Source of the DNA: Bacillales bacterium UBA3946
Lineage (GTDB): Bacteria > Bacillota_I > Bacilli_A > ML615J-28 > CAG-698
Assembly: GCA_002385575.1 (NCBI GenBank)
Contig: DGDS01000024.1
Coordinates: 14,315 to 73,993 of the forward strand
DNA length: 59,679 bases
Reading direction: 5' to 3'
In this document: positions 1-59,679 of the stretch, in pieces
Position numbering within the stretch: the stretch's first letter is position 1
Layout: every line of letters starts with the position of its first letter
Translations under genes and position numbers: made by a program
The notes under the pieces: generated by a model
What the model was told of the DNA's origin: nothing
The model's input: the letters and a program-made list of their open reading frames with translations, nothing else
Database searches by the model: none

Positions 1-26
1 AAACGCGCCGCGCGGCGCGTTTTTTT
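1..26. terminator. Bidirectional intrinsic terminator-like hairpin at the 3' end of udk
   Basis: AAA-CGCGCCG-CG-CGGCGCG-TTTTTTT. A GC stem is flanked by an A-run and a T7 run. The T-run overlaps the udk stop (TAA, 25..27 on the minus strand). Confidence 0.55.
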
Positions 27-648
27 ATTTCTTGTTCAAGAGGTTGACGATTTTTCCGGCGATGATGTCGATCGCCACCTTGTTTTCTCCCCCTTCGGGG
101 ATGATCAGATCGGCGTACTGCATCGACGGCTCCACGAACCGCAGATGCATCGGCCGGACGGTGTTCAGGTACTGGCTGATCACTGTTTCCACGGTCCTTC
201 CCCGTTCGCGCACATCGCGACTGAGGCGGCGGATGAAACGGATATCGTCCGGGGTGTGGACGTAGAGTTTGATGTCAAATAGCGAGCGCAGTTCCGGGAT
301 CGCAAATAACATGATCCCCTCGACGACGATCACGTCGGCCGGTTGGATGACGGTCGTCTCCTTGCTTCGGTTGTGCTGCGTGAAATCGTAGTTCGGTTTC
401 TCAATTGCCTGACGCGCCTTCAGTTGGTTCAGATGCGTGATCAACAGTTCGACGTCGTAGGACGAGGGATGGTCGTAATTCACGGCTTGGCGTTCCGGCA
501 GGGAGAGATGGGAAAGGTCGCGGTAGTAGTCATCCATCCTGATGACCACGACCGAACCGAACGCTTCCGATATTTTCAGGATTTCCCGGGAAAGGGTTGT
601 TTTTCCGCTGGCGGTGCCGCCGGCGATTCCGATCAGGGTCGTTTTCAT
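25..648 (-). CDS. udk: Uridine kinase
   Basis: P-loop IGIAGGTASGKTT near the N-terminus, with DDYY, VEGI and PDDIRFIRRL..D motifs typical of Udk. The internal ATG at 648 (MKTTLIGIAGG) is preferred. The 94-aa upstream extension of the ORF has no homology-like features. Confidence 0.93.
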   Translation of the reverse strand: MKTTLIGIAGGTASGKTTLSREILKISEAFGSVVVIRMDDYYRDLSHLSLPERQAVNYDHPSSYDVELLITHLNQLKARQAIEKPNYDFTQHNRSKETTVIQPADVIVVEGIMLFAIPELRSLFDIKLYVHTPDDIRFIRRLSRDVRERGRTVETVISQYLNTVRPMHLRFVEPSMQYADLIIPEGGENKVAIDIIAGKIVNLLNKK

Positions 649-775
649 GGTTATATTATATCTTTTCGTCGCGGAAAAATCAAGAAAATGTGGAGTTGGC
701 GGGAGTAATGTGATATAATAAACATAATGGAAACTATCGGAGGGGATATGGAAGAGAGAAAGGAGAAGATGAGAT

Positions 776-2803
776 TTGATGCGTATTTTAAATATCGGCA
801 GGAAGGTGTTGATCGCGTTCCTGGCGGTCTCTGTGTTGCTTTTTGTTATTCCGGCGAAAACCGTCAAAGGCGCTGAGGAAGAGAAGCGGACCTTTGAATT
901 CCGGGGCGCCTGGGTCGCTACCGTAACCAATATCGATATTGGAAAACAAAGCGGAACTTCCGCGGCCGCGATCGAAGCCTACAAACAGGAATTTCTGCGG
1001 ATACTCGATGTTTTCGAGGAATACAACCTTAACGTCGTGATCTTCCAGGTCCGGCCCTTGAACGACGCCTTTTACAAATCCTCAATCAACCCGTGGAGCC
1101 GTTTTTTGACCGGCACCGAGGGGCTTGATCCCGGTTGGGATCCGATGGCATGGATGATCGAGGAGACGCATAAGCGGAACATGGAGTTCCACGCCTGGAT
1201 GAACCCCTACCGCGCTTCTTTGGAAGCCGTTCCAATCCATGGCGATTACGAGGCTCAAAAACTAGCATATCTGGCGACGCTGGACGATAAGAACTTCGCG
1301 AAACAAAATCCTGACATGCTCGTCAGGGGCGTTCACGACAGCAGCACCGGTATGGCGCGCCTGCTTCTCAACCCAGCGCGGCCGGAAGTGCGCCAGCATA
1401 TCCTGAATACGATATCCGAAGTCATTCATAAATATGACGTTGACGCCATTCATTTTGACGACTATTTTTATAACGGCGTTGATGCTTCCGAGGACATGGC
1501 CGATTACAACCAATACAAACAGGCCGGCGGGAAGCTTACCCATCGCGACTGGCGTTGCGAGCAGGTAAACATCCTGATCGAGGGCATTCACGACCTGATC
1601 GAAAACCTTAATGACAAACTTGGGAAAAAAGTCGAGTTCGGCATCAGCCCGGCCGGCGTCTGGGCGCCCGGTCCGAGTTGCCCCGCTCCGTACGGCCAAC
1701 CGGGCGGTATGGAAGGACTTCAGACGTGCTACAGCTACAGTTCGTACGTCGATCTCTACGCCGACACGCGTAAGTGGGTCAGGGAGGAATGGATTGACTA
1801 CATCCTTCCCCAGAATTACGGTTCCTTCTATCGTCCCAACCATAAGGTCATCACCTCATGGTGGGCGAACGAGGTTAAGACAACGAGCGTGAAATTATAT
1901 ATCGGGCTTGCGCCGTATCAGTACAATTCCTATAACGACGGTTGGGATATTCCCGACATGAGCGACCAAATGGATTGGGGCTATTCGTTTGATACGGTCA
2001 GCGGTTTTTCGATGTACAACATCACGAACCTTAGAAGGTCGACCAATGACAAAATGCGCGTCGCCCTGAACAACCTGAAGACGCGCTGGAACGAGCCGGT
2101 GTTCCTACCGATGAAGGAGATCAAGACCGTTTCCGCCTATAACCAGCCGGAGATCACGATCGACCGGAACAATCAGTTCACGACCCTCACCTTTGCTCCG
2201 AACGAAGGCGCCTACGCCTATGCCGTATACCGCGCGAAGGGGTCCGGAACCTTTAATCTCGCCAATGCGAAGATATTTGACATCGTCTATAACCGCGACG
2301 AGCCGATGCGCATGGAATACGCTTCGGAACGGGATAAGACCTACCAGTATTACATCAGGACCCTGTACGCCGACGGGACGTTCGGCGACGACATATTGCA
2401 CATCACGGTCGACCCCTATACCTATAACGCCGCCCCGGAACTGAAAAACGTTTCGCTTGGCATTTCACTATTGGTCGTGCCGGGGAAGACGATGCTTGAG
2501 ATCAGCGGCGAGGTGTTCGACGCGGACGGCGACCCATTGACCGTTACGATCAAGCCCAGCACACGGATCTTATCCGAGCAGACGCTTACAAACGTCACGG
2601 GTGAATTCGTGAAGGAGATCTACATTCCCGACCTGTCGTTTAACCGGGTGTATTTCACTATTACCCTAAGCGACGGAGTGGAATCGGTGAGCGTGCGGAC
2701 CAGGCCGTTTTACGCCCCCGCTAGTAATTATTCGCTGCTGGAACAGCATATGATAACAATGGAGATCATCACTAACGATACGGTGGAGAGAATATACAGA
2801 TAG
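776..2803 (+). CDS. Secreted glycoside hydrolase-like 10 (GHL10/DUF187, YngK-like) protein with C-terminal Ig-like region
   Basis: N-terminal signal peptide (RKVLIAFLAVSVLLFVIPAKTVKG). FRGAWVATV..NID, FQVRP..DAFY, EFHAWMNPYR and IHFDDYFY motifs fit the GHL10 family. The start is TTG 776 or ATG 779, because an in-frame TGA lies at 770. Confidence 0.8.
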   Translation: MMRILNIGRKVLIAFLAVSVLLFVIPAKTVKGAEEEKRTFEFRGAWVATVTNIDIGKQSGTSAAAIEAYKQEFLRILDVFEEYNLNVVIFQVRPLNDAFYKSSINPWSRFLTGTEGLDPGWDPMAWMIEETHKRNMEFHAWMNPYRASLEAVPIHGDYEAQKLAYLATLDDKNFAKQNPDMLVRGVHDSSTGMARLLLNPARPEVRQHILNTISEVIHKYDVDAIHFDDYFYNGVDASEDMADYNQYKQAGGKLTHRDWRCEQVNILIEGIHDLIENLNDKLGKKVEFGISPAGVWAPGPSCPAPYGQPGGMEGLQTCYSYSSYVDLYADTRKWVREEWIDYILPQNYGSFYRPNHKVITSWWANEVKTTSVKLYIGLAPYQYNSYNDGWDIPDMSDQMDWGYSFDTVSGFSMYNITNLRRSTNDKMRVALNNLKTRWNEPVFLPMKEIKTVSAYNQPEITIDRNNQFTTLTFAPNEGAYAYAVYRAKGSGTFNLANAKIFDIVYNRDEPMRMEYASERDKTYQYYIRTLYADGTFGDDILHITVDPYTYNAAPELKNVSLGISLLVVPGKTMLEISGEVFDADGDPLTVTIKPSTRILSEQTLTNVTGEFVKEIYIPDLSFNRVYFTITLSDGVESVSVRTRPFYAPASNYSLLEQHMITMEIITNDTVERIYR

Positions 2804-2814
2804 GGTGAGTTTTT

Positions 2815-3501
2815 ATGGATATCGCGAATACGGTTCTGAAAGGAGCGCTTGGGGCCGGGCTGATCTTTTTCATCCTCAATAACGTCATCAAACGCCTGAA
2901 AACCAAAACCAAGGCCTGGATCAACGTCGGCGTCGGAGTTGCACTTTCCGGCCTGTTCGGCCTGGCGCTTGTGGTCGATTTTCCCGAAAGCGGCCGCGAT
3001 GCCCGGCTCTTTAACATCACGTTCATGGCCAGCGTGTTTACGATCGCGTTATCCTATGCCCTATACTACTTTATCAGCGGTTACGGCTTTGCCTTCGCCC
3101 GTACCCGCGATCTGGAAAGCAAGTTTTATTACCAGGAATTCGTATATCTCATTTTCCGCCATGGTAACGTCTTTTACCTGAAAAAAGACAAGAACGGCTT
3201 CTATAGCGGCGTTGTCTCCAAGGCGAAAAAGTCGCGTTTTCTCGAGGACGTGATCAACGAACTGTTGCAGGAAACGCGTGTTGGAATTAGCGCTTCCGCC
3301 GTCACGAAAGTCGGAAAGCTTACCTTTAGGGAGCCCAAGGAGATCTATCACTGCTTTTACGCGGATGGGCCGGTGATAGACGGGCTTGAAGGCTTCGAAG
3401 AAGTGAACGCCTACGAGGCGGCCACCCTTCCGATGCGGGAACTGGACAAGGAGATCATTTTCCGTATCATCATCAGGGAAAAATTCGATATCGAAAAATA
3501 G
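2815..3501 (+). CDS. Membrane-anchored hypothetical protein; C-terminal domain resembles a degenerate Nudix fold
   Basis: RBS AGGGTGAG precedes ATG 2815. There are 3 predicted TM segments in the first ~95 aa. The C-terminal region GVVSKAKKSRFLEDVINELLQETRVGI loosely fits the Nudix box with substitutions. Confidence 0.6.
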   Translation: MDIANTVLKGALGAGLIFFILNNVIKRLKTKTKAWINVGVGVALSGLFGLALVVDFPESGRDARLFNITFMASVFTIALSYALYYFISGYGFAFARTRDLESKFYYQEFVYLIFRHGNVFYLKKDKNGFYSGVVSKAKKSRFLEDVINELLQETRVGISASAVTKVGKLTFREPKEIYHCFYADGPVIDGLEGFEEVNAYEAATLPMRELDKEIIFRIIIREKFDIEK

Positions 3502-3509
3502 GTGTTGCC

Positions 3510-4373
3510 ATGAAGGTGCAGTTGATCCTTGAGGGCGGCGGTGCGCGCGGGGCTTATACGGCCGGCGTTCTCGATCTTTTCATTGAAAAAGGACTCAGGT
3601 TTTTAAACGTCATCGGCGTGAGCGCCGGCGCCTATAACGCCGTCTCCTATAAATCGTGGCAATACAAGCGCAATTTCGAGATCATTACGAAATTCGCCGA
3701 TGATAAAAGATATTGCGGGATCAGACCGCTCTTACGCCACGGAAACATCTTCGGCTTTGATTTCATCTTCAAAGTCATCGCGAAGGAACTCTTACCTTTC
3801 GATTACGAGGCCTTTGTCCAAAGCCCGATCGCGATCGAGGCCGTCGTGACCAACATCATCACCGGTTGTCCCGAGTATTATCCGATCGCGGACCTGGAGC
3901 GGGACCTGCCATACCTTAGGGCATCCTGCTCGATTCCCGGCCTGAGCCGGATCGTCACCTACCAGGGCAAGAAGATGCTGGACGGCAGTATCACCGACTC
4001 GATCCCCGTCAAAAGATCGATCGAGTCCGGTTATGACCGGCAGGTCGTCGTCCTGACCCGCGCCGCCGGTTACCGGAAGAAACGCATCCGTTCCATGCGG
4101 ATGATCAGGATCCGCTATCCGCGCTTTCCCCGCCTGGCGGCGGCGCTGCGCAACCGCTACGTCCGCTATAACCAGACGTTGGATCTGATCGGTGCTCTGG
4201 AAGCGGAAAACCGGGCGTTTGTGATCAGGCCTGACCGGGTGGAGATCGGCCGCTTTGAAAAAGACAAGGACAAGCTCCTAACTTTATACGAACAGGGCTA
4301 CCGAGACGCCGCGGCGCGGTACGATGCGCTTCTGGCGTTTGTTTCGGGAGCCGAGAACGTTATAACGGTATAA
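3510..4373 (+). CDS. Patatin-like phospholipase
   Basis: Oxyanion motif GGGARG, nucleophile elbow GVSAG (GxSxG) and catalytic Asp motif DGS(ITD), in the canonical order. Confidence 0.88.
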   Translation: MKVQLILEGGGARGAYTAGVLDLFIEKGLRFLNVIGVSAGAYNAVSYKSWQYKRNFEIITKFADDKRYCGIRPLLRHGNIFGFDFIFKVIAKELLPFDYEAFVQSPIAIEAVVTNIITGCPEYYPIADLERDLPYLRASCSIPGLSRIVTYQGKKMLDGSITDSIPVKRSIESGYDRQVVVLTRAAGYRKKRIRSMRMIRIRYPRFPRLAAALRNRYVRYNQTLDLIGALEAENRAFVIRPDRVEIGRFEKDKDKLLTLYEQGYRDAAARYDALLAFVSGAENVITV

Positions 4374-4378
4374 AAAAT

Positions 4379-4410
4379 AAGACATGGCATTTATCAGCCA
4401 TGTCTTTTTT
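4379..4410. terminator. Bidirectional intrinsic terminator between the convergent patatin and MATE genes
   Basis: AAGACATGGC-loop-GCCATGTCTT stem with T6 on the plus strand and a T-rich run on the minus strand. It overlaps the MATE stop codon. Confidence 0.75.
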
Positions 4411-5809
4411 ATTCCTGGATAACGGATATTTGTTGGGCGGCGAGTTTGCTTGCGAAGGCGGCCTTGATGGTGCGCTGGAACACCGGGTAAAACACCGCCG
4501 CCACAATCAGTTCGGAGATTGGGAAGGCAAGCCAGATATATCCCAATCCAAGGAACTTCCCCAACAGGTACGCGGAGGGTATCAGCAACACGACCTGGCG
4601 GAGGATCGACATCATTAACGCCGATCGGCCGTGGCTGATCGACTGGAAGGAAATCGTCAGGATGATGCCGAAAGCGGCCGGAAGGAACGCGACGCTGATG
4701 ATCCGGAAGGCGTTTCTGCCGATGGCGATCGTTTCCGCCTCCTTGGTGAAAATCTTGATCAATGTTTCCGGCATCGCCTGGAAGATGATAAATCCGACCA
4801 ACAGAATCACAAAGGCCGACCTCAGCATCAGTTTGAAGGTGCGATGATAGCGGCCCTTGTCCGCAGCGCCGTAGTTATATGAAAGGATCGGCAGTCCGCC
4901 CTGGTTCAGGCCGAAGACCGGCATGAACACGAAGTTCTGGATCTTAAAATACAGGGTTAGGACGGCGTTGGCCCTTTCCTGGGTATCGATGCTTTTCAGG
5001 ATGTTGTTCAGGAGAATGTTGACGACCGAACTCACGGAGTTCATCAGAATCGTCGGGGCGCCCGTCTTGAGGATTTCCCCGACGTAGCGGCCCTTGATCC
5101 GGAAGTTCTTCAAGCCCAGATCGATATCGATTTTCCGCGTAAACATGTAGATGAGGACGAAGACCATCGCGCAGCCCTGGGCAAAGATCGTCGCGATCGC
5201 GGCGCCCTTGACGCCGAGGGCGGGGAAGCCCAGCCAGCCGAAGATCAGGATCGGGTCAAGGATAATGTTAACGACGGCGCCGATGATCTGCGTGACCATC
5301 GGAATGACCATCCGGCCCTGGCCTTGCAGGATCCGGTTGCTTACGATCTCCACGAACAAAAAGACGCTGAACATCATGATCACCTGCAGGTACTGTTGGC
5401 CGTGGTAAATGATCTCGGGAATGTCCGACATCAGATCCATGAACGGTCCGGCCGCGAAAAAACTCAGCGCGAGGAAGACGACTCCGGAGACGACGGCCAT
5501 GACCAGGCCCGTCTGCGCGACGTTGGAAGCCGCCGGTTTGTCTTGCTCGCCAAGCTTGCGGGCGACGAGGACGGTCGTCCCGACGCCGATGCCGAGGGCG
5601 AAGGCCATGATGATGATCTGAACAGGCATGGCATAGCCAACGGCGGTAATCATGACGTTGCTTTCGGGATCGATCAGGGAAACATAGAAAGTGTCGACGA
5701 CGTTGTATAACGCCTGGATGAGCATCGAGGTAATCGCCGGGATGCTCATCGTCGCGAGCAGCCGCCCGACGGGCATATTGCGCATTTTCAGACTTTTTTC
5801 CGCGTTCAT
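4409..5809 (-). CDS. MATE family efflux transporter
   Basis: 466 aa with ~12 TM segments. The N-terminus PVGRLLATMSIPAITSMLIQALYNVVDTFYVS is typical of MATE/NorM-like proteins. RBS AGGTGA is upstream. Confidence 0.9.
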   Translation of the reverse strand: MNAEKSLKMRNMPVGRLLATMSIPAITSMLIQALYNVVDTFYVSLIDPESNVMITAVGYAMPVQIIIMAFALGIGVGTTVLVARKLGEQDKPAASNVAQTGLVMAVVSGVVFLALSFFAAGPFMDLMSDIPEIIYHGQQYLQVIMMFSVFLFVEIVSNRILQGQGRMVIPMVTQIIGAVVNIILDPILIFGWLGFPALGVKGAAIATIFAQGCAMVFVLIYMFTRKIDIDLGLKNFRIKGRYVGEILKTGAPTILMNSVSSVVNILLNNILKSIDTQERANAVLTLYFKIQNFVFMPVFGLNQGGLPILSYNYGAADKGRYHRTFKLMLRSAFVILLVGFIIFQAMPETLIKIFTKEAETIAIGRNAFRIISVAFLPAAFGIILTISFQSISHGRSALMMSILRQVVLLIPSAYLLGKFLGLGYIWLAFPISELIVAAVFYPVFQRTIKAAFASKLAAQQISVIQE

Positions 5810-5835
5810 TGAATCACCTGGTATCTGTATTATAT

Positions 5836-5864
5836 GAAAAGAGAGGAGGGTTACTCCTCTTTTT
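5836..5864 (-). terminator. Intrinsic terminator downstream of nrdJ
   Basis: On the minus strand: AGAGGAG-TAACC-CTCCTCT followed by CTTTTC, immediately after the nrdJ TAG stop. Confidence 0.55.
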
Positions 5865-8387
5865 CTATAGCCCGCATTTCAACTGGGCGTTGCAGTTTGT
5901 GCAAGTGTTACAGCCGCCGATGTCCTCGACCGTGCCCTCAAGGCAGATCGGGCAGATATCGCCGATTTCCACACCGATGTTGCGATTGGCCTTGGTCGGT
6001 GCGCTCGCCTGCTTTTCCTTCTTCGCGGCCGTTTTTTCCTCGATCATGATGCCGAGGTCGGTCAGTTCGACCTGCTTCGGCGTCGTTTGTTCTTTCTTCA
6101 ACGTCAACACCTGGGCGTCGCGGCTTCCATCCACATAGACGGTCCCGCCTTTAGCCTTGCCCTTATAGAGGCGCATGTACAGCCTTTCGACGTCCTCGAC
6201 GGTGTAGTCGCGCGGCGCGTTGACGGTCTTGGAGATCGAGGAGTCGACCCAGCGCTGGATGATGCACTGCACGTCGGCGTGCTCTTCCGGCGTCAGGTCC
6301 ATCGCCGAGACGAAGATGTCAGGCAGCGGCTTGTTCTGGTATTCCGGATAGAGTTCCAGATACTTGTCCACGATCGGCGCGTTCACTTCCATGAACTTGC
6401 CGAGGCGGCCGCTCCGGTAATATTTAAAGGCGTAATACGGTTCAAGCCCCGTCGATACCCCGACCATCGTCCCGGTCGAGCCGGTTGGCGCAATCGTAAG
6501 CAGGTGGGAGTTGCGAATGCCGTGTTTGAGGATGTTTTCCCTGATATAGGCAGGCATCCGTTTCATGTAACCAGACTCGATGAACTTCTGGCGGGAACCG
6601 TACTGGTCGAGAAAGGGGAAGCTGCCCTTCTCGGCCGCGAGTTCGATCGAAGCCTCGTAGGCCTTCGTCGCCAGGAATTCGAAGAGTTCGTCGACGAAAC
6701 GGTTGGCCTCCTTACTGCCGTAACGTAGATTGCAATAGATCAACAGGTCGTGCAGACCCATGATGCCAAGTCCGATCCGCCTTTCCCCGAGCGCCTGGAC
6801 GCGGTTTTCCTCGAGGAAGTAGGTCGTCCGGTCGATGACGTTGTCCTGCATCCGGATCGCGGTCTTGATAGTCCGTTCGAACTTGTCCCAATCGACCGCA
6901 TGTTTTTCCGGAATCGCCATGTTGGCGAGATTGATCGCCGCCAGGTTGCATACCGAATACGGCGCCAGCGGCTGTTCCCCGCAGGGGTTGGTGCATACGA
7001 CCTTTTGCCCGTAGGCGCGGGCGTTGGTCATCTCGTTGGCATTGTCGAGGAAGAAGATCCCCGGTTCCGCCGAGTAGGTGGCGCAGATGTTGATCAGGTT
7101 CCACAACTCGCGAGCGCGGATCCGTTTATATACCTTGACGCGGTAGCCAAGTTTTTCCCACTCCCGGACGTCGCCGATCAGATGCCATTTTTCATCGTAG
7201 GCGGCTTTCTCGCCGGGGGTGTAGTTATCGATATCGGGGAAACGCAGTTCGTACATCAGGTCGTTCTCTACGGCGTTCATGAATTCCTTGGTGATCGCGA
7301 CCGAGATGTTGGCCCCGGAGAGGAACTCGGGGGAGTTGACCTGATAGGTTCCCTGTGCCTTGAGGATTTCCTCCGCCCGGTTGAGCGTCGCCTTGCTTAC
7401 GGCCAAAGGATCGCGACGTCCCAATTCGACGATTATCTCGTACATCTCGACCTCCTCGTCGGAGAGCGGGATGAACTTCAGTTTGTTCCGGGCTTCCCTG
7501 ATGATGTCCTCGTCGGAGAGGTTGTCGATCAGGAACTGGAGGATGCGCGGGTTCTGCATCTTGCTTATGATGAATTCGATGATGTCCGGGTGCCAGTCCG
7601 CAAGCATGATCATCTGCGCGCCGCGGCGCGATCCGCCCTGCTCCACAAGATGGGTCAGTTGCGAAAGGTCGTGCAGCCAACTGACGGCCCCGCTCGATTT
7701 ACCACCGACGCCCTTGGCCAGGGAATTCTTCGGCCGCAGCGTCGAGCCGTTGGTGCCGACGCCACCGCCCCTGGACATGATCTCCATGACCTTTTGCCGG
7801 TGCATGCTGATTCCGCCGCGGGAATCATGCACGAACGGCATGACAAAGCAGTTGAAATAAGTGACGGCGGTCTGCGAGCCCGCTCCGAACAGGACGCGTC
7901 CGGCCGGAACGAGATTCAGGCTGCTTAACTCATGATAGAAATGCTGGATTGTCTCAAAGGTCTCCCCCGTCCCCAGGTTGTTGGCGACGCGGTGGCAGAT
8001 CTGTTCATAAAAGAGTTCCAGGGGTTTGTCAATGGAACTGATGTTGCGTTTGATCAGACCGTCTCCGGTCGCGGCATCTGAGCACATGCCGGCATATTCC
8101 GGTTCCAGCCTGATATACGCATAGTCATCTTCGATTTTTTCGATGTACCCGATTCCCCGCGAGGGAAACTTGGGATCGTCCTTTATGATGCACAGGACTA
8201 GATCGCCGACGGACAGGGACACGTGGTTAATGTCCTTCTGCGCATACCGGTCCAGCATCACCAAACGCGATACACCCTCGAAAGTCGTCTTCATGGTCTC
8301 GTCGATCAAGAAGAGATGAGGGAAATAAGTCTTGATATCGTTGTTGAGTTTGTTGATGAATTCCTGGGAAAATACCGGCTTACTCAT
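5865..8387 (-). CDS. nrdJ: Adenosylcobalamin-dependent (class II) ribonucleotide reductase with C-terminal Cys-rich zinc-ribbon tail
   Basis: Active-site motif TNPCGEQPL, plus LSTIAPTGS-like and SKTVN motifs. The C-terminal CPIC..x..CNTCTNC..KC matches the Cys-rich tail known for class II RNRs. No ATP-cone is present. Confidence 0.92.
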   Translation of the reverse strand: MSKPVFSQEFINKLNNDIKTYFPHLFLIDETMKTTFEGVSRLVMLDRYAQKDINHVSLSVGDLVLCIIKDDPKFPSRGIGYIEKIEDDYAYIRLEPEYAGMCSDAATGDGLIKRNISSIDKPLELFYEQICHRVANNLGTGETFETIQHFYHELSSLNLVPAGRVLFGAGSQTAVTYFNCFVMPFVHDSRGGISMHRQKVMEIMSRGGGVGTNGSTLRPKNSLAKGVGGKSSGAVSWLHDLSQLTHLVEQGGSRRGAQMIMLADWHPDIIEFIISKMQNPRILQFLIDNLSDEDIIREARNKLKFIPLSDEEVEMYEIIVELGRRDPLAVSKATLNRAEEILKAQGTYQVNSPEFLSGANISVAITKEFMNAVENDLMYELRFPDIDNYTPGEKAAYDEKWHLIGDVREWEKLGYRVKVYKRIRARELWNLINICATYSAEPGIFFLDNANEMTNARAYGQKVVCTNPCGEQPLAPYSVCNLAAINLANMAIPEKHAVDWDKFERTIKTAIRMQDNVIDRTTYFLEENRVQALGERRIGLGIMGLHDLLIYCNLRYGSKEANRFVDELFEFLATKAYEASIELAAEKGSFPFLDQYGSRQKFIESGYMKRMPAYIRENILKHGIRNSHLLTIAPTGSTGTMVGVSTGLEPYYAFKYYRSGRLGKFMEVNAPIVDKYLELYPEYQNKPLPDIFVSAMDLTPEEHADVQCIIQRWVDSSISKTVNAPRDYTVEDVERLYMRLYKGKAKGGTVYVDGSRDAQVLTLKKEQTTPKQVELTDLGIMIEEKTAAKKEKQASAPTKANRNIGVEIGDICPICLEGTVEDIGGCNTCTNCNAQLKCGL

Positions 8388-8520
8388 AAAAAATTTACCT
8401 TTCTGATGAATTCTTTAATATTATACTATAAATCGACATAAAAAAAAAGAATTAAATCGATGAAAATAATTTTCATCCAAACATATAATGATAATGGATT
8501 ATCTACGGCCGAGGTGAAGC

Positions 8521-10491
8521 GTGAACTGTCATTTTTCTCAACATTGCGAAAGAATGCTTGCGTCCGTCATGGGCGGAAAACAAAGATTTGGAATTGCTGG
8601 AAGCGAGGCGCTGCTTTTGGCGATCCTGCGCTCCGAAAATTCGGCGTGCCGGCACATCCTGAACGAATACGGGATTAACGAACGCTATCTCGAAGATGAG
8701 CTCGACCAACTGACGGTGCTCAGGAAACGTAACATTCCCGACGGAGGCACGGCGAAACTTGCCGAGATCATCAAAAACGCGGCCGCCCTCGCCATGAGTG
8801 AAGAGAGCCGGATGATATTTGAAGAACACCTTTTTTACGCGCTTTTGACAACGCCTTCCTCGCTGGCCATCGATATCCTCCAGAAGGCGGGCGCCGACAT
8901 CGAGGACCTGATCGAGGAGGTGAACAACATTTATAATTTCGCCCCGAGCGGAGAACTGAACAAGAATTACCTCGTCAACCTGACCAAGGAGGCGAAACTC
9001 GACCGCCTCAATCCCTTCATCGGCCGCGCCCACATCATTGACAAGATCATCCGCATCCTGTCGAAACGGCAGAAAAACAACCCGATGCTGATCGGCAGCG
9101 CCGGGGTCGGAAAAAGCGCCCTTGTGGAAGGAGTGGCGATGCGGTTTCTGGAGACGAACCCCGGCGTCAACATCTACCGCCTCGACCTCGGGATGATTAT
9201 TGCCGGCACGAAATACCGGGGCGATCTCGAGGAGCGGATGATCGAGGTGATGGAGAAGATCAAGAACCCGCACTCGATCGTCTTCATCGACGAGATACAC
9301 AACATCGTCGGTTCCGGTTCAAGCGAGGGCACGCTTGACATCGCCAATATCCTGAAGCCGATCCTCGCGCGTTCGGAGATCAAATGCATCGGGGCGACGA
9401 CCCTGGAAGAGTATTATCGCTATATCGAGAAAGACAAGGCACTCGCACGGCGCTTTCAGAACGTCTTCGTCGAGGAGGCTTCGCCCGAGGAAACTTACGC
9501 CATCATCAAGGGGATCGCCTATAAATACGAGGAATACCATCGCGTGAAGTACAGCGACCGGGTCCTCAGATACATCGTCACTTCATCCGGCTTTCTCTCC
9601 AACCGGAAGCTGCCGGATAAGGCGATCGACATTCTCGACGAGGCGGGGCTGCTGTGCCGGATGGGAAACCGCATGTATGTGGACCATGCCGACGTCGACA
9701 GGATCGTTTATGAAAACCTGGGGATCGATTATGATGAAATCAGCGGCGGAATAAACAGAATCAAAAACTATCATTTCCTAGAAAAATACTACCAGCAGTA
9801 TTTCATGAACCTCGGGTTAAGGAAGACGATCCTTAACGTGCAGACCGCGGAAGCGAATCTGGATTTGTTTCTTGAGGACTTACGGCAGGTTTTCCGGATC
9901 AAGGACGAGATGATCCTGACCCTCGATCTGGGAAAGTTTTCGGAAAGCCACTTCACTTCCTCGCTCATCGGTTCGCCCGCCGGTTACGTCGGCTACGAGG
10001 ATGGCGGAATCCTCACCGAACATGTGCTGAAATTCCCGCTTTCCGTCGTCATAGTTAAGAATTATGGGCTTGCTAATGCGGTCATCATCAAGCAGATCGA
10101 AACTATCCTCCGCGACGGGAAGATCGTCGATTCAAAGGGACGGACGATTTCCTTCCAAAACTGCTTCTTCGTCTTCATCGAGGAGGAAAAAACCAAGCCG
10201 ATCGGTTTCATCGCCTCCGAAAGGAAAAGCGCGAAGATCAACGCTTATATCGACGAGGAACTTCCCGAAATCACAAACTGCGGTTATTACCGGGAAAAGC
10301 TCGACGACATCCTTGCCCGGCTCCGGCAATACGGTTATCACATCTCCGTCGACATCAAGGCGATTGATTACCGCCTCTACCGGCAATTGCTCAAGGAACT
10401 GAGCGATTTCGATAATTTCCGTCCCCATCAACAATACACATATCGGATCAATAAAAAGCGCGAACTGGTGAAAACAGCGAAACGAAGCTGA
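8521..10491 (+). CDS. ClpA/ClpC-family AAA+ protein: Clp_N repeats plus intact D1 plus degenerate D2
   Basis: Two Clp_N-like repeats are present. D1 has Walker A GSAGVGKS, pore loop KYRGDLEER and Walker B IVFIDEIH. The D2 region keeps LIGSPAGYVGYEDGG but lacks a P-loop and a DE Walker B. An IGF tripeptide lies at 10201..10209. GTG start with GAGGTG upstream. Confidence 0.85.
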   Translation: MNCHFSQHCERMLASVMGGKQRFGIAGSEALLLAILRSENSACRHILNEYGINERYLEDELDQLTVLRKRNIPDGGTAKLAEIIKNAAALAMSEESRMIFEEHLFYALLTTPSSLAIDILQKAGADIEDLIEEVNNIYNFAPSGELNKNYLVNLTKEAKLDRLNPFIGRAHIIDKIIRILSKRQKNNPMLIGSAGVGKSALVEGVAMRFLETNPGVNIYRLDLGMIIAGTKYRGDLEERMIEVMEKIKNPHSIVFIDEIHNIVGSGSSEGTLDIANILKPILARSEIKCIGATTLEEYYRYIEKDKALARRFQNVFVEEASPEETYAIIKGIAYKYEEYHRVKYSDRVLRYIVTSSGFLSNRKLPDKAIDILDEAGLLCRMGNRMYVDHADVDRIVYENLGIDYDEISGGINRIKNYHFLEKYYQQYFMNLGLRKTILNVQTAEANLDLFLEDLRQVFRIKDEMILTLDLGKFSESHFTSSLIGSPAGYVGYEDGGILTEHVLKFPLSVVIVKNYGLANAVIIKQIETILRDGKIVDSKGRTISFQNCFFVFIEEEKTKPIGFIASERKSAKINAYIDEELPEITNCGYYREKLDDILARLRQYGYHISVDIKAIDYRLYRQLLKELSDFDNFRPHQQYTYRINKKRELVKTAKRS

Positions 10492-10509
10492 GGCTTCGTT
10501 TTTATTTTG
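10481..10509 (+). terminator. Intrinsic terminator after the clp-like gene
   Basis: ACGAAGC-TGAG-GCTTCGT followed by TTTTTATTTT. The stop codon sits in the loop. Confidence 0.7.
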
Positions 10510-10576
10510 AAAATAATGCCGGAAGGGCGATCATTTTTATTTTTTCTTAATTATTATATCAATTTATCGGTTATTT

Positions 10577-10585
10577 TGATATAAT
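10577..10585 (+). promoter_or_regulatory. Extended -10 promoter element TGATATAAT upstream of the helicase-like operon
   Basis: Exact TGnTATAAT in an AT-rich intergenic region, 65 nt upstream of ATG 10650. Confidence 0.45.
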
Positions 10586-10649
10586 ATAAAAAAAAGGCGA
10601 TAACGATATTAACTGCGCGTAATTTACCCATAATATATAAGGTGAGACG

Positions 10650-13600
10650 ATGATCAGCATTAGTCGAAAAAACGGGCATTTAACCGATATCTTCGCAGCC
10701 GACAGTTACCTGGAACTTGGCAACATCAATTACGACGTGTTGGTCCGGTTGCTTAACTATGAAATCGTCGATTACGAAGATATCACATATTTCCCGATCC
10801 AGAAACATGGCGTCGGCAGCAGCGAGATAAAGGATGACCTTTTACGGAAGAAGTTGCCGTTTTTGTTTTTTGCGAATATAAATCGTAAAAACCGCAATCT
10901 CCAGCTGTTCATCACCTACGGGTTGCTTACGCTTAAGAATAAACAGAACCGGGAAATTTTCAGTCCCGTCGTCTTGATCCCCGTGAACATGTATTTTGAC
11001 GGCGATAAGATCTTCTTCCAGCAGATCGCCAAACCGATCGAAAACCAGATCATGCTGAGTTATGTCAAAAAGACGAAGAACATAACTCTCGCGATTCCCG
11101 ACAAACTTGACAAGCTTTCCGATCTCGATAATTATTGTTTGTATTTACAGAAGGCAACGGAGTGCGACCTGCATCTGGAAAACTATCTCACCTACGCCGC
11201 GATTGTTCCCGACAAGGTAAAGATCAGGAATAACAAGTTCCAAAGATATACGGAGACGGGCGAATACTTGCATGACAAACTATTTGCCCCGGACGCGGAG
11301 GACGTTTATTACGCCGCCCCGCTGAACCGCGAGCAGCGTCATGCGGTCCACAGCGCCAACAGCGGCGCGAGCATCGTCATCTCCGGCCGTCACGGCACCG
11401 GTAAAACCACGACGCTGATCAGCATCGCCATGAACGCGATCAGGCAGAAGAAGCGCGTCCTCTATGTCTCCAACATGGAGGAAACGCTGGAACAGGTATA
11501 TCAGTTTTTCGAAAAGAACAACCTCCATCAGCACGCGGCGCGGCTTTACCAGTCGTTTGCGGGGCTATACCAGAAGGAAAACGCCACGCCCCTGGCCGAG
11601 CCGGCGGAATCTGATGACTTTTCGCTCCTTTACGAAAACTACGAATTCATCGACCGCTACCAGAAGGCAATCAATAACCGCATTCTCGATTACCGCTTTA
11701 TCGAGGTCGCGAACGAGTTACTCATGCTGTCCCTGCACGAAGCGAAGATCATTCCGATCGACGATCTATCAAACATTTACAAATACGAGTTTCTCGAAGT
11801 CGTGAAGGCGCTGGAGATCATCCAGGCAAACCTCGAAAACATCAGCAGTTTCAAGGAAAGCATCTGGAAAGACATCCCCATTTTCAATAACATCAAGTAT
11901 CCCAACCAGATCATCGCCTTGATTTACCAGGTCGAGCAGTGTTTTAAAATCCTCGAATCCGAGAAAATAATCCTGGAAAACGAGCACGGTTTTCGGGAAA
12001 TCAGCAACTACGCCTATCTGAAAAACGCCATCCAGAAATACATCAACTTCGATCCAAACGAGATTCCCCAGTCGTGGCTGGATCCGGAAAAGTTCGAGGA
12101 TGCCAAGGACAAGTACCGGCTCTTGAAAAACGACATCTACCAGCTGCAGGAAGAAGAGTACCTGCTTAACGTCCGTTACAACAAACTTGAAACGATCGAC
12201 ATCGACGCGGAAATCAGGGCGCTCCTGGGCGGTTATTTTACTTTCGAGGATGCGGACGCGATTGACAGGATCCTGGCGGACCGCGATGAGCTGGAAGGAA
12301 AGCTCAGCCGCGCCGCCCTGCAGTCCGATATTTACAAAAAATCGATCACCAAGATCAAATACCTGCTTAACTGGCAGTTCACTATTGACAACAACATCCT
12401 CGACGAGATAACACGGCTTGAGGAAGTTGTTAAGGAAATCGAGTTCAACCGGACGATCGTCAACATCATTATCAAGGAGCGTTTTCCCGCGGTCTTCAAC
12501 CAGGCGCTCGACATTGCGAAGAACATCGAGTCGGCGCAGGAGGAAATCGCCGGACTGGTGCGAGTGTTCGCGAAGAAGGATATTTCCGGATTGGAAGCGA
12601 CCGTCGAGGCCCTCGAAAATTTCAACAACGGCCAACCGGTGAAACGCGGCGAGTACCGGCTGTTTTCCGGGTTGAAGGAAAATAACTACAAGGAATACGT
12701 CCGGATCACCAAACTGGCCCGTCGGTTCCGGGAATTGCGCGCCGGGATCAAGACGCTGGAAAATCACTTCCTCGCGCTCACCGGATACGAATACGACGCC
12801 GAAGCGTTGTATCAGATGAATTACCTGTACTTATATTTCGCAAGCATCAAAAACCCGATGATCAAGAGCAAGCTGGCGAAGTTTCTGATCCGCGTCACCG
12901 AGGGCAGCGTCCATAAGAACTTCCGCCGCACCCTGGCGTTGTTCTCGCAGGCCTATCTGAGTTTGAACGAGTACTACGGGACGCTTTCCGAATACGGGCT
13001 GGCAACCGGCACGGAGGAATTCGCGGCGCGGGTCGAGGAGATCAACAAGGCGAACGATTACCTGCTCCGGCTTTTCGCTTCCAACGACCGGCTTTTGGCC
13101 ATGTGCCGGACCAACAAGTACAAATACGCGGCGGCGGAGGAGTACTTCCGGATCAAGAATTCCCTGACGTTCGTCGCCGAAAAACGTCGGGCGCTGCGCG
13201 GCCACCGGCTTTACCGCCAGCTCTTCGGGAAACACTACCGCGAAAGCCAGACGAACATCAACAACCTGGCGCGATTGATGCAGAATTACAAATTGTATAC
13301 GGAATGCTTCGTCGATAACGACGCCACGGTAAGAAGCCTGGCGCCGGAAATCCATGCGGAAATCCGGAAACACCTTGCGATCTGCCAGGAGGAGACGGAG
13401 CGGCTGAACGAGATCTTTAAATTATACTTCAAGATCTTCCGCGACGGCGTTTCCCGGTATTATTACGAACCCTTCCGGAGCAACCTCGATTACCTGAAAA
13501 AACTGTCCGAGGCCAAGGACGAGTTGATCACTTACCTGACGATCACCGACAATTTCGCGATCCTGAACAAATACCGGCTTTCAAGATTGATCAACTACAT

Positions 13601-14915
13601 CATCAACGAGCCGCACCAGAACCGCTTCGTGAATGATTTTAAATACACGTATTTTTCGATGCTGCGGGAAATGCATCTGCGGGAGGCGCCTTATCTGAAG
13701 GAGTACCTCGATCTTCCGCAGCGGCTTTCGACCGTTTGCGCGGAAGAGGAACGCCGGATCGCCCATATCCAGACCGACACGGCGCAGCGCATTCGCAAAG
13801 CGAGCGGTACGCGCTTTTACGTTTACGGCGTGAAGAACCTTGATTACAACGGCTTCATCAGAAGGACGGAAGGGATAAAACACCTGTTTCTTTCGACGTC
13901 GCTTACGGTCAACCTGTTCGTGAACGTGAAGCTCTTCGACCTCGTCATCATCGACGACGCCCATCTGCTGAACGCCGAGGAATACAAGGATGCGCTCGAC
14001 GGCTACCAGCTCGTCATCGCCGGCGAGCAACAATTACAAAGCGCCGTCACCAACAACCTCCTCGCCCGCATCCATCCGAGCCGGATGATCCAGTTCTCCT
14101 ACCGGTTCACGCCGACGCCGATGAACGTCCTTGCGCATCTTCCGGGCTTGCGCGGACAGTTTTACAACAACTTTTACGAAAACTTCGGAATCGACGTCAA
14201 GCACGACAGCCTCACCGAACTCGTGTACCAACTGCTGAAGGAAAATCCGGGTTGCGTCCTCAACGTCTTCATCTCGTCGCCCGCCGCGCAAAGGAAGTTT
14301 TACGAGGAACTGGCAGCCTGTCTGCTGGAGATGGGATACGATGCGGAAACGATCATTACCCTGCTGACGCGGAACATCAATATTTCCTGCCTGTCGCTGG
14401 CGTACGTGTATGACGCCGATTATAACATCCTCTGCCTGGAGGATTATTACGACATCGACCAGGAATACCTGGTCTACGACATGATCGACAACATGCTTCT
14501 GTGCCGGAAACAGGTCATCATCTATGACGAGTACGACCGGTTGGGGCAGGGGCACGATTCGCTCTTTATGCGCAAACTACGGTCGGTCATTGATAACAAG
14601 ATCACCTTTAAGAAGGACTTCTCATCGCCGCTCGTCCAGCAGATCGCATCTAAACTCGAACGACAGAAATACATCGTCTACAGTTCCAACGAATTGACGC
14701 TGCTGGTGCGGGATAAGAACAAACTGTACGGGGTTTTGTTATTCTGGGATATCGATAAATCCAATTTTGATATAATCAACGACTATCGGGATATCTACGT
14801 CCTGAACAACAAGAACAATTTCAAGACGATTATCGTGTGGGCGATGGAATCCTCGGTCGATGATATTGTGAAAAAGATCGTTGAGGAGATTGACGATGGC
14901 GAAACGCGGAACTAA
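10650..14915 (+). CDS. Giant DUF4011-type SF1 (Upf1/DNA2-like, AAA_11/AAA_12) helicase-family protein with degenerate catalytic motifs
   Basis: The N-terminal region LQLFITYGLLTL..REIFSPVVLIPV fits the DUF4011 pattern. Walker A is GRHGTGKTTT (aa 246-255). An ~820-aa helical insertion follows. The Walker B-like motif is LFDLVIIDDAHL (aa 1095-1106). Motif III is GEQQL instead of GDxxQLPP. The FSYRF motif is present. The C-terminal ~80 aa resemble an MTES/Vsr-like nuclease fold without its acidic residues. RBS AAGGTGAG. Confidence 0.8.
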   Translation: MISISRKNGHLTDIFAADSYLELGNINYDVLVRLLNYEIVDYEDITYFPIQKHGVGSSEIKDDLLRKKLPFLFFANINRKNRNLQLFITYGLLTLKNKQNREIFSPVVLIPVNMYFDGDKIFFQQIAKPIENQIMLSYVKKTKNITLAIPDKLDKLSDLDNYCLYLQKATECDLHLENYLTYAAIVPDKVKIRNNKFQRYTETGEYLHDKLFAPDAEDVYYAAPLNREQRHAVHSANSGASIVISGRHGTGKTTTLISIAMNAIRQKKRVLYVSNMEETLEQVYQFFEKNNLHQHAARLYQSFAGLYQKENATPLAEPAESDDFSLLYENYEFIDRYQKAINNRILDYRFIEVANELLMLSLHEAKIIPIDDLSNIYKYEFLEVVKALEIIQANLENISSFKESIWKDIPIFNNIKYPNQIIALIYQVEQCFKILESEKIILENEHGFREISNYAYLKNAIQKYINFDPNEIPQSWLDPEKFEDAKDKYRLLKNDIYQLQEEEYLLNVRYNKLETIDIDAEIRALLGGYFTFEDADAIDRILADRDELEGKLSRAALQSDIYKKSITKIKYLLNWQFTIDNNILDEITRLEEVVKEIEFNRTIVNIIIKERFPAVFNQALDIAKNIESAQEEIAGLVRVFAKKDISGLEATVEALENFNNGQPVKRGEYRLFSGLKENNYKEYVRITKLARRFRELRAGIKTLENHFLALTGYEYDAEALYQMNYLYLYFASIKNPMIKSKLAKFLIRVTEGSVHKNFRRTLALFSQAYLSLNEYYGTLSEYGLATGTEEFAARVEEINKANDYLLRLFASNDRLLAMCRTNKYKYAAAEEYFRIKNSLTFVAEKRRALRGHRLYRQLFGKHYRESQTNINNLARLMQNYKLYTECFVDNDATVRSLAPEIHAEIRKHLAICQEETERLNEIFKLYFKIFRDGVSRYYYEPFRSNLDYLKKLSEAKDELITYLTITDNFAILNKYRLSRLINYIINEPHQNRFVNDFKYTYFSMLREMHLREAPYLKEYLDLPQRLSTVCAEEERRIAHIQTDTAQRIRKASGTRFYVYGVKNLDYNGFIRRTEGIKHLFLSTSLTVNLFVNVKLFDLVIIDDAHLLNAEEYKDALDGYQLVIAGEQQLQSAVTNNLLARIHPSRMIQFSYRFTPTPMNVLAHLPGLRGQFYNNFYENFGIDVKHDSLTELVYQLLKENPGCVLNVFISSPAAQRKFYEELAACLLEMGYDAETIITLLTRNINISCLSLAYVYDADYNILCLEDYYDIDQEYLVYDMIDNMLLCRKQVIIYDEYDRLGQGHDSLFMRKLRSVIDNKITFKKDFSSPLVQQIASKLERQKYIVYSSNELTLLVRDKNKLYGVLLFWDIDKSNFDIINDYRDIYVLNNKNNFKTIIVWAMESSVDDIVKKIVEEIDDGETRN

Positions 14916-15474
14916 AAAACGATTTTTGGAATTCGTCAAATGCGTGAAACAGGATCCGCACCGCTATTTTTACATCAAAAGCACGTTGATAAAACTCAAG
15001 GAGTCCGAGGTTGATATCAACACCCAGGTCTCCGGCGGCGCGACGCTGTTGCATGTGGCGATGAAGCTAAACAACCTGAAACTGTTCAACCTCTTCATCA
15101 AGTCCGGGGTCAACATCAACCTGGCTAACGAGGCGGGAGAAACGCCGTTGCATCGCGCCGTCATCGAGAACAAGACGGGGTTCATCAAAAGCCTTGTGAA
15201 CAACGGTTGCGATCTCAACCTCGGCGGCGAATTGGAACAGACGCCGCTCCATCTCGCCGTGATCAACGGCAATCTCGACATCGTCAAATACCTGGTCGAT
15301 CACGGGGCGGAAATCATGGTGATCGACGAGCTCAACAACCTTCCGATCGATTATGCGATCGACGAAAAAGACGTTAAGATCATCAAGTATTTCCTGACGA
15401 AACAGGATGTCGACGACACAAGAATGGAAAAAATCAAAATAATATTAGAGGAAGCAGGTGAGCAACTTGTTTGA
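14896..15474 (+). CDS. Ankyrin-repeat protein
   Basis: 3-4 ANK repeats (GATLLHVAMK..., GETPLHRAVIENKTGFIKSLVNNGCDLN, EQTPLHLAVINGNLDIVKYLVDHGAE). ATG 14896 has GAGGAG 7 nt upstream. It overlaps the preceding ORF by 20 nt. Confidence 0.85.
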   Translation: MAKRGTKKRFLEFVKCVKQDPHRYFYIKSTLIKLKESEVDINTQVSGGATLLHVAMKLNNLKLFNLFIKSGVNINLANEAGETPLHRAVIENKTGFIKSLVNNGCDLNLGGELEQTPLHLAVINGNLDIVKYLVDHGAEIMVIDELNNLPIDYAIDEKDVKIIKYFLTKQDVDDTRMEKIKIILEEAGEQLV

Positions 15475-16273
15475 TTTCAGCCGATTAATCGAAAATTTAC
15501 GGGAGTACACGAAGGACTTTTCTGCCTGGGGCATCATCCGCCTGATCCTGGACTTACTGCTGGTAATAGCGTTCTTCTACATGATGTACCGGATCCTGCG
15601 TACCCGGGCCCAGGGCTACCGGGTATTCCTTCTGATCTTCATCATCGTCGCGATTTACCTATTAAGTTTTCTTTTCGAGCTTTCGATCTTCCTGAAGCTG
15701 CTCGAATATGTCTTCTTCTGGGGCTTGGGGATCTTCATCATCGTTTACAACCAGGAAATCCGGCACGCCCTCGATTTGTTCTTCATCCCCCCGAAAACCA
15801 ATTCGACGTTCTCTTCCCGGGAAGAGAAGATGGCAATCATCAACATCCTGCTGAACACGGTCGATTTCCTGTCAAGGCGGAAGATCGGGGCTTTGATCAC
15901 GATCGAGCGCGAAGACAACCTCAACATCTATATCGAGAAGGCGATCATCCTCAAGGCGGTCGTCTCCCAGGAATTGCTTACGACGATCTTCGCTCCGGGT
16001 ACGGCCTGCCATGACGGCGCGGTCATCATCAGGAAAAACATCATCATGTGCGCCGGCGCATATTTCCCGTCGACCGACAAGTACGACGTCCCCAAGTTCC
16101 TCGGCACCCGGCATCGCGCTGCGATCGGTATATCCGAGCGGACCGACGCCCTGACGATCGTCGTTTCTGAAGAAACGGGCAACGTCTCGGTGGCGATCGA
16201 TGGTCTGATCAATTTGAAGTTATCGCGCGAAGCGCTTGAGGAAATTCTTGACCGACATTTGAATAGCAAATAA
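15458..16273 (+). CDS. cdaA: Membrane-bound diadenylate cyclase (c-di-AMP synthase)
   Basis: 3 N-terminal TM helices plus a DAC (DisA_N) domain: ALITIERED, HDGAVII and GTRHRAAIGISE..DA..IVVSEETG motifs. The GTG start overlaps the ankyrin ORF by 17 nt. Confidence 0.92.
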   Translation: MSNLFDFSRLIENLREYTKDFSAWGIIRLILDLLLVIAFFYMMYRILRTRAQGYRVFLLIFIIVAIYLLSFLFELSIFLKLLEYVFFWGLGIFIIVYNQEIRHALDLFFIPPKTNSTFSSREEKMAIINILLNTVDFLSRRKIGALITIEREDNLNIYIEKAIILKAVVSQELLTTIFAPGTACHDGAVIIRKNIIMCAGAYFPSTDKYDVPKFLGTRHRAAIGISERTDALTIVVSEETGNVSVAIDGLINLKLSREALEEILDRHLNSK

Positions 16274-16279
16274 AACAGC

Positions 16280-16304
16280 GGCGCGGTTTTTTCGCGCCCT
16301 TTTA
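16280..16304 (+). terminator. Intrinsic terminator after cdaA
   Basis: GGCGCG-GTTTTTT-CGCGCC followed by CTTTTAT, 7 nt after the TAA stop. Confidence 0.55.
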
Positions 16305-16340
16305 TAATTATAAACTATCATGTAAACAGTTATGAAATAA

Positions 16341-16385
16341 AAAACCAAGTTATATCAGAAAACATGGATATAACTTGTTTTTTTT
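16341..16385. terminator. Strong bidirectional intrinsic terminator
   Basis: 11-bp stem CAAGTTATATC / GATATAACTTG with a 10-nt loop. It is flanked by an A-run upstream and T8 downstream, so it works in both orientations (cdaA operon and the convergent pseudogene). Confidence 0.8.
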
Positions 16386-16440
16386 ATAGTTTAAAACGGT
16401 TCAGGAAAATCCTTTTGATGCGTAATAATGTTGAGTTTGT

Positions 16441-17453
16441 TTATTCTTCTATCACATTGAAATAAGTGCGAAAGAATATATCTGCGCTATTCCAAATAAT
16501 CGGCACGGCAATACCATTGCCATATGTCAGGCCTTGATTTTTCGGGCAAGATAAATAATCAGTATAGATTACCGCATCATAATAACCAATTAAAAGAGAA
16601 CTAATCAAACTTGTTTTAACAGTGTACGGAATAAAAACCGCCTTTAAATTCAGACAATTATCAATGATTGAATCATGTGGTATTGCAATAACTTCTAAAG
16701 ACGGCATCGAACGGAAGCCATTAACGTCTTTAAAGCGCTGCCGCTTTCAAAAGAAATTGATTTCAAGTATTGGACGTTAACAAATGCCTGAGTACCGATG
16801 CTTTCTACTTCCTTGGGAATAATTATGCTTTCGTTTTTATTCCCACGCGGATATAGTATTAGCGTCTTCATATCTTTGCTATATAAAACCCCGTTTTCAT
16901 CCGTAAGTGCCTTCGACTATCCAATTGACAGTATATTTCTTTGCTTCAGCAATAAATTGGGCAATATATACTTGATCGCCGCTTACCGGTGTGATTTCCG
17001 GAGACCAAGCACTAAAAACGTATGAATATTCATCGGTATCTTCTTTAGTTGGTGTTGGTTCATCATATGTTGGCGTCGATCCCCATTCAACTTCAGTATC
17101 AACTTCCAATATTTCGCCATTATCGTTTTTCCATGTAATCGTATAGCGATTAATTTCCCATTTAGCGTACAGTGTATAGTCTTTATCAATTGTTATAGGC
17201 CAATCTACTTTCCGGGTAAGATCTTCATCGTAGTACCAATCCATGAACGTATATCCGTCAAGTTCTGGTTCGGATGGCTCGGATACCGTTGAATTTAAAC
17301 GTTCCGTAATCGTGTCGACGTTCGATCCGGGAAATGTTTCAAATCTGATAGTTCGATATTCTTCTGTTTGTGATGTCCAGTCACAACTTGTAAGAATGGC
17401 TAAAAGAACATGATAATAAAAAATGTGTGAAAAGACGTCTTTTTCTTAAGCAT
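16441..17453 (-). pseudogene. Decayed surface lipoprotein gene (Listeria-Bacteroides repeat plus BspA-type LRR) with at least 3 frame breaks
   Basis: ATG 17453 has a GGAGAA RBS. The signal peptide MLKKKTSFHTFFIIMFF hits TAG, while the lipobox LAILTSC continues in another frame. The 115-aa ORF carries YTITW..GSTPTYDEPTP..YVFSAWSP (Flg_new-type repeat). Frame-shifted pieces read DENGVLYSKDMKTLILYPRGNKNESIIIPKEVESIGTQAF and NGFRSMPSLEVIAIP (BspA-LRR). Confidence 0.8.
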
Positions 17454-17717
17454 ACCCTTATTCTCCTATCTGTTATTGCTTCATTTTGCGTTTTTTTATC
17501 ATAACATTATATAAACCAACACGTTTCCTGGAAAAAACCACTGTTATTATATTATAATTATTGTAAAAATCTTCAGGAATAAATGAAAAGGTGTCTGCGT
17601 TGGACTAACGCCATCGGAATGATTCCGCTTTATTGCCGGACCCCTGTTGATACGAAGAAATGCCTGATTTACCGGGACAAGATTAATTTTCTGGGGCCGT
17701 GAAAAACAAAAATCCGC

Positions 17718-17746
17718 TTGCATTTTCCGGCGGAACGTGATAAAAT
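17718..17746 (+). promoter_or_regulatory. Sigma-70/SigA-type promoter for the tRNA-Leu/tRNA-Arg cluster
   Basis: TTGCAT, 17-nt spacer, TAAAAT, ~16 nt upstream of tRNA-Leu. Confidence 0.65.
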
Positions 17747-17762
17747 ATTAAAGCGAATATTT

Positions 17763-17845
17763 GCGGGTATGGCGGAACTGGCAGACGCGCTAGACTTAGG
17801 ATCTAGTTCTTCGGAGTGCAGGTTCAATTCCTGTTACCCGCACCA
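17763..17845 (+). tRNA. tRNA-Leu (anticodon TAG), CCA encoded
   Basis: Acceptor GCGGGTA/TACCCGC, anticodon loop CTTAGGA, long variable arm, T-loop TTCAATT, 3' ACCA. Confidence 0.92.
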
Positions 17846-17914
17846 TTTTTTTGTATTCGTGCGATTTAAATTGATTTATCCGAGGATTTTTGATATAATA
17901 TATATAGTTGCCAC

Positions 17915-17991
<77 letters not shown>

Positions 17992-18096
17992 TTTTTATGT
18001 AAAAACGAAGCAAGAGTGCATACTTTTGCTTTTTTCTTTTTGGTTTTGTATTTATTATTAAGATATGTTATAATAATCGTGTTAAGAGGTGTATGG

Positions 18097-18480
18097 ATGA
18101 AAATAGCCTTGATTTCCCATAACAAAAAGAAGAAGGACATCATCGAGTTTGCGCGCCAATACCGCGCCTTCCTGGAACAGCACGACCTTTTCGCCACGGG
18201 GACGACCGGGCGGATGATCATGGAACAAACGGACCTGCCGATTCATGCTTTTAAATCTGGGCCGCTGGGCGGCGATCAAGAGATCGGCGCGAAGGTCGCC
18301 GGCGGGGAAATAGACATGGTGATTTTCTTTCGCGACCCCTTGACCGCACAGCCGCACGAGCCCGACATTAATGCCTTGTTACGTCTGTGTGATGTTTATG
18401 AAATACCCCTGGCAACAAACAAAAATACCGCCGCCTTATTGATAATTGGCAGTTGCACAAAAGGAGAAGGTTTATGTTGA
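18097..18480 (+). CDS. mgsA: Methylglyoxal synthase
   Basis: [45 protein letters not shown] is the canonical MgsA pattern. RBS AAGAGGTG. The upstream ORF extension overlaps tRNA-Arg and is rejected. Confidence 0.92.
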
Positions 18481-20018
18481 ACCAGATCGTCCAATTCATC
18501 ATTGAAAACAAGTTCACCCTGCTCATCCCGATTTTGTTCGCGACGGTGCTGCTCTTACTGGACACTTTTTCGAACAGGAACCGGCTCTCAATCGTCGGGC
18601 TGATTTTGTTTGCCCTGGCGCTAGCTGGCTTCATCGTCATCATCATCAAGGACATCAAGATCCTGAAGATCGATCTGGCGCTTTTCGTGGCCGCAGTCGC
18701 GCTGCTGTCCTTTTTCTATAACAGCGGCACATACGCCAAGGCCTCCTACCGGTACAACAAGATCGCAAGCCTGATCATCGCCTTGCCGTCGAACGTGGAA
18801 AGCCAGATCTACATGTATCTGGACACCAGGTCGCGGTTGTTGATTTATACGAGGCAGTTTTACGCGCTCTTTGCTGATTTTAACATGGACAAAAAGAACT
18901 GGCACAAATACCTTAGCCACGTAGTGATCAACAACATCGAATATAATTATAAGCAATTTTTGAAGTATTTATCCGCCACCGAAGAACAGAATTACAAGAT
19001 CGAGTTCGTCTTTAACAACGAGTACATCGTTCCGGTGCAGTTGAACAAGCAAAAAGTGACCGACAGCGGAAAACTCCTCGGTTACGTGATGATCAACCAG
19101 GTGCTCACGCTTTCGGAAATATACAAGGAAACCGTAAACAACGAATACCGGAAACGACAGCATATCTACCTCGACCTTTTGGGCGAGCCGATCATGTATT
19201 ACGATTTCGTCCGGAACCGTTACATCCTCAACTCGTTGATGTGCCGGCTGCTGGGGATCGAGGAAAACGAACTCCCCATCGCCGTCTTCGAACAGCTGAT
19301 GCATGAGGAAGATAAAAAGGCGCTTGCGGAGCGGCAGGTCCATTCCGACCGCGTCGAGCGCCGGGTTTACCGTCTGAGAACGATCAACGGATATGATTGG
19401 TTCGAGGAAAGCGCGGTCGAGTTTGAAAACCGCCAGTATGTCGTCCTCTACCGTACCGATTTCTCCACGGTCAAACTGGATTATTATAACTATGTCAATC
19501 TGATCGACGATTTGAAAGCCCGGGAAGATTTCAACTTCATCCTCATCATGATCGCCATCAGGGACATTCCGGAAATCACGGAAAAAGCGGGAAAGGACGG
19601 CTGTGAGATCGTCGTGTCCAAGTACTTCCGGAACCTTGCCTCCTATACCGGGGAAACGCGGAGAATATACAAGGTCGGACAGATCGAATATGCGTTGGTC
19701 ATGGATGACGGCGATATGTTCGACCTGATCGTCCGCGACCTCGAGAACGGGACTTCCGGATATCTCGGGGACGAGATCAATCTGAACGAAGCGCGGTACA
19801 TCCTGCGGAACGCCGTCGGCATCGTGAAATCGCAGACCGTGGTGGTCCAGACGGCCGAAAGCGTCGTGAAGGCGGGATTCGACGCGCTGAACCTGGCGTC
19901 TGATGAGAAATATATGAAACGTTACAGCGTCTACCAGGCGAAAAAGCCTGTCGAAGACCCGAGTCATTTCGACATCGACCTCAGCGACGATTTCCTCGAC
20001 AAGCTGCTTAAGGAATGA
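18474..20018 (+). CDS. Membrane protein with PAS-like region and catalytically degenerate GGDEF-like domain
   Basis: RBS AAGGAGAAGG before ATG 18474 (ATGTTGA overlap with the mgsA stop). There are 3-4 N-terminal TM helices. The C-terminal GGDEF-fold pattern has GQIEY in place of GG[DE]EF. Confidence 0.78.
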
Positions 20019-20701
20019 CCATGTTCGAAGTCATACTGGTGATGGCGGGATCCGGCCGCCGCGCCGGCCTGCCCTATAACAAGAACCTCCACATCATCAA
20101 GGACAAACCGCTGTTCCGCTACGCGCTGGAAACATTTTTATCACTTCCCCAGTGCCGGCGGGTGATAATCGTAGCGGCGGAGCGCGACATCCCCAAGGTT
20201 TCGGTTGCGTTGGATGACATTCCTGACGATAAAATAAAGATCATCGCCGGAGGCGCTACCCGCCGTGAAAGCGTCTATCGGGGGCTTCTCCTGACGGAAA
20301 GCGAAATCGTCCTAATCCACGATGCGGCGCGGCCGCTTGTGCGCGAGGAACACATCATCGCGGTGTACGAAGCGGCACGGGAAAGCGGGTTGTCCGCCCT
20401 TGCGGTCAAAGCCACCGACACGGTCTACCGCGTCCGCGGGAACGAAGTAGAACTTCTTGACCGGGATGAGTTGTGGCTGATGCAGACGCCGCAGGGAGTC
20501 AGAAGATCCGACCTGCTTTCGGCGTATGCAGCGGGGGCGGCGGATTGGACCGGTATAACCGACGACGTCGGTATCGTAATGAAAAAAACCGGCCTCAGGC
20601 CGATATTCATCGAAGGAACCCCCGGTAACATCAAGGTGACGTACGCGGAAGATTTGCGTTTCGTCGCCTACATGATCGAGCGAGGTCAATATGGAATATA
20701 G
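20015..20701 (+). CDS. ispD: 2-C-methyl-D-erythritol 4-phosphate cytidylyltransferase
   Basis: VMAGSGRRAG N-terminal motif, IHDAARP, MQTPQG. ATGA overlap with the upstream gene. Confidence 0.9.
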   Translation: MTMFEVILVMAGSGRRAGLPYNKNLHIIKDKPLFRYALETFLSLPQCRRVIIVAAERDIPKVSVALDDIPDDKIKIIAGGATRRESVYRGLLLTESEIVLIHDAARPLVREEHIIAVYEAARESGLSALAVKATDTVYRVRGNEVELLDRDELWLMQTPQGVRRSDLLSAYAAGAADWTGITDDVGIVMKKTGLRPIFIEGTPGNIKVTYAEDLRFVAYMIERGQYGI

Positions 20702-21191
20702 AATCGGGCATTCCCGGGACGTGCACCGTCTCGTTTCCGGCCGAAAACTCATCCTGGGCGGGATCGCGATCGATTACCCACTTGGTCTGGAAGGGCATTC
20801 CGACGCCGACTGCGTTTTGCACGCGGTCGCGGAAGCATTGATTGGCGCCCTCGGTCTGGGGGATCTGGGAACGCATTTTCCCGATACCGACCCACGTTAT
20901 AAGGACATGGCTTCCGATTATTTCGTCGCGAAGGCGCGGGAAATGCTTGAAGCGCGGGATTACGGCATCATCAATCTCGACCTTACCGTCTTCCTTGAAA
21001 AACCGCATCTTGCACCATATAAGGAGCGGATGCGTGCGCAAATCGCCGGCTTGCTGGGAATCGCGCCTGCCGCGGTCAATGTCAAAGCCACTCGCTACGA
21101 AGGCCTGGACGCCATCGGTAGGGGCGAAGCGATCGCCTGCGAGTGCGTGGCGCTGATAAAAAAAACGGCGCCGGTGAAAAAATATCTGTGA
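20691..21191 (+). CDS. ispF: 2-C-methyl-D-erythritol 2,4-cyclodiphosphate synthase
   Basis: IGHSRDVH..GHSDADCVLHA..DLG.HFPDTDP motifs. 11-nt overlap with ispD. Confidence 0.93.
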   Translation: MEYRIGHSRDVHRLVSGRKLILGGIAIDYPLGLEGHSDADCVLHAVAEALIGALGLGDLGTHFPDTDPRYKDMASDYFVAKAREMLEARDYGIINLDLTVFLEKPHLAPYKERMRAQIAGLLGIAPAAVNVKATRYEGLDAIGRGEAIACECVALIKKTAPVKKYL

Positions 21192-21217
21192 AAAAACGCG
21201 CGTAGCCGCGTTTTTTT
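21191..21217. terminator. Bidirectional terminator between convergent ispF and the CBS gene
   Basis: AAAAAACGCG-CGTAGC-CGCGTTTTTTT. Confidence 0.65.
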
Positions 21218-21686
21218 ATAGGGGATAATCCTCGACTTCCAGGTATTTCAACGGCTTTTCCCTTTGCGGGTTGGGGATCGATATCTCGTAGAGGATCTCG
21301 TTGACGAGTTTGTTCGTGGTCTTCACCATCGCGAAATCGCCGAGGCTGATTACGCCCGCCAGCTTGTTTTCCTCGTTGGTGACGACGATCCGGCGGACCT
21401 GGTACTCGCCCATCATTTCCAGTGCCTTGACGGCGCTCTCGTCGCGGCGGATGCTGACGCAATGGTTGGTCATGACCTTTTCCACCGGCTCGTCCGCACT
21501 TATTCCCTTGCATATCCCTCGGACGACGATATCCCGGTCCGTCACTACGCCGAGGATGTCGCGAGTGTCGTTGATGATGACCACCATGCCGATGTCGTAA
21601 TCGGTCATGAGCTTGGCGACTTGGGAGATCCGGTCGCTTTTTTTGGCGGTGACTACTTTTTTCGTCATGATTTCTTTTACTTTCAT
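21216..21686 (-). CDS. CBS domain pair protein
   Basis: MKVKEIMTKKVVT..., two CBS repeats (DIGMVVII, VRRIVVTNEENKLAGVISLGD). RBS GAGGTGA precedes ATG 21686. Confidence 0.85.
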   Translation of the reverse strand: MKVKEIMTKKVVTAKKSDRISQVAKLMTDYDIGMVVIINDTRDILGVVTDRDIVVRGICKGISADEPVEKVMTNHCVSIRRDESAVKALEMMGEYQVRRIVVTNEENKLAGVISLGDFAMVKTTNKLVNEILYEISIPNPQREKPLKYLEVEDYPL

Positions 21687-21775
21687 AGTCTCACCTCGAG
21701 GGTTATTATAATAAAAAAGTAAAAAAATATACATTATTCCTGTTTTTACAACTATATATTAAAGAGGAGATGCAG

Positions 21776-22435
21776 ATGAAGTTGCGCAAGTTCCGGATCC
21801 TGTTTAAGACCGCGGTTTTTGTCGGGTTGTTCGTCTTTATCGTGAGTTTTGTTAGCGGGTATTTTTCCGAACGGGTGAAGATGTACGTCGCGCAGAAGGC
21901 GCAACTGGTGGCGTCGGACCTGATGTCGGAAACGATCAAGACCGACGTGCTACCCTACATCAATCTCGATAACCTTATCAAGTTCGTCACCGATGACGAA
22001 AACAAGGTGAAGAGCATTTTCGTCAACACCTATCAGGTCAATCAGATCGCCGCGCAGGTATCGGGAAGGCTGGCTGCGTTGCTTCGGAGTTTCGAAGGCA
22101 GTGAATTGAAGAGTTTAGAGTTACCGCTGGGGATAATTCTTTCCGACACCTTGTTCGGGTCGCGGGGTCCGGCCATCGCCATCCGGATCTTCCCGGTGGG
22201 AAGCGTGGTCGTGGACGTTGTGAGCACGTGCGAAAACCACGGGATCAACAATACGCTCCTGACGGTCGCCGTGACCGCCCGGGTTGTGTTTACGGCGATA
22301 ATTCCCCTCCAGAAAAACGAGGTGGAGGTCGATGTGTGGATCCCGCTCGTCGTTCACATCGTCCAGGGAGAAGTCCCCCGTTATTATTACGCAAACAAAG
22401 ATAGCGAATTCATCCCACACCCGATTATCGAATAG
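21776..22435 (+). CDS. yunB: Sporulation protein YunB-like
   Basis: An N-terminal TM segment, then the YunB-family pattern (LPLGIILSDTLFGSRGPAIAIRIFPVGSV, GINNTL, IPLVVHIVQGEVPRYYY). AGAGGAG lies 6 nt before ATG 21776. ATG 21770 is also possible. Confidence 0.72.
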   Translation: MKLRKFRILFKTAVFVGLFVFIVSFVSGYFSERVKMYVAQKAQLVASDLMSETIKTDVLPYINLDNLIKFVTDDENKVKSIFVNTYQVNQIAAQVSGRLAALLRSFEGSELKSLELPLGIILSDTLFGSRGPAIAIRIFPVGSVVVDVVSTCENHGINNTLLTVAVTARVVFTAIIPLQKNEVEVDVWIPLVVHIVQGEVPRYYYANKDSEFIPHPIIE

Positions 22436-22501
22436 CATTTTCCTTTTAAAAAAGGGGTTTTTGTAGTATAATAATAACAAATCAGAAGAAAGGTGAACGA
22501 T

Positions 22502-22756
22502 ATGACGGAAAACACGACCCCCAATATGAACGAAACGGAAATAAAGGTGAAAACCTTGATCAATAAAATCCGTCCGTACCTGCAACGGGACGGCGGCGAT
22601 GTCGAGTATGTCCGGATGGACGAAGGCATCGTTTACGTCCGGCTGCACGGCGCCTGCGTCGGCTGCACGAGCGCCGACCTCACCCTGAAGGACGGGATCG
22701 AAGCGATTCTGCTGGAGGAAGTTCCCGGGGTCATCGGCGTGGAAAAAGTCGATTGA
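22502..22756 (+). CDS. NifU-like (Nfu/YutI-type) Fe-S cluster scaffold domain protein
   Basis: [15 protein letters not shown]...[15 protein letters not shown] motif with the CxxC pair. RBS AAGGTGA. Confidence 0.85.
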
Positions 22757-22765
22757 CGCCTGAAC

Positions 22766-22796
22766 AAAAACTTGATTCTCTGGGTCAAGTTTTTTC
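22766..22796 (+). terminator. Intrinsic terminator after the NifU-like gene
   Basis: ACTTGA-loop-TCAAGT followed by TTTTTT. Confidence 0.6.
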
Positions 22797-22899
22797 TATT
22801 TATGGGGGTATCCGCCGCCCCGTAAATGGCGATTTGACTTAACAAGCGCCGTCGTTTATGTTATAATTTAATTAAGAAACTGATATAACGAGGTGGATT

Positions 22900-23256
22900 A
22901 TGATTAAAAAAGGAGAAATCGTTTATGGTCGTATCACCAACATCCTGGGATACGGGGCGTTCGTGAAAGTGGGCGAGTACGACGGTCTGATCCACATATC
23001 GGAGTTTTCCGATAATTACGTGCGCCAGATAAAGGATTACGTCATTATCGGCCAGCATGTGAAACTGAAGGTCCTTGACGTTGACGAGGAAAACAAAAAA
23101 CTCAAACTCAGCTATAGACTCATCCACCGCCGCCGCGGTGTGAAAAGCAAGGTTCCGAAATTCATCATCGGTTTTAAATCGCTGGAGAAACAAATCCCGG
23201 TTTTCATCGACGAGCAATTGAAAAAGCTGAAATTATTGGAATCGAAAAACAAGTAA
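22900..23256 (+). CDS. S1 RNA-binding domain protein (YabR/general stress protein 13-like)
   Basis: GEIVYGRITNILGYGAFVKVGEYDGLIHISE...VKLKVLDVDEE.KKLKLS is an S1 fold signature. RBS GAGGTGGA. Confidence 0.85.
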   Translation: MIKKGEIVYGRITNILGYGAFVKVGEYDGLIHISEFSDNYVRQIKDYVIIGQHVKLKVLDVDEENKKLKLSYRLIHRRRGVKSKVPKFIIGFKSLEKQIPVFIDEQLKKLKLLESKNK

Positions 23257-23269
23257 ATCGGAGCATCCC

Positions 23270-24586
23270 ATGATAACTTTTGACTATCGCCATATCCTTC
23301 CGTTCGTAAGCGCGGAAGAGATCCAGAATCACGCCGCGCCCGCAAGCGTTGCGGCGCGGAAACTTATCGAAAAGACGGGGGCCGGGAACGCCTTTTTAGG
23401 CTGGCTTGATTATCCCCGCACGCTCAAGGAAAACGAGATCGACGAGATCATCGAGGTCGGGGAAGAAATCAACCGCGACGCCAGCGTCCTGATCGTCATC
23501 GGCATCGGCGGTTCGTATCTCGGGGCCCAGGCGGTAATGGACATGCTGGGCGAATATTTCCCCGCGCGCCGGCGTCTGGAAATAATATTTGCGGGCAACA
23601 CCCTGTCCGGCGCCTATACGGAAAAGCTGCTTAAGTATCTTGAAGACAAGGATTTTTGCGTTAACGTGATATCGAAATCGGGAACGACGACGGAACCGGC
23701 GATCGCCTTTCGGCTTTTTCGGCGCCTGCTGCGGGAAAAATACGGCAGCGATTATTATAAGCGCGTCTATTGCACGACCACCCTCGGCAAGGGTGCCCTG
23801 TACGAAATGGCGCGAAAAAACGGGTATCGCCTGTTTTCCATTCCCGAGGACATCGGCGGCCGGTATTCCGTATTCACGCCGGTGGGATTGCTTCCGCTCG
23901 CCGCGGCCGGCATTGACATCAAGGCGTTGATCGCCGGAGCCCGGGCGGCGGCCGAACGCTATCAGTCTGCGCCCTATCCCGATAACGAGGCCATGCTATA
24001 CGCCGCGATCAGGAACCTGCTCTATCAGAAAGGGAAACTGATCGAACTGCTCGTCCTTTACGAACCGAAAATACGGATCTTCGGCGAGTGGTACAAGCAG
24101 CTTTTCGGCGAGTCCGAAGGCAAGGATCATAAAGGAATATTTCCTGCTTCCGCCCTGTACACAACCGACCTGCACTCCCTCGGTCAGTATGTGCAGGATG
24201 GAAAACGCCACCTTTTCGAAACCGTCGTCGACATCATGGAACCGGAAAGCGACGTTGCGATTCCGGTCGACGATGACGACGCCGATGGACTTAATTATCT
24301 CGCCGGCAAGACCCTCAATGAGGTCAACCGGAAAGCGATGCGGGGAACGGCGCTTGCGCACGTGGCGGGGGAAGTTCCCAACATGCTGGTGCGCATCGAT
24401 CGCATGGATCCCTACCATATCGGCGTCCTGCTGTATTTCTTCATGTTCGCCTGCGGCGTAAGCGGCTACCTTCTGGGCATCAACCCGTTTGATCAGGAAG
24501 GCGTCGAATCATATAAGCGGAACATGTTCGCGCTGCTTGGTCGGAAAGGCTACGAGGAGTTAAGAAAGAAACTGGAGGAACTATGA
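23270..24586 (+). CDS. pgi: Glucose-6-phosphate isomerase (short Firmicute type)
   Basis: LGWLDYP, GIGGSYLGA, ISKSGTT(T)EP, GGRYSV and GESEGK motifs. Confidence 0.93.
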   Translation: MITFDYRHILPFVSAEEIQNHAAPASVAARKLIEKTGAGNAFLGWLDYPRTLKENEIDEIIEVGEEINRDASVLIVIGIGGSYLGAQAVMDMLGEYFPARRRLEIIFAGNTLSGAYTEKLLKYLEDKDFCVNVISKSGTTTEPAIAFRLFRRLLREKYGSDYYKRVYCTTTLGKGALYEMARKNGYRLFSIPEDIGGRYSVFTPVGLLPLAAAGIDIKALIAGARAAAERYQSAPYPDNEAMLYAAIRNLLYQKGKLIELLVLYEPKIRIFGEWYKQLFGESEGKDHKGIFPASALYTTDLHSLGQYVQDGKRHLFETVVDIMEPESDVAIPVDDDDADGLNYLAGKTLNEVNRKAMRGTALAHVAGEVPNMLVRIDRMDPYHIGVLLYFFMFACGVSGYLLGINPFDQEGVESYKRNMFALLGRKGYEELRKKLEEL

Positions 24587-25137
24587 GGAAAATAGCGTTT
24601 CTCGCGCTGATTATGGCGCTGGCGGTATTTTCCGCCTGCCGGAAGCATCCTCCCCGTTTCGAGGACGATTACCCGATGATGCGCGGCGTCGAGCATGTGT
24701 ACGTGAAAGCGGGTTATGAAGAAGTGATCGAAGCCCTGACGACCGCCCCGGGCGGTCACGTCATCTTTTTCGCCTTCGACACCCGTCAGTACGAATGCCC
24801 GTACTGCCTTGCCTGCGTTCCACTTTTGAACGAGGTCGCGCGCGAGCTCGGGATTGAGAAGATCCTGTATTTTGACGTTTACGCGATGCGTAAGGAGCGA
24901 ACGGCCGAGTACGTCTTATTGCTTGGTTATCTGGACGGGCAGGTCGGCGATCTGCTGGAAAGAAACGGCCGTAAGGAAATCGTCGTCCCTGATGTCTACG
25001 TCGTCAAGGACGGGGAAATACTCGGTCACCATATCGCCACGATCAAGGACGATGATGACCGTTTTGTTTACGATTTGAACGCCGAACAGAAAGAAGCGGT
25101 CAAGGAAATCTACCGCGATTTGCTCGGACGCCTATAG
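24583..25137 (+). CDS. Thioredoxin-fold lipoprotein with CPYC motif
   Basis: Lipobox LAVFSAC after a basic/hydrophobic signal. FFAFDTRQYECPYCLACVPLL resembles a Trx/Grx-like active site. ATGA overlap with pgi. Confidence 0.7.
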   Translation: MRKIAFLALIMALAVFSACRKHPPRFEDDYPMMRGVEHVYVKAGYEEVIEALTTAPGGHVIFFAFDTRQYECPYCLACVPLLNEVARELGIEKILYFDVYAMRKERTAEYVLLLGYLDGQVGDLLERNGRKEIVVPDVYVVKDGEILGHHIATIKDDDDRFVYDLNAEQKEAVKEIYRDLLGRL

Positions 25138-25200
25138 ATTATTTCCGCTGCCCCGTCATATTTTTTCCTTTCCGGTAATAAGTTGGAAATAGGTGAAAAA

Positions 25201-25890
25201 ATGAAACGGACGGCAACGACCATTATAAATCTGGTTTTCCTGCTTGTTTTATGCTTAACATCGGCCGGGACGATAATCGCAAGCAAAAGATTAGCGGCTC
25301 CGGCTTTGATTTACCTTGATCCCGGCCATGGCGGGGCGGACGGCGGGGCCGTCGGCGCCGACGGAACGGCAGAGAAGGACATCGTCCTGAACGTGTGTTG
25401 GAGTTTGCGGGCATATCTGGAGAACGCCGGCTTCCGGGTCAAGATGACCCGCACGGGCGATTATGACCTCGCCCCCGCCAATTCCCATAATCGTAAGCGC
25501 GACGACATCCACCGACGGTGCGATCTGATCGACGCTTCCGATTGCCTTTTCTACCTTTCGATCCATGCGAACAAATTCTTCGCCCCAAGCGTCCGCGGCG
25601 CCCAGGTTTTCTATAACAAAAACCGGTCGGAGGCAAAGGAACTGGCGGAGGCAATCCAGGAAGCGCTCGGCGCGATCCTTAAAAACACGCGCCGGTTTGC
25701 CAAGCCGATCGGCGGGAAATACTTGATCGATAACGTTAAGAAAACGGGTTGCCTGGTCGAGATCGGATTTTTATCAAACCCGGAGGAAATAGGCCTGCTC
25801 AAGGACGCCGCCTATCAGGAACGGATGGCGTACGCCATTTTTACCGGAATCATGACGTATTTTGAAAACCGCGCGCCGATACGCGCGTAA
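25201..25890 (+). CDS. cwlD: N-acetylmuramoyl-L-alanine amidase, CwlD-like (Amidase_3)
   Basis: An N-terminal TM segment, then LDPGHGGADGGAVG..EKDI..MTRTGDYDLA..RKRDDI..R..SIHAN...GAQVFY..EIGFLSNPEE, the CwlD-type pattern. RBS AGGTGA before ATG 25201. Confidence 0.82.
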   Translation: MKRTATTIINLVFLLVLCLTSAGTIIASKRLAAPALIYLDPGHGGADGGAVGADGTAEKDIVLNVCWSLRAYLENAGFRVKMTRTGDYDLAPANSHNRKRDDIHRRCDLIDASDCLFYLSIHANKFFAPSVRGAQVFYNKNRSEAKELAEAIQEALGAILKNTRRFAKPIGGKYLIDNVKKTGCLVEIGFLSNPEEIGLLKDAAYQERMAYAIFTGIMTYFENRAPIRA

Positions 25891-25903
25891 TCAAGGTGAA
25901 ACC

Positions 25904-26356
25904 GTGACAAAAACAATAAACATTGAGTCGGAACAAACGATGATTGCCTTGGGCGAAAAAATCGGACAAGCGGCCTTCCCGGACATGCTCATCGCCATGA
26001 GCGGCGATCTCGGCGCCGGGAAAACGACCCTGGTCAAGGGCATCGGCGCCGGCCTGGGAATCCGGGACGTCATCAACAGTCCGACGTTCACCATATTGAA
26101 AATCTATCAGGGCCGCCTCTCCCTCTATCATTTTGATGTTTACCGCCTGGACGAAACCAGCGGCGACGAGGATCTCGAGGAGTTTTTTTACGCCGGGGGC
26201 GTGGCGGTAATCGAATGGGCCGAAAACATCGCATACCTGCTTCCCGAGGATTACCTTGAAATCGCGATCACGATCACCGGACCGACTTCACGGCAGGTGG
26301 CGTTTACGGCCCGATCGCCGCTTTACGAGCAGTTCGTGGAAAGAGTGTTATCATGA
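25904..26356 (+). CDS. tsaE: tRNA t6A37 biosynthesis ATPase TsaE
   Basis: GDLGAGKTTLVKG, SPTFT and HFDVYRL motifs. GTG 25904 has AAGGTGA upstream and avoids overlap with the amidase gene. Confidence 0.86.
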   Translation: MTKTINIESEQTMIALGEKIGQAAFPDMLIAMSGDLGAGKTTLVKGIGAGLGIRDVINSPTFTILKIYQGRLSLYHFDVYRLDETSGDEDLEEFFYAGGVAVIEWAENIAYLLPEDYLEIAITITGPTSRQVAFTARSPLYEQFVERVLS

Positions 26357-26928
26357 AAGCATTAGTGATCGATACCGCATCATCTTATCTTTATCTTGCC
26401 TTTTTATCGGAAGACAGGGTCATCCACGAGGAATTCTTTCCCGGCAAAGGCCGACATTCGGAAAACTTCCTCCAGCTGTTGCGCGCGGGGCTAAGGAAAC
26501 ATGGACTGAAAATCAACGATTTTGACCGTATTTATCTTGGCATCGGTCCCGGTTCCTACACCGGGCTGCGCGTCGGCGTCACCGTTGCGAAGACGCTCGG
26601 TTGGACTTTGGACATTCCCGTCCATACCGCGAGCAGTTTGGATTTGCTTGCGAGCGGCCACTTTCACAAAGACGGCGTCTACGCCGTAAGCATCATTGCG
26701 AAAAAGGATTATTACTTTGGGAAAGTCGTGGAAGTCCGGGATGGTAAGGTTACGACCCTGGTCGACGATTTCTGCGTCGATGTCCGCGAGTTTTCCGAGA
26801 TCATAAGCAAATACGATTGCATTCGCATCACCGAGGATAATTACGCCGCCGACCCGACCATGGTTGTCTTTACCCCGGTTGAGAATCTGCACGATCTGAG
26901 TCCCAATTATCTGCGGAGGGTCGTATGA
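26353..26928 (+). CDS. tsaB: tRNA t6A37 biosynthesis protein TsaB
   Basis: VIDTAS..., GIGPGSYTGLRVG motif. ATGA overlap with tsaE. Confidence 0.88.
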   Translation: MKALVIDTASSYLYLAFLSEDRVIHEEFFPGKGRHSENFLQLLRAGLRKHGLKINDFDRIYLGIGPGSYTGLRVGVTVAKTLGWTLDIPVHTASSLDLLASGHFHKDGVYAVSIIAKKDYYFGKVVEVRDGKVTTLVDDFCVDVREFSEIISKYDCIRITEDNYAADPTMVVFTPVENLHDLSPNYLRRVV

Positions 26929-27368
26929 AATACGCCATCAGGCCGCTTGAAGAACGGGACATCGACGACGTCGTCCGCGCCGAGGAGATCATTTACGGCA
27001 CTACGCTCGGCTACGATATGCTTCGTGCCGAACTGAAGATCAACCCGTTCGCGAATTATTTCGTCCTGGAAATCGACGGCGGCTTCGGCGGTTATATCGG
27101 CCTGTGGATCCATGATGAGACCGCCGAGATCATCAATTTTCTCATCATGAAAGAGTATCAGGGGCTGGGATTCGGGAAGATGATGATGAATTTTGTGATC
27201 GATTTGTGCGAGTCGGTCAATGTCAAAACGATCAGCCTGGAAGTCAGAAAGGACAACGAAAAGGCGATCGGTTTGTACGAGAAACTGGGTTTTACCTGCT
27301 CGCACGTACGCAAGAACTATTATACTGATTCGACCGATGCATTGGTCCTAATCAAACATTTGAGGTAA
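26925..27368 (+). CDS. rimI: Ribosomal-protein-alanine N-acetyltransferase (GNAT)
   Basis: GNAT motif A (YQGLGFGKMMMN), LEVRKDNEKAIGLYEKLGF, and a position between tsaB and tsaD as in Bacillus ydiC-ydiD-gcp. Confidence 0.8.
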   Translation: MKYAIRPLEERDIDDVVRAEEIIYGTTLGYDMLRAELKINPFANYFVLEIDGGFGGYIGLWIHDETAEIINFLIMKEYQGLGFGKMMMNFVIDLCESVNVKTISLEVRKDNEKAIGLYEKLGFTCSHVRKNYYTDSTDALVLIKHLR

Positions 27369-27370
27369 TC

Positions 27371-28342
27371 ATGATCGTACTTGGTATAGAAACAAGCTGC
27401 GACGAAACGGCGGCCGCGCTCGTCAAGGACGGACGGGAAGTACTCGCCGACGTCGTGTACTCACAAATCTCCGTGCACCGGGAATACGGCGGCGTCGTCC
27501 CGGAAATCGCCAGCCGTAACCACCTGATGAAGATCACCCTGGTCCTTGAGGAGACGTTCACGCGCGCCGGGATGAAACCGGCCGACATCGACTTGGTGGC
27601 GGTGACGACGCATCCGGGCTTGATCGGCTCGCTCCTCGTCGGAATCAACGCGGCCGGGACCCTAGCCCTGGCGCAGGACAAGCCGCTCGTCGAAGTGGAC
27701 CATATCCACGGGCATATTTACGCCAATTATCTCGAAGGCGATTTCCGTTTTCCGACGCTCGCGCTCGTTGTTTCCGGCGGCCATACTGAACTCGTGCTGA
27801 TGCGCGGCCATTTTGACTTCGAACTTTTGGGTCAGACGTTTGATGATGCCGTCGGCGAATGCTATGACAAGGTCGGACGACTGATCGGGCTGGAGTATCC
27901 GGCCGGACCCGCCCTGGACAAACTCGCGCACACCGGCCAACCCGTTTATGAACTGCCGTTGATCTATCTGGACAAACATGAATACAACTTTTCTTTTTCC
28001 GGGTTAAAGACAGCGGTGTTAAATCTTGTGAACACGCGGAAGATGCGCGGCGAGGAGATCAACCAGGCCGATCTGGCCGCCTCGTTCCAAAACAGCGTCG
28101 TCTGCGTCCTTGTCGATAAAACCATTTCCGCCGCCCGCGCCTACGGCGTCCGCCAGGTCGTCCTGGCCGGCGGCGTCGCCGCCAACCGCGGTTTGCGGGA
28201 GGCGATGAAGGAAGCGGTGGCGAAGCTTGACGACGTGGTATTGACCCTGCCGTCGCTCCGTTATTGCACGGACAACGCGGCGATGATCGCAGCGGCCGGC
28301 TATTTCCAGTATCAGACACAACGAATTGAAAATACTGATTGA
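27371..28342 (+). CDS. tsaD: tRNA N6-adenosine threonylcarbamoyltransferase TsaD
   Basis: LGIETSCDETAAA, GGVVPE.ASR.H, VSGGHT, GGVAAN. Confidence 0.95.
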   Translation: MIVLGIETSCDETAAALVKDGREVLADVVYSQISVHREYGGVVPEIASRNHLMKITLVLEETFTRAGMKPADIDLVAVTTHPGLIGSLLVGINAAGTLALAQDKPLVEVDHIHGHIYANYLEGDFRFPTLALVVSGGHTELVLMRGHFDFELLGQTFDDAVGECYDKVGRLIGLEYPAGPALDKLAHTGQPVYELPLIYLDKHEYNFSFSGLKTAVLNLVNTRKMRGEEINQADLAASFQNSVVCVLVDKTISAARAYGVRQVVLAGGVAANRGLREAMKEAVAKLDDVVLTLPSLRYCTDNAAMIAAAGYFQYQTQRIENTD

Positions 28343-28414
28343 TTTTAGACCCCGATTGTAGTATAATTTTATTAGTATGGTTATTATCTTACCGTGAGAG
28401 ATACCGGAGGAGAC

Positions 28415-30025
28415 ATGAAGATTAAGAAATTCTGGATAGCATTATTGACGATTTTTATAATCCTGTTATCGGGCTGCGGCGGCGACAGTTCCCCTCGGGC
28501 CTTATGGAACAGGTACATCAAGGCCATGAATTCCATGGATCTGGCAAACGTGGCCGCGATTTACTTTATAGAAGGATCCACCGATTATAATCTGTTCATG
28601 GAACAGGACCCGTATGCATATTTTTCTTTCGGATACGTGGAGACCCTGGAATTCAACACCGAGTTGGCCAACGATAAATATTATTGCGCTGACGTAATGA
28701 TCGAAATTGACGGCGATGTCAAGCAGTTTTACGTTTACTTCGTAAAAAACACGGCGAACCAATGGAAATTCATCTCGGAAGTCAATATCACTTCCGGCAA
28801 TCCGTCCGAACTGGGAAATCAACCCGATGCCAACTATTACAGCAACATCGTTAAACAAGACGAAACTTTCAAATATAAATACATTTACGGCAGAACCGCC
28901 GGCGTCAAAGATCCCAGCGATTACATCAAGATCGTGGAACCGCTGAAGAACCAGAAGGTCGTGGAGATCCCGGCAGAAATCGAAGGCGTGCCAGTCAAGG
29001 CTATCGGCGATTATGCGTTCTTCCATTACCGCAAGATCCTGTCGTCCTTTACCCGCCCGACCAGCAAGATGGAGCAGTTAATACTGCCGGACACGCTGGA
29101 AAAAATCGAGGAATATGCTTTCTATCAGTCGGTACGGCTTAAGACCTTGGAACTTCCCGCAAGTCTGATCCAGGTCGGGAACTATGCTTTTGCCGGGTGC
29201 ACCGGCTTGACACAATTGACCATCAACGTCAACGAAAGCGACATGTACGGAAGCCTCACGCCGGTAGTTGGAGTCGACAGCATGTATATTACCGGCGATG
29301 CCAAGATTTATGTCGACGACGTGATCACTTATCAAACGACCGCCAGCGTCAACTGGTCGGTAAGCGACGAAGCGATCGCCACGATTACCGAAAACGGCCA
29401 ATTGACGGCCCTTTCCGCCGGCACGGTCACCATTACCGCGACCAACAAGGCGGATGGCACCAAGCGTTCCTGGGCGACCGTCACGGTCCAGCCGAAACCG
29501 GCCGAAGACCAAAGCAAGAATACTGCCGTCGAGCCGCTTGCGGTGGAGTATTCGTACACGCCGATAATCATCGAAGGCGCGACCAACCAGATGTACGCGG
29601 GCGATTACGCCGTGTTCTCGGTGGACAACTATTCCGTCGGCGACATCATCTGGGAATCGAACAATGCCAATTTGAAGATCCTCCAGCAATACGACGGTAA
29701 GGTCCTCGCCGTAAGCAAGACCGACGCCGCGGTGGTCGTGACCGCGCGCAGCACGAGCGATCCGCACATTTACGGCACCGTCAGTTTCATCATCAGGGAT
29801 GCGTCCGTAAAACTGACGTTTTCGGAAAACTCGCTCGACCGTCTGAACTCCCTGAAGGCAATCTACCTGAACGCCATCAATCCCAACAGCGTCGCGTTTA
29901 AGGGAACGCTGAAATTGAACAGCAATGTAAAGATCTATGTTCCCGCGCGCAGTGTCGAGGCTTATCGCAACAGTGAGGTTTGGAAGTCAATGAAGGACAA
30001 TTTTTACCCGATGGAGACGGAGTAG
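28415..30025 (+). CDS. Surface lipoprotein with BspA-type leucine-rich repeats and Big_2 domains
   Basis: Lipobox LLSGCGG. LRR units are present (IPAEIEGVPVKAIGDYAF; LPDTLEKIEEYAF; LPASLIQVGNYAFAGCTGLTQLTI). A Big_2-like segment is present (WSVSDEAIATITENGQLTALSAGTVTITAT). RBS GGAGGAG. Confidence 0.85.
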   Translation: MKIKKFWIALLTIFIILLSGCGGDSSPRALWNRYIKAMNSMDLANVAAIYFIEGSTDYNLFMEQDPYAYFSFGYVETLEFNTELANDKYYCADVMIEIDGDVKQFYVYFVKNTANQWKFISEVNITSGNPSELGNQPDANYYSNIVKQDETFKYKYIYGRTAGVKDPSDYIKIVEPLKNQKVVEIPAEIEGVPVKAIGDYAFFHYRKILSSFTRPTSKMEQLILPDTLEKIEEYAFYQSVRLKTLELPASLIQVGNYAFAGCTGLTQLTINVNESDMYGSLTPVVGVDSMYITGDAKIYVDDVITYQTTASVNWSVSDEAIATITENGQLTALSAGTVTITATNKADGTKRSWATVTVQPKPAEDQSKNTAVEPLAVEYSYTPIIIEGATNQMYAGDYAVFSVDNYSVGDIIWESNNANLKILQQYDGKVLAVSKTDAAVVVTARSTSDPHIYGTVSFIIRDASVKLTFSENSLDRLNSLKAIYLNAINPNSVAFKGTLKLNSNVKIYVPARSVEAYRNSEVWKSMKDNFYPMETE

Positions 30026-30053
30026 GGTAAAGACAAACGATTACTAAACAATC

Positions 30054-30086
30054 AGCATGACCAAGGAAAATGGTCATGCTTTTTTA
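30054..30086 (+). terminator. Intrinsic terminator after the LRR lipoprotein gene
   Basis: 9-bp stem AGCATGACC / GGTCATGCT followed by TTTTTT. Confidence 0.8.
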
Positions 30087-30198
30087 AAATCCGACCCAAA
30101 CCGGTCGAAAAAAAGTCAAAATCGTTCCTTTCCGGCGGTTTCCGCCTTTCTTAAGTAAGACTTTTTCTGTCTTTTTACATAATATTTTTTAAATACAA

Positions 30199-30227
30199 TT
30201 GTCAAAACATATGAAAAATGATATAAT
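30199..30227 (+). promoter_or_regulatory. SigA-type promoter with extended -10
   Basis: TTGTCA, 17-nt spacer, TATAAT, preceded by TG (TGATATAAT). Confidence 0.65.
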
Positions 30228-30253
30228 TACTATATAATAGTGTAAAAAAGCGG

Positions 30254-31906
30254 TTGGAGGTCGTTTTGGCAATCCTGGAAAAATTCAATTTCGACGTCAT
30301 CATAGCCATCGTCGTTGCCGGGTTTATCGCTTTTGCCTTGTATTTCCGTTTCAAAAGGCAGCTTGCTTTCACGCTTTCCTTCCTCCTGCCGTTCATCATC
30401 ACATACTTCTTATACGATTTCATCGCCGGGTTATCCGAAAAAACCGGGGTCCAGGCCTTTATCGCCAAAGTCCTGCCCTTCGCGGGCGAGAAAAAATACC
30501 CGGCGGCGTTGACGGTCGCCGTTTTGACATACCTGCTTTTCTTCATCATCATCCGCCTGTTCATGCTTTTGTTACGGGAACCCATCGAAGAGCAGATCGT
30601 CAACCGAAACAAATCCTACCTCAAAGCAATCAACGTCGTCATGGGCCTGCTGAACGCCTATGCGACGGTCATGTTGTTGATGTTCGCCTTAACCCCGGTC
30701 GCTGCGATCGACGCTAGCCAACCGGTCACGGCGACGGTCATGAAGACGAGCAACCCCGTTTTCGCGGTCTCGTTTCTGAACGATATGAAGAACAAGGAAC
30801 AGGAATACGCGGACTACCGCGCCGCCCTGGAGCGCCTTTCCGGCGCGAAGGCGGCGGCGGCCTTCGAGGAATTGACGGAAAGGTTGGACGGCGTCGCGGC
30901 GGAAAACGCCCGCTTCGCAAATGACGTTTATCCTGGACTGAATGATGCGTCCCGGGAATTGCTTTCCGCCCACCTTGATGGAGGTGACTACGTCGCGGCG
31001 CTGCTTACCGCTACGGACCAGGGACTGGTCCTGGACCGGATTATCGCCCTGGAGGCCGAAAGCGAGGTCTTGTCGAAACTGCAGGAAGTGCGGACGAAAC
31101 GGGACGGTCATTGGGATCTGTATGTCCTGCTGCGCAAAGAAGGCGCCGACTTCGAGGATTTCTTCGCCGTGGCAACGGCGGTTACCGCCAACACCGAACA
31201 CCTGGCTGCCTCCTTCCGCACCATTAAGGACCGGACCGGCTTTTTCAACCGGGCGGACGAACTTGAATTTTTTCTTGACAATTACCAAAACTATCAGGCC
31301 GCGCTAACGGATACGCCTGCCGGTTTTGACGAATATATCGAAAGCTTTTCCCGGTTATATGCCGATTATGACGACCTGTGCGCCTACGCCGAGCGGTTAC
31401 TAAGAAATTTCTCTGCCGCCGATACGGTAAACGCAAGCATCGCCAGGGCGTTGCGCCGGCTGCTCAAGTGCCGGGACAAGGCGAAACTCTATAGCGACGT
31501 TCCCGTTGCGTTCAACATCGTTTTCGCGGGCGATTCCGGCCGGTGGTACGTGCGCAATCGGTGGGAAAAGCATTACCTGTTCCGTTCCTACCTCATCGAC
31601 GCGATTACCGACCCGGACGCGACCGGATACGGTCTTTACCACCGTTATTTCTTCTACCGTTATCTCAGCCCCGACGCAATCATCTCCGCGGATGATTTGC
31701 TGGAAGGATTGACGGCGCAAGTTAGCGCCGGGCTGTTATCGAAACAACAGGCGACGACCTACCTGAAGCATTTGCTTACCACCGCCGACAGCGTCCTCCG
31801 CGACCCCGATATTCGCAACCGGCTCACGGCCGCCTTTTACGAGGACCTGCGGGACAGCGGCCATGAACTGATTAGCGCCGAAATACAGCAACATTTGGAG
31901 CAATAG
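30254..31906 (+). CDS. Membrane protein: CvpA-like N-terminal TM domain plus ~380-aa all-helical soluble domain of unknown function
   Basis: 4-5 TM helices in the first ~170 aa, with CvpA-like spacing. Start is TTG 30254 or, more likely, TTG 30266 (GGAGG 5 nt upstream). Confidence 0.72.
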   Translation: MEVVLAILEKFNFDVIIAIVVAGFIAFALYFRFKRQLAFTLSFLLPFIITYFLYDFIAGLSEKTGVQAFIAKVLPFAGEKKYPAALTVAVLTYLLFFIIIRLFMLLLREPIEEQIVNRNKSYLKAINVVMGLLNAYATVMLLMFALTPVAAIDASQPVTATVMKTSNPVFAVSFLNDMKNKEQEYADYRAALERLSGAKAAAAFEELTERLDGVAAENARFANDVYPGLNDASRELLSAHLDGGDYVAALLTATDQGLVLDRIIALEAESEVLSKLQEVRTKRDGHWDLYVLLRKEGADFEDFFAVATAVTANTEHLAASFRTIKDRTGFFNRADELEFFLDNYQNYQAALTDTPAGFDEYIESFSRLYADYDDLCAYAERLLRNFSAADTVNASIARALRRLLKCRDKAKLYSDVPVAFNIVFAGDSGRWYVRNRWEKHYLFRSYLIDAITDPDATGYGLYHRYFFYRYLSPDAIISADDLLEGLTAQVSAGLLSKQQATTYLKHLLTTADSVLRDPDIRNRLTAAFYEDLRDSGHELISAEIQQHLEQ

Positions 31907-31926
31907 ACGAAAAAGGGGGAGTTCGC

Positions 31927-32928
31927 TTGGCGAGACCGGAGAAACCGAACATATCCGTCTACGAGCTGGACGCTTCCGGCAAGTATGTCAAGAGCCGGGA
32001 GAGCGAACCGGCGATCGCCGTTCAGGACTCCGCCATCGTCACTTCCGAAATGTCCGAGGAAAAAGCCCGGATCCTGCGCGGCAACCCCTTCATGTATAAT
32101 CCGGAAACATCCGCGGTGTCCGTCTACAGTCTTGAGGACTTCCTCGTTACCTACAAGAAAAAGGAATACGTCCTCGGCGACGTCATCAGGAATCCTGCCT
32201 TTCCCCTCCGGATCCGGAGGAAGATCTTCAAAAAGAACTTCAAGGCCTGGCACAAGGACTATGTGAAGAATAAACGGCGGGTATTCCGGGAAAACTACCG
32301 CACCGTCGAGGTCGTCAAAAGCATCGGCAACGTCAAATTCTCCATCTACGTCGAACTGGCGATCTGGGCGATGCTGGTGGCGATGGTGTTTATCACCGGC
32401 ATCGATTCTCCGCTTTGGGAAAGGATCGCCCAAGGACGGTTCGGATTGTTCATGAAGACAACGCTTACGGCGATGTATGCTTCGGCGTCATGGCTGCGGA
32501 TCGTGGCCAACATCAGCATCTATCTTCTCGTCGCGTTGATCTTCTATTCGCTGTTTTTCCGGCTGATCATCAGGGACTATCGCAAGTATTACCGCGCAGC
32601 CCATGATTACTTGGACAGATCGGAAACCAAGATCAACCGCGATTATAAAAAGAAAAGGAAAAAGGCATACCGATATTACCTACGCTATCTGAAGAAAAAT
32701 GCCTCCATGTACTATCCCCCGCTTGACATCAGTGAAGTCCAGGAGGGCGAGGTCAATATCAGGGTGTTTGATATCGTAAGCAAAGCGACGGTAAACAAAT
32801 CATACCGAATAATGAAGTGGGAACCCTTTTTGAAAATCACCAAGACCGCATTGCTATTCCTGAGCATTGCCGGACTGGTCATCGTTTACGGCTACGGCAT
32901 CGTTTACGTGATTATCGCTGCACTATGA
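31927..32928 (+). CDS. Hypothetical polytopic membrane protein
   Basis: TTG start with AAGGGGGAG RBS. ~135-aa soluble N-terminus, then 3 TM helices, a basic loop (KKKRKKAYRYYLRYLKK) and a final TM. Confidence 0.68.
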   Translation: MARPEKPNISVYELDASGKYVKSRESEPAIAVQDSAIVTSEMSEEKARILRGNPFMYNPETSAVSVYSLEDFLVTYKKKEYVLGDVIRNPAFPLRIRRKIFKKNFKAWHKDYVKNKRRVFRENYRTVEVVKSIGNVKFSIYVELAIWAMLVAMVFITGIDSPLWERIAQGRFGLFMKTTLTAMYASASWLRIVANISIYLLVALIFYSLFFRLIIRDYRKYYRAAHDYLDRSETKINRDYKKKRKKAYRYYLRYLKKNASMYYPPLDISEVQEGEVNIRVFDIVSKATVNKSYRIMKWEPFLKITKTALLFLSIAGLVIVYGYGIVYVIIAAL

Positions 32929-32988
32929 TAAATTGCCAGTTCATAAATTTGCACAACGGACGCCTGCGCGCCCGGGAAAGAGGAAACA

Positions 32989-35900
32989 ATGGAAAATGCA
33001 AAATTAAATAACGGCGAAAATATTACCGAAAACACCGAGCCCGTGGAACTGGATAATATCACCGAAAAAAACGAAGAGGTCGTGTCGGTTGACGAGGAAG
33101 CGCAAGCCGAAATTTCGGCTAGCGCCGCCAAACGCCGCCCTGCCGCCGCTATGACAACCCAGGAAAAGATCGAGAAGATCAGAGCGACCGAGCAGGCGAA
33201 ACTCGAAGCCCTGAAGGAAAGGGAACGGGAAAAGACGAGATTGGCAATTGAAAAGGAACGCGAACGGCTCGAAAGGGAACTTCGGAACGAGATCCGGCAG
33301 TTGGAAGCGCAATTGAAATTGTCGGGCGGCGCCTTTGATGACAACTCGTTCGAGGATGAACCGGTCATCGAACTGAAGTCGGCACCGAAACCAGCAAAGA
33401 AAGCCGTCAAGCAAACCGCTTCCGCCTCCGCAGCGAAGAAAAAAGCCGCGAAGCAGGCTGCGGCCCAGCCGAAGAAGACTGCTGCCAAAGCAAAAACCGT
33501 CAAGGCCGCGGAGCCTGCGGATGAAGCCGTCACTATTGAAGAAAAGATAAAGATCGCGGCCCAGGCGCAGCCGTATAAGATCGTCACCGATCAGTCGGCC
33601 GCGGAACAAGCCGAAGTTGTCACCGCGGCGGAAGCAGCCGCGCCCGCGACGCCGGTCGTCCAGGAGATGGTCCAGCCCGCAGCTTCCGCGCCGGAAGAGC
33701 CTGCCGGCAAACCAGCGAACGGAAAACCTGAGGTGACCGACGCACCGATCAATAACCTCCAGAAGTTGAAAGAGCAGATTATGGCGCAGAAAATGCTCGA
33801 GAAAGAACTGATGGAAAAAGAGGCGAAGAAGGCGCAGGTCCAGGATAAGACGATCAGCGAAAGAATCGCCAGCCTGGGTATGCTGAACGTCGAGGAAGGC
33901 GATCAACTCATTTCCGTCGAGGAATTTGAAGAGCAAAGAAGGATCATTGAAAGCTTGAAGGAGGAAAAGCAGGAACTGCAGTTCAAAGTCGCAAGCCTCC
34001 ACGAAAAACTCGACAAGCTTTTCACATTACAAATTGACGGCATGAACGTCATGGAGGCCGAGGGGTTATCGCCATCCTTCATCGAATACTGCGAAAAGCG
34101 TAAACAACAACTGGACGCCATGAACAAAAAAATCACGGAGCTTGAAAAGATATGTGCTGAAAACGCCCGCCAGATCGATGAGGCGGAAGAGGCTTTCCTG
34201 CGCCTGCAAGAAACCCATCAATTACAGGCGCGCCGGATCGCCGACCTGTCCGAGCAGATCGAAAACGTCGGCAGCCGCCGTCCCGCTTTCGGCTACTCGG
34301 AACCGGCTTACAGTCCGCGCGACTATAACCCGGGATATCGTTCTTCCGAATTCTCCGCGATTTACCGCGAGCTTGACAGCCTGCAAAGGGAAATCAGCCG
34401 TCTTGCTTCGAACATCGAATACGGACCGCGGTTCGGCGGTTTCAAGGACAAGGAACGCGAGCTCGAGAGCCTGAAGGCGGAACTGGAAAGACGGATGGGG
34501 ATCACCCCGTCGGCGTCCCAGCAATGCTGCCCGTATTATCAGGCGCCGCAGCCCCAACCCGTGGTCGCGAACAGCCCCGGCAAGGCGGAACCCGCCAACC
34601 AGAATTCCCAACTTAACGAGGACCTGATCGCGGAGATCAACAAGATCAAGGAAGAAATCGCGGCGATGAAGGAGCAGCAGACCCAGAGTTACAACGAATC
34701 CATCGCCATCATGAAGGAAGTACAGAACGAGATCACCCGCACCCGTGAGGAACAAAAATTCCTCACCGAGCAGAAGGATAAGGACATCGAATACTACAAG
34801 GAAAAATTAGAGGAAAACGAGAAAGAAAAGGCAGAACTGATTTCCGATAAGGAAAAGCACCTCCGCAAGATCGAATATCTGGAGAAGGAAATCGCCGAAC
34901 GCGAGAAGACGATCAGCGAGATGCAGGAGCGTTTGAACAAGTTAAGCGCGGACGATATCATCGATCCCGAGTTCAAGCGCAAGATCCGCGTCGTCCGCGA
35001 CATGGAGAAAGACATCATCGACCGCTTGTCCGAGGAGGAAAACCTGTATCAGAAGAACCTCGAAGAACTCGCGCAGAAGATCGCGGAAAAGAAAAAGGCG
35101 ATTGACGACATCCGCGCCAACATCGAACGCCTCGATCGCAACTACCAGAACAGTTCCGACAAGTCCTCGATGGCCCGCGATGTTTACGAACGGACCAAGG
35201 GCAAGAGCCTGATCGAATTCCAGTTACAACGCGAAAGCCTGAGCGACCTGGAGGACGATTACAAGCGTGTAGAGAACAAATACCAGGAGTTCGAAAAGGC
35301 GAAGCAGGCCGAACTGAACAAGGTCAAGGTCAAGGAAGCGGAAATCGTCGAGTACTACCTCAACCGCCTGCGCAAAGAGATTGCTGAAAGCGAGGGCTTC
35401 CGTTCCTTCCGCGAGGCCTTGCAGGAACGCGAGGATCTCAAGATCCAGCTTGAGGAACTCAAGGCCAACCCGGCCGAGGGCGAAGAACCCGCGTTTCCGG
35501 CGGATCTTGACGACGCCGCGATCGGCAACGAACTGAAGACGGAACGGAAGGACAAGCTCCTCCAGCAGATCGAAAGTCTTGAGGAGGAAATCCGCGCCGC
35601 GAACCTCACCTATAACCAGAGCCATCAGAAGCTGACCGATCTGAAGATCGAACTGGAAAAACGGGTCGAGTACGAGAAGCAACTCCGCGGCAAGGAAGAA
35701 GACGTGGCGAACTTCTATTCGCACAAGCTTTCCCTCAATAAACTGACCAAGCAATTACAGACGATCAACGACCAACTTGATGAAAAGAAGAGCCATATGG
35801 CCAGGATCAATGAGGATCCGATGCTGCGGACCGAGTTCCTCCGGCAGAAGGCTGAAATCAGCGATTTGGAAGTCCATAAGAACGATATCGAGGTGAAAAT

Positions 35901-36108
35901 CGATTATTTCAAGAAGGCGATCAGCGAACTGGAATGCAAGCCGATCATTGGCACTTACATGAAACTGGTCAACCAGATCAACCAGATTCGCGATGCCAGC
36001 AGGGAAATCCGGGAGAACGCGGAATCGGTGAAACTCACGATCCAGCAAAAATCCCAGCTTCTCGAGCAATTAAAAGAAAAACTGAAACGCTATGAGAATC
36101 CGTATTGA
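32989..36108 (+). CDS. 1039-aa cytoplasmic coiled-coil protein with Lys/Ala-rich basic tract
   Basis: RBS AAGAGGAAA. No signal peptide or TM segment. Long E/K/Q/L heptad-like stretches. AKK/AAK-rich tract at aa 130-174. Confidence 0.8.
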   Translation: MENAKLNNGENITENTEPVELDNITEKNEEVVSVDEEAQAEISASAAKRRPAAAMTTQEKIEKIRATEQAKLEALKEREREKTRLAIEKERERLERELRNEIRQLEAQLKLSGGAFDDNSFEDEPVIELKSAPKPAKKAVKQTASASAAKKKAAKQAAAQPKKTAAKAKTVKAAEPADEAVTIEEKIKIAAQAQPYKIVTDQSAAEQAEVVTAAEAAAPATPVVQEMVQPAASAPEEPAGKPANGKPEVTDAPINNLQKLKEQIMAQKMLEKELMEKEAKKAQVQDKTISERIASLGMLNVEEGDQLISVEEFEEQRRIIESLKEEKQELQFKVASLHEKLDKLFTLQIDGMNVMEAEGLSPSFIEYCEKRKQQLDAMNKKITELEKICAENARQIDEAEEAFLRLQETHQLQARRIADLSEQIENVGSRRPAFGYSEPAYSPRDYNPGYRSSEFSAIYRELDSLQREISRLASNIEYGPRFGGFKDKERELESLKAELERRMGITPSASQQCCPYYQAPQPQPVVANSPGKAEPANQNSQLNEDLIAEINKIKEEIAAMKEQQTQSYNESIAIMKEVQNEITRTREEQKFLTEQKDKDIEYYKEKLEENEKEKAELISDKEKHLRKIEYLEKEIAEREKTISEMQERLNKLSADDIIDPEFKRKIRVVRDMEKDIIDRLSEEENLYQKNLEELAQKIAEKKKAIDDIRANIERLDRNYQNSSDKSSMARDVYERTKGKSLIEFQLQRESLSDLEDDYKRVENKYQEFEKAKQAELNKVKVKEAEIVEYYLNRLRKEIAESEGFRSFREALQEREDLKIQLEELKANPAEGEEPAFPADLDDAAIGNELKTERKDKLLQQIESLEEEIRAANLTYNQSHQKLTDLKIELEKRVEYEKQLRGKEEDVANFYSHKLSLNKLTKQLQTINDQLDEKKSHMARINEDPMLRTEFLRQKAEISDLEVHKNDIEVKIDYFKKAISELECKPIIGTYMKLVNQINQIRDASREIRENAESVKLTIQQKSQLLEQLKEKLKRYENPY

Positions 36109-36757
36109 TTCTTCGCTTACCCGGATTTTACCCGATTTCACCATTATCGCCATGAAGATGGAGGTCAAAGTCTCCGACAGCGCGGCGATCAAGGATCTAA
36201 TCGCACAATATGAAAAACAAATCAGGGAGGAATATTCATTGAGTGACATCTTGAATATTCCTCTTATTAAAGAAGGACGCGATGGTTATAAAAAGCTGGG
36301 GAAGGATCCCAGCCGGTATCGTCTGGCTTGCGAATCGCTGTTGCGCAGGATCGTAAAAGGCAAGGGCCTGTACCTCATCAACAACGTCGTCGACGCCGGC
36401 AATGTCCTCTCGATCGAAACGAATCGGTCGGTGGCCGTCCTCGATCATGACAAGATTGTCGGCGACGTCCTGATCAGGTTGGGAACGGAAGCCGATGAAT
36501 ATGTCGGCATCGGCCGCGGCGTGCTAGATGTGAGCAACATTCCCGTTTACGTCGACGAACTCGGACCGTTCGGCTCCACGACTTCCGACACCTACCGGAC
36601 GATGATCACGGAGTCAACTCGCAACATCCTGCTTTTCATCATCTGTTTCTCCGGCGCATTCGTTGCGGAACACAGGGCGTTTGCAATCTCCCTGTTTGAA
36701 AAATACGCAAATGCGCAAAATATTACCGACATTCAAGTTGAAAAACCTAAGGACTGA
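36092..36757 (+). CDS. Stand-alone B3/B4 tRNA-binding-type domain protein (COG3382-like)
   Basis: GRDGYKKLGKDPSRYRLACESLLRRIVKGKGLYLINNVVDAGNVLSIET..VAVLDHDKIVG fits the B3_4 domain of PheRS-beta-related proteins. 17-nt overlap with the coiled-coil ORF. Confidence 0.8.
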   Translation: MRIRIDSSLTRILPDFTIIAMKMEVKVSDSAAIKDLIAQYEKQIREEYSLSDILNIPLIKEGRDGYKKLGKDPSRYRLACESLLRRIVKGKGLYLINNVVDAGNVLSIETNRSVAVLDHDKIVGDVLIRLGTEADEYVGIGRGVLDVSNIPVYVDELGPFGSTTSDTYRTMITESTRNILLFIICFSGAFVAEHRAFAISLFEKYANAQNITDIQVEKPKD

Positions 36758-36762
36758 AAAAT

Positions 36763-38406
36763 ATGAACGACATCTCGAATTTCATAAAAACGATCATGCA
36801 AAGCGATCTGGAATCGGGCAAGGTGAAGGCGATCCAGACCCGTTTCCCGCCCGAACCCAGCGCTTATCTTCATCTCGGCCACGCCCGAGCGATCATCACC
36901 AATTTTGAATTGGCGAAGGTCTTCAGCGGTAAGACCAACCTCCGCTTTGACGACACCAACCCGACCGCGGAAGACAGCGAGTTCGTCGAGGCGATCATCG
37001 AGGATATCAAATGGCTCGGTTACGAGCCGGATCGGATTTGTTTCGGCTCTGACTATTTCGAGGAGACCTACCAGTACGCCGTCAAACTGATCAAGAAGGG
37101 TCTTGCTTATGTCGACGACTTGAGCGCCGAGGAGATCAGCGCCTACCGCGGATCGTTGTCCGATCCCGGCAAACCCTCGCCTTACCGCGACCGGAGCGTC
37201 GAGGAGAACTTACGGTTGTTTACGGAGATGCGGGCCGGGAAATACGAAGAAGGGGAAAAGGTCCTGCGGGCGAAGATCGACATGGCCCACCCCAACATGA
37301 ACATGCGCGACCCGATCCTCTACCGGATCATCAAGGCGCCGCACCACCGCCAGGGAAACAAGTGGGTCATCTATCCGATGTATGATTTCGCCCATCCCTT
37401 GCAGGACGCGATCGAGGGCATTACTCATTCCCTCTGCAGCATCGAGTTTGAAAACCACCGGATCCTCTACGACTGGGTCGTCGATAATTGCGAGCCCGGA
37501 CACAAACCGCAGCAGATTGAATTCGGCCGGCTCAACATCACCAACATGTCGGCGCTGATGAGCAAGCGCTATTTGAAGCGGCTTGTGGCGGCGGGGATCG
37601 TGGACGGGTTTGATGACCCGCGCCTGCCGACGCTCGTCGGGATGAAACGGCGCGGCTACACGCCGGAAGCAATCAAGAACTTCATTCTTGCCTCCGGCCT
37701 TTCCCGCATCAACTCGACCGTCTCAAGCGAGATGCTCGAGCATTTCATGCGCGAGGATCTGAAACTGAAGGCAAAACGGATCATGGCCGTACCCAATCCC
37801 CTCAAAGTCGTTCTGACCAATTATCCCGAGGGGAAAATCGAGTACCTCACCGTCCCGAACAACGTCGAGGCGGAGGAACTCGGCTTCCGGCATGTGCCGT
37901 TTTCCAAATACCTTTACATCGACCGCGACGATTTCTGCCTGACGAAGCCCAACAAGCATTACAAGCGGCTTGCCCTGGGGCTTGAGGTCCGGCTCTTCCA
38001 CGCCTACGTCATCAAGGCGGAAGAGGCGGTCTTTGACGATGAGGGCAACGTCATCGAGGTTCACTGCACTTACGACCCGGAAACGCGCAGCGGAAGCGAA
38101 CTTTCGACGCGGAAGGTGAACGGAATCATCCATTACGTCGAGGCGACGACGGCCCTGCCGGCACGGTTCAATATTTTCGAACCGCTTGTCATCGACAATC
38201 CCGAGGACAAGCGCGACCTATTGGAAAGGATCAACCCCGACTCGTGGATCGTGAAAAACGGATACGTGGAAAACGCGGGGATTGATTATGCGACATCGGA
38301 GCGCTTCCAATTCATCCGCGACGGCTATTACGTCGTGGACAAGGATTCCAAACCCGGGGATCTGGTTTTCAATCAAATCGTGCCGTTGAAATCAAAATTC
38401 AGGTAG
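36763..38406 (+). CDS. glnS: Glutamine--tRNA ligase
   Basis: RFPPEPSAYLHLGH (HIGH), LRFDDTNP, YPMYDFAH, LMSKR (KMSKS). ~547 aa, a length typical of GlnRS. Confidence 0.9.
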   Translation: MNDISNFIKTIMQSDLESGKVKAIQTRFPPEPSAYLHLGHARAIITNFELAKVFSGKTNLRFDDTNPTAEDSEFVEAIIEDIKWLGYEPDRICFGSDYFEETYQYAVKLIKKGLAYVDDLSAEEISAYRGSLSDPGKPSPYRDRSVEENLRLFTEMRAGKYEEGEKVLRAKIDMAHPNMNMRDPILYRIIKAPHHRQGNKWVIYPMYDFAHPLQDAIEGITHSLCSIEFENHRILYDWVVDNCEPGHKPQQIEFGRLNITNMSALMSKRYLKRLVAAGIVDGFDDPRLPTLVGMKRRGYTPEAIKNFILASGLSRINSTVSSEMLEHFMREDLKLKAKRIMAVPNPLKVVLTNYPEGKIEYLTVPNNVEAEELGFRHVPFSKYLYIDRDDFCLTKPNKHYKRLALGLEVRLFHAYVIKAEEAVFDDEGNVIEVHCTYDPETRSGSELSTRKVNGIIHYVEATTALPARFNIFEPLVIDNPEDKRDLLERINPDSWIVKNGYVENAGIDYATSERFQFIRDGYYVVDKDSKPGDLVFNQIVPLKSKFR

Positions 38407-38419
38407 AACGGAGATCAGT

Positions 38420-40534
38420 ATGTTAAGCAACTTGAATGAGCAACAAAAATCTGCGGTGATGGCTACCGAAGGGCCGGTAATGGTGTTTGCCGGCGCCGGT
38501 ACCGGAAAAACCAGGACGCTGACTTATCGGGTTGCTTACATGGTCGATGTGGCCGGCATCAGGCCGGAAAACATCCTTGCGATCACCTTCACCAACAAGG
38601 CCACAAACGAAATGAAGGCGCGCTTGCAGCGGCTGATCGGGATGAATTATTTCGCCGTCACGATCACGACCTTCCATTCCTTCTGCGCCCGCATCCTCAG
38701 GCGCGAGATTGAGGCGCTCGGTTATTCCCGGCATTTCTCGATTCTCGACGAGGACGAGCAGTTGAAGATCATCAACGCGTTTATCAAGGACCTCAAGCTC
38801 GACAAGACCGACTATCCCGGCAAAAGGGTGCAGAAAGTTATAAATTATTACAAGTGTTTTGACGTCATTCCCGACGACCCCGTGATCGGCAAGATCATGA
38901 TGGCATACGAAGAGCATAACCGGAAGTTCAACCTCCTTGATTTCGAGGATTTGCTTCTGAAGGTGGATATGCTGTTTGCCGGGCATCCGGATATCCTTGC
39001 GAAATACGCCCGGATCTACCGTTACGTCCTCGTCGACGAATTCCAGGACACGAGCGTCGTACAGTACCGGATCATGAAGCGGCTTACCGCCGAAAGCCGG
39101 AATTACTTCGTCGTCGGCGACGACGACCAGTCGATCTACAGTTTCCGTGGCGCCAACTATCGCAACATCAAACTCTTCAAAGAGGATTTCCCCGAACACA
39201 GGATCTTCTACCTGACACAGAATTACCGTTCCACCCAGGCGATCCTGGACGGTTGTAACCGCCTGATCGCCAACAACCGGGACCGGGAAAAGAAGAGCCT
39301 TTTTTCCGAGATCCCCGGTTCGAGCGCGGACGTGGTGATCTGTCCGACCTATAGCGAGAAGACGGAAGCCACCTACATCGTCGACCAGGTCTTTACGAAG
39401 AAACTGAAGGGCGAGCCCTATTCCGCCATCGCCGTCCTCGCCCGCAACAGCAGCCTGCTGCGGAACGTCGAGGCGCAGTTCATCCAGGCTGGCATACCCT
39501 ACCGCCTTTACGGCGGGATATCGTATTTCCGTCGTAAGGAAATCAAGGACATCATCGCCTATTTCAAACTTATCCTGGATCACGGCGATACCTTCAGCTT
39601 TCGGCGCATCATCAACACGCCGGCGCGTTCGCTCGGCGAGATCACAATCAACAAGATCGTCGCCATCAAGGAACAACTGGGCGTCGACTTTTTGGAAGCA
39701 ATCGACCATGCCCGAGGTATGATCCCCGCGCCCCGGTATAAGCAGCTCGTCGAGTTTAAGGACACGATTTTGGAACTGACGGAAGCGCTGGAGAAGGCGA
39801 ACCTGGTCGAGATGTGCGAGCTGGTGCTTGAGAAAACCGGATACCGGCAATACCTCGAAGCCGAAGTCGGGGAAGAGGACCGGATCGAAAACGTCGAGGA
39901 ATTCAAAAGCATCCTCTACCAGTACGACGAGGATTTCCCGAACCTGTCCCGGCGCGAGAAACTGGAACGCGCCTTTGACGAGGCCTTCCTGGCCGAGGAC
40001 AATTCCTTCAAGGCCGAAGACGGCGAATACGTGATTTTGTCCACGATCCATTCAGCCAAGGGACTGGAGTTTGATTACGTCTTCGTCATCGGCCTGGAGG
40101 AAAACGTCTTTCCGGGCACCTACCGCCTCCAAAGCGAGGAGGAGATGGAAGAGGAAAGACGGGCCGCTTATGTGGCGTGTACCCGGGCAAAGCGCGGGCT
40201 TTACCTCTTAAACGCGCAAAACCGCCTCCTTTACGGCCAGCGGTTTACGAACAAACCTTCCCGGTTCCTGCTTGAATTCCAGGGCGTCAATTACGAGGAA
40301 TACGAGCGGCACCACACTGAAACCCTCTCCGTTCCAAAAGAAACAAAGGATGCCGATCCGGAGCGCCCGACGCCGGATTATCATGTCGGCGATAAGGTTT
40401 ACCATAACGTCTTCGGACCGGGTATCATCATCGCCATACAAAAGGACGTCGCGCAAATCTTCTTTGACAACACCAAATCGCTCACGAAAATCATGATCGA
40501 CCATCCGGCGCTGAACAAGGCAGCGAAAGAATGA
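38420..40534 (+). CDS. pcrA: ATP-dependent DNA helicase PcrA/UvrD (SF1A)
   Basis: LNEQQ..AV, AGAGTGKTRTL, VDEFQDT, GDDDQSIYSFRGA, TIHSAKGLEF and ERR.AYVA.TRA motifs. Confidence 0.93.
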   Translation: MLSNLNEQQKSAVMATEGPVMVFAGAGTGKTRTLTYRVAYMVDVAGIRPENILAITFTNKATNEMKARLQRLIGMNYFAVTITTFHSFCARILRREIEALGYSRHFSILDEDEQLKIINAFIKDLKLDKTDYPGKRVQKVINYYKCFDVIPDDPVIGKIMMAYEEHNRKFNLLDFEDLLLKVDMLFAGHPDILAKYARIYRYVLVDEFQDTSVVQYRIMKRLTAESRNYFVVGDDDQSIYSFRGANYRNIKLFKEDFPEHRIFYLTQNYRSTQAILDGCNRLIANNRDREKKSLFSEIPGSSADVVICPTYSEKTEATYIVDQVFTKKLKGEPYSAIAVLARNSSLLRNVEAQFIQAGIPYRLYGGISYFRRKEIKDIIAYFKLILDHGDTFSFRRIINTPARSLGEITINKIVAIKEQLGVDFLEAIDHARGMIPAPRYKQLVEFKDTILELTEALEKANLVEMCELVLEKTGYRQYLEAEVGEEDRIENVEEFKSILYQYDEDFPNLSRREKLERAFDEAFLAEDNSFKAEDGEYVILSTIHSAKGLEFDYVFVIGLEENVFPGTYRLQSEEEMEEERRAAYVACTRAKRGLYLLNAQNRLLYGQRFTNKPSRFLLEFQGVNYEEYERHHTETLSVPKETKDADPERPTPDYHVGDKVYHNVFGPGIIIAIQKDVAQIFFDNTKSLTKIMIDHPALNKAAKE

Positions 40535-40576
40535 CCAATGCCTTTTCCGCCCGCAGGGTCGCATAGACATAAAAAA

Positions 40577-40614
40577 AAGTATATAGAACGGCGTTTCGTT
40601 ATATATACTTTTTA
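40577..40614 (+). terminator. Intrinsic terminator after pcrA
   Basis: Long hairpin AAGTATATAGAACG-loop-CGTTATATATACTT (one mismatch) followed by TTTTATTATT. Confidence 0.65.
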
Positions 40615-40640
40615 TTATTGTCATAAAATCTTAATTTCGA

Positions 40641-42681
<2,041 letters not shown>

Positions 42682-42682
42682 C

Positions 42683-45499
42683 ATGCAGAAATATATTGAT
42701 ATCAAAGGCGCGCGGGAGAACAATTTAAAGAATATAAACTTAAAGATACCGAAGGATAAACTGATCGTGATGACGGGATTATCCGGAAGCGGGAAAACAT
42801 CACTCGCCTTTGATACAATATATGCCGAAGGCCAGCGCCGTTACGTCGAGAGTCTTTCCGCTTACGCCCGGCAGTTCCTCGGCAACGTCGACAAGCCCGA
42901 CGTTGACTTAATCGAGGGCTTATCGCCGGCGATCTCCATCGACCAGCGGACGACCCATAAGAACCCGCGGTCGACGGTCGGCACGGTGACCGAGATCTAC
43001 GATCATCTGCGGCTTCTTTACGCCCGGATCGGCGTCCCTCATTGTCCGCACCACCATATTCCGATCACGGCGCAGACCATCGAGCAGATGCTGACGCGGA
43101 TTTACGAGTATCCCGAAGGGACGCGGATCAATATCTACAGCCCGATCGTCGCCGGCCAGAAGGGAACGCATGAAAAAACGCTGGAACTGATCCGCCGGGA
43201 AGGATTCGGAAAGGTCCGCCTCAACGGCGAGATCATCGATATCGACGAAGAGATCAAACTCGATAAAAACAAAAAGCATAGCATCGACGTCGTCATCGAC
43301 CGGATCAGGTTGCGCGATGACGCCCGCTCCCGGATCTATCATTCGCTGGAGACGGCGCTGAAGTTCGGGGACGGGAAAGTGATCGTCGATTTCGAAGGCC
43401 GCGAGCTGGTCTTCAGCGAACAGTTCGCCTGCCCTTATTGCGATTTTTCCATTCCGAAGCTTGAGCCGCGGCTGTTTTCGTTCAACTCGCCGTTCGGCGC
43501 CTGTCCGGAATGCAAGGGGCTCGGGGTATTGCAAAAGATCGATGAGAACTTGTTGATCACCGATCCAAAGAAATCGATCCGCGAGGGCGCGATCAAGTAT
43601 CTGCGCTACATCGTCGACACCGATAACATCGAGTGGCAACTGTTCGAACGGATGGCCGCCCATTACCATATCGATCTGGACAAGCCGTACGAGGAACTCA
43701 CCGCCGAGGAAAAGGACATCATCATGTACGGTTCGAAGGAACCGATCTCCTACGAGATCACCTCCCGCAACAATTACACCTTCCGGCGCACGAACCGGAT
43801 CGAGGGCATTGCCGCCCTCATTGAGCGGCGGTACCTGGAAACGAAGTCGAACATGTCGCGGGAGTATTACGGCAGTTACCTGCGCGACGTCGTCTGTCCG
43901 GTGTGCGGCGGAAAGCGGTTATCGCCGGCGGCTTTAAGCGTTCTTATCGGCGGTAAGAATATCGCCGATTTCACCGAAATGTCGGTCCTCGAGGCCCGAA
44001 AGTTCCTCGATGAACTCAAACTCACGGACACGGAACGGATGATCGCCGACATGGTGCTGCGCCAGCTGCGCGAGCGCCTTGATTTCCTGATCAACGTCGG
44101 ACTTGAATATCTGACCCTGTCCCGGGCAAGCGGCACCCTGTCGGGCGGCGAGAGCCAAAGGATCCGGCTGGCGACACAAATCGGATCCCGCCTGACCGGC
44201 GTCCTCTATGTCCTGGACGAGCCCTCGATCGGCCTCCACCAGCGCGATAACGCCCGCCTGATCAGGGCGCTTAAGGAAATGCGCGATCTTGGCAACACGT
44301 TGATCGTCGTCGAGCATGACGAGGAGATCATGCGTCAGGCCGATTACATCGTCGACGTCGGTCCCCTGGCCGGGGAAGCCGGCGGCCGGGTCGTCGCGGC
44401 GGGGACGCCGGAAGAAGTCATGGCCTGTCCTGGCAGCCTGACCGGTCAGTATTTGGCGGGGGTAAAGACCATCCCGGTTCCGGAAAAACGCCGCCCCGGT
44501 AATGGTAAAACCATCAAGGTCATTAACGCCCACGGAAACAACCTGAAAAACATCGATGTGGAGATCCCGCTCGGCGCGCTGACCGTCTGTACCGGCGTGT
44601 CTGGTTCCGGGAAATCCACCCTCATCAACGACATCCTGCTGCACGAGTTACGGCGGCGGATATACAAGACCCAGGATAAGCCGGCGGCTTGTGACGACAT
44701 CGTCGGCTGGGAACAGATCGAACGGATCATCGACATCAACCAGCAGCCGATCGGCCGGACGCCGCGGAGCAACCCGGCGACCTACACCGGTGTTTTCGAC
44801 CATATCCGCGAGCTTTATGCTTCGACGGTCGAAGCGAAAATGCGCGGTTACCAGAAAGGCCGTTTTTCCTTCAACGTCAAGGGCGGTCGCTGCGAACGGT
44901 GCGGCGGCGACGGCGTGATCCGGATCGAGATGCTCTTCCTTCCCGACGTGTACATCCCCTGCGAGGAATGCAACGGGTCCCGGTACAACTCGGAGACCCT
45001 GGAAGTCAAATACCGCGGGAAGACGATCGCCGACGTTTTGAACATGACCGTCGACGAAGCCCTGGAGTTTTTCGATAAGATCCCGGCAATCAAGAACCAG
45101 CTTTCGACGCTAAGCGCCGTCGGGCTCGGATACATCAAACTCGGCCAGAGCGCCACGACGCTTTCGGGCGGCGAGGCGCAGCGCGTCAAACTTGCGAGTG
45201 AATTGCACAAGCGCATCACCGAACGGACCATCTACCTGCTCGACGAGCCGACGACCGGCCTCCATTCCGAGGATGTGAAGAACTTCCTCCAAGTAATCAA
45301 TTACATCGTCGACCAGGGGGCCACCGTCATCATCATCGAGCATAACCTGCACGTGATCAAGAACGCCGATTACATCATCGATCTGGGACCGGAAGGGGGA
45401 GTTTACGGCGGCCAGGTGATTTGCGCCGGCACGCCGGAGGAGGTCATGGGATGCCCCGCGTCTTATACGGGGCAGTACCTGACACAAATCCTGAAATAA
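42683..45499 (+). CDS. uvrA: Excinuclease ABC subunit A
   Basis: 938 aa. Two ABC modules ([14 protein letters not shown]; [10 protein letters not shown]), two LSGGE signatures, and Zn modules (CPYC..CPEC; [10 protein letters not shown]). Confidence 0.95.
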
Positions 45500-45534
45500 G
45501 GGTGATAAGTCTTTTGGCAAGGTATGTTTTCTAT

Positions 45535-46053
45535 ATGATTGCCAGCATTTCGTTTTATGTCTTAATCAGCGAGATCATCAAGGTCCTGGATATTTTCCTG
45601 CCCGCCACCGGGATAATCTTGACCGTTTTGTTCGCAGCGGCGGTCGTCGCCTATGACATAAATAAAACCGCCATATCCTTCGGCTGCTATCTGGCTTTCG
45701 TTGCCGTGTTCCTTTTGTTTCGCCGGCGGCCGGAGAACAATGCGAATTTTGCATTTTATTTATGGAAATGGTTTAAAATAATAGGTAGCAACCGCACCGT
45801 GTTCATCAACGTCTTCGGAAACCTGCTGCTCTTCCTTCCCGTCCTGATCTACGTCAGGAACCGCTACGATTACCTCATCGCTTTGGGATTGATCCTGTTG
45901 TTTGAGGGATTGCAGTATGTGACCGGACGGGGCGTCTTTGATGTCGTCGACATCTTCCTGAATGCGGCGGGAGTGACGGTTGGAAAAGCGATCGCGATGG
46001 TGAGCGGGCGACTTCGCGCCCATAATAATGAAAGGAGAACCGTCGGAACTTGA
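45535..46053 (+). CDS. VanZ-like family membrane protein
   Basis: 4-5 TM helices. NVFGNLLLFLP..., LLFEGLQYVTGRGVFDVVDIFLNAAGV matches the VanZ pattern. ATG 45535 is chosen so that uvrA is not overlapped. TTG 45514 is also possible. Confidence 0.68.
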   Translation: MIASISFYVLISEIIKVLDIFLPATGIILTVLFAAAVVAYDINKTAISFGCYLAFVAVFLLFRRRPENNANFAFYLWKWFKIIGSNRTVFINVFGNLLLFLPVLIYVRNRYDYLIALGLILLFEGLQYVTGRGVFDVVDIFLNAAGVTVGKAIAMVSGRLRAHNNERRTVGT

Positions 46054-46073
46054 ATGTGACGACGGTATGAGCC

Positions 46074-46646
46074 ATGGATAAAGAGAAAAACACCGGCGAA
46101 ACGCCGGAACAAAATACGCCGGTGCCGCCGGATGAAAAGGAAACGCCGGATTTGTCTCACGAGCAGCTGGAAAAGCTCATCCAACGTTATCGGGAGGCGG
46201 GCGGCAGCGAAGGCGGGAAAATAAAGACCGCGCGGGTGCGGATCAAGAGACCATCCTGGAAACAATTATTACTGTCCTTGCTTGTGAGTTATTTGGTCGA
46301 CTTGTTCCTGACCGTCGCCTTAAGCGGTTATCTGGGGTTTGCGGAGCACGACTGGTTGAGCATCGTGTTATTCAGTTTGATCTTCACGACGACCGAGGCG
46401 TTACTCAGGATGGTCGTGATCAGGTTTGTGACGAAGCTGTTCATGATGTCATTCGGGATGATTTCGATCCCGATCACGATTCTTTCGTTTGTGTTCGCGA
46501 CCCTGGTCACGCCGGGACTGGTTATCGAATCGACCGGACGGTTGATCCTGTTCTTCATCATCTTCATGATCATCAGACTATTGTTTAGAATATTCATGAT
46601 GCGAAAGAGCATCATAAACCAACTGCGGGGTACGAAAAATGACTAA
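46074..46646 (+). CDS. Hypothetical membrane protein (acidic/Pro-rich N-terminus plus 4 TM helices; DUF360-like topology)
   Basis: A consistent open frame with host-like codon usage and 4 hydrophobic helices. The RBS is weak. Confidence 0.6.
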   Translation: MDKEKNTGETPEQNTPVPPDEKETPDLSHEQLEKLIQRYREAGGSEGGKIKTARVRIKRPSWKQLLLSLLVSYLVDLFLTVALSGYLGFAEHDWLSIVLFSLIFTTTEALLRMVVIRFVTKLFMMSFGMISIPITILSFVFATLVTPGLVIESTGRLILFFIIFMIIRLLFRIFMMRKSIINQLRGTKND

Positions 46647-47649
46647 AAACGCGAAATTAAACAAAATCGCAATGGCCGTCGTCATCGTCCTTATGATGTT
46701 TCTGACGGGCTGCGGCGTCCGGAAGTCGGTTGATTCCGCCGGCAACGAGATCACGATCATCGAGCGGGAAGCTTTTTCCCTGTTCGGCTGGCGCAACGTT
46801 TACTGGTATGCGATCATGATCATAACTGGTTTGACCCTTGCCTTCCTTTTCGGCCTGTATATCGCCGGGAAGATCGGCTTCGACAAAAACGCCCTTTATG
46901 ACGGCATCATCTTCGGGGCGTTGCTCGGGATCCTGGGCGCCCGCTTGTGGTATGTGGCGTTTGCCTGGGATGAGGGCAATTTCACCTTTGCCAAGATCTT
47001 CACGGGCTTTCTCGATGAGGAAGGCGGACTCGCCATCCACGGCGCCGTCTTCGCGGCCGGGATCTTCGCTTACTTTTTCGCCAAAAAACGCAAACTCGAC
47101 ATTTATAAACTCGGCGAGATGTTCGCGCCCGGGTTTTTGATCGGCCAGGTGTTCGGCCGCTGGGGCAACTTCTTTAACCAGGAGGCGCACGGCGGACCGA
47201 TCGCAAGCACGGTGGCGGAAGGCCGCGCCTTTCTGGAGAGACTCCATCTGCCGCGTTTCATCATCGACCAGATGTACATCCGCGAAAACGGCGTGACCAC
47301 CTACATGCATCCGACATTCCTGTATGAGTCGTTGTGGAACTTCGTCGGCTTGATGATCATCATCATCGTCCGCCGGTTTTCGAAGAAATACTGGATGGGA
47401 GATGCGGTGTTGTTTTATCTCGTCTGGTACGGCGCCGGCCGGTTCATGATCGAATCGATCCGCACCGACGCCCTGACTTTCAAATTGTTCGGAATGACGT
47501 TCCGGACGGCGCAGGTCGTCTCGGTCATCATGATGATCGCCGGGCTCACGTTATTCATCCTCCGGCGCGTGTTCAAAATCTATCCCCGTTCCTACATTGA
47601 AATCGTAAACGAGGTAAAGGCGCAGAAACAAGCGGCGGCACAAAACTAA
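46639..47649 (+). CDS. lgt: Phosphatidylglycerol--prolipoprotein diacylglyceryl transferase
   Basis: YWYAIMI, GARLWYV, GLAIHGA, GRWGNFFNQEAHG and HPTFLYESLWN motifs. Confidence 0.92.
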   Translation: MTKNAKLNKIAMAVVIVLMMFLTGCGVRKSVDSAGNEITIIEREAFSLFGWRNVYWYAIMIITGLTLAFLFGLYIAGKIGFDKNALYDGIIFGALLGILGARLWYVAFAWDEGNFTFAKIFTGFLDEEGGLAIHGAVFAAGIFAYFFAKKRKLDIYKLGEMFAPGFLIGQVFGRWGNFFNQEAHGGPIASTVAEGRAFLERLHLPRFIIDQMYIRENGVTTYMHPTFLYESLWNFVGLMIIIIVRRFSKKYWMGDAVLFYLVWYGAGRFMIESIRTDALTFKLFGMTFRTAQVVSVIMMIAGLTLFILRRVFKIYPRSYIEIVNEVKAQKQAAAQN

Positions 47650-47663
47650 TTGGAGGTTTCGCA

Positions 47664-48569
47664 ATGTACGATGTTGTGATCGTCGGGGCCGGCCCGGCCG
47701 GCATGACGGCGGCGATATACGCTTTAAGGAACAACATGCGCGTGGCGCTCGTGGAGAAGAACGTTCCCGGCGGCGTCGTCGTGACCACGGCGGTCGTGGA
47801 GAACTACCCGGGGTTTGCGAAAATCGAGGGTCCCTCCCTCGCCTACGCGATGTTCGAGCAGGCGACATCGCTCGGCGCCGAGTATATCGGCGCAACCGTG
47901 AACGGGATCAGCGTCCACGACGGCTTTTTCACCGTCACGACCGATAACGAGTCCCTGCGTGCAAAAACGGTCATCATCGCCAGCGGCACCGCGCAAAAAC
48001 GCCTGGGTGTTCCCGGTGAGGACCGGTATGCGGGCCGGGGTGTCTCGTGGTGCGCGATCTGCGACGGATCGCTGTACAAAGACGAGGATGTGGCCGTGGT
48101 CGGCGGCGGAAACAGCGCCCTCGACGAGACGATCTACCTCGCCAACCTCGCAAGCAAGGTCTACCTCATCCACCGACGCGACCAGTTCCGGGCCGAGAGG
48201 AGTCTTGTGGACAGGGTGCGGGAACTGAAGAACGTGGAACTGGTTCTAAACGCCCGGGTCGTGGAATTCTTCGGCGCCGACACGCTGCAGGGCGTGACCG
48301 TCGAAAACCTTGAAACGAAAGAGCAGAGGCAGCTTGCGGTCAGGGCATGTTTCGAATACATCGGGACGCTTCCCGCGACCGACTTCGTCCGGGATCTTGG
48401 GATCCTGGCGGAGAACGGTTATATCAAGGTGGACAAGAATTGCGAGACGGCAATCAAAGGCCTGTTTGCCTGCGGCGATGTCATCGACAAAGACGTCCGG
48501 CAGATCGCGACCGCGGTCAGCGACGGGGCGATCGCCGCGCTGAACGCGATAAAATATTGTAACCGGTAG
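47664..48569 (+). CDS. trxB: Thioredoxin-disulfide reductase
   Basis: VIVGAGPAGMTAAIY, ENYPGF, redox centre CAICDG, VVGGGNSALDE, FACGDV. Confidence 0.93.
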   Translation: MYDVVIVGAGPAGMTAAIYALRNNMRVALVEKNVPGGVVVTTAVVENYPGFAKIEGPSLAYAMFEQATSLGAEYIGATVNGISVHDGFFTVTTDNESLRAKTVIIASGTAQKRLGVPGEDRYAGRGVSWCAICDGSLYKDEDVAVVGGGNSALDETIYLANLASKVYLIHRRDQFRAERSLVDRVRELKNVELVLNARVVEFFGADTLQGVTVENLETKEQRQLAVRACFEYIGTLPATDFVRDLGILAENGYIKVDKNCETAIKGLFACGDVIDKDVRQIATAVSDGAIAALNAIKYCNR

Positions 48570-48575
48570 GATGAG

Positions 48576-49511
48576 ATGTCGTTTTCAGGCGATGTAAAGA
48601 AAGAATTAAGCAGCATCCCGCTGAATGATTGCTGCCTCAAGGCCGAACTCTTCTCCGCCGTCCGGATGCGCGCCGACATCAATCGCGTTCCCGGTGGCGC
48701 CGTTATCTCGTTTTCCACGACGCAAAACACTGCCGCACGGCGAATCATCTTCTTGCTTAAGAAGATCTACGACGTCAGGGCCGACTTGAAAATAAAAAGC
48801 AAGAAAGATGTCGACGAGAAATCCTTCTACCGCATCAGCTTTACGGACGAAGGCGAAGCGATCCTCCGGGATCTGGGCATCGTCGCTCCTGACGGAAACA
48901 TGTCCGATGCCGGTTACCGGTTTGAAAACGACTGCTGTAAGGCGAGCATCCTTCGCGGCGCCTTCCTGGCCCGGGGTTCGATCAACGATCCCCAAGCTTC
49001 GGACTACCATCTGGAGATAACCGCTCCCGACGAAGGGGAGGCCCGGATGCTTCTGGAGATCCTTAAGGAGATCAGCATTGAGGCGAAAACGGTCAAACGG
49101 CCGAAAGGCATCGTCGTGTATATCAAAAAAGGCGAGCAGATCGCCGACTTTCTGAAATACGTCGGCGCCAGCAACGCCCTGTTCGCTTTCGAGGATATCC
49201 GGATCAAGAAGGATCTGAGCAATTACGTCAACCGGATCATGAACTGCGACGTCGCCAACGAACAGAAGGCGATCGCCACCGCCGCTAAGCAGCTTGAGCA
49301 CATCGAGTTTCTCGAAAAGCATTACGGATTCGTCAACCTCACGCCGCGGCTGATCGACGCGATCATCCTACGGACGCATTATCCCGACGACTCCCTGTCG
49401 CAGTTGAGCGAGAAATCGGTCGAAACAGTCAACCGCTATATCTCCAAGTCCGGTCTGAGCCATTGTTTCCGCGACATCGAGAGACTGGTGGAAAAAATAA
49501 AAAAAGAATAA
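48576..49511 (+). CDS. whiA: DNA-binding protein WhiA
   Basis: MSFS.DVK.EL, LAGLIDADG-derived middle domain pattern (RGAFLARGSINDP), C-terminal HTH (SLSQLSEKS...ISKSGL.H). Confidence 0.92.
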   Translation: MSFSGDVKKELSSIPLNDCCLKAELFSAVRMRADINRVPGGAVISFSTTQNTAARRIIFLLKKIYDVRADLKIKSKKDVDEKSFYRISFTDEGEAILRDLGIVAPDGNMSDAGYRFENDCCKASILRGAFLARGSINDPQASDYHLEITAPDEGEARMLLEILKEISIEAKTVKRPKGIVVYIKKGEQIADFLKYVGASNALFAFEDIRIKKDLSNYVNRIMNCDVANEQKAIATAAKQLEHIEFLEKHYGFVNLTPRLIDAIILRTHYPDDSLSQLSEKSVETVNRYISKSGLSHCFRDIERLVEKIKKE

Positions 49512-49519
49512 GCACTGGC

Positions 49520-49747
49520 TTATTCGAGTTTGTTGAAGTCGAAGAGTTCGCTGATGTTCACGCCCAATTCCTTTGCGATTTTGGCGATGTTCTTCAAGGT
49601 GATGTTTTTTTCTGCCCTTTCGATCTGGCCGATGTAGGTTCGGTGCAATCCGGCTTCGTATCCCAGTTCTTCCTGCGACAAACCTTTCCGCATGCGTAAT
49701 TGCCTGACGCGTTTGCCGAACAACACATTGATGTTTTCTTTGTTCAT
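49520..49747 (-). CDS. XRE-family helix-turn-helix transcriptional regulator
   Basis: GKRVRQLRMRKGLSQEELGYEAGLHRTYIGQIERAEKNITLKNIAKIAKELGV is an HTH_3 pattern. AAGGTGA RBS before ATG 49747. Confidence 0.85.
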   Translation of the reverse strand: MNKENINVLFGKRVRQLRMRKGLSQEELGYEAGLHRTYIGQIERAEKNITLKNIAKIAKELGVNISELFDFNKLE

Positions 49748-49823
49748 GCCGTTCACCTTTTTATTATCATACAATAAAAGGTGGAATAATTCGACAGACT
49801 ATAAGTAGCAGGAGCGTTAAAAT

Positions 49824-50183
49824 ATGAAAAACATTGGCATTGACATCGTCGAGAACGTAAGGTTTGATTCCTTCATTGATAACCCGCGCAAATATTCCCG
49901 GATTCTTTCGGACAAAGAAAAAGACTTGTTTGCGCGCATCACAAACAAGTCCAGGAAACGGGAGTTCTTAGCCGGCCGGTTCGCCGCCAAGGAAGCGGTC
50001 ATCAAGGCCCTTGCGCATAGCGGCTATTCCTTTAAATATACGCGTATCAGCGTCCTGAACGCTCCGGACGGTTCGCCCTATGTCGAGCTGGAAGATTGTC
50101 CTGCGGTGAAGATATTGTTGTCCCTGTCGCATGGCAAGGAAAACACGGTTGCTGTTGCCGTTTTAGTTGACAAAGACGAGTGA
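49824..50183 (+). CDS. acpS: Holo-[acyl-carrier-protein] synthase
   Basis: GIDIVE..R, FLAGRFAAKEA..KAL, SLSH motifs. 119 aa. Confidence 0.9.
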   Translation: MKNIGIDIVENVRFDSFIDNPRKYSRILSDKEKDLFARITNKSRKREFLAGRFAAKEAVIKALAHSGYSFKYTRISVLNAPDGSPYVELEDCPAVKILLSLSHGKENTVAVAVLVDKDE

Positions 50184-50197
50184 CTCGTCTTTTTTTT
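50174..50197 (+). terminator. Intrinsic terminator after acpS
   Basis: AGACGAG-TGA-CTCGTCT followed by T7. The stop codon forms the loop. Confidence 0.7.
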
Positions 50198-50402
50198 AAT
50201 CGATGTCGTGATCGGCGGTAAACAAGGTGGAAATGCAAATGATTCCGGCCACGCCGACCAAGGCATAAATGATCCTTGATATCACGACGCTGATATTGTC
50301 AAAGATGAAGGCTACCAAGTTGAAGTTAAACAAGCCGATTAGTCCCCAATTGAGCGCGCCGATGATTACGACGATTAGCGCTATTTTTTGTAAAACATTC
50401 AT
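50196..50402 (-). CDS. DUF378 small membrane protein
   Basis: IALIVVIIGALNWGLIGLFNFNLV is a DUF378 signature. RBS GGAGGAA. Confidence 0.85.
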   Translation of the reverse strand: MNVLQKIALIVVIIGALNWGLIGLFNFNLVAFIFDNISVVISRIIYALVGVAGIICISTLFTADHDID

Positions 50403-50618
50403 TCCGATTCCTCCTTATCGTTATTATTAGTATTTTTTGAAATTATATACTTTTTCATGTCATAAACTGCGCGTCGCGCCGCGAATACCGGAAAGCTTTT
50501 CCGGTTTTTATGATAAAGATACTCTAAATTAATGACGTCGAAGAATATTCGCAAACATTATACACATAAAAGCCCATTTCTCGTCATATTATTATATAGC
50601 AAAAACGGGAGGTATTTG

Positions 50619-51656
50619 ATGAGCGAACCTGTTAGACAAAAACTTAATAACAAGTTTTTGACGATCATATGCATGTTGTTATTGGGCGTGACGCTGCTGA
50701 TTCTCGGCGGCTGTGGCGGCAAAGAAAAACCGGATAAGGTGTTTGCGAAGGAATTGACCAGAAGTTCGTCGTATAAAGTCGAAGGTTTGATGGAATCGTA
50801 TTACGACACGGGTCGTAAACGCAACGATTTCATGGTTTTGTATAAAAATCCGGGTCTGATCAAGGTGGTGATCAAACCCGAGGGAAGCAATGACAAGCAA
50901 ATAATTTTGAAAAACAGCGATGGGGTCTACATCCTCATTCCGGCCGTGAACAAGAACTTCAAGATCCAGAGCGATTGGCCGGAAAACGCCAGTTATCCGT
51001 ACTTGTTGCAATCGCTCGCGAAGGACATCGCCAACGATCCCGAGGTTTTGACGACCGAGGATGAGAACACCTTCACAGTCGAGACGAAAACGAAGATGCA
51101 CGCCGACGCCGTGCCCGTCAAGCAGAAGATCATTTTCAACAAGGATACCAACCTGCCGACCGAGGTGCTGGTCTATGACGAAAACGACAATCTCTACATC
51201 AGGACGGTCTTCTCCAACATCAACCTCAATTACAATATTTCCGACGACGAGTTCGACCTCGAAAACAGCATGACCACGGTCCGGATCGAGCTTGGCGACG
51301 GCATCGCCTACGAAGGCCGGGAAATCGCCTATCCGCGTTACTGCCCCGAGGGTGTCTCGCTGTTGACGGAAAAGACGACGCAGAACACGGAACGGACGGA
51401 AGTGCTGTCAATCATGGTTTACGGCAACGAGCCGGGATTCACCATTATCCAGGAATTCGTCAACGACCAGGAAGCGATGCGCTACCAGGAGGAAAAGGGC
51501 GATATCCTCATGGTGATGGGGGTCTGGGCGATCCTGAAAACCAATTCGATTTCGTTGTTCTTTAACGGGATTGAGTATACGGTAGCATCCGACGATCTGA
51601 CGGCCGACGAACTCATAAAAATCATTCAAAGTTTTATGACTACTGACGAAAAGTAA
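50619..51656 (+). CDS. LolA-fold lipoprotein (YdcC-like)
   Basis: RBS GGGAGGT. Lipobox ILGGCGG. The N-terminal half has a LolA/outer-membrane-lipoprotein-sorting-like strand pattern. It lies near acpS, as B. subtilis ydcC does. Confidence 0.7.
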   Translation: MSEPVRQKLNNKFLTIICMLLLGVTLLILGGCGGKEKPDKVFAKELTRSSSYKVEGLMESYYDTGRKRNDFMVLYKNPGLIKVVIKPEGSNDKQIILKNSDGVYILIPAVNKNFKIQSDWPENASYPYLLQSLAKDIANDPEVLTTEDENTFTVETKTKMHADAVPVKQKIIFNKDTNLPTEVLVYDENDNLYIRTVFSNINLNYNISDDEFDLENSMTTVRIELGDGIAYEGREIAYPRYCPEGVSLLTEKTTQNTERTEVLSIMVYGNEPGFTIIQEFVNDQEAMRYQEEKGDILMVMGVWAILKTNSISLFFNGIEYTVASDDLTADELIKIIQSFMTTDEK

Positions 51657-51687
51657 CCTCATTCCCAAAATAATAATAAAAAACAAA

Positions 51688-51716
51688 AAGTTTCTTGATA
51701 TAAGAGACTTTTTTTA
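51688..51716 (+). terminator. Putative intrinsic terminator after the lipoprotein gene
   Basis: AAGTTTCTT-GATAT-AAGAGACTT (one G.T pair) followed by T7. Confidence 0.45.
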
Positions 51717-51756
51717 GTATAATATATAATGCTTGATTAATAATAGCGAAAGGAGC

Positions 51757-51792
51757 ATGTTTTTACCGGCAGGTAAAGACGGTACTATATGA
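51757..51792 (+). CDS. Candidate 11-codon leader micro-ORF (MFLPAGKDGTI)
   Basis: A strong SD (AAAGGAG) lies 5 nt before ATG 51757. Its TGA stop overlaps the ATG of the downstream ORF (ATGA at 51789..51792), and that ORF has no SD of its own. Confidence 0.25.
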   Translation: MFLPAGKDGTI

Positions 51793-52310
51793 ATAGGAAG
51801 TTAAGCGTAAAAAAGCAAACAAGCCATAAAGTAATTATATTCTGGTCGATGATCGGCTTTTTGACGCTGGTCTTTATCACGGCGATCATCATTTTATTCA
51901 TTAACTCCCGTTCAGCGCGCTCATTCGACGACATTCGTAACCTTTACGAGGATGAAATCTTCCAAAAAACCGGCTCCTATTACGTCTATGTGTACAGCAA
52001 GATCGACGAAAAAGCCGATCTTGACAAGGCGGAAGAATTGGAAGAACTCATCGTCACATATATGACATACGCGAAAAGAAACTCCGACGCACAGCGGATT
52101 TACGGCATGAATGCCGACAGTTATCGCAACAAAAGCGCGGTACAAGAGAATGCAACCACCAGCGTCGTTAACAAGACGCGATTCGCTGACCTCGTTATAG
52201 GGAAAGAGGACATCCCGATCCTGATGCTGATTGAAAACAATCGGGTGAAGAGCGTATATAAGACGGAAAAGGAGATTCGCGAGGTTCTGGAAAATGCGAT
52301 GAACCCCTAA
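51789..52310 (+). CDS. Membrane-anchored hypothetical protein with thioredoxin-like fold lacking the CxxC motif
   Basis: Basic N-terminus plus one TM segment. YYVYVYSK...DIPILMLIENNRVKSVYKTEKEIREVLE resembles a Trx fold, but no Cys is present. Confidence 0.6.
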   Translation: MNRKLSVKKQTSHKVIIFWSMIGFLTLVFITAIIILFINSRSARSFDDIRNLYEDEIFQKTGSYYVYVYSKIDEKADLDKAEELEELIVTYMTYAKRNSDAQRIYGMNADSYRNKSAVQENATTSVVNKTRFADLVIGKEDIPILMLIENNRVKSVYKTEKEIREVLENAMNP

Positions 52311-52350
52311 TATATAGATACGAGAGGTTGTCCATGGCGGAAATATTTGC

Positions 52351-52379
52351 TTGACATTAACGACAATATGTGATAATAT
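52351..52379 (+). promoter_or_regulatory. SigA-type promoter for the tRNA-Ser/tRNA-Glu cluster
   Basis: Consensus TTGACA, 17-nt spacer, TAATAT, 15 nt upstream of tRNA-Ser. Confidence 0.7.
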
Positions 52380-52393
52380 AATATGGCTTATCC

Positions 52394-52486
52394 GGAGTAG
52401 TACTCAAGAGGCTGAAGAGGTGCCCCTGCTAAGGGCATAGATCGGAATAAACCGGTGCGAGGGTTCAAATCCCTCCTACTCCGCCA
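52394..52486 (+). tRNA. tRNA-Ser (anticodon GCT), CCA encoded
   Basis: Acceptor GGAGTAG/CTACTCC, anticodon loop CTGCTAA, long variable arm, T-loop TTCAAAT. Confidence 0.92.
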
Positions 52487-52489
52487 TAT

Positions 52490-52566
52490 GGCCCGTTGGA
52501 GAAGCGGTTTAACTCACATGCCTTTCACGCATGCACACACGGGTTCGAATCCCGTACGGGTCACCA
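52490..52566 (+). tRNA. tRNA-Glu (anticodon TTC), CCA encoded
   Basis: Acceptor GGCCCGT/ACGGGTC, anticodon stem CATGC/GCATG with loop CTTTCAC, T-loop TTCGAAT. From memory, it is close to Bacillus tRNA-Glu. Confidence 0.92.
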
Positions 52567-52637
52567 TATGACCAACAGAGTTGGCTTTTTGCCGACTTAT
52601 TTTTTTAGGTAAAAATATTTATCGGAAATGGAGCGAC

Positions 52638-54185
52638 ATGGCAAAAAAACTTATTGAATTAAGGAATATCGTTAAGTCATTCGACGGCGAGGTCGTCGTC
52701 GACAACATCAATCTCTATATCAACGAGAACGAGTTTGTCACTCTAGTTGGTCCGTCGGGATGCGGGAAAACAACGATGTTGCGTATGATCGGCGGGTTTG
52801 AAACCCCGGATTCCGGCGAAATCATTCTGAACGGCGAGGTCATCAACAACATCCCACCGTACCAGCGGCCGGTCAATACCGTTTTTCAGAGGTACGCCTT
52901 GTTCCCGCATTTGAACGTTTTTGACAACGTCGCTTTTGGCTTGCGTAATTACAACCGCGTTTATGAGGAACTGAAGAGCAACGTGCGCCGCAAGTACGAA
53001 AACGAGCGGAAGACGCTGCAGACGCGTCTGGGCCAGAAGATCACGCGCGAAGAACGGGCGGAGATCAAGAGCCGGCTGAAGGAAATAAAGAAAGAAATCG
53101 CGGAGAAAATAGCCGAAGAAAGGGAAAAACTCCTGGAAAAGAAATTGGAGGATATCGAGACCCTTTACGGCAAGAAGATAAAAGACCTGGAAGAAAAAAT
53201 CGAACTCGAGGAACAAAAGGAAGACGAGGTCGAAGCCGCCCGGGTGGCGTTGGAAGAACTGGAGGCGAAGATCCAGGAGGAAATCGCGGCGAAGAAAATT
53301 GCGAAAGGCAAAGTCAACGGCAAGTACGCCAAGGAACTGGCGGAATTGCGGAAGATCGTCAATCGCGAAAAACTCGAGCATTTGCGCCAGCAGTTGAAGG
53401 AAGTCAACCGCCGTTACCAGGACGAGCTGAAGGCGGCCAAATCGCTGATGCTGAGCAAGCATCATATCGAAGAGGCGGTTTTCGAGGTGCTGAAGCTGGT
53501 GAAGCTGGAAGGCCTGGAATACCGGAAGATCAACAGCCTCAGCGGCGGCCAGCAACAAAGAGTCGCCATCGCCCGCGCCATCGTGAACAAGCCGAAAATC
53601 CTCTTGCTTGACGAGCCGCTTGCGGCTTTGGATTTGAAATTGCGGCAGAACATGCAGTACGAACTGAAGGAGATGCAGCGGAAACTGGGCATCACCTTCA
53701 TCTTCGTGACGCATGACCAGGAAGAAGCCCTGACGATGTCCGATACCGTCGTCGTCATGGACAAGGGTCGGATTCAGCAGATCGGCACTCCGGAAATGAT
53801 CTACAACGAGCCGAAGAACCGGTTTGTCGCCAGTTTCATCGGCGAAAGTAATATCATCAGGGGTCGCTACCTTGGTAATAAAAAGGTGGAGTTCATGGGA
53901 TCGGTCTTTGACTGCGTCGACGAGAACTTCGAAGTCGGTGAGCCGTGCGACGTCGTCATCCGGCCCGAGGACTTCGATATCGTTCCCCTTGAGCAGGCGA
54001 AACTGATCGGCGTCGTTGACGCCACCGCCTTTCTCGGCGTCCACTTCGAGATCTGCGCCATCGTCCAGGGGCAGGAATTCGTCATCCACCAATACGAGAA
54101 CGTTAAGGTCGGCGATAAGATCGGCCTTTCCGTCGATCCCTATGAAATCCATTTGATGAAGGTGGACAAGGATGAAGCGGTTTAG
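52638..54185 (+). CDS. potA: Spermidine/putrescine ABC transporter ATPase with a ~170-aa charged coiled-coil insertion
   Basis: Walker [11 protein letters not shown]-loop [10 protein letters not shown], signature [14 protein letters not shown], Walker B ILLLDEP, H-loop FVTHDQ, C-terminal TOBE-like domain. A long E/K-rich segment lies between GLR and the signature motif. Confidence 0.9.
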
Positions 54186-55002
54186 TCGGTTCGCCTGGCC
54201 GTATTTCCTCTGGATGCTCGTGTTCACCGTCGTCCCGATCATCCTGTTGCTGATCATATCGTTTCTTGATATGCGGTCCCTTAATTTCAGCACGGCGAAA
54301 TTCAGTCTTGCCGCTTTTTCCAAGAACTTTAATTCCGTCTATATCAGCGCGTTCTTAAAGTCGATCGAGCTGGCGGCGATCGCGACGGTGCTTTGCATCA
54401 TCATCGGCTACCCGATCGCCTACATCGTCTCGAATCTTAACATTGCGAATAAGTTTTCTTTCCTGTTGATCCTGATTATGCCGATGTTCACGAACATGCT
54501 TCTTAGGGTCAACACGATCAATAAGCTGTTACGTCCGGAAAGTCTTTTAAAGAACCTTTTCGGCATCAGTCTGAATATCAGCGGATCGGAGACCGCGGTC
54601 ATTCTGGTCATGGTGCTCATGTACCTGCCGTTCATGGTCTTTCCGATCTTCACCGTCCTGGAAAAAATCGATCCGTCCCTGTTGGAGGCGAGTCGCGACC
54701 TGGGCGCCAACAACTTCAAAACCTTTCTGAAGGTGACCCTTCCCTTGTCTTTGAAAGGCATCAGCAGCGGGATCATCATGGTCTTCCTGCCCTGCGCCAC
54801 CAGTTTCACCATTCCCTATATCGTATCGGAGGGGAATCTGAAACTGATCGGAAACATCATCGAGGACAAGATGGGTCTCGGCAACGTCATCAGCACCGAT
54901 TACCCGGGCGGGAGCCTGCTTTCGATCGTAATCCTGATCGCGGTGATGGGCTCGCTATGGCTGATCAGTAAGATCGACGCCGAGGGGGAGACGCTGTTAT
55001 GA
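54172..55002 (+). CDS. potB: Spermidine/putrescine ABC transporter permease PotB
   Basis: 6 TM helices. EAA-type loop [19 protein letters not shown]. Confidence 0.9.
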
Positions 55003-55883
55003 ATAACGTCGTACGCGTACCCGTTCCGAAATGGACGCGGATCAGAAAGCGGGCATACGGGATTGCGAAACTCGTATTCCTGTTCGTCGTGATCATGCTC
55101 CTTTATTTCCCGATCATCGTCATCATCATCCAATCGGTGAATCAAAATGCCCAGGGAACCTATTTTTCCGGGTTCACGCTGGACTGGTACAAACAGATGT
55201 TCCAGGACACAAACCTGATGATAGCCATCCGAAACACGATCTCGGTCGCGGTTCTGGCCACGGTTATCTCCACGATCCTCGGGACGTTCTTCGCGCTCGG
55301 CATCAACTCGCTTCAAAACAAACGCCGGCGTCAGATGATCATCCTTAACAACGTCCCGGTGCTGAACGCCGACGTCGTTACTGGCGTTTCCCTGTTCTTC
55401 ATCTTCAAATTTTTCGGCATCATCGTCGGTAACGAATTCATCCTTGGCTACGAGACGATGCTCGTGGCCCATGTGTTCTTCTGCATCCCCTACGTGGTCC
55501 TAAGCATCCTGCCGAAATTAAACGAGGTAGACAAGAACCTCTATGACGCGGCCGTCGATCTCGGATGCACCCCGCTGGGTGCCCTGATGAAGGTCATCAT
55601 TCCCTCCATCCGGACGGGAATCTTTACCGGAGCGCTTTTGGCCTTCACCATGTCGTTTGACGATTTCGTCATCAGTTACATGGTGGCGGGCGAGGAAGTA
55701 AAGAATTTCTCGATGTGGATTTACGCGAGCCAGCGCGCGTCCGGCCGGGTTCTGGCCTGGCCGAAGGCCTACGCTTATAACGCGATCATATCGCTTGTGG
55801 TGTTGTTGATCCTGATCGTATACAACATCGTATTGATAAAGAAACAAAAAAGAGAAAGAAAGGTGCGTGTTAATCTAAGTTGA
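54999..55883 (+). CDS. potC: Spermidine/putrescine ABC transporter permease PotC
   Basis: 6 TM helices. LYDAAVDLGCTP...KVIIP loop. ATGA overlap with potB. Confidence 0.9.
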   Translation: MNNVVRVPVPKWTRIRKRAYGIAKLVFLFVVIMLLYFPIIVIIIQSVNQNAQGTYFSGFTLDWYKQMFQDTNLMIAIRNTISVAVLATVISTILGTFFALGINSLQNKRRRQMIILNNVPVLNADVVTGVSLFFIFKFFGIIVGNEFILGYETMLVAHVFFCIPYVVLSILPKLNEVDKNLYDAAVDLGCTPLGALMKVIIPSIRTGIFTGALLAFTMSFDDFVISYMVAGEEVKNFSMWIYASQRASGRVLAWPKAYAYNAIISLVVLLILIVYNIVLIKKQKRERKVRVNLS

Positions 55884-56968
55884 AAAAAATGGCGTTTGTT
55901 TTGACTCTTGCTTTCGTTTTGGCTTTGACGGGCGGCTGTGACCGCAGGGAAAAGCTGTACGTCCTTAACTGGTACGATTACATCAACGAAGACCTTGTCA
56001 AGGAATTTGAAAAGGAATTCGGGGTGAAAGTCGTTCTGGACTCTGTCACTTCCAATGAGTCGATGTATAATAAGATCGAAACACGGGCGGGAAAATACGA
56101 CATCGTCATCCCAAGTGAGTACATGGTGGATAGGATGTGCCGGGACGGGATGCTGAATGAACTTGATTTCTCTAAGATCCCCAACTACGACGTTAACAAC
56201 GTTGATCCGAAACTCCAGGAACTTCGCGACCAATACTTCCGGGAGCAACAGAAGTACTCCGTTCCTTATTTCTGGGGTACGCTTGCCATCATGTACAATA
56301 ACGCCAAACCCGGCATCAAGGAATTGGTCGAGGAACACGAATGGGCGGTTTTCTTTGATCGGAGCATCATTCCCGCTAACGTATCCGTCGGCATGTACGA
56401 CTCAAGCCGCGACGCCGTCGCCGCCGCGCTTTTCTACCTGAACCAAAGTTCCAACCCGACGAGCGTCAGCGAACTGGACGCGGCGGAAACCGCGCTCGTG
56501 AACTTCAATTATGATTTCTGGGGAACCGACAATATCAAGGACGTGATCTTGACCGGAAACCTCGACATCGCGCTGGTTTATTCCGGCGACTATTTCGACA
56601 CGGTGTTCTATGCACAGGAAATCGGCAGCGAGATCACCTTTGGAATGCACGTGCCGACCAATCGAAACAACGTCTGGTTCGACAACTTCGCTATTCCCGT
56701 CACGGCCACGAAGATCGACCTGGCGCACGCCTTCATCAATTTCTTTCTCGATCATGACAACGCCCTGGAAAACGCGGTATATGTCGGCTACTGCCCGACC
56801 CTCCACAATGTCTATGAGGAATTGCTGGAAAACGAAGACCTGCAAGATATCGTCCATCACCCCGGCTACTATCCCGGCAACGTCGAGAACGCCGAAGTGT
56901 ATGTGATGCTCGAACGGGAAATCGCCGAGCGCATGGATTACATATTGACACGCGCGCGCAGCAAGTAA
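55880..56968 (+). CDS. potD: Spermidine/putrescine-binding lipoprotein PotD
   Basis: Lipobox ALTGGC. LYVLNWYDYI, PSEYM, YFWGT and PGYYPGN-type PotD/PotF patterns. TTG 55880 overlaps the potC stop. ATG 55889 is an alternative start. Confidence 0.88.
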   Translation: MKKMAFVLTLAFVLALTGGCDRREKLYVLNWYDYINEDLVKEFEKEFGVKVVLDSVTSNESMYNKIETRAGKYDIVIPSEYMVDRMCRDGMLNELDFSKIPNYDVNNVDPKLQELRDQYFREQQKYSVPYFWGTLAIMYNNAKPGIKELVEEHEWAVFFDRSIIPANVSVGMYDSSRDAVAAALFYLNQSSNPTSVSELDAAETALVNFNYDFWGTDNIKDVILTGNLDIALVYSGDYFDTVFYAQEIGSEITFGMHVPTNRNNVWFDNFAIPVTATKIDLAHAFINFFLDHDNALENAVYVGYCPTLHNVYEELLENEDLQDIVHHPGYYPGNVENAEVYVMLEREIAERMDYILTRARSK

Positions 56969-56976
56969 AACGATAT

Positions 56977-57001
56977 AGCGGCCAGTAAGGCCGCTTTTTT
57001 G
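56977..57001 (+). terminator. Intrinsic terminator after potD
   Basis: AGCGGCC-AGTAA-GGCCGCT followed by TTTTTT. Confidence 0.8.
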
Positions 57002-57062
57002 TGTAAAAAATGGTTGTCCGGGAATGCTAATTATTGTATAATTAATGGGAAAGAGGTGTGCA

Positions 57063-57776
57063 ATGGTAAAAATCATCAACTTTTCAAAAACTTATCCTGG
57101 CGGAAAACTGGCGGTCGATGACATCTCGCTCGAGGTCGTGCCCAGCGAGATCTTCGGCTTTATCGGTCATAACGGCGCCGGGAAAACGACGACGATCAAG
57201 TGTATGGTCGGGATACTCGACTTTGAGAAGGGGGACATCCTCATCAACGGCAAATCCATCAAAAAGGAACCGATCGCCTGCAAGTACGAGATCGCCTATC
57301 TTCCAGACGATCCGAATCTTTATGACAACCTGACGGGGATCCAGTATCTTAACTTCATCAGCGATATTTACAAAATCTCCAACGAACAAAGAAACGCGGA
57401 TATTAAAAAATACTCCGAGTTGTTCCTGATCGATAAGAACCTCGGCGATACTATTTCATCCTACTCGCACGGAATGAAACAAAAACTTTCGCTCATTTCC
57501 GCCCTGGTTCGCCGGCCGAAACTATACGTCCTGGACGAACCGTTCGTCGGCCTTGACCCGAAGATGGCTTACCTGATGAAAGAGATCATGCGCGAGAAAT
57601 GCCAGGAAGGCGCGAGCATTTTCTTCTCGACGCACGTCCTGGAGGTCGCGGAAAAACTATGCCACCGCGTCGCCATCATCAAGCAGGGAAAAATTGTCAC
57701 CGTGGGAACCATGGAAAGCGTGAAGGGCGATAAATCGCTTGAGGATATCTTCCTGGAGTTGTACGACCATGAGTGA
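57063..57776 (+). CDS. ABC transporter ATP-binding protein (ABC-2/exporter type)
   Basis: Walker A GHNGAGKTT, signature variant YSHGMKQKL, Walker B LYVLDEP, H-loop STH. RBS AAGAGGTG. Confidence 0.9.
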   Translation: MVKIINFSKTYPGGKLAVDDISLEVVPSEIFGFIGHNGAGKTTTIKCMVGILDFEKGDILINGKSIKKEPIACKYEIAYLPDDPNLYDNLTGIQYLNFISDIYKISNEQRNADIKKYSELFLIDKNLGDTISSYSHGMKQKLSLISALVRRPKLYVLDEPFVGLDPKMAYLMKEIMREKCQEGASIFFSTHVLEVAEKLCHRVAIIKQGKIVTVGTMESVKGDKSLEDIFLELYDHE

Positions 57777-59328
57777 ATTATGGCTGCTCCTGAAGGCTAA
57801 TGTCATTAACACGCTGAGACTCAACAAAAAGATCAGCAAAAGCCAGATAATTCCTGTGTCCCTCCTTGCTTATGCCGGATTTCTGGCGCTCGGGTTTTTT
57901 TACATATATTCATTAAAATCCGTCTATGTTGAGCTAGGCGCCCCGCAAATGATCCTAATTGAGGGTATAACGCTCGGCTTCCTTTTAATCATCCTGTTGA
58001 CGATCAGCGTTGCGAACGGCTATATCTTTCGTTGCCGGGACTTTGATCTGCTCATGTCCCTGCCGGTCCGCACGCAGTCGATCGTCGCGAGCAAGATCGT
58101 GTTTTTGCTCGGGATGAATTACTTGTTTTTCTTTATCCTCTATTGCCCGACGATCTATTATTACCTGTTGCACAATCAGGCGTCCTTTGGCTTCTATTTG
58201 ATGATCCTGCCGACGTTTCTGTTTATGCCCATGCTTCCGATCGCGGTATCGGGACTGATTTCGTATCTATTGGGATTTATCCCAATCAAGAAGAAATACA
58301 GGTCGATTCTATTCTCGATCCTGTTGATCGGGCTGGTCGTCGCGTTTTTCCTCGGGCAGTTCCTGTCGATAGATTCGTCCAATTCGATATTCAATAGTAT
58401 CGGCGTATTGCTCGGCAAAATCAATTACCCAGGAGAACTCGCGGTAAAAGGCATGACTGGAGATATCGAGAGCTACCTGATTTTCATCGCAATCTCCGTC
58501 CTTCCGCTCATCGGGTTTATTTATCTCGTCGCCGCCAACTATCTGAAGACCAACAACCGCAGCCTTCAAAGCGAGGTCAATAAGACATTTGTCCTGAAGG
58601 AGATACGGGGCAGCAGCCCAACGAAGGCCCTGATCGGAAAGGAGTTACGCCGGTACTTAAGTTCGACGATTTATGTTACGAACACGATCATATCGCCGAT
58701 AATGTCTCTGCTTATCATCGTGATATACATCATCCTGCGCGGACGCATACCGGAATTTGAAGCATTCAATGACTATATTCCGGCGATTTTGCTTGTCGGG
58801 ATCGTCTTTACCCTGTCAATGACCTCGACGACGGGTGCCTCGATTTCCATCGAAGGCAAACAGTTCTGGATTCTAAAATCGCTGCCTTGCCCGGAAAGAC
58901 AGGTTTTCTTCGCCAAGATCTTCGTTAACCTGATCATCAGCGTTCCCATCCTGGTCATCGACGTGATCGTCAGCCTCGCGTTTCTAAGAATTACCGCGCT
59001 CCATGCCGTTTTTATCTTCCTCACCGCGTTGTTCATGCTTCTTTATACAAGTCTTATCGGACTGTATGCCAATTTGCTTGCGCCGCGGTTTGATTACGAT
59101 AACGACGCGAAGGCCGTGAAGCAAAGCATGAGCGCCTTTCTGACGATGGCCTTCGGGACGGTAGCGACGGTGATTTTGGGAGCCAGCGGTTACGGATTGT
59201 ACCTTGCTTTCAATGGCGGAATCGCCATGTACGCCCTGTTAACCGTCATTGCCTTCGCGTTCGCGCTGGTCAGTTACCTTTTGCTTCATTATCACGGCAC
59301 GAAACTTTATCGGAAACTTAGCGTATAA
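57769..59328 (+). CDS. Putative ABC exporter permease (about 12-14 TM)
   Basis: The ATGAGTGA overlap with the ATPase gene implies coupling. The protein is highly hydrophobic and polytopic throughout. Confidence 0.8.
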   Translation: MSELWLLLKANVINTLRLNKKISKSQIIPVSLLAYAGFLALGFFYIYSLKSVYVELGAPQMILIEGITLGFLLIILLTISVANGYIFRCRDFDLLMSLPVRTQSIVASKIVFLLGMNYLFFFILYCPTIYYYLLHNQASFGFYLMILPTFLFMPMLPIAVSGLISYLLGFIPIKKKYRSILFSILLIGLVVAFFLGQFLSIDSSNSIFNSIGVLLGKINYPGELAVKGMTGDIESYLIFIAISVLPLIGFIYLVAANYLKTNNRSLQSEVNKTFVLKEIRGSSPTKALIGKELRRYLSSTIYVTNTIISPIMSLLIIVIYIILRGRIPEFEAFNDYIPAILLVGIVFTLSMTSTTGASISIEGKQFWILKSLPCPERQVFFAKIFVNLIISVPILVIDVIVSLAFLRITALHAVFIFLTALFMLLYTSLIGLYANLLAPRFDYDNDAKAVKQSMSAFLTMAFGTVATVILGASGYGLYLAFNGGIAMYALLTVIAFAFALVSYLLLHYHGTKLYRKLSV

Positions 59329-59350
59329 GCGGCCTTGGGCCGCTTTTTTT
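59329..59350 (+). terminator. Intrinsic terminator after the ABC exporter operon
   Basis: GCGGCC-TTG-GGCCGC followed by T7, directly after the TAA stop. Confidence 0.8.
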
Positions 59351-59378
59351 CTTTTCGGAAAAATAGGAGAAAATCATC

Positions 59379-59407
59379 TTGCAAAATGAGCGGAAATTTA
59401 GTATAAT
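59379..59407 (+). promoter_or_regulatory. SigA-type promoter for the tRNA-Trp/His/Thr cluster
   Basis: TTGCAA, 17-nt spacer, consensus TATAAT, 20 nt upstream of tRNA-Trp. Confidence 0.75.
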
Positions 59408-59426
59408 TAATAATGCCTTGTCAAAC

Positions 59427-59500
59427 AGGGGTATAGTTCAATGGTAGAACAGCGGTCTCCAAAACCGTTAATGAGGGTTCGAATCCTTCTACCCCTGCCA
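59427..59500 (+). tRNA. tRNA-Trp (anticodon CCA), CCA end encoded
   Basis: Acceptor AGGGGTA/TACCCCT, anticodon loop CTCCAAA, T-loop TTCGAAT. Confidence 0.92.
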
Positions 59501-59503
59501 GAT

Positions 59504-59581
59504 GGCGATTGTGGCGAAGTGGCTTAACGCACCGGATTGTGGCTCCGGCATTCGTGGGTTCGATTCCCATCAGTCGCCCCA
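59504..59581 (+). tRNA. tRNA-His (anticodon GTG) with encoded G-1, CCA encoded
   Basis: An extra 5' G pairs with C73. Acceptor GCGATTG/CAGTCGC, anticodon loop TTGTGGC, T-loop TTCGATT. Confidence 0.92.
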
Positions 59582-59584
59582 TAC

Positions 59585-59660
59585 GCTAGGATAGCTCAGC
59601 TGGTAGAGCAATTGATTCGTAATCAATAGGTCGTAGGTTCGAATCCTATTCCTAGCACCA
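59585..59660 (+). tRNA. tRNA-Thr (anticodon CGT), CCA encoded
   Basis: Acceptor GCTAGGA/TCCTAGC, anticodon stem ATTGA/TCAAT with loop TTCGTAA, T-loop TTCGAAT. Confidence 0.9.
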
Positions 59661-59679
59661 TATTGAATGCATAGGTTTG

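Follow-up and report, generated by a model that had tools for sequence, protein, structure and literature searches.

In Bacillota, cdaA is typically the first gene of a cdaA-cdaR-glmM operon, and both CdaR and GlmM modulate the activity of the cyclase. The examples for comparison are those of B. subtilis, L. monocytogenes and S. aureus, the last of which reads dacA-ybbR-glmM. In the Mollicutes lineage, the diadenylate cyclase CdaM of Mycoplasma pneumoniae and M. bovis works without CdaR or GlmM, and we know of no helicase-like or ankyrin partners described for it. In B. subtilis the cyclase DisA is encoded in the clpC operon (ctsR-mcsA-mcsB-clpC-radA-disA-yacL), and ispD-ispF come next. RadA is reported to influence the activity of DisA (in a title cited in PMC6755099).

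We analysed a cdaA gene with other neighbours, on contig DGDS01000024.1 of Bacillales bacterium UBA3946. The whole stretch of DNA that was analysed, hereafter the window, is 59,679 nt long. From 5' to 3', an extended -10 promoter precedes a gene for a 1421-aa protein that we call BIG, a gene for a 192-aa ankyrin-repeat protein (ank), cdaA, and two terminators. A gene for a membrane protein, called C0, lies further downstream. The features are as follows.

8521..10491, plus strand: clpC-like gene, encoding Clp_N, one full AAA+ module and a second module without the Walker A part (Pfam)
10479..10502: terminator after the clpC-like gene
10577..10585, plus strand: extended -10 promoter element TGATATAAT, a perfect match to TGnTATAAT
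10650..14915, plus strand: BIG, 1421 aa, cytoplasmic, no transmembrane (TM) segment predicted
14768..14776, plus strand: second, identical TGATATAAT
14896..15474, plus strand: ank, 192 aa, about four repeats
15458..16273, plus strand: cdaA, GTG start, 271 aa
16280..16304, plus strand: intrinsic terminator, GC-rich hairpin 16280..16298 and T-run (-13.4 kcal/mol, z -2.4)
16341..16385, both strands: terminator with an 11-bp perfect stem, 16345..16377 (-14.7 kcal/mol on both strands, z about -4.5)
16386..18096: insertion of lower GC, specific to the lineage
16441..16707 and 16897..17244, minus strand: ORFs of the insertion
17763..17845 and 17915..17991: tRNA-Leu and tRNA-Arg of the insertion
18097..18480, plus strand: mgsA, methylglyoxal synthase
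18474..20018, plus strand: C0, a 514-aa membrane protein with three TM helices and three further domains, two of them PAS-like and one GGDEF-like but degenerate
20015..20701 and 20691..21191, plus strand: ispD and ispF, conserved on the 3' side of the cluster

The three genes of the unit overlap as an earlier note on this DNA had described, the ank ATG at 14896 lying 20 nt before the BIG stop and the cdaA GTG at 15458 lying 17 nt before the ank stop; TTG 14881 is an alternative upstream start for ank. Shine-Dalgarno-like sequences are found 5' of the BIG, ank and cdaA starts (AAGGTGA, GAGGAG and AGAGGAAG, respectively). BIG, ank and cdaA are probably co-transcribed and, judging by the stop/start overlaps, probably co-translated too. 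The earlier note had counted one promoter-like element. The element 5' of BIG stands as a perfect extended -10, but it is not the only one, given the identical copy within the 3' end of BIG, 120 nt 5' of the ank ATG. The window has 10 copies of the motif where 0.85 are expected, most of them just 5' of genes, which is beyond chance. The copy inside BIG could serve ank-cdaA as an internal promoter, or the FDII codons may produce it incidentally. The two terminators noted right after cdaA both fold into hairpins. The second is bidirectional, since an A-run and a T-run flank its hairpin and the minus-strand fold is equally good, and it is common to the cdaA unit and the convergent minus-strand ORFs. 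On the 5' side the unit is set apart by the terminator of the clpC-like gene, a conserved neighbour outside the transcription unit that lies directly 5' of BIG in 23 of 52 related loci; a divergent RNR gene takes this place in 12, and the clpC-like gene is inverted in 2. An Rfam search of the locus returned tRNAs only, and no riboswitch or other RNA.

Judged from its motifs and hydropathy, CdaA is a catalytically intact, membrane-anchored diadenylate cyclase of the standard housekeeping type. It scores 206.6 bits with the NCBIfam CdaA model TIGR00159 (curated equivalog cutoff 188.8) and 130.7 bits with Pfam DAC (cutoff 27). The DisA and CdaM models remain below their cutoffs, at 23.4 bits against 201 and 123.5 against 225 (NCBIfam). 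Among 65 orthologues, conservation reaches at least 95% for HDGAVII with the catalytic DGA, for RHRAAIGISE (GTRHRAAIGISE in the window protein) with the catalytic RHR, and for SEETG. Three N-terminal hydrophobic helices lie within aa 20-97, and Pfam CdaA_N reaches 17.3 bits, under its cutoff of 23.8. CdaM, in contrast, has a single TM helix and belongs to a separate NCBIfam family.

Like the cdaA-cdaR-glmM operons, the locus encodes a membrane CdaA of three TM helices and a DAC domain, and its cdaA is tightly grouped with genes for non-enzymatic partners, one putative partner being cytoplasmic (compare GlmM) and one membrane-bound (compare CdaR). Unlike in those operons, cdaA is here the last gene of the overlapping unit, no YbbR or phosphoglucosamine mutase gene is adjacent to it in 65 loci, and the putative partners are unrelated (a pseudo-helicase, ank and a PAS-GGDEF-like protein). 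The earlier note had reported that neither cdaR nor glmM follows cdaA, which holds in the window and in every related locus examined; across 60 loci, the genes found after cdaA were mgsA, C0 and ispD. Pfam found no YbbR or phosphoglucosamine mutase (PGM_PMM) domain among 30 other large ORFs of the window, and no PGM_PMM in the neighbouring genes of two related loci, L068 and L070.

The likeness to radA-disA of B. subtilis lies in the gene order: a gene for a P-loop DNA-repair-type ATPase, a diadenylate cyclase gene and a membrane-protein gene between a clpC-type gene and ispD/ispF. Here, however, the cyclase is of the CdaA type, BIG derives from SF1B and not from RecA/Lon-type RadA, ank is intercalated, and C0 is PAS-GGDEF-like where YacL has PIN/TRAM domains. 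The RadA (sms) model scores 19.6 bits on BIG against a cutoff of 403, matching the P-loop only. The two loci share their genomic position (clpC ... ispDF) and nothing else, a parallel that may reflect coincidence or displacement in situ.

BIG has a DUF4011-like N-terminus and, at its C-terminus, a degenerate MTES/REase-like domain. Between them are two RecA-like domains, an SF1B RecA1 whose Q motif and Walker A are intact and a degenerate RecA2 that has lost motifs V and VI, as well as an insertion of about 750 aa that is wholly helical. We compared it by hhalign with outgroup helicases of DUF4011-AAA_11-AAA_12-MTES_1575 architecture, picked by Pfam. This comparison gave a match of 99.9% (E 6.7e-34) over 1241 columns, spanning both families end to end (9-1434 in BIG, 18-1464 in the helicases). 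An AF2 model of BIG (pLDDT 86.8) was searched with Foldseek, and the best matches were SETX, Sen1, IGHMBP2, Upf1, Aquarius and Dna2 (prob 1.0, E down to 4e-6); two RecA-like domains with an Upf1-like fold are present. A PDB profile match to IGHMBP2 (E 1e-10) spans motifs I and II. The profile alignment identifies BIG as a degenerate full-length homologue of these uncharacterised SF1B helicases, descended from them.

The residues of the nucleotide pocket and those of the motor have fared differently. The Walker A residues of GxGK[TS] (G, G, K) and the Gln of the Q motif are invariant in 60 of 60 BIG orthologues. Motif II reads FDLVIIDD[AG]H in all 60, against FDLVIFDEASQ in the outgroups; an Asp-Asp Walker B is kept, and the catalytic Glu is lost. 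Motif V (QG.E.D) is a gap in the BIG alignment, motif VI (RRLNVA.TRA), with its arginine fingers, is replaced by ..N.id.LLLCkkK, and the REase residues of the outgroups (D, CDG, DRDRLR) are all replaced. The earlier description of an ATP-binding but otherwise degenerate helicase-like protein is borne out by this pattern. BIG is about 1380-1510 aa long across about 100 clusters at 50% identity, and this strong purifying selection on length and nucleotide-binding motifs argues that it is functional and not decaying. BIG has the domain order of the DUF4011-AAA_11-AAA_12-MTES_1575(-DUF3320) helicases and, like them, a long helical stretch inserted between motifs Ia and II. It differs in that DUF3320 is missing and all Pfam models of the family stay under threshold: AAA_12 gives no match, AAA_11 scores 23.9 bits under a cutoff of 27, and neither DUF4011 nor MTES_1575 matches at E<=0.01. 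Furthermore, those helicases are scattered or lie near defence hotspots, whereas BIG is fixed in the cdaA operon.

We found 67 GTDB species-representative genomes with a BIG homologue, of which 65 have an informative locus. The clade consists of uncultured, Acholeplasmatales-related "Bacilli bacterium" MAGs. BIG is followed by cdaA in 65 of the 65 loci, with ank between them in 61, so that the adjacency to cdaA which the earlier note had proposed to look for is conserved for both genes. The BIG-(ank)-cdaA order is kept even at about 16-20% BIG identity, genes predicted independently agree with this order, and BIG was never found apart from cdaA in the loci examined. Stop and start overlap at 51 of 61 BIG-ank junctions and 39 of 60 ank-cdaA junctions, and gaps never exceed 18 nt. 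One 1.6-Mb "contig" with cdaA and no BIG (L069) was dropped, as it consists of short contigs joined by N runs.

These observations on gene structure, domain identity, motif degeneration and conserved, overlapping order are best explained, in a judgement that we hold with middling confidence, by a lineage-specific cdaA operon in which BIG, ank and perhaps C0 are partners or regulators of CdaA. We infer the contacts between the proteins and the direction of regulation from linkage. Several observations count against this explanation: the gene order is shared well outside the trio, no compensating change in CdaA or BIG is seen in the species that lack ank, two of these species (L031 and L038) also have no C0 beside cdaA, and the TGATATAAT copy at 14768 could drive ank-cdaA without BIG.

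A less probable alternative is inherited synteny with no regulatory link, BIG and ank serving a nucleic-acid or protein-quality-control process and co-transcription reflecting genome compaction. The region is collinear in both subclades far beyond the trio (HflX, clpC-like, BIG, ank, cdaA, C0, ispDF, yunB, nifU, S1, amidase, tsaE/D), over 12-20 kb when the window is compared with the subclade most distant from it, so part of the linkage is inherited gene order and the BIG-ank-cdaA adjacency could be so in large part. C0, ispD and ispF are nearly as tightly linked as the trio, ank can be lost with no visible change in its neighbours, and compact genomes often have overlapping genes. However, BIG-(ank)-cdaA is the sole part of the region without interruption in the 65 loci, whereas the flanks show losses, inversions and insertions, among them mgsA, tRNA or transposase insertions downstream of cdaA. 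The overlaps at both junctions persist over very deep divergence, BIG never leaves cdaA, and an ankyrin interaction module between two otherwise unrelated genes would be an unusual bystander.

The ank protein matches Ank_2, Ank and Ank_4 of Pfam at 86.2, 82.8 and 77.6 bits, with tandem repeats over aa 52-173 and no predicted TM segment or signal sequence. Its orthologues share a surface motif, DE.N..P.DYAIDEK. The gene is cleanly missing in four species (L031, L038, L054 and L062); ank is therefore dispensable, unlike the universal BIG-cdaA linkage. We searched CdaA and BIG for residues that change specifically in these four species, as a sign of an ank-binding surface, and found no consistent signature.

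C0 was not among the module genes of the earlier note, although it is conserved 3' of cdaA. It lies downstream of cdaA in 56 of 60 loci and adjoins it (0-17 nt) in the deeper-branching subclade; in L031 and L038 neither ank nor C0 is next to cdaA. In the window, the insertion at 16386..18096 lies between cdaA and the remainder of the ancestral cluster. This insertion is missing in related loci, where mgsA or C0 comes 0-500 nt after cdaA, and mgsA lies between cdaA and C0 in 22 loci of the window's subclade. A homologue search with C0 returned 7 proteins only, and the model built on this shallow alignment has a pLDDT of 66.9; the predicted PAS-PAS-GGDEF-like fold is nonetheless a clear assignment. 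At the GGDEF site the window protein has GQIEY where orthologues have, among other variants, SKMEY, SNVDY and EEEVF, with no GG[DE]EF, and Pfam GGDEF passes marginally in two orthologues. Neither the C0 orthologues nor the independently predicted genes gave a YbbR match in Pfam. A gene of about 400 aa that adjoins cdaA in the deep subclade was considered as a possible cdaR and ruled out, as it has no Pfam YbbR and weak PAS matches only. By domain arrangement C0 resembles the N-terminal regulatory half of GdpP, the c-di-AMP phosphodiesterase (TM helices, PAS, degenerate GGDEF), and it is likewise genetically tied to c-di-AMP metabolism. It differs from GdpP in lacking DHH/DHHA1 and in having two PAS-like domains and three TM helices. 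C0 is probably a fourth member of the module and, by its predicted topology and domains, at least as good a candidate as ank for a CdaR-like membrane regulator.

The earlier note had instead proposed ank as the dedicated CdaA regulator that replaces CdaR and GlmM, with the helicase-like protein supplying DNA or nucleotide status in a DisA-like manner. We consider this version improbable. It draws on the conserved, overlapping position of ank right before cdaA, on the ank surface motif and on the lack of cdaR and glmM nearby, as well as on the correspondence of the locus to radA-disA-yacL of B. subtilis (PMC6755099), both lying between clpC and ispDF. Yet four species have BIG-cdaA without ank, so ank is not the essential link, and C0, unlike ank, has the membrane topology that a CdaR analogue should have. 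BIG also lacks the translocation motifs, which makes DNA scanning by it unlikely. Defence-type signalling, in which a helicase-like sensor of foreign nucleic acid would activate the cyclase as in CBASS-like systems, is rejected on context as very improbable: BIG matches PADLOC PDC-S37 (80.8 bits, aa 229-506) and NCBIfam "anti-phage ProA" (57 bits), and candidate defence systems include ankyrin proteins (PDC-M72A match), but the BIG matches are partial and far under cutoff (1500 for ProA), every genome has the locus as a single, vertically inherited core copy in housekeeping surroundings, its GC is like that of neighbouring genes, CdaA is of the standard type with no effector gene attached, and the helicase and nuclease catalytic residues of BIG are lost.

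Under the preferred explanation, a CdaA operon with its own partners, BIG would be an ATP- or nucleic-acid-binding switch or scaffold and not a motor. It would dock on the cytoplasmic DAC domain of CdaA through ank as an adaptor, or directly where ank is missing, and would then control productive oligomerisation of CdaA. BIG and ank would take the role that cytoplasmic GlmM has in other Bacillota, and C0 that of membrane CdaR, an arrangement that would recall the RadA-DisA pairing. A more speculative and rather doubtful extension is that BIG, ank, CdaA and C0 form a hitherto unknown c-di-AMP complex, with an inactivated SF1B helicase as an ATP/nucleic-acid-sensing switch on a housekeeping cyclase. 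This module would have arisen by in-situ displacement of radA-disA-yacL between clpC and ispDF, a single lineage merging the DisA-type "DNA-status" and CdaA-type "envelope/osmotic" branches of c-di-AMP control and dispensing with CdaR/GlmM. The earlier note knew of no described helicase-ankyrin-CdaA module, and our search of the literature on ankyrin-linked diadenylate cyclases and on c-di-AMP in Acholeplasma and Mollicutes likewise found no published description of one.

The locus is a natural experiment in which a whole clade retains CdaA tied to wholly different partner proteins. BIG is a rare case of a large helicase kept for hundreds of millions of years without its motor and nuclease residues, the nucleotide pocket being retained. 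If the partners regulate CdaA, ATP or nucleic-acid status would feed into CdaA-type signalling as a new input, a descendant of the uncharacterised DUF4011 helicases would have a first function assigned to it, and ankyrin repeats would have a bacterial housekeeping role. Gut and rumen organisms belong to the clade, and their c-di-AMP output bears on host STING signalling. The conserved BIG-(ank)-cdaA order without the usual regulators suggests a new, putative way of controlling c-di-AMP.

BIG, the 1,421-aa helicase-like protein, is encoded 5' of an ankyrin gene and of cdaA, the diadenylate cyclase gene. The three ORFs overlap exactly as the earlier note had described, the second and third each starting inside the ORF before it. 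A Shine-Dalgarno-like purine run lies 5' of each of the three starts. The unit comprises the following elements.

10479..10502: terminator after the gene upstream of BIG, bracketing the unit on its 5' side
10577..10585 (+): extended -10 element TGATATAAT, perfect match
10650..14915 (+): BIG, 1,421 aa
14768..14776 (+): second copy of TGATATAAT, within the 3' end of BIG, 120 nt 5' of the ankyrin ATG
14896..15474 (+): ankyrin gene, 192 aa, ATG start 20 nt before the BIG stop
15458..16273 (+): cdaA, 271 aa, GTG start 17 nt before the ankyrin stop
16280..16298 plus T-run: terminator 3' of cdaA, -13.4 kcal/mol
16345..16377 (both strands): second terminator hairpin 3' of cdaA, 11-bp perfect stem, -14.7 kcal/mol, z -4.5

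A single promoter-like element had been proposed for this unit. The one at 10577 stands, but it is not the only one, as the identical TGATATAAT at 14768 may be an internal promoter for the ankyrin gene and cdaA, or merely codons for F-D-I-I. The motif TGNTATAAT has 10 copies in the whole window against 0.85 expected from shuffles, including those at 711, 10577, 17891, 18066, 22859, 30219 and 40661. Most copies are located directly 5' of genes or tRNAs, which marks the motif as a genuine promoter type of this genome; the organism apparently depends on promoters of the extended -10 kind, with weak -35 boxes. Both of the tandem terminators previously placed after cdaA fold. The second is flanked by an A-run and a T-run and folds equally on either strand, and thus also terminates the convergent minus-strand ORFs.

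We performed a pattern search on one genome per GTDB species, which gave 67 loci with a BIG homologue. Their six-frame ORFs were searched with the window proteins, and starts were then assigned. Two loci are cut off before the point where cdaA could lie, and the counts rest on the other 65. The adjacency expected of the helicase-ankyrin-CdaA module that the earlier note had put forward is found throughout these relatives: cdaA lies 3' of BIG on the same strand in 65 of 65 loci, with the ankyrin gene between them in 61. The BIG-ankyrin junction ranges from -20 to +6 nt (overlapping in 51/61) and the ankyrin-cdaA junction from -26 to +18 nt (overlapping in 39/60). The same linkage is observed in a deeper-branching group (L041-L067, hereafter the deep subclade), made up of MAGs of the types Anaeroplasma, 'Mollicutes' and 'Staphylococcus sp. 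CAG:324'. Identity of their BIG to that of the window is only ~16-20%. The ankyrin gene has been lost cleanly in four species (L031, L038, L054 and L062), where cdaA directly follows BIG at a distance of 2-60 nt; no compensating substitutions were detected in their CdaA or BIG. Two of these loci, L031 and L038, also lack C0, a 514-aa membrane protein gene, next to cdaA. Independent gene calls with precomputed Pfam annotation confirmed the order in L068 and L070; the latter also carries a DAP epimerase gene (1039..1785). Long-contig MAGs with the module include JBMNLX01, JBMNLY01, CAKOMG01 and SVBG01. L069 (GCA_900198705.1, FZPS01000079.1) appeared as a lone exception and was rejected as an artefact: its 1.6-Mb 'contig' strings short contigs together across 100-N runs, so that its gene neighbourhoods are meaningless.

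The genes flanking the unit are as follows.

8521..10491 (+): clpC-like gene upstream of BIG, 656 aa
16441..16707 (-): ORF in the insertion 3' of cdaA
16897..17244 (-): ORF in the same insertion, with a weak Listeria-Bacteroides repeat match, possibly a gene fragment
18097..18480: mgsA
18474..20018 (+): C0, 514-aa conserved membrane protein
20015..20701: ispD
20691..21191: ispF

The insertion, ~1.7 kb of lower GC (~0.40) at 16386..18096, separates cdaA from mgsA-C0-ispD-ispF and is absent from related loci. It carries terminators, the two minus-strand ORFs, a tRNA-Leu and a tRNA-Arg. The GC content of the window is ~52%. C0 is found 3' of cdaA in 56 of the 60 loci with enough downstream sequence, preceded by mgsA in 22 loci of the window's subclade and followed by ispD or a fused ispDF in 49; in the deep subclade it abuts cdaA (0-17 nt). 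On the 5' side, the ClpC-like protein comprises Clp_N repeats and a complete first AAA+ module. In the second module the AAA_2 match begins only at profile position 24, so the Walker A part is missing. Further downstream, the window encodes YunB, of a sporulation-associated family (21770..22435), an N-acetylmuramoyl-L-alanine amidase (25183..25890), and three consecutive large ORFs of 550, 333 and 1,039 aa (30254..36108, +) with no Pfam match at E<=1e-5.

The main rival to a regulatory link between BIG or the ankyrin protein and cdaA is inherited synteny. The window and the deep subclade are collinear over the whole region (HflX, clpC-like, BIG, ank, cdaA, C0, ispDF, yunB, nifU, S1, amidase, tsaE/D), and inherited gene order thus accounts for part of the linkage signal. 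As a full explanation we consider it less likely, since BIG-(ank)-cdaA is the sole block that is never broken, whereas the upstream flank is less stable: only 23 of 52 loci have the clpC-like gene immediately 5' of BIG, a divergent class II RNR gene takes its place in 12, and in 2 the clpC-like gene is inverted.

BIG has ~90 full-length homologues (~1380-1446 aa); every one comes from a MAG labelled 'Bacilli bacterium' or Acholeplasmataceae and is named 'hypothetical protein'. The family counts ~100 representatives at 50% clustering, with a sharp gap to the next-best proteins (E ~5e-9 and weaker). No TM segment was found in BIG, and Pfam helicase models touch only its P-loop region (DEAD, 36.5 bits; AAA_11, 23.9 bits). 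An AF2 model of residues 222-1421, built from a 75-sequence alignment (pLDDT 86.8), comprises a RecA1 domain split by a ~750-residue all-helical insertion, followed by RecA2 and a small α/β C-terminal domain. A Foldseek search of the PDB with this model returned SETX/Sen1, IGHMBP2, Upf1, Aquarius, Dna2 and nsp13 at probability 1.0, and a PDB profile search matched IGHMBP2 (E 1e-10) over motifs I and II. The predicted fold is that of an SF1B Upf1-like helicase. Pfam finds DUF4011, AAA_11, AAA_12 and MTES_1575 in the closest outgroup proteins, in some cases also DUF3320. The profile-profile alignment to them (99.9% probability, E 6.7e-34, 1241 columns) spans residue 9 to the C-terminus, and BIG is thus derived over its full length from this uncharacterised family of helicase-nucleases. 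In P. aeruginosa, one of the family members belongs to the core genes and lies beside a defence hotspot; it has no assigned function (PMC10250203). A defence system is an unlikely reading of the present locus, which is itself core and vertically inherited with GC like its neighbours, and whose PADLOC PDC-S37 and NCBIfam ProA matches are partial.

The description of the helicase-like protein as ATP-binding but otherwise degenerate fits the alignment. Neither the Q motif nor Walker A (GxGK[TS], with K252 in the window's BIG) varies. Motif II reads FDLVIIDD[AG]H in 60 of 60 orthologues, whereas outgroups have FDLVIFDEASQ; at motif III, the window's subclade has AGE.Q and the deep subclade retains FGD. 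The outgroup motif V (VQGDERD) aligns to a gap in BIG, motif VI (GGERRLNVAITRAK) aligns to ..N.id.LLLCkkK, and the nuclease residues conserved in outgroups are replaced. That both the length and the nucleotide pocket are conserved speaks for a functional pseudo-enzyme.

The third ORF is a bona fide CdaA (NCBIfam TIGR00159, 206.6 bits for a cutoff of 188.8; Pfam DAC, 130.7 bits). It has three hydrophobic helices within residues 20-97, and its catalytic HDGAVII, RHRAAIGISE and SEETG are at least 95% conserved among 65 orthologues. The ankyrin protein has ~4 repeats (Pfam Ank_2, 86 bits), a conserved C-terminal motif DE.N..P.DYAIDEK and no hydrophobic segment. The window C0 has no Pfam match. Its AF2 model (pLDDT 66.9) comprises three TM helices, two PAS-like domains and a GGDEF-like domain, and matches DosP, PA0861, PleD, DgcZ and others by Foldseek. 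The GGDEF signature is degenerate (GQIEY in the window, other non-GGDEF strings in orthologues), and two orthologues marginally pass the Pfam GGDEF threshold. The regulatory half of GdpP, a c-di-AMP phosphodiesterase, has a like TM-PAS-degenerate GGDEF arrangement, but C0 has no DHH/DHHA1 domain.

The neighbours of cdaA differ from those in the canonical cdaA-cdaR-glmM operon, which is absent at this locus. As previously noted for the window, no YbbR or PGM_PMM protein adjoins cdaA in any locus examined; none was found among 30 window ORFs scanned, and Pfam detected no YbbR domain in C0 orthologues. The cluster lies between a clpC-type gene and ispD/ispF, as does radA-disA-yacL in B. subtilis clpC-radA-disA-yacL-ispD-ispF, where ispD/ispF follow yacL. 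In both clusters a P-loop ATPase gene comes first, a diadenylate cyclase gene second and a membrane-protein gene third; the counterparts share no homology in any of the three positions (DisA model, 23 bits; RadA model, 20 bits). In B. subtilis radA, disA and yacL are consecutive (PMC6755099), and radA and disA belong to the CtsR regulon (PMC10633939). The positional parallel is a lead towards in-situ displacement of radA-disA-yacL by the BIG-cdaA-C0 cluster, but does not count as evidence for it.

Beyond gene structure, homology and conservation, we infer the following model, which we rank as the likeliest and give about an even chance. BIG and the ankyrin protein would be cytoplasmic partners of CdaA, acting on its DAC domain much as GlmM does elsewhere. 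BIG would bind nucleotide or nucleic acid and serve as a switch or scaffold, not as a motor, and the ankyrin protein would serve as an adaptor, dispensable in four species. C0 would stand in for CdaR as a membrane sensor. The earlier note knew of no such module, and full-text literature on CdaA or diadenylate cyclase with ankyrin, c-di-AMP with Acholeplasma, and DAC architectures with Mollicutes likewise gave no published description. What is already known is the CdaA enzyme and the concept of regulators encoded in its operon; the partners and the pseudo-helicase are new. Given the YunB and amidase genes, the DAP epimerase gene of L070 and the ~52% GC, the window organism may differ from typical wall-less, low-GC mollicutes, and this would bear on whether GlmM is truly dispensable.
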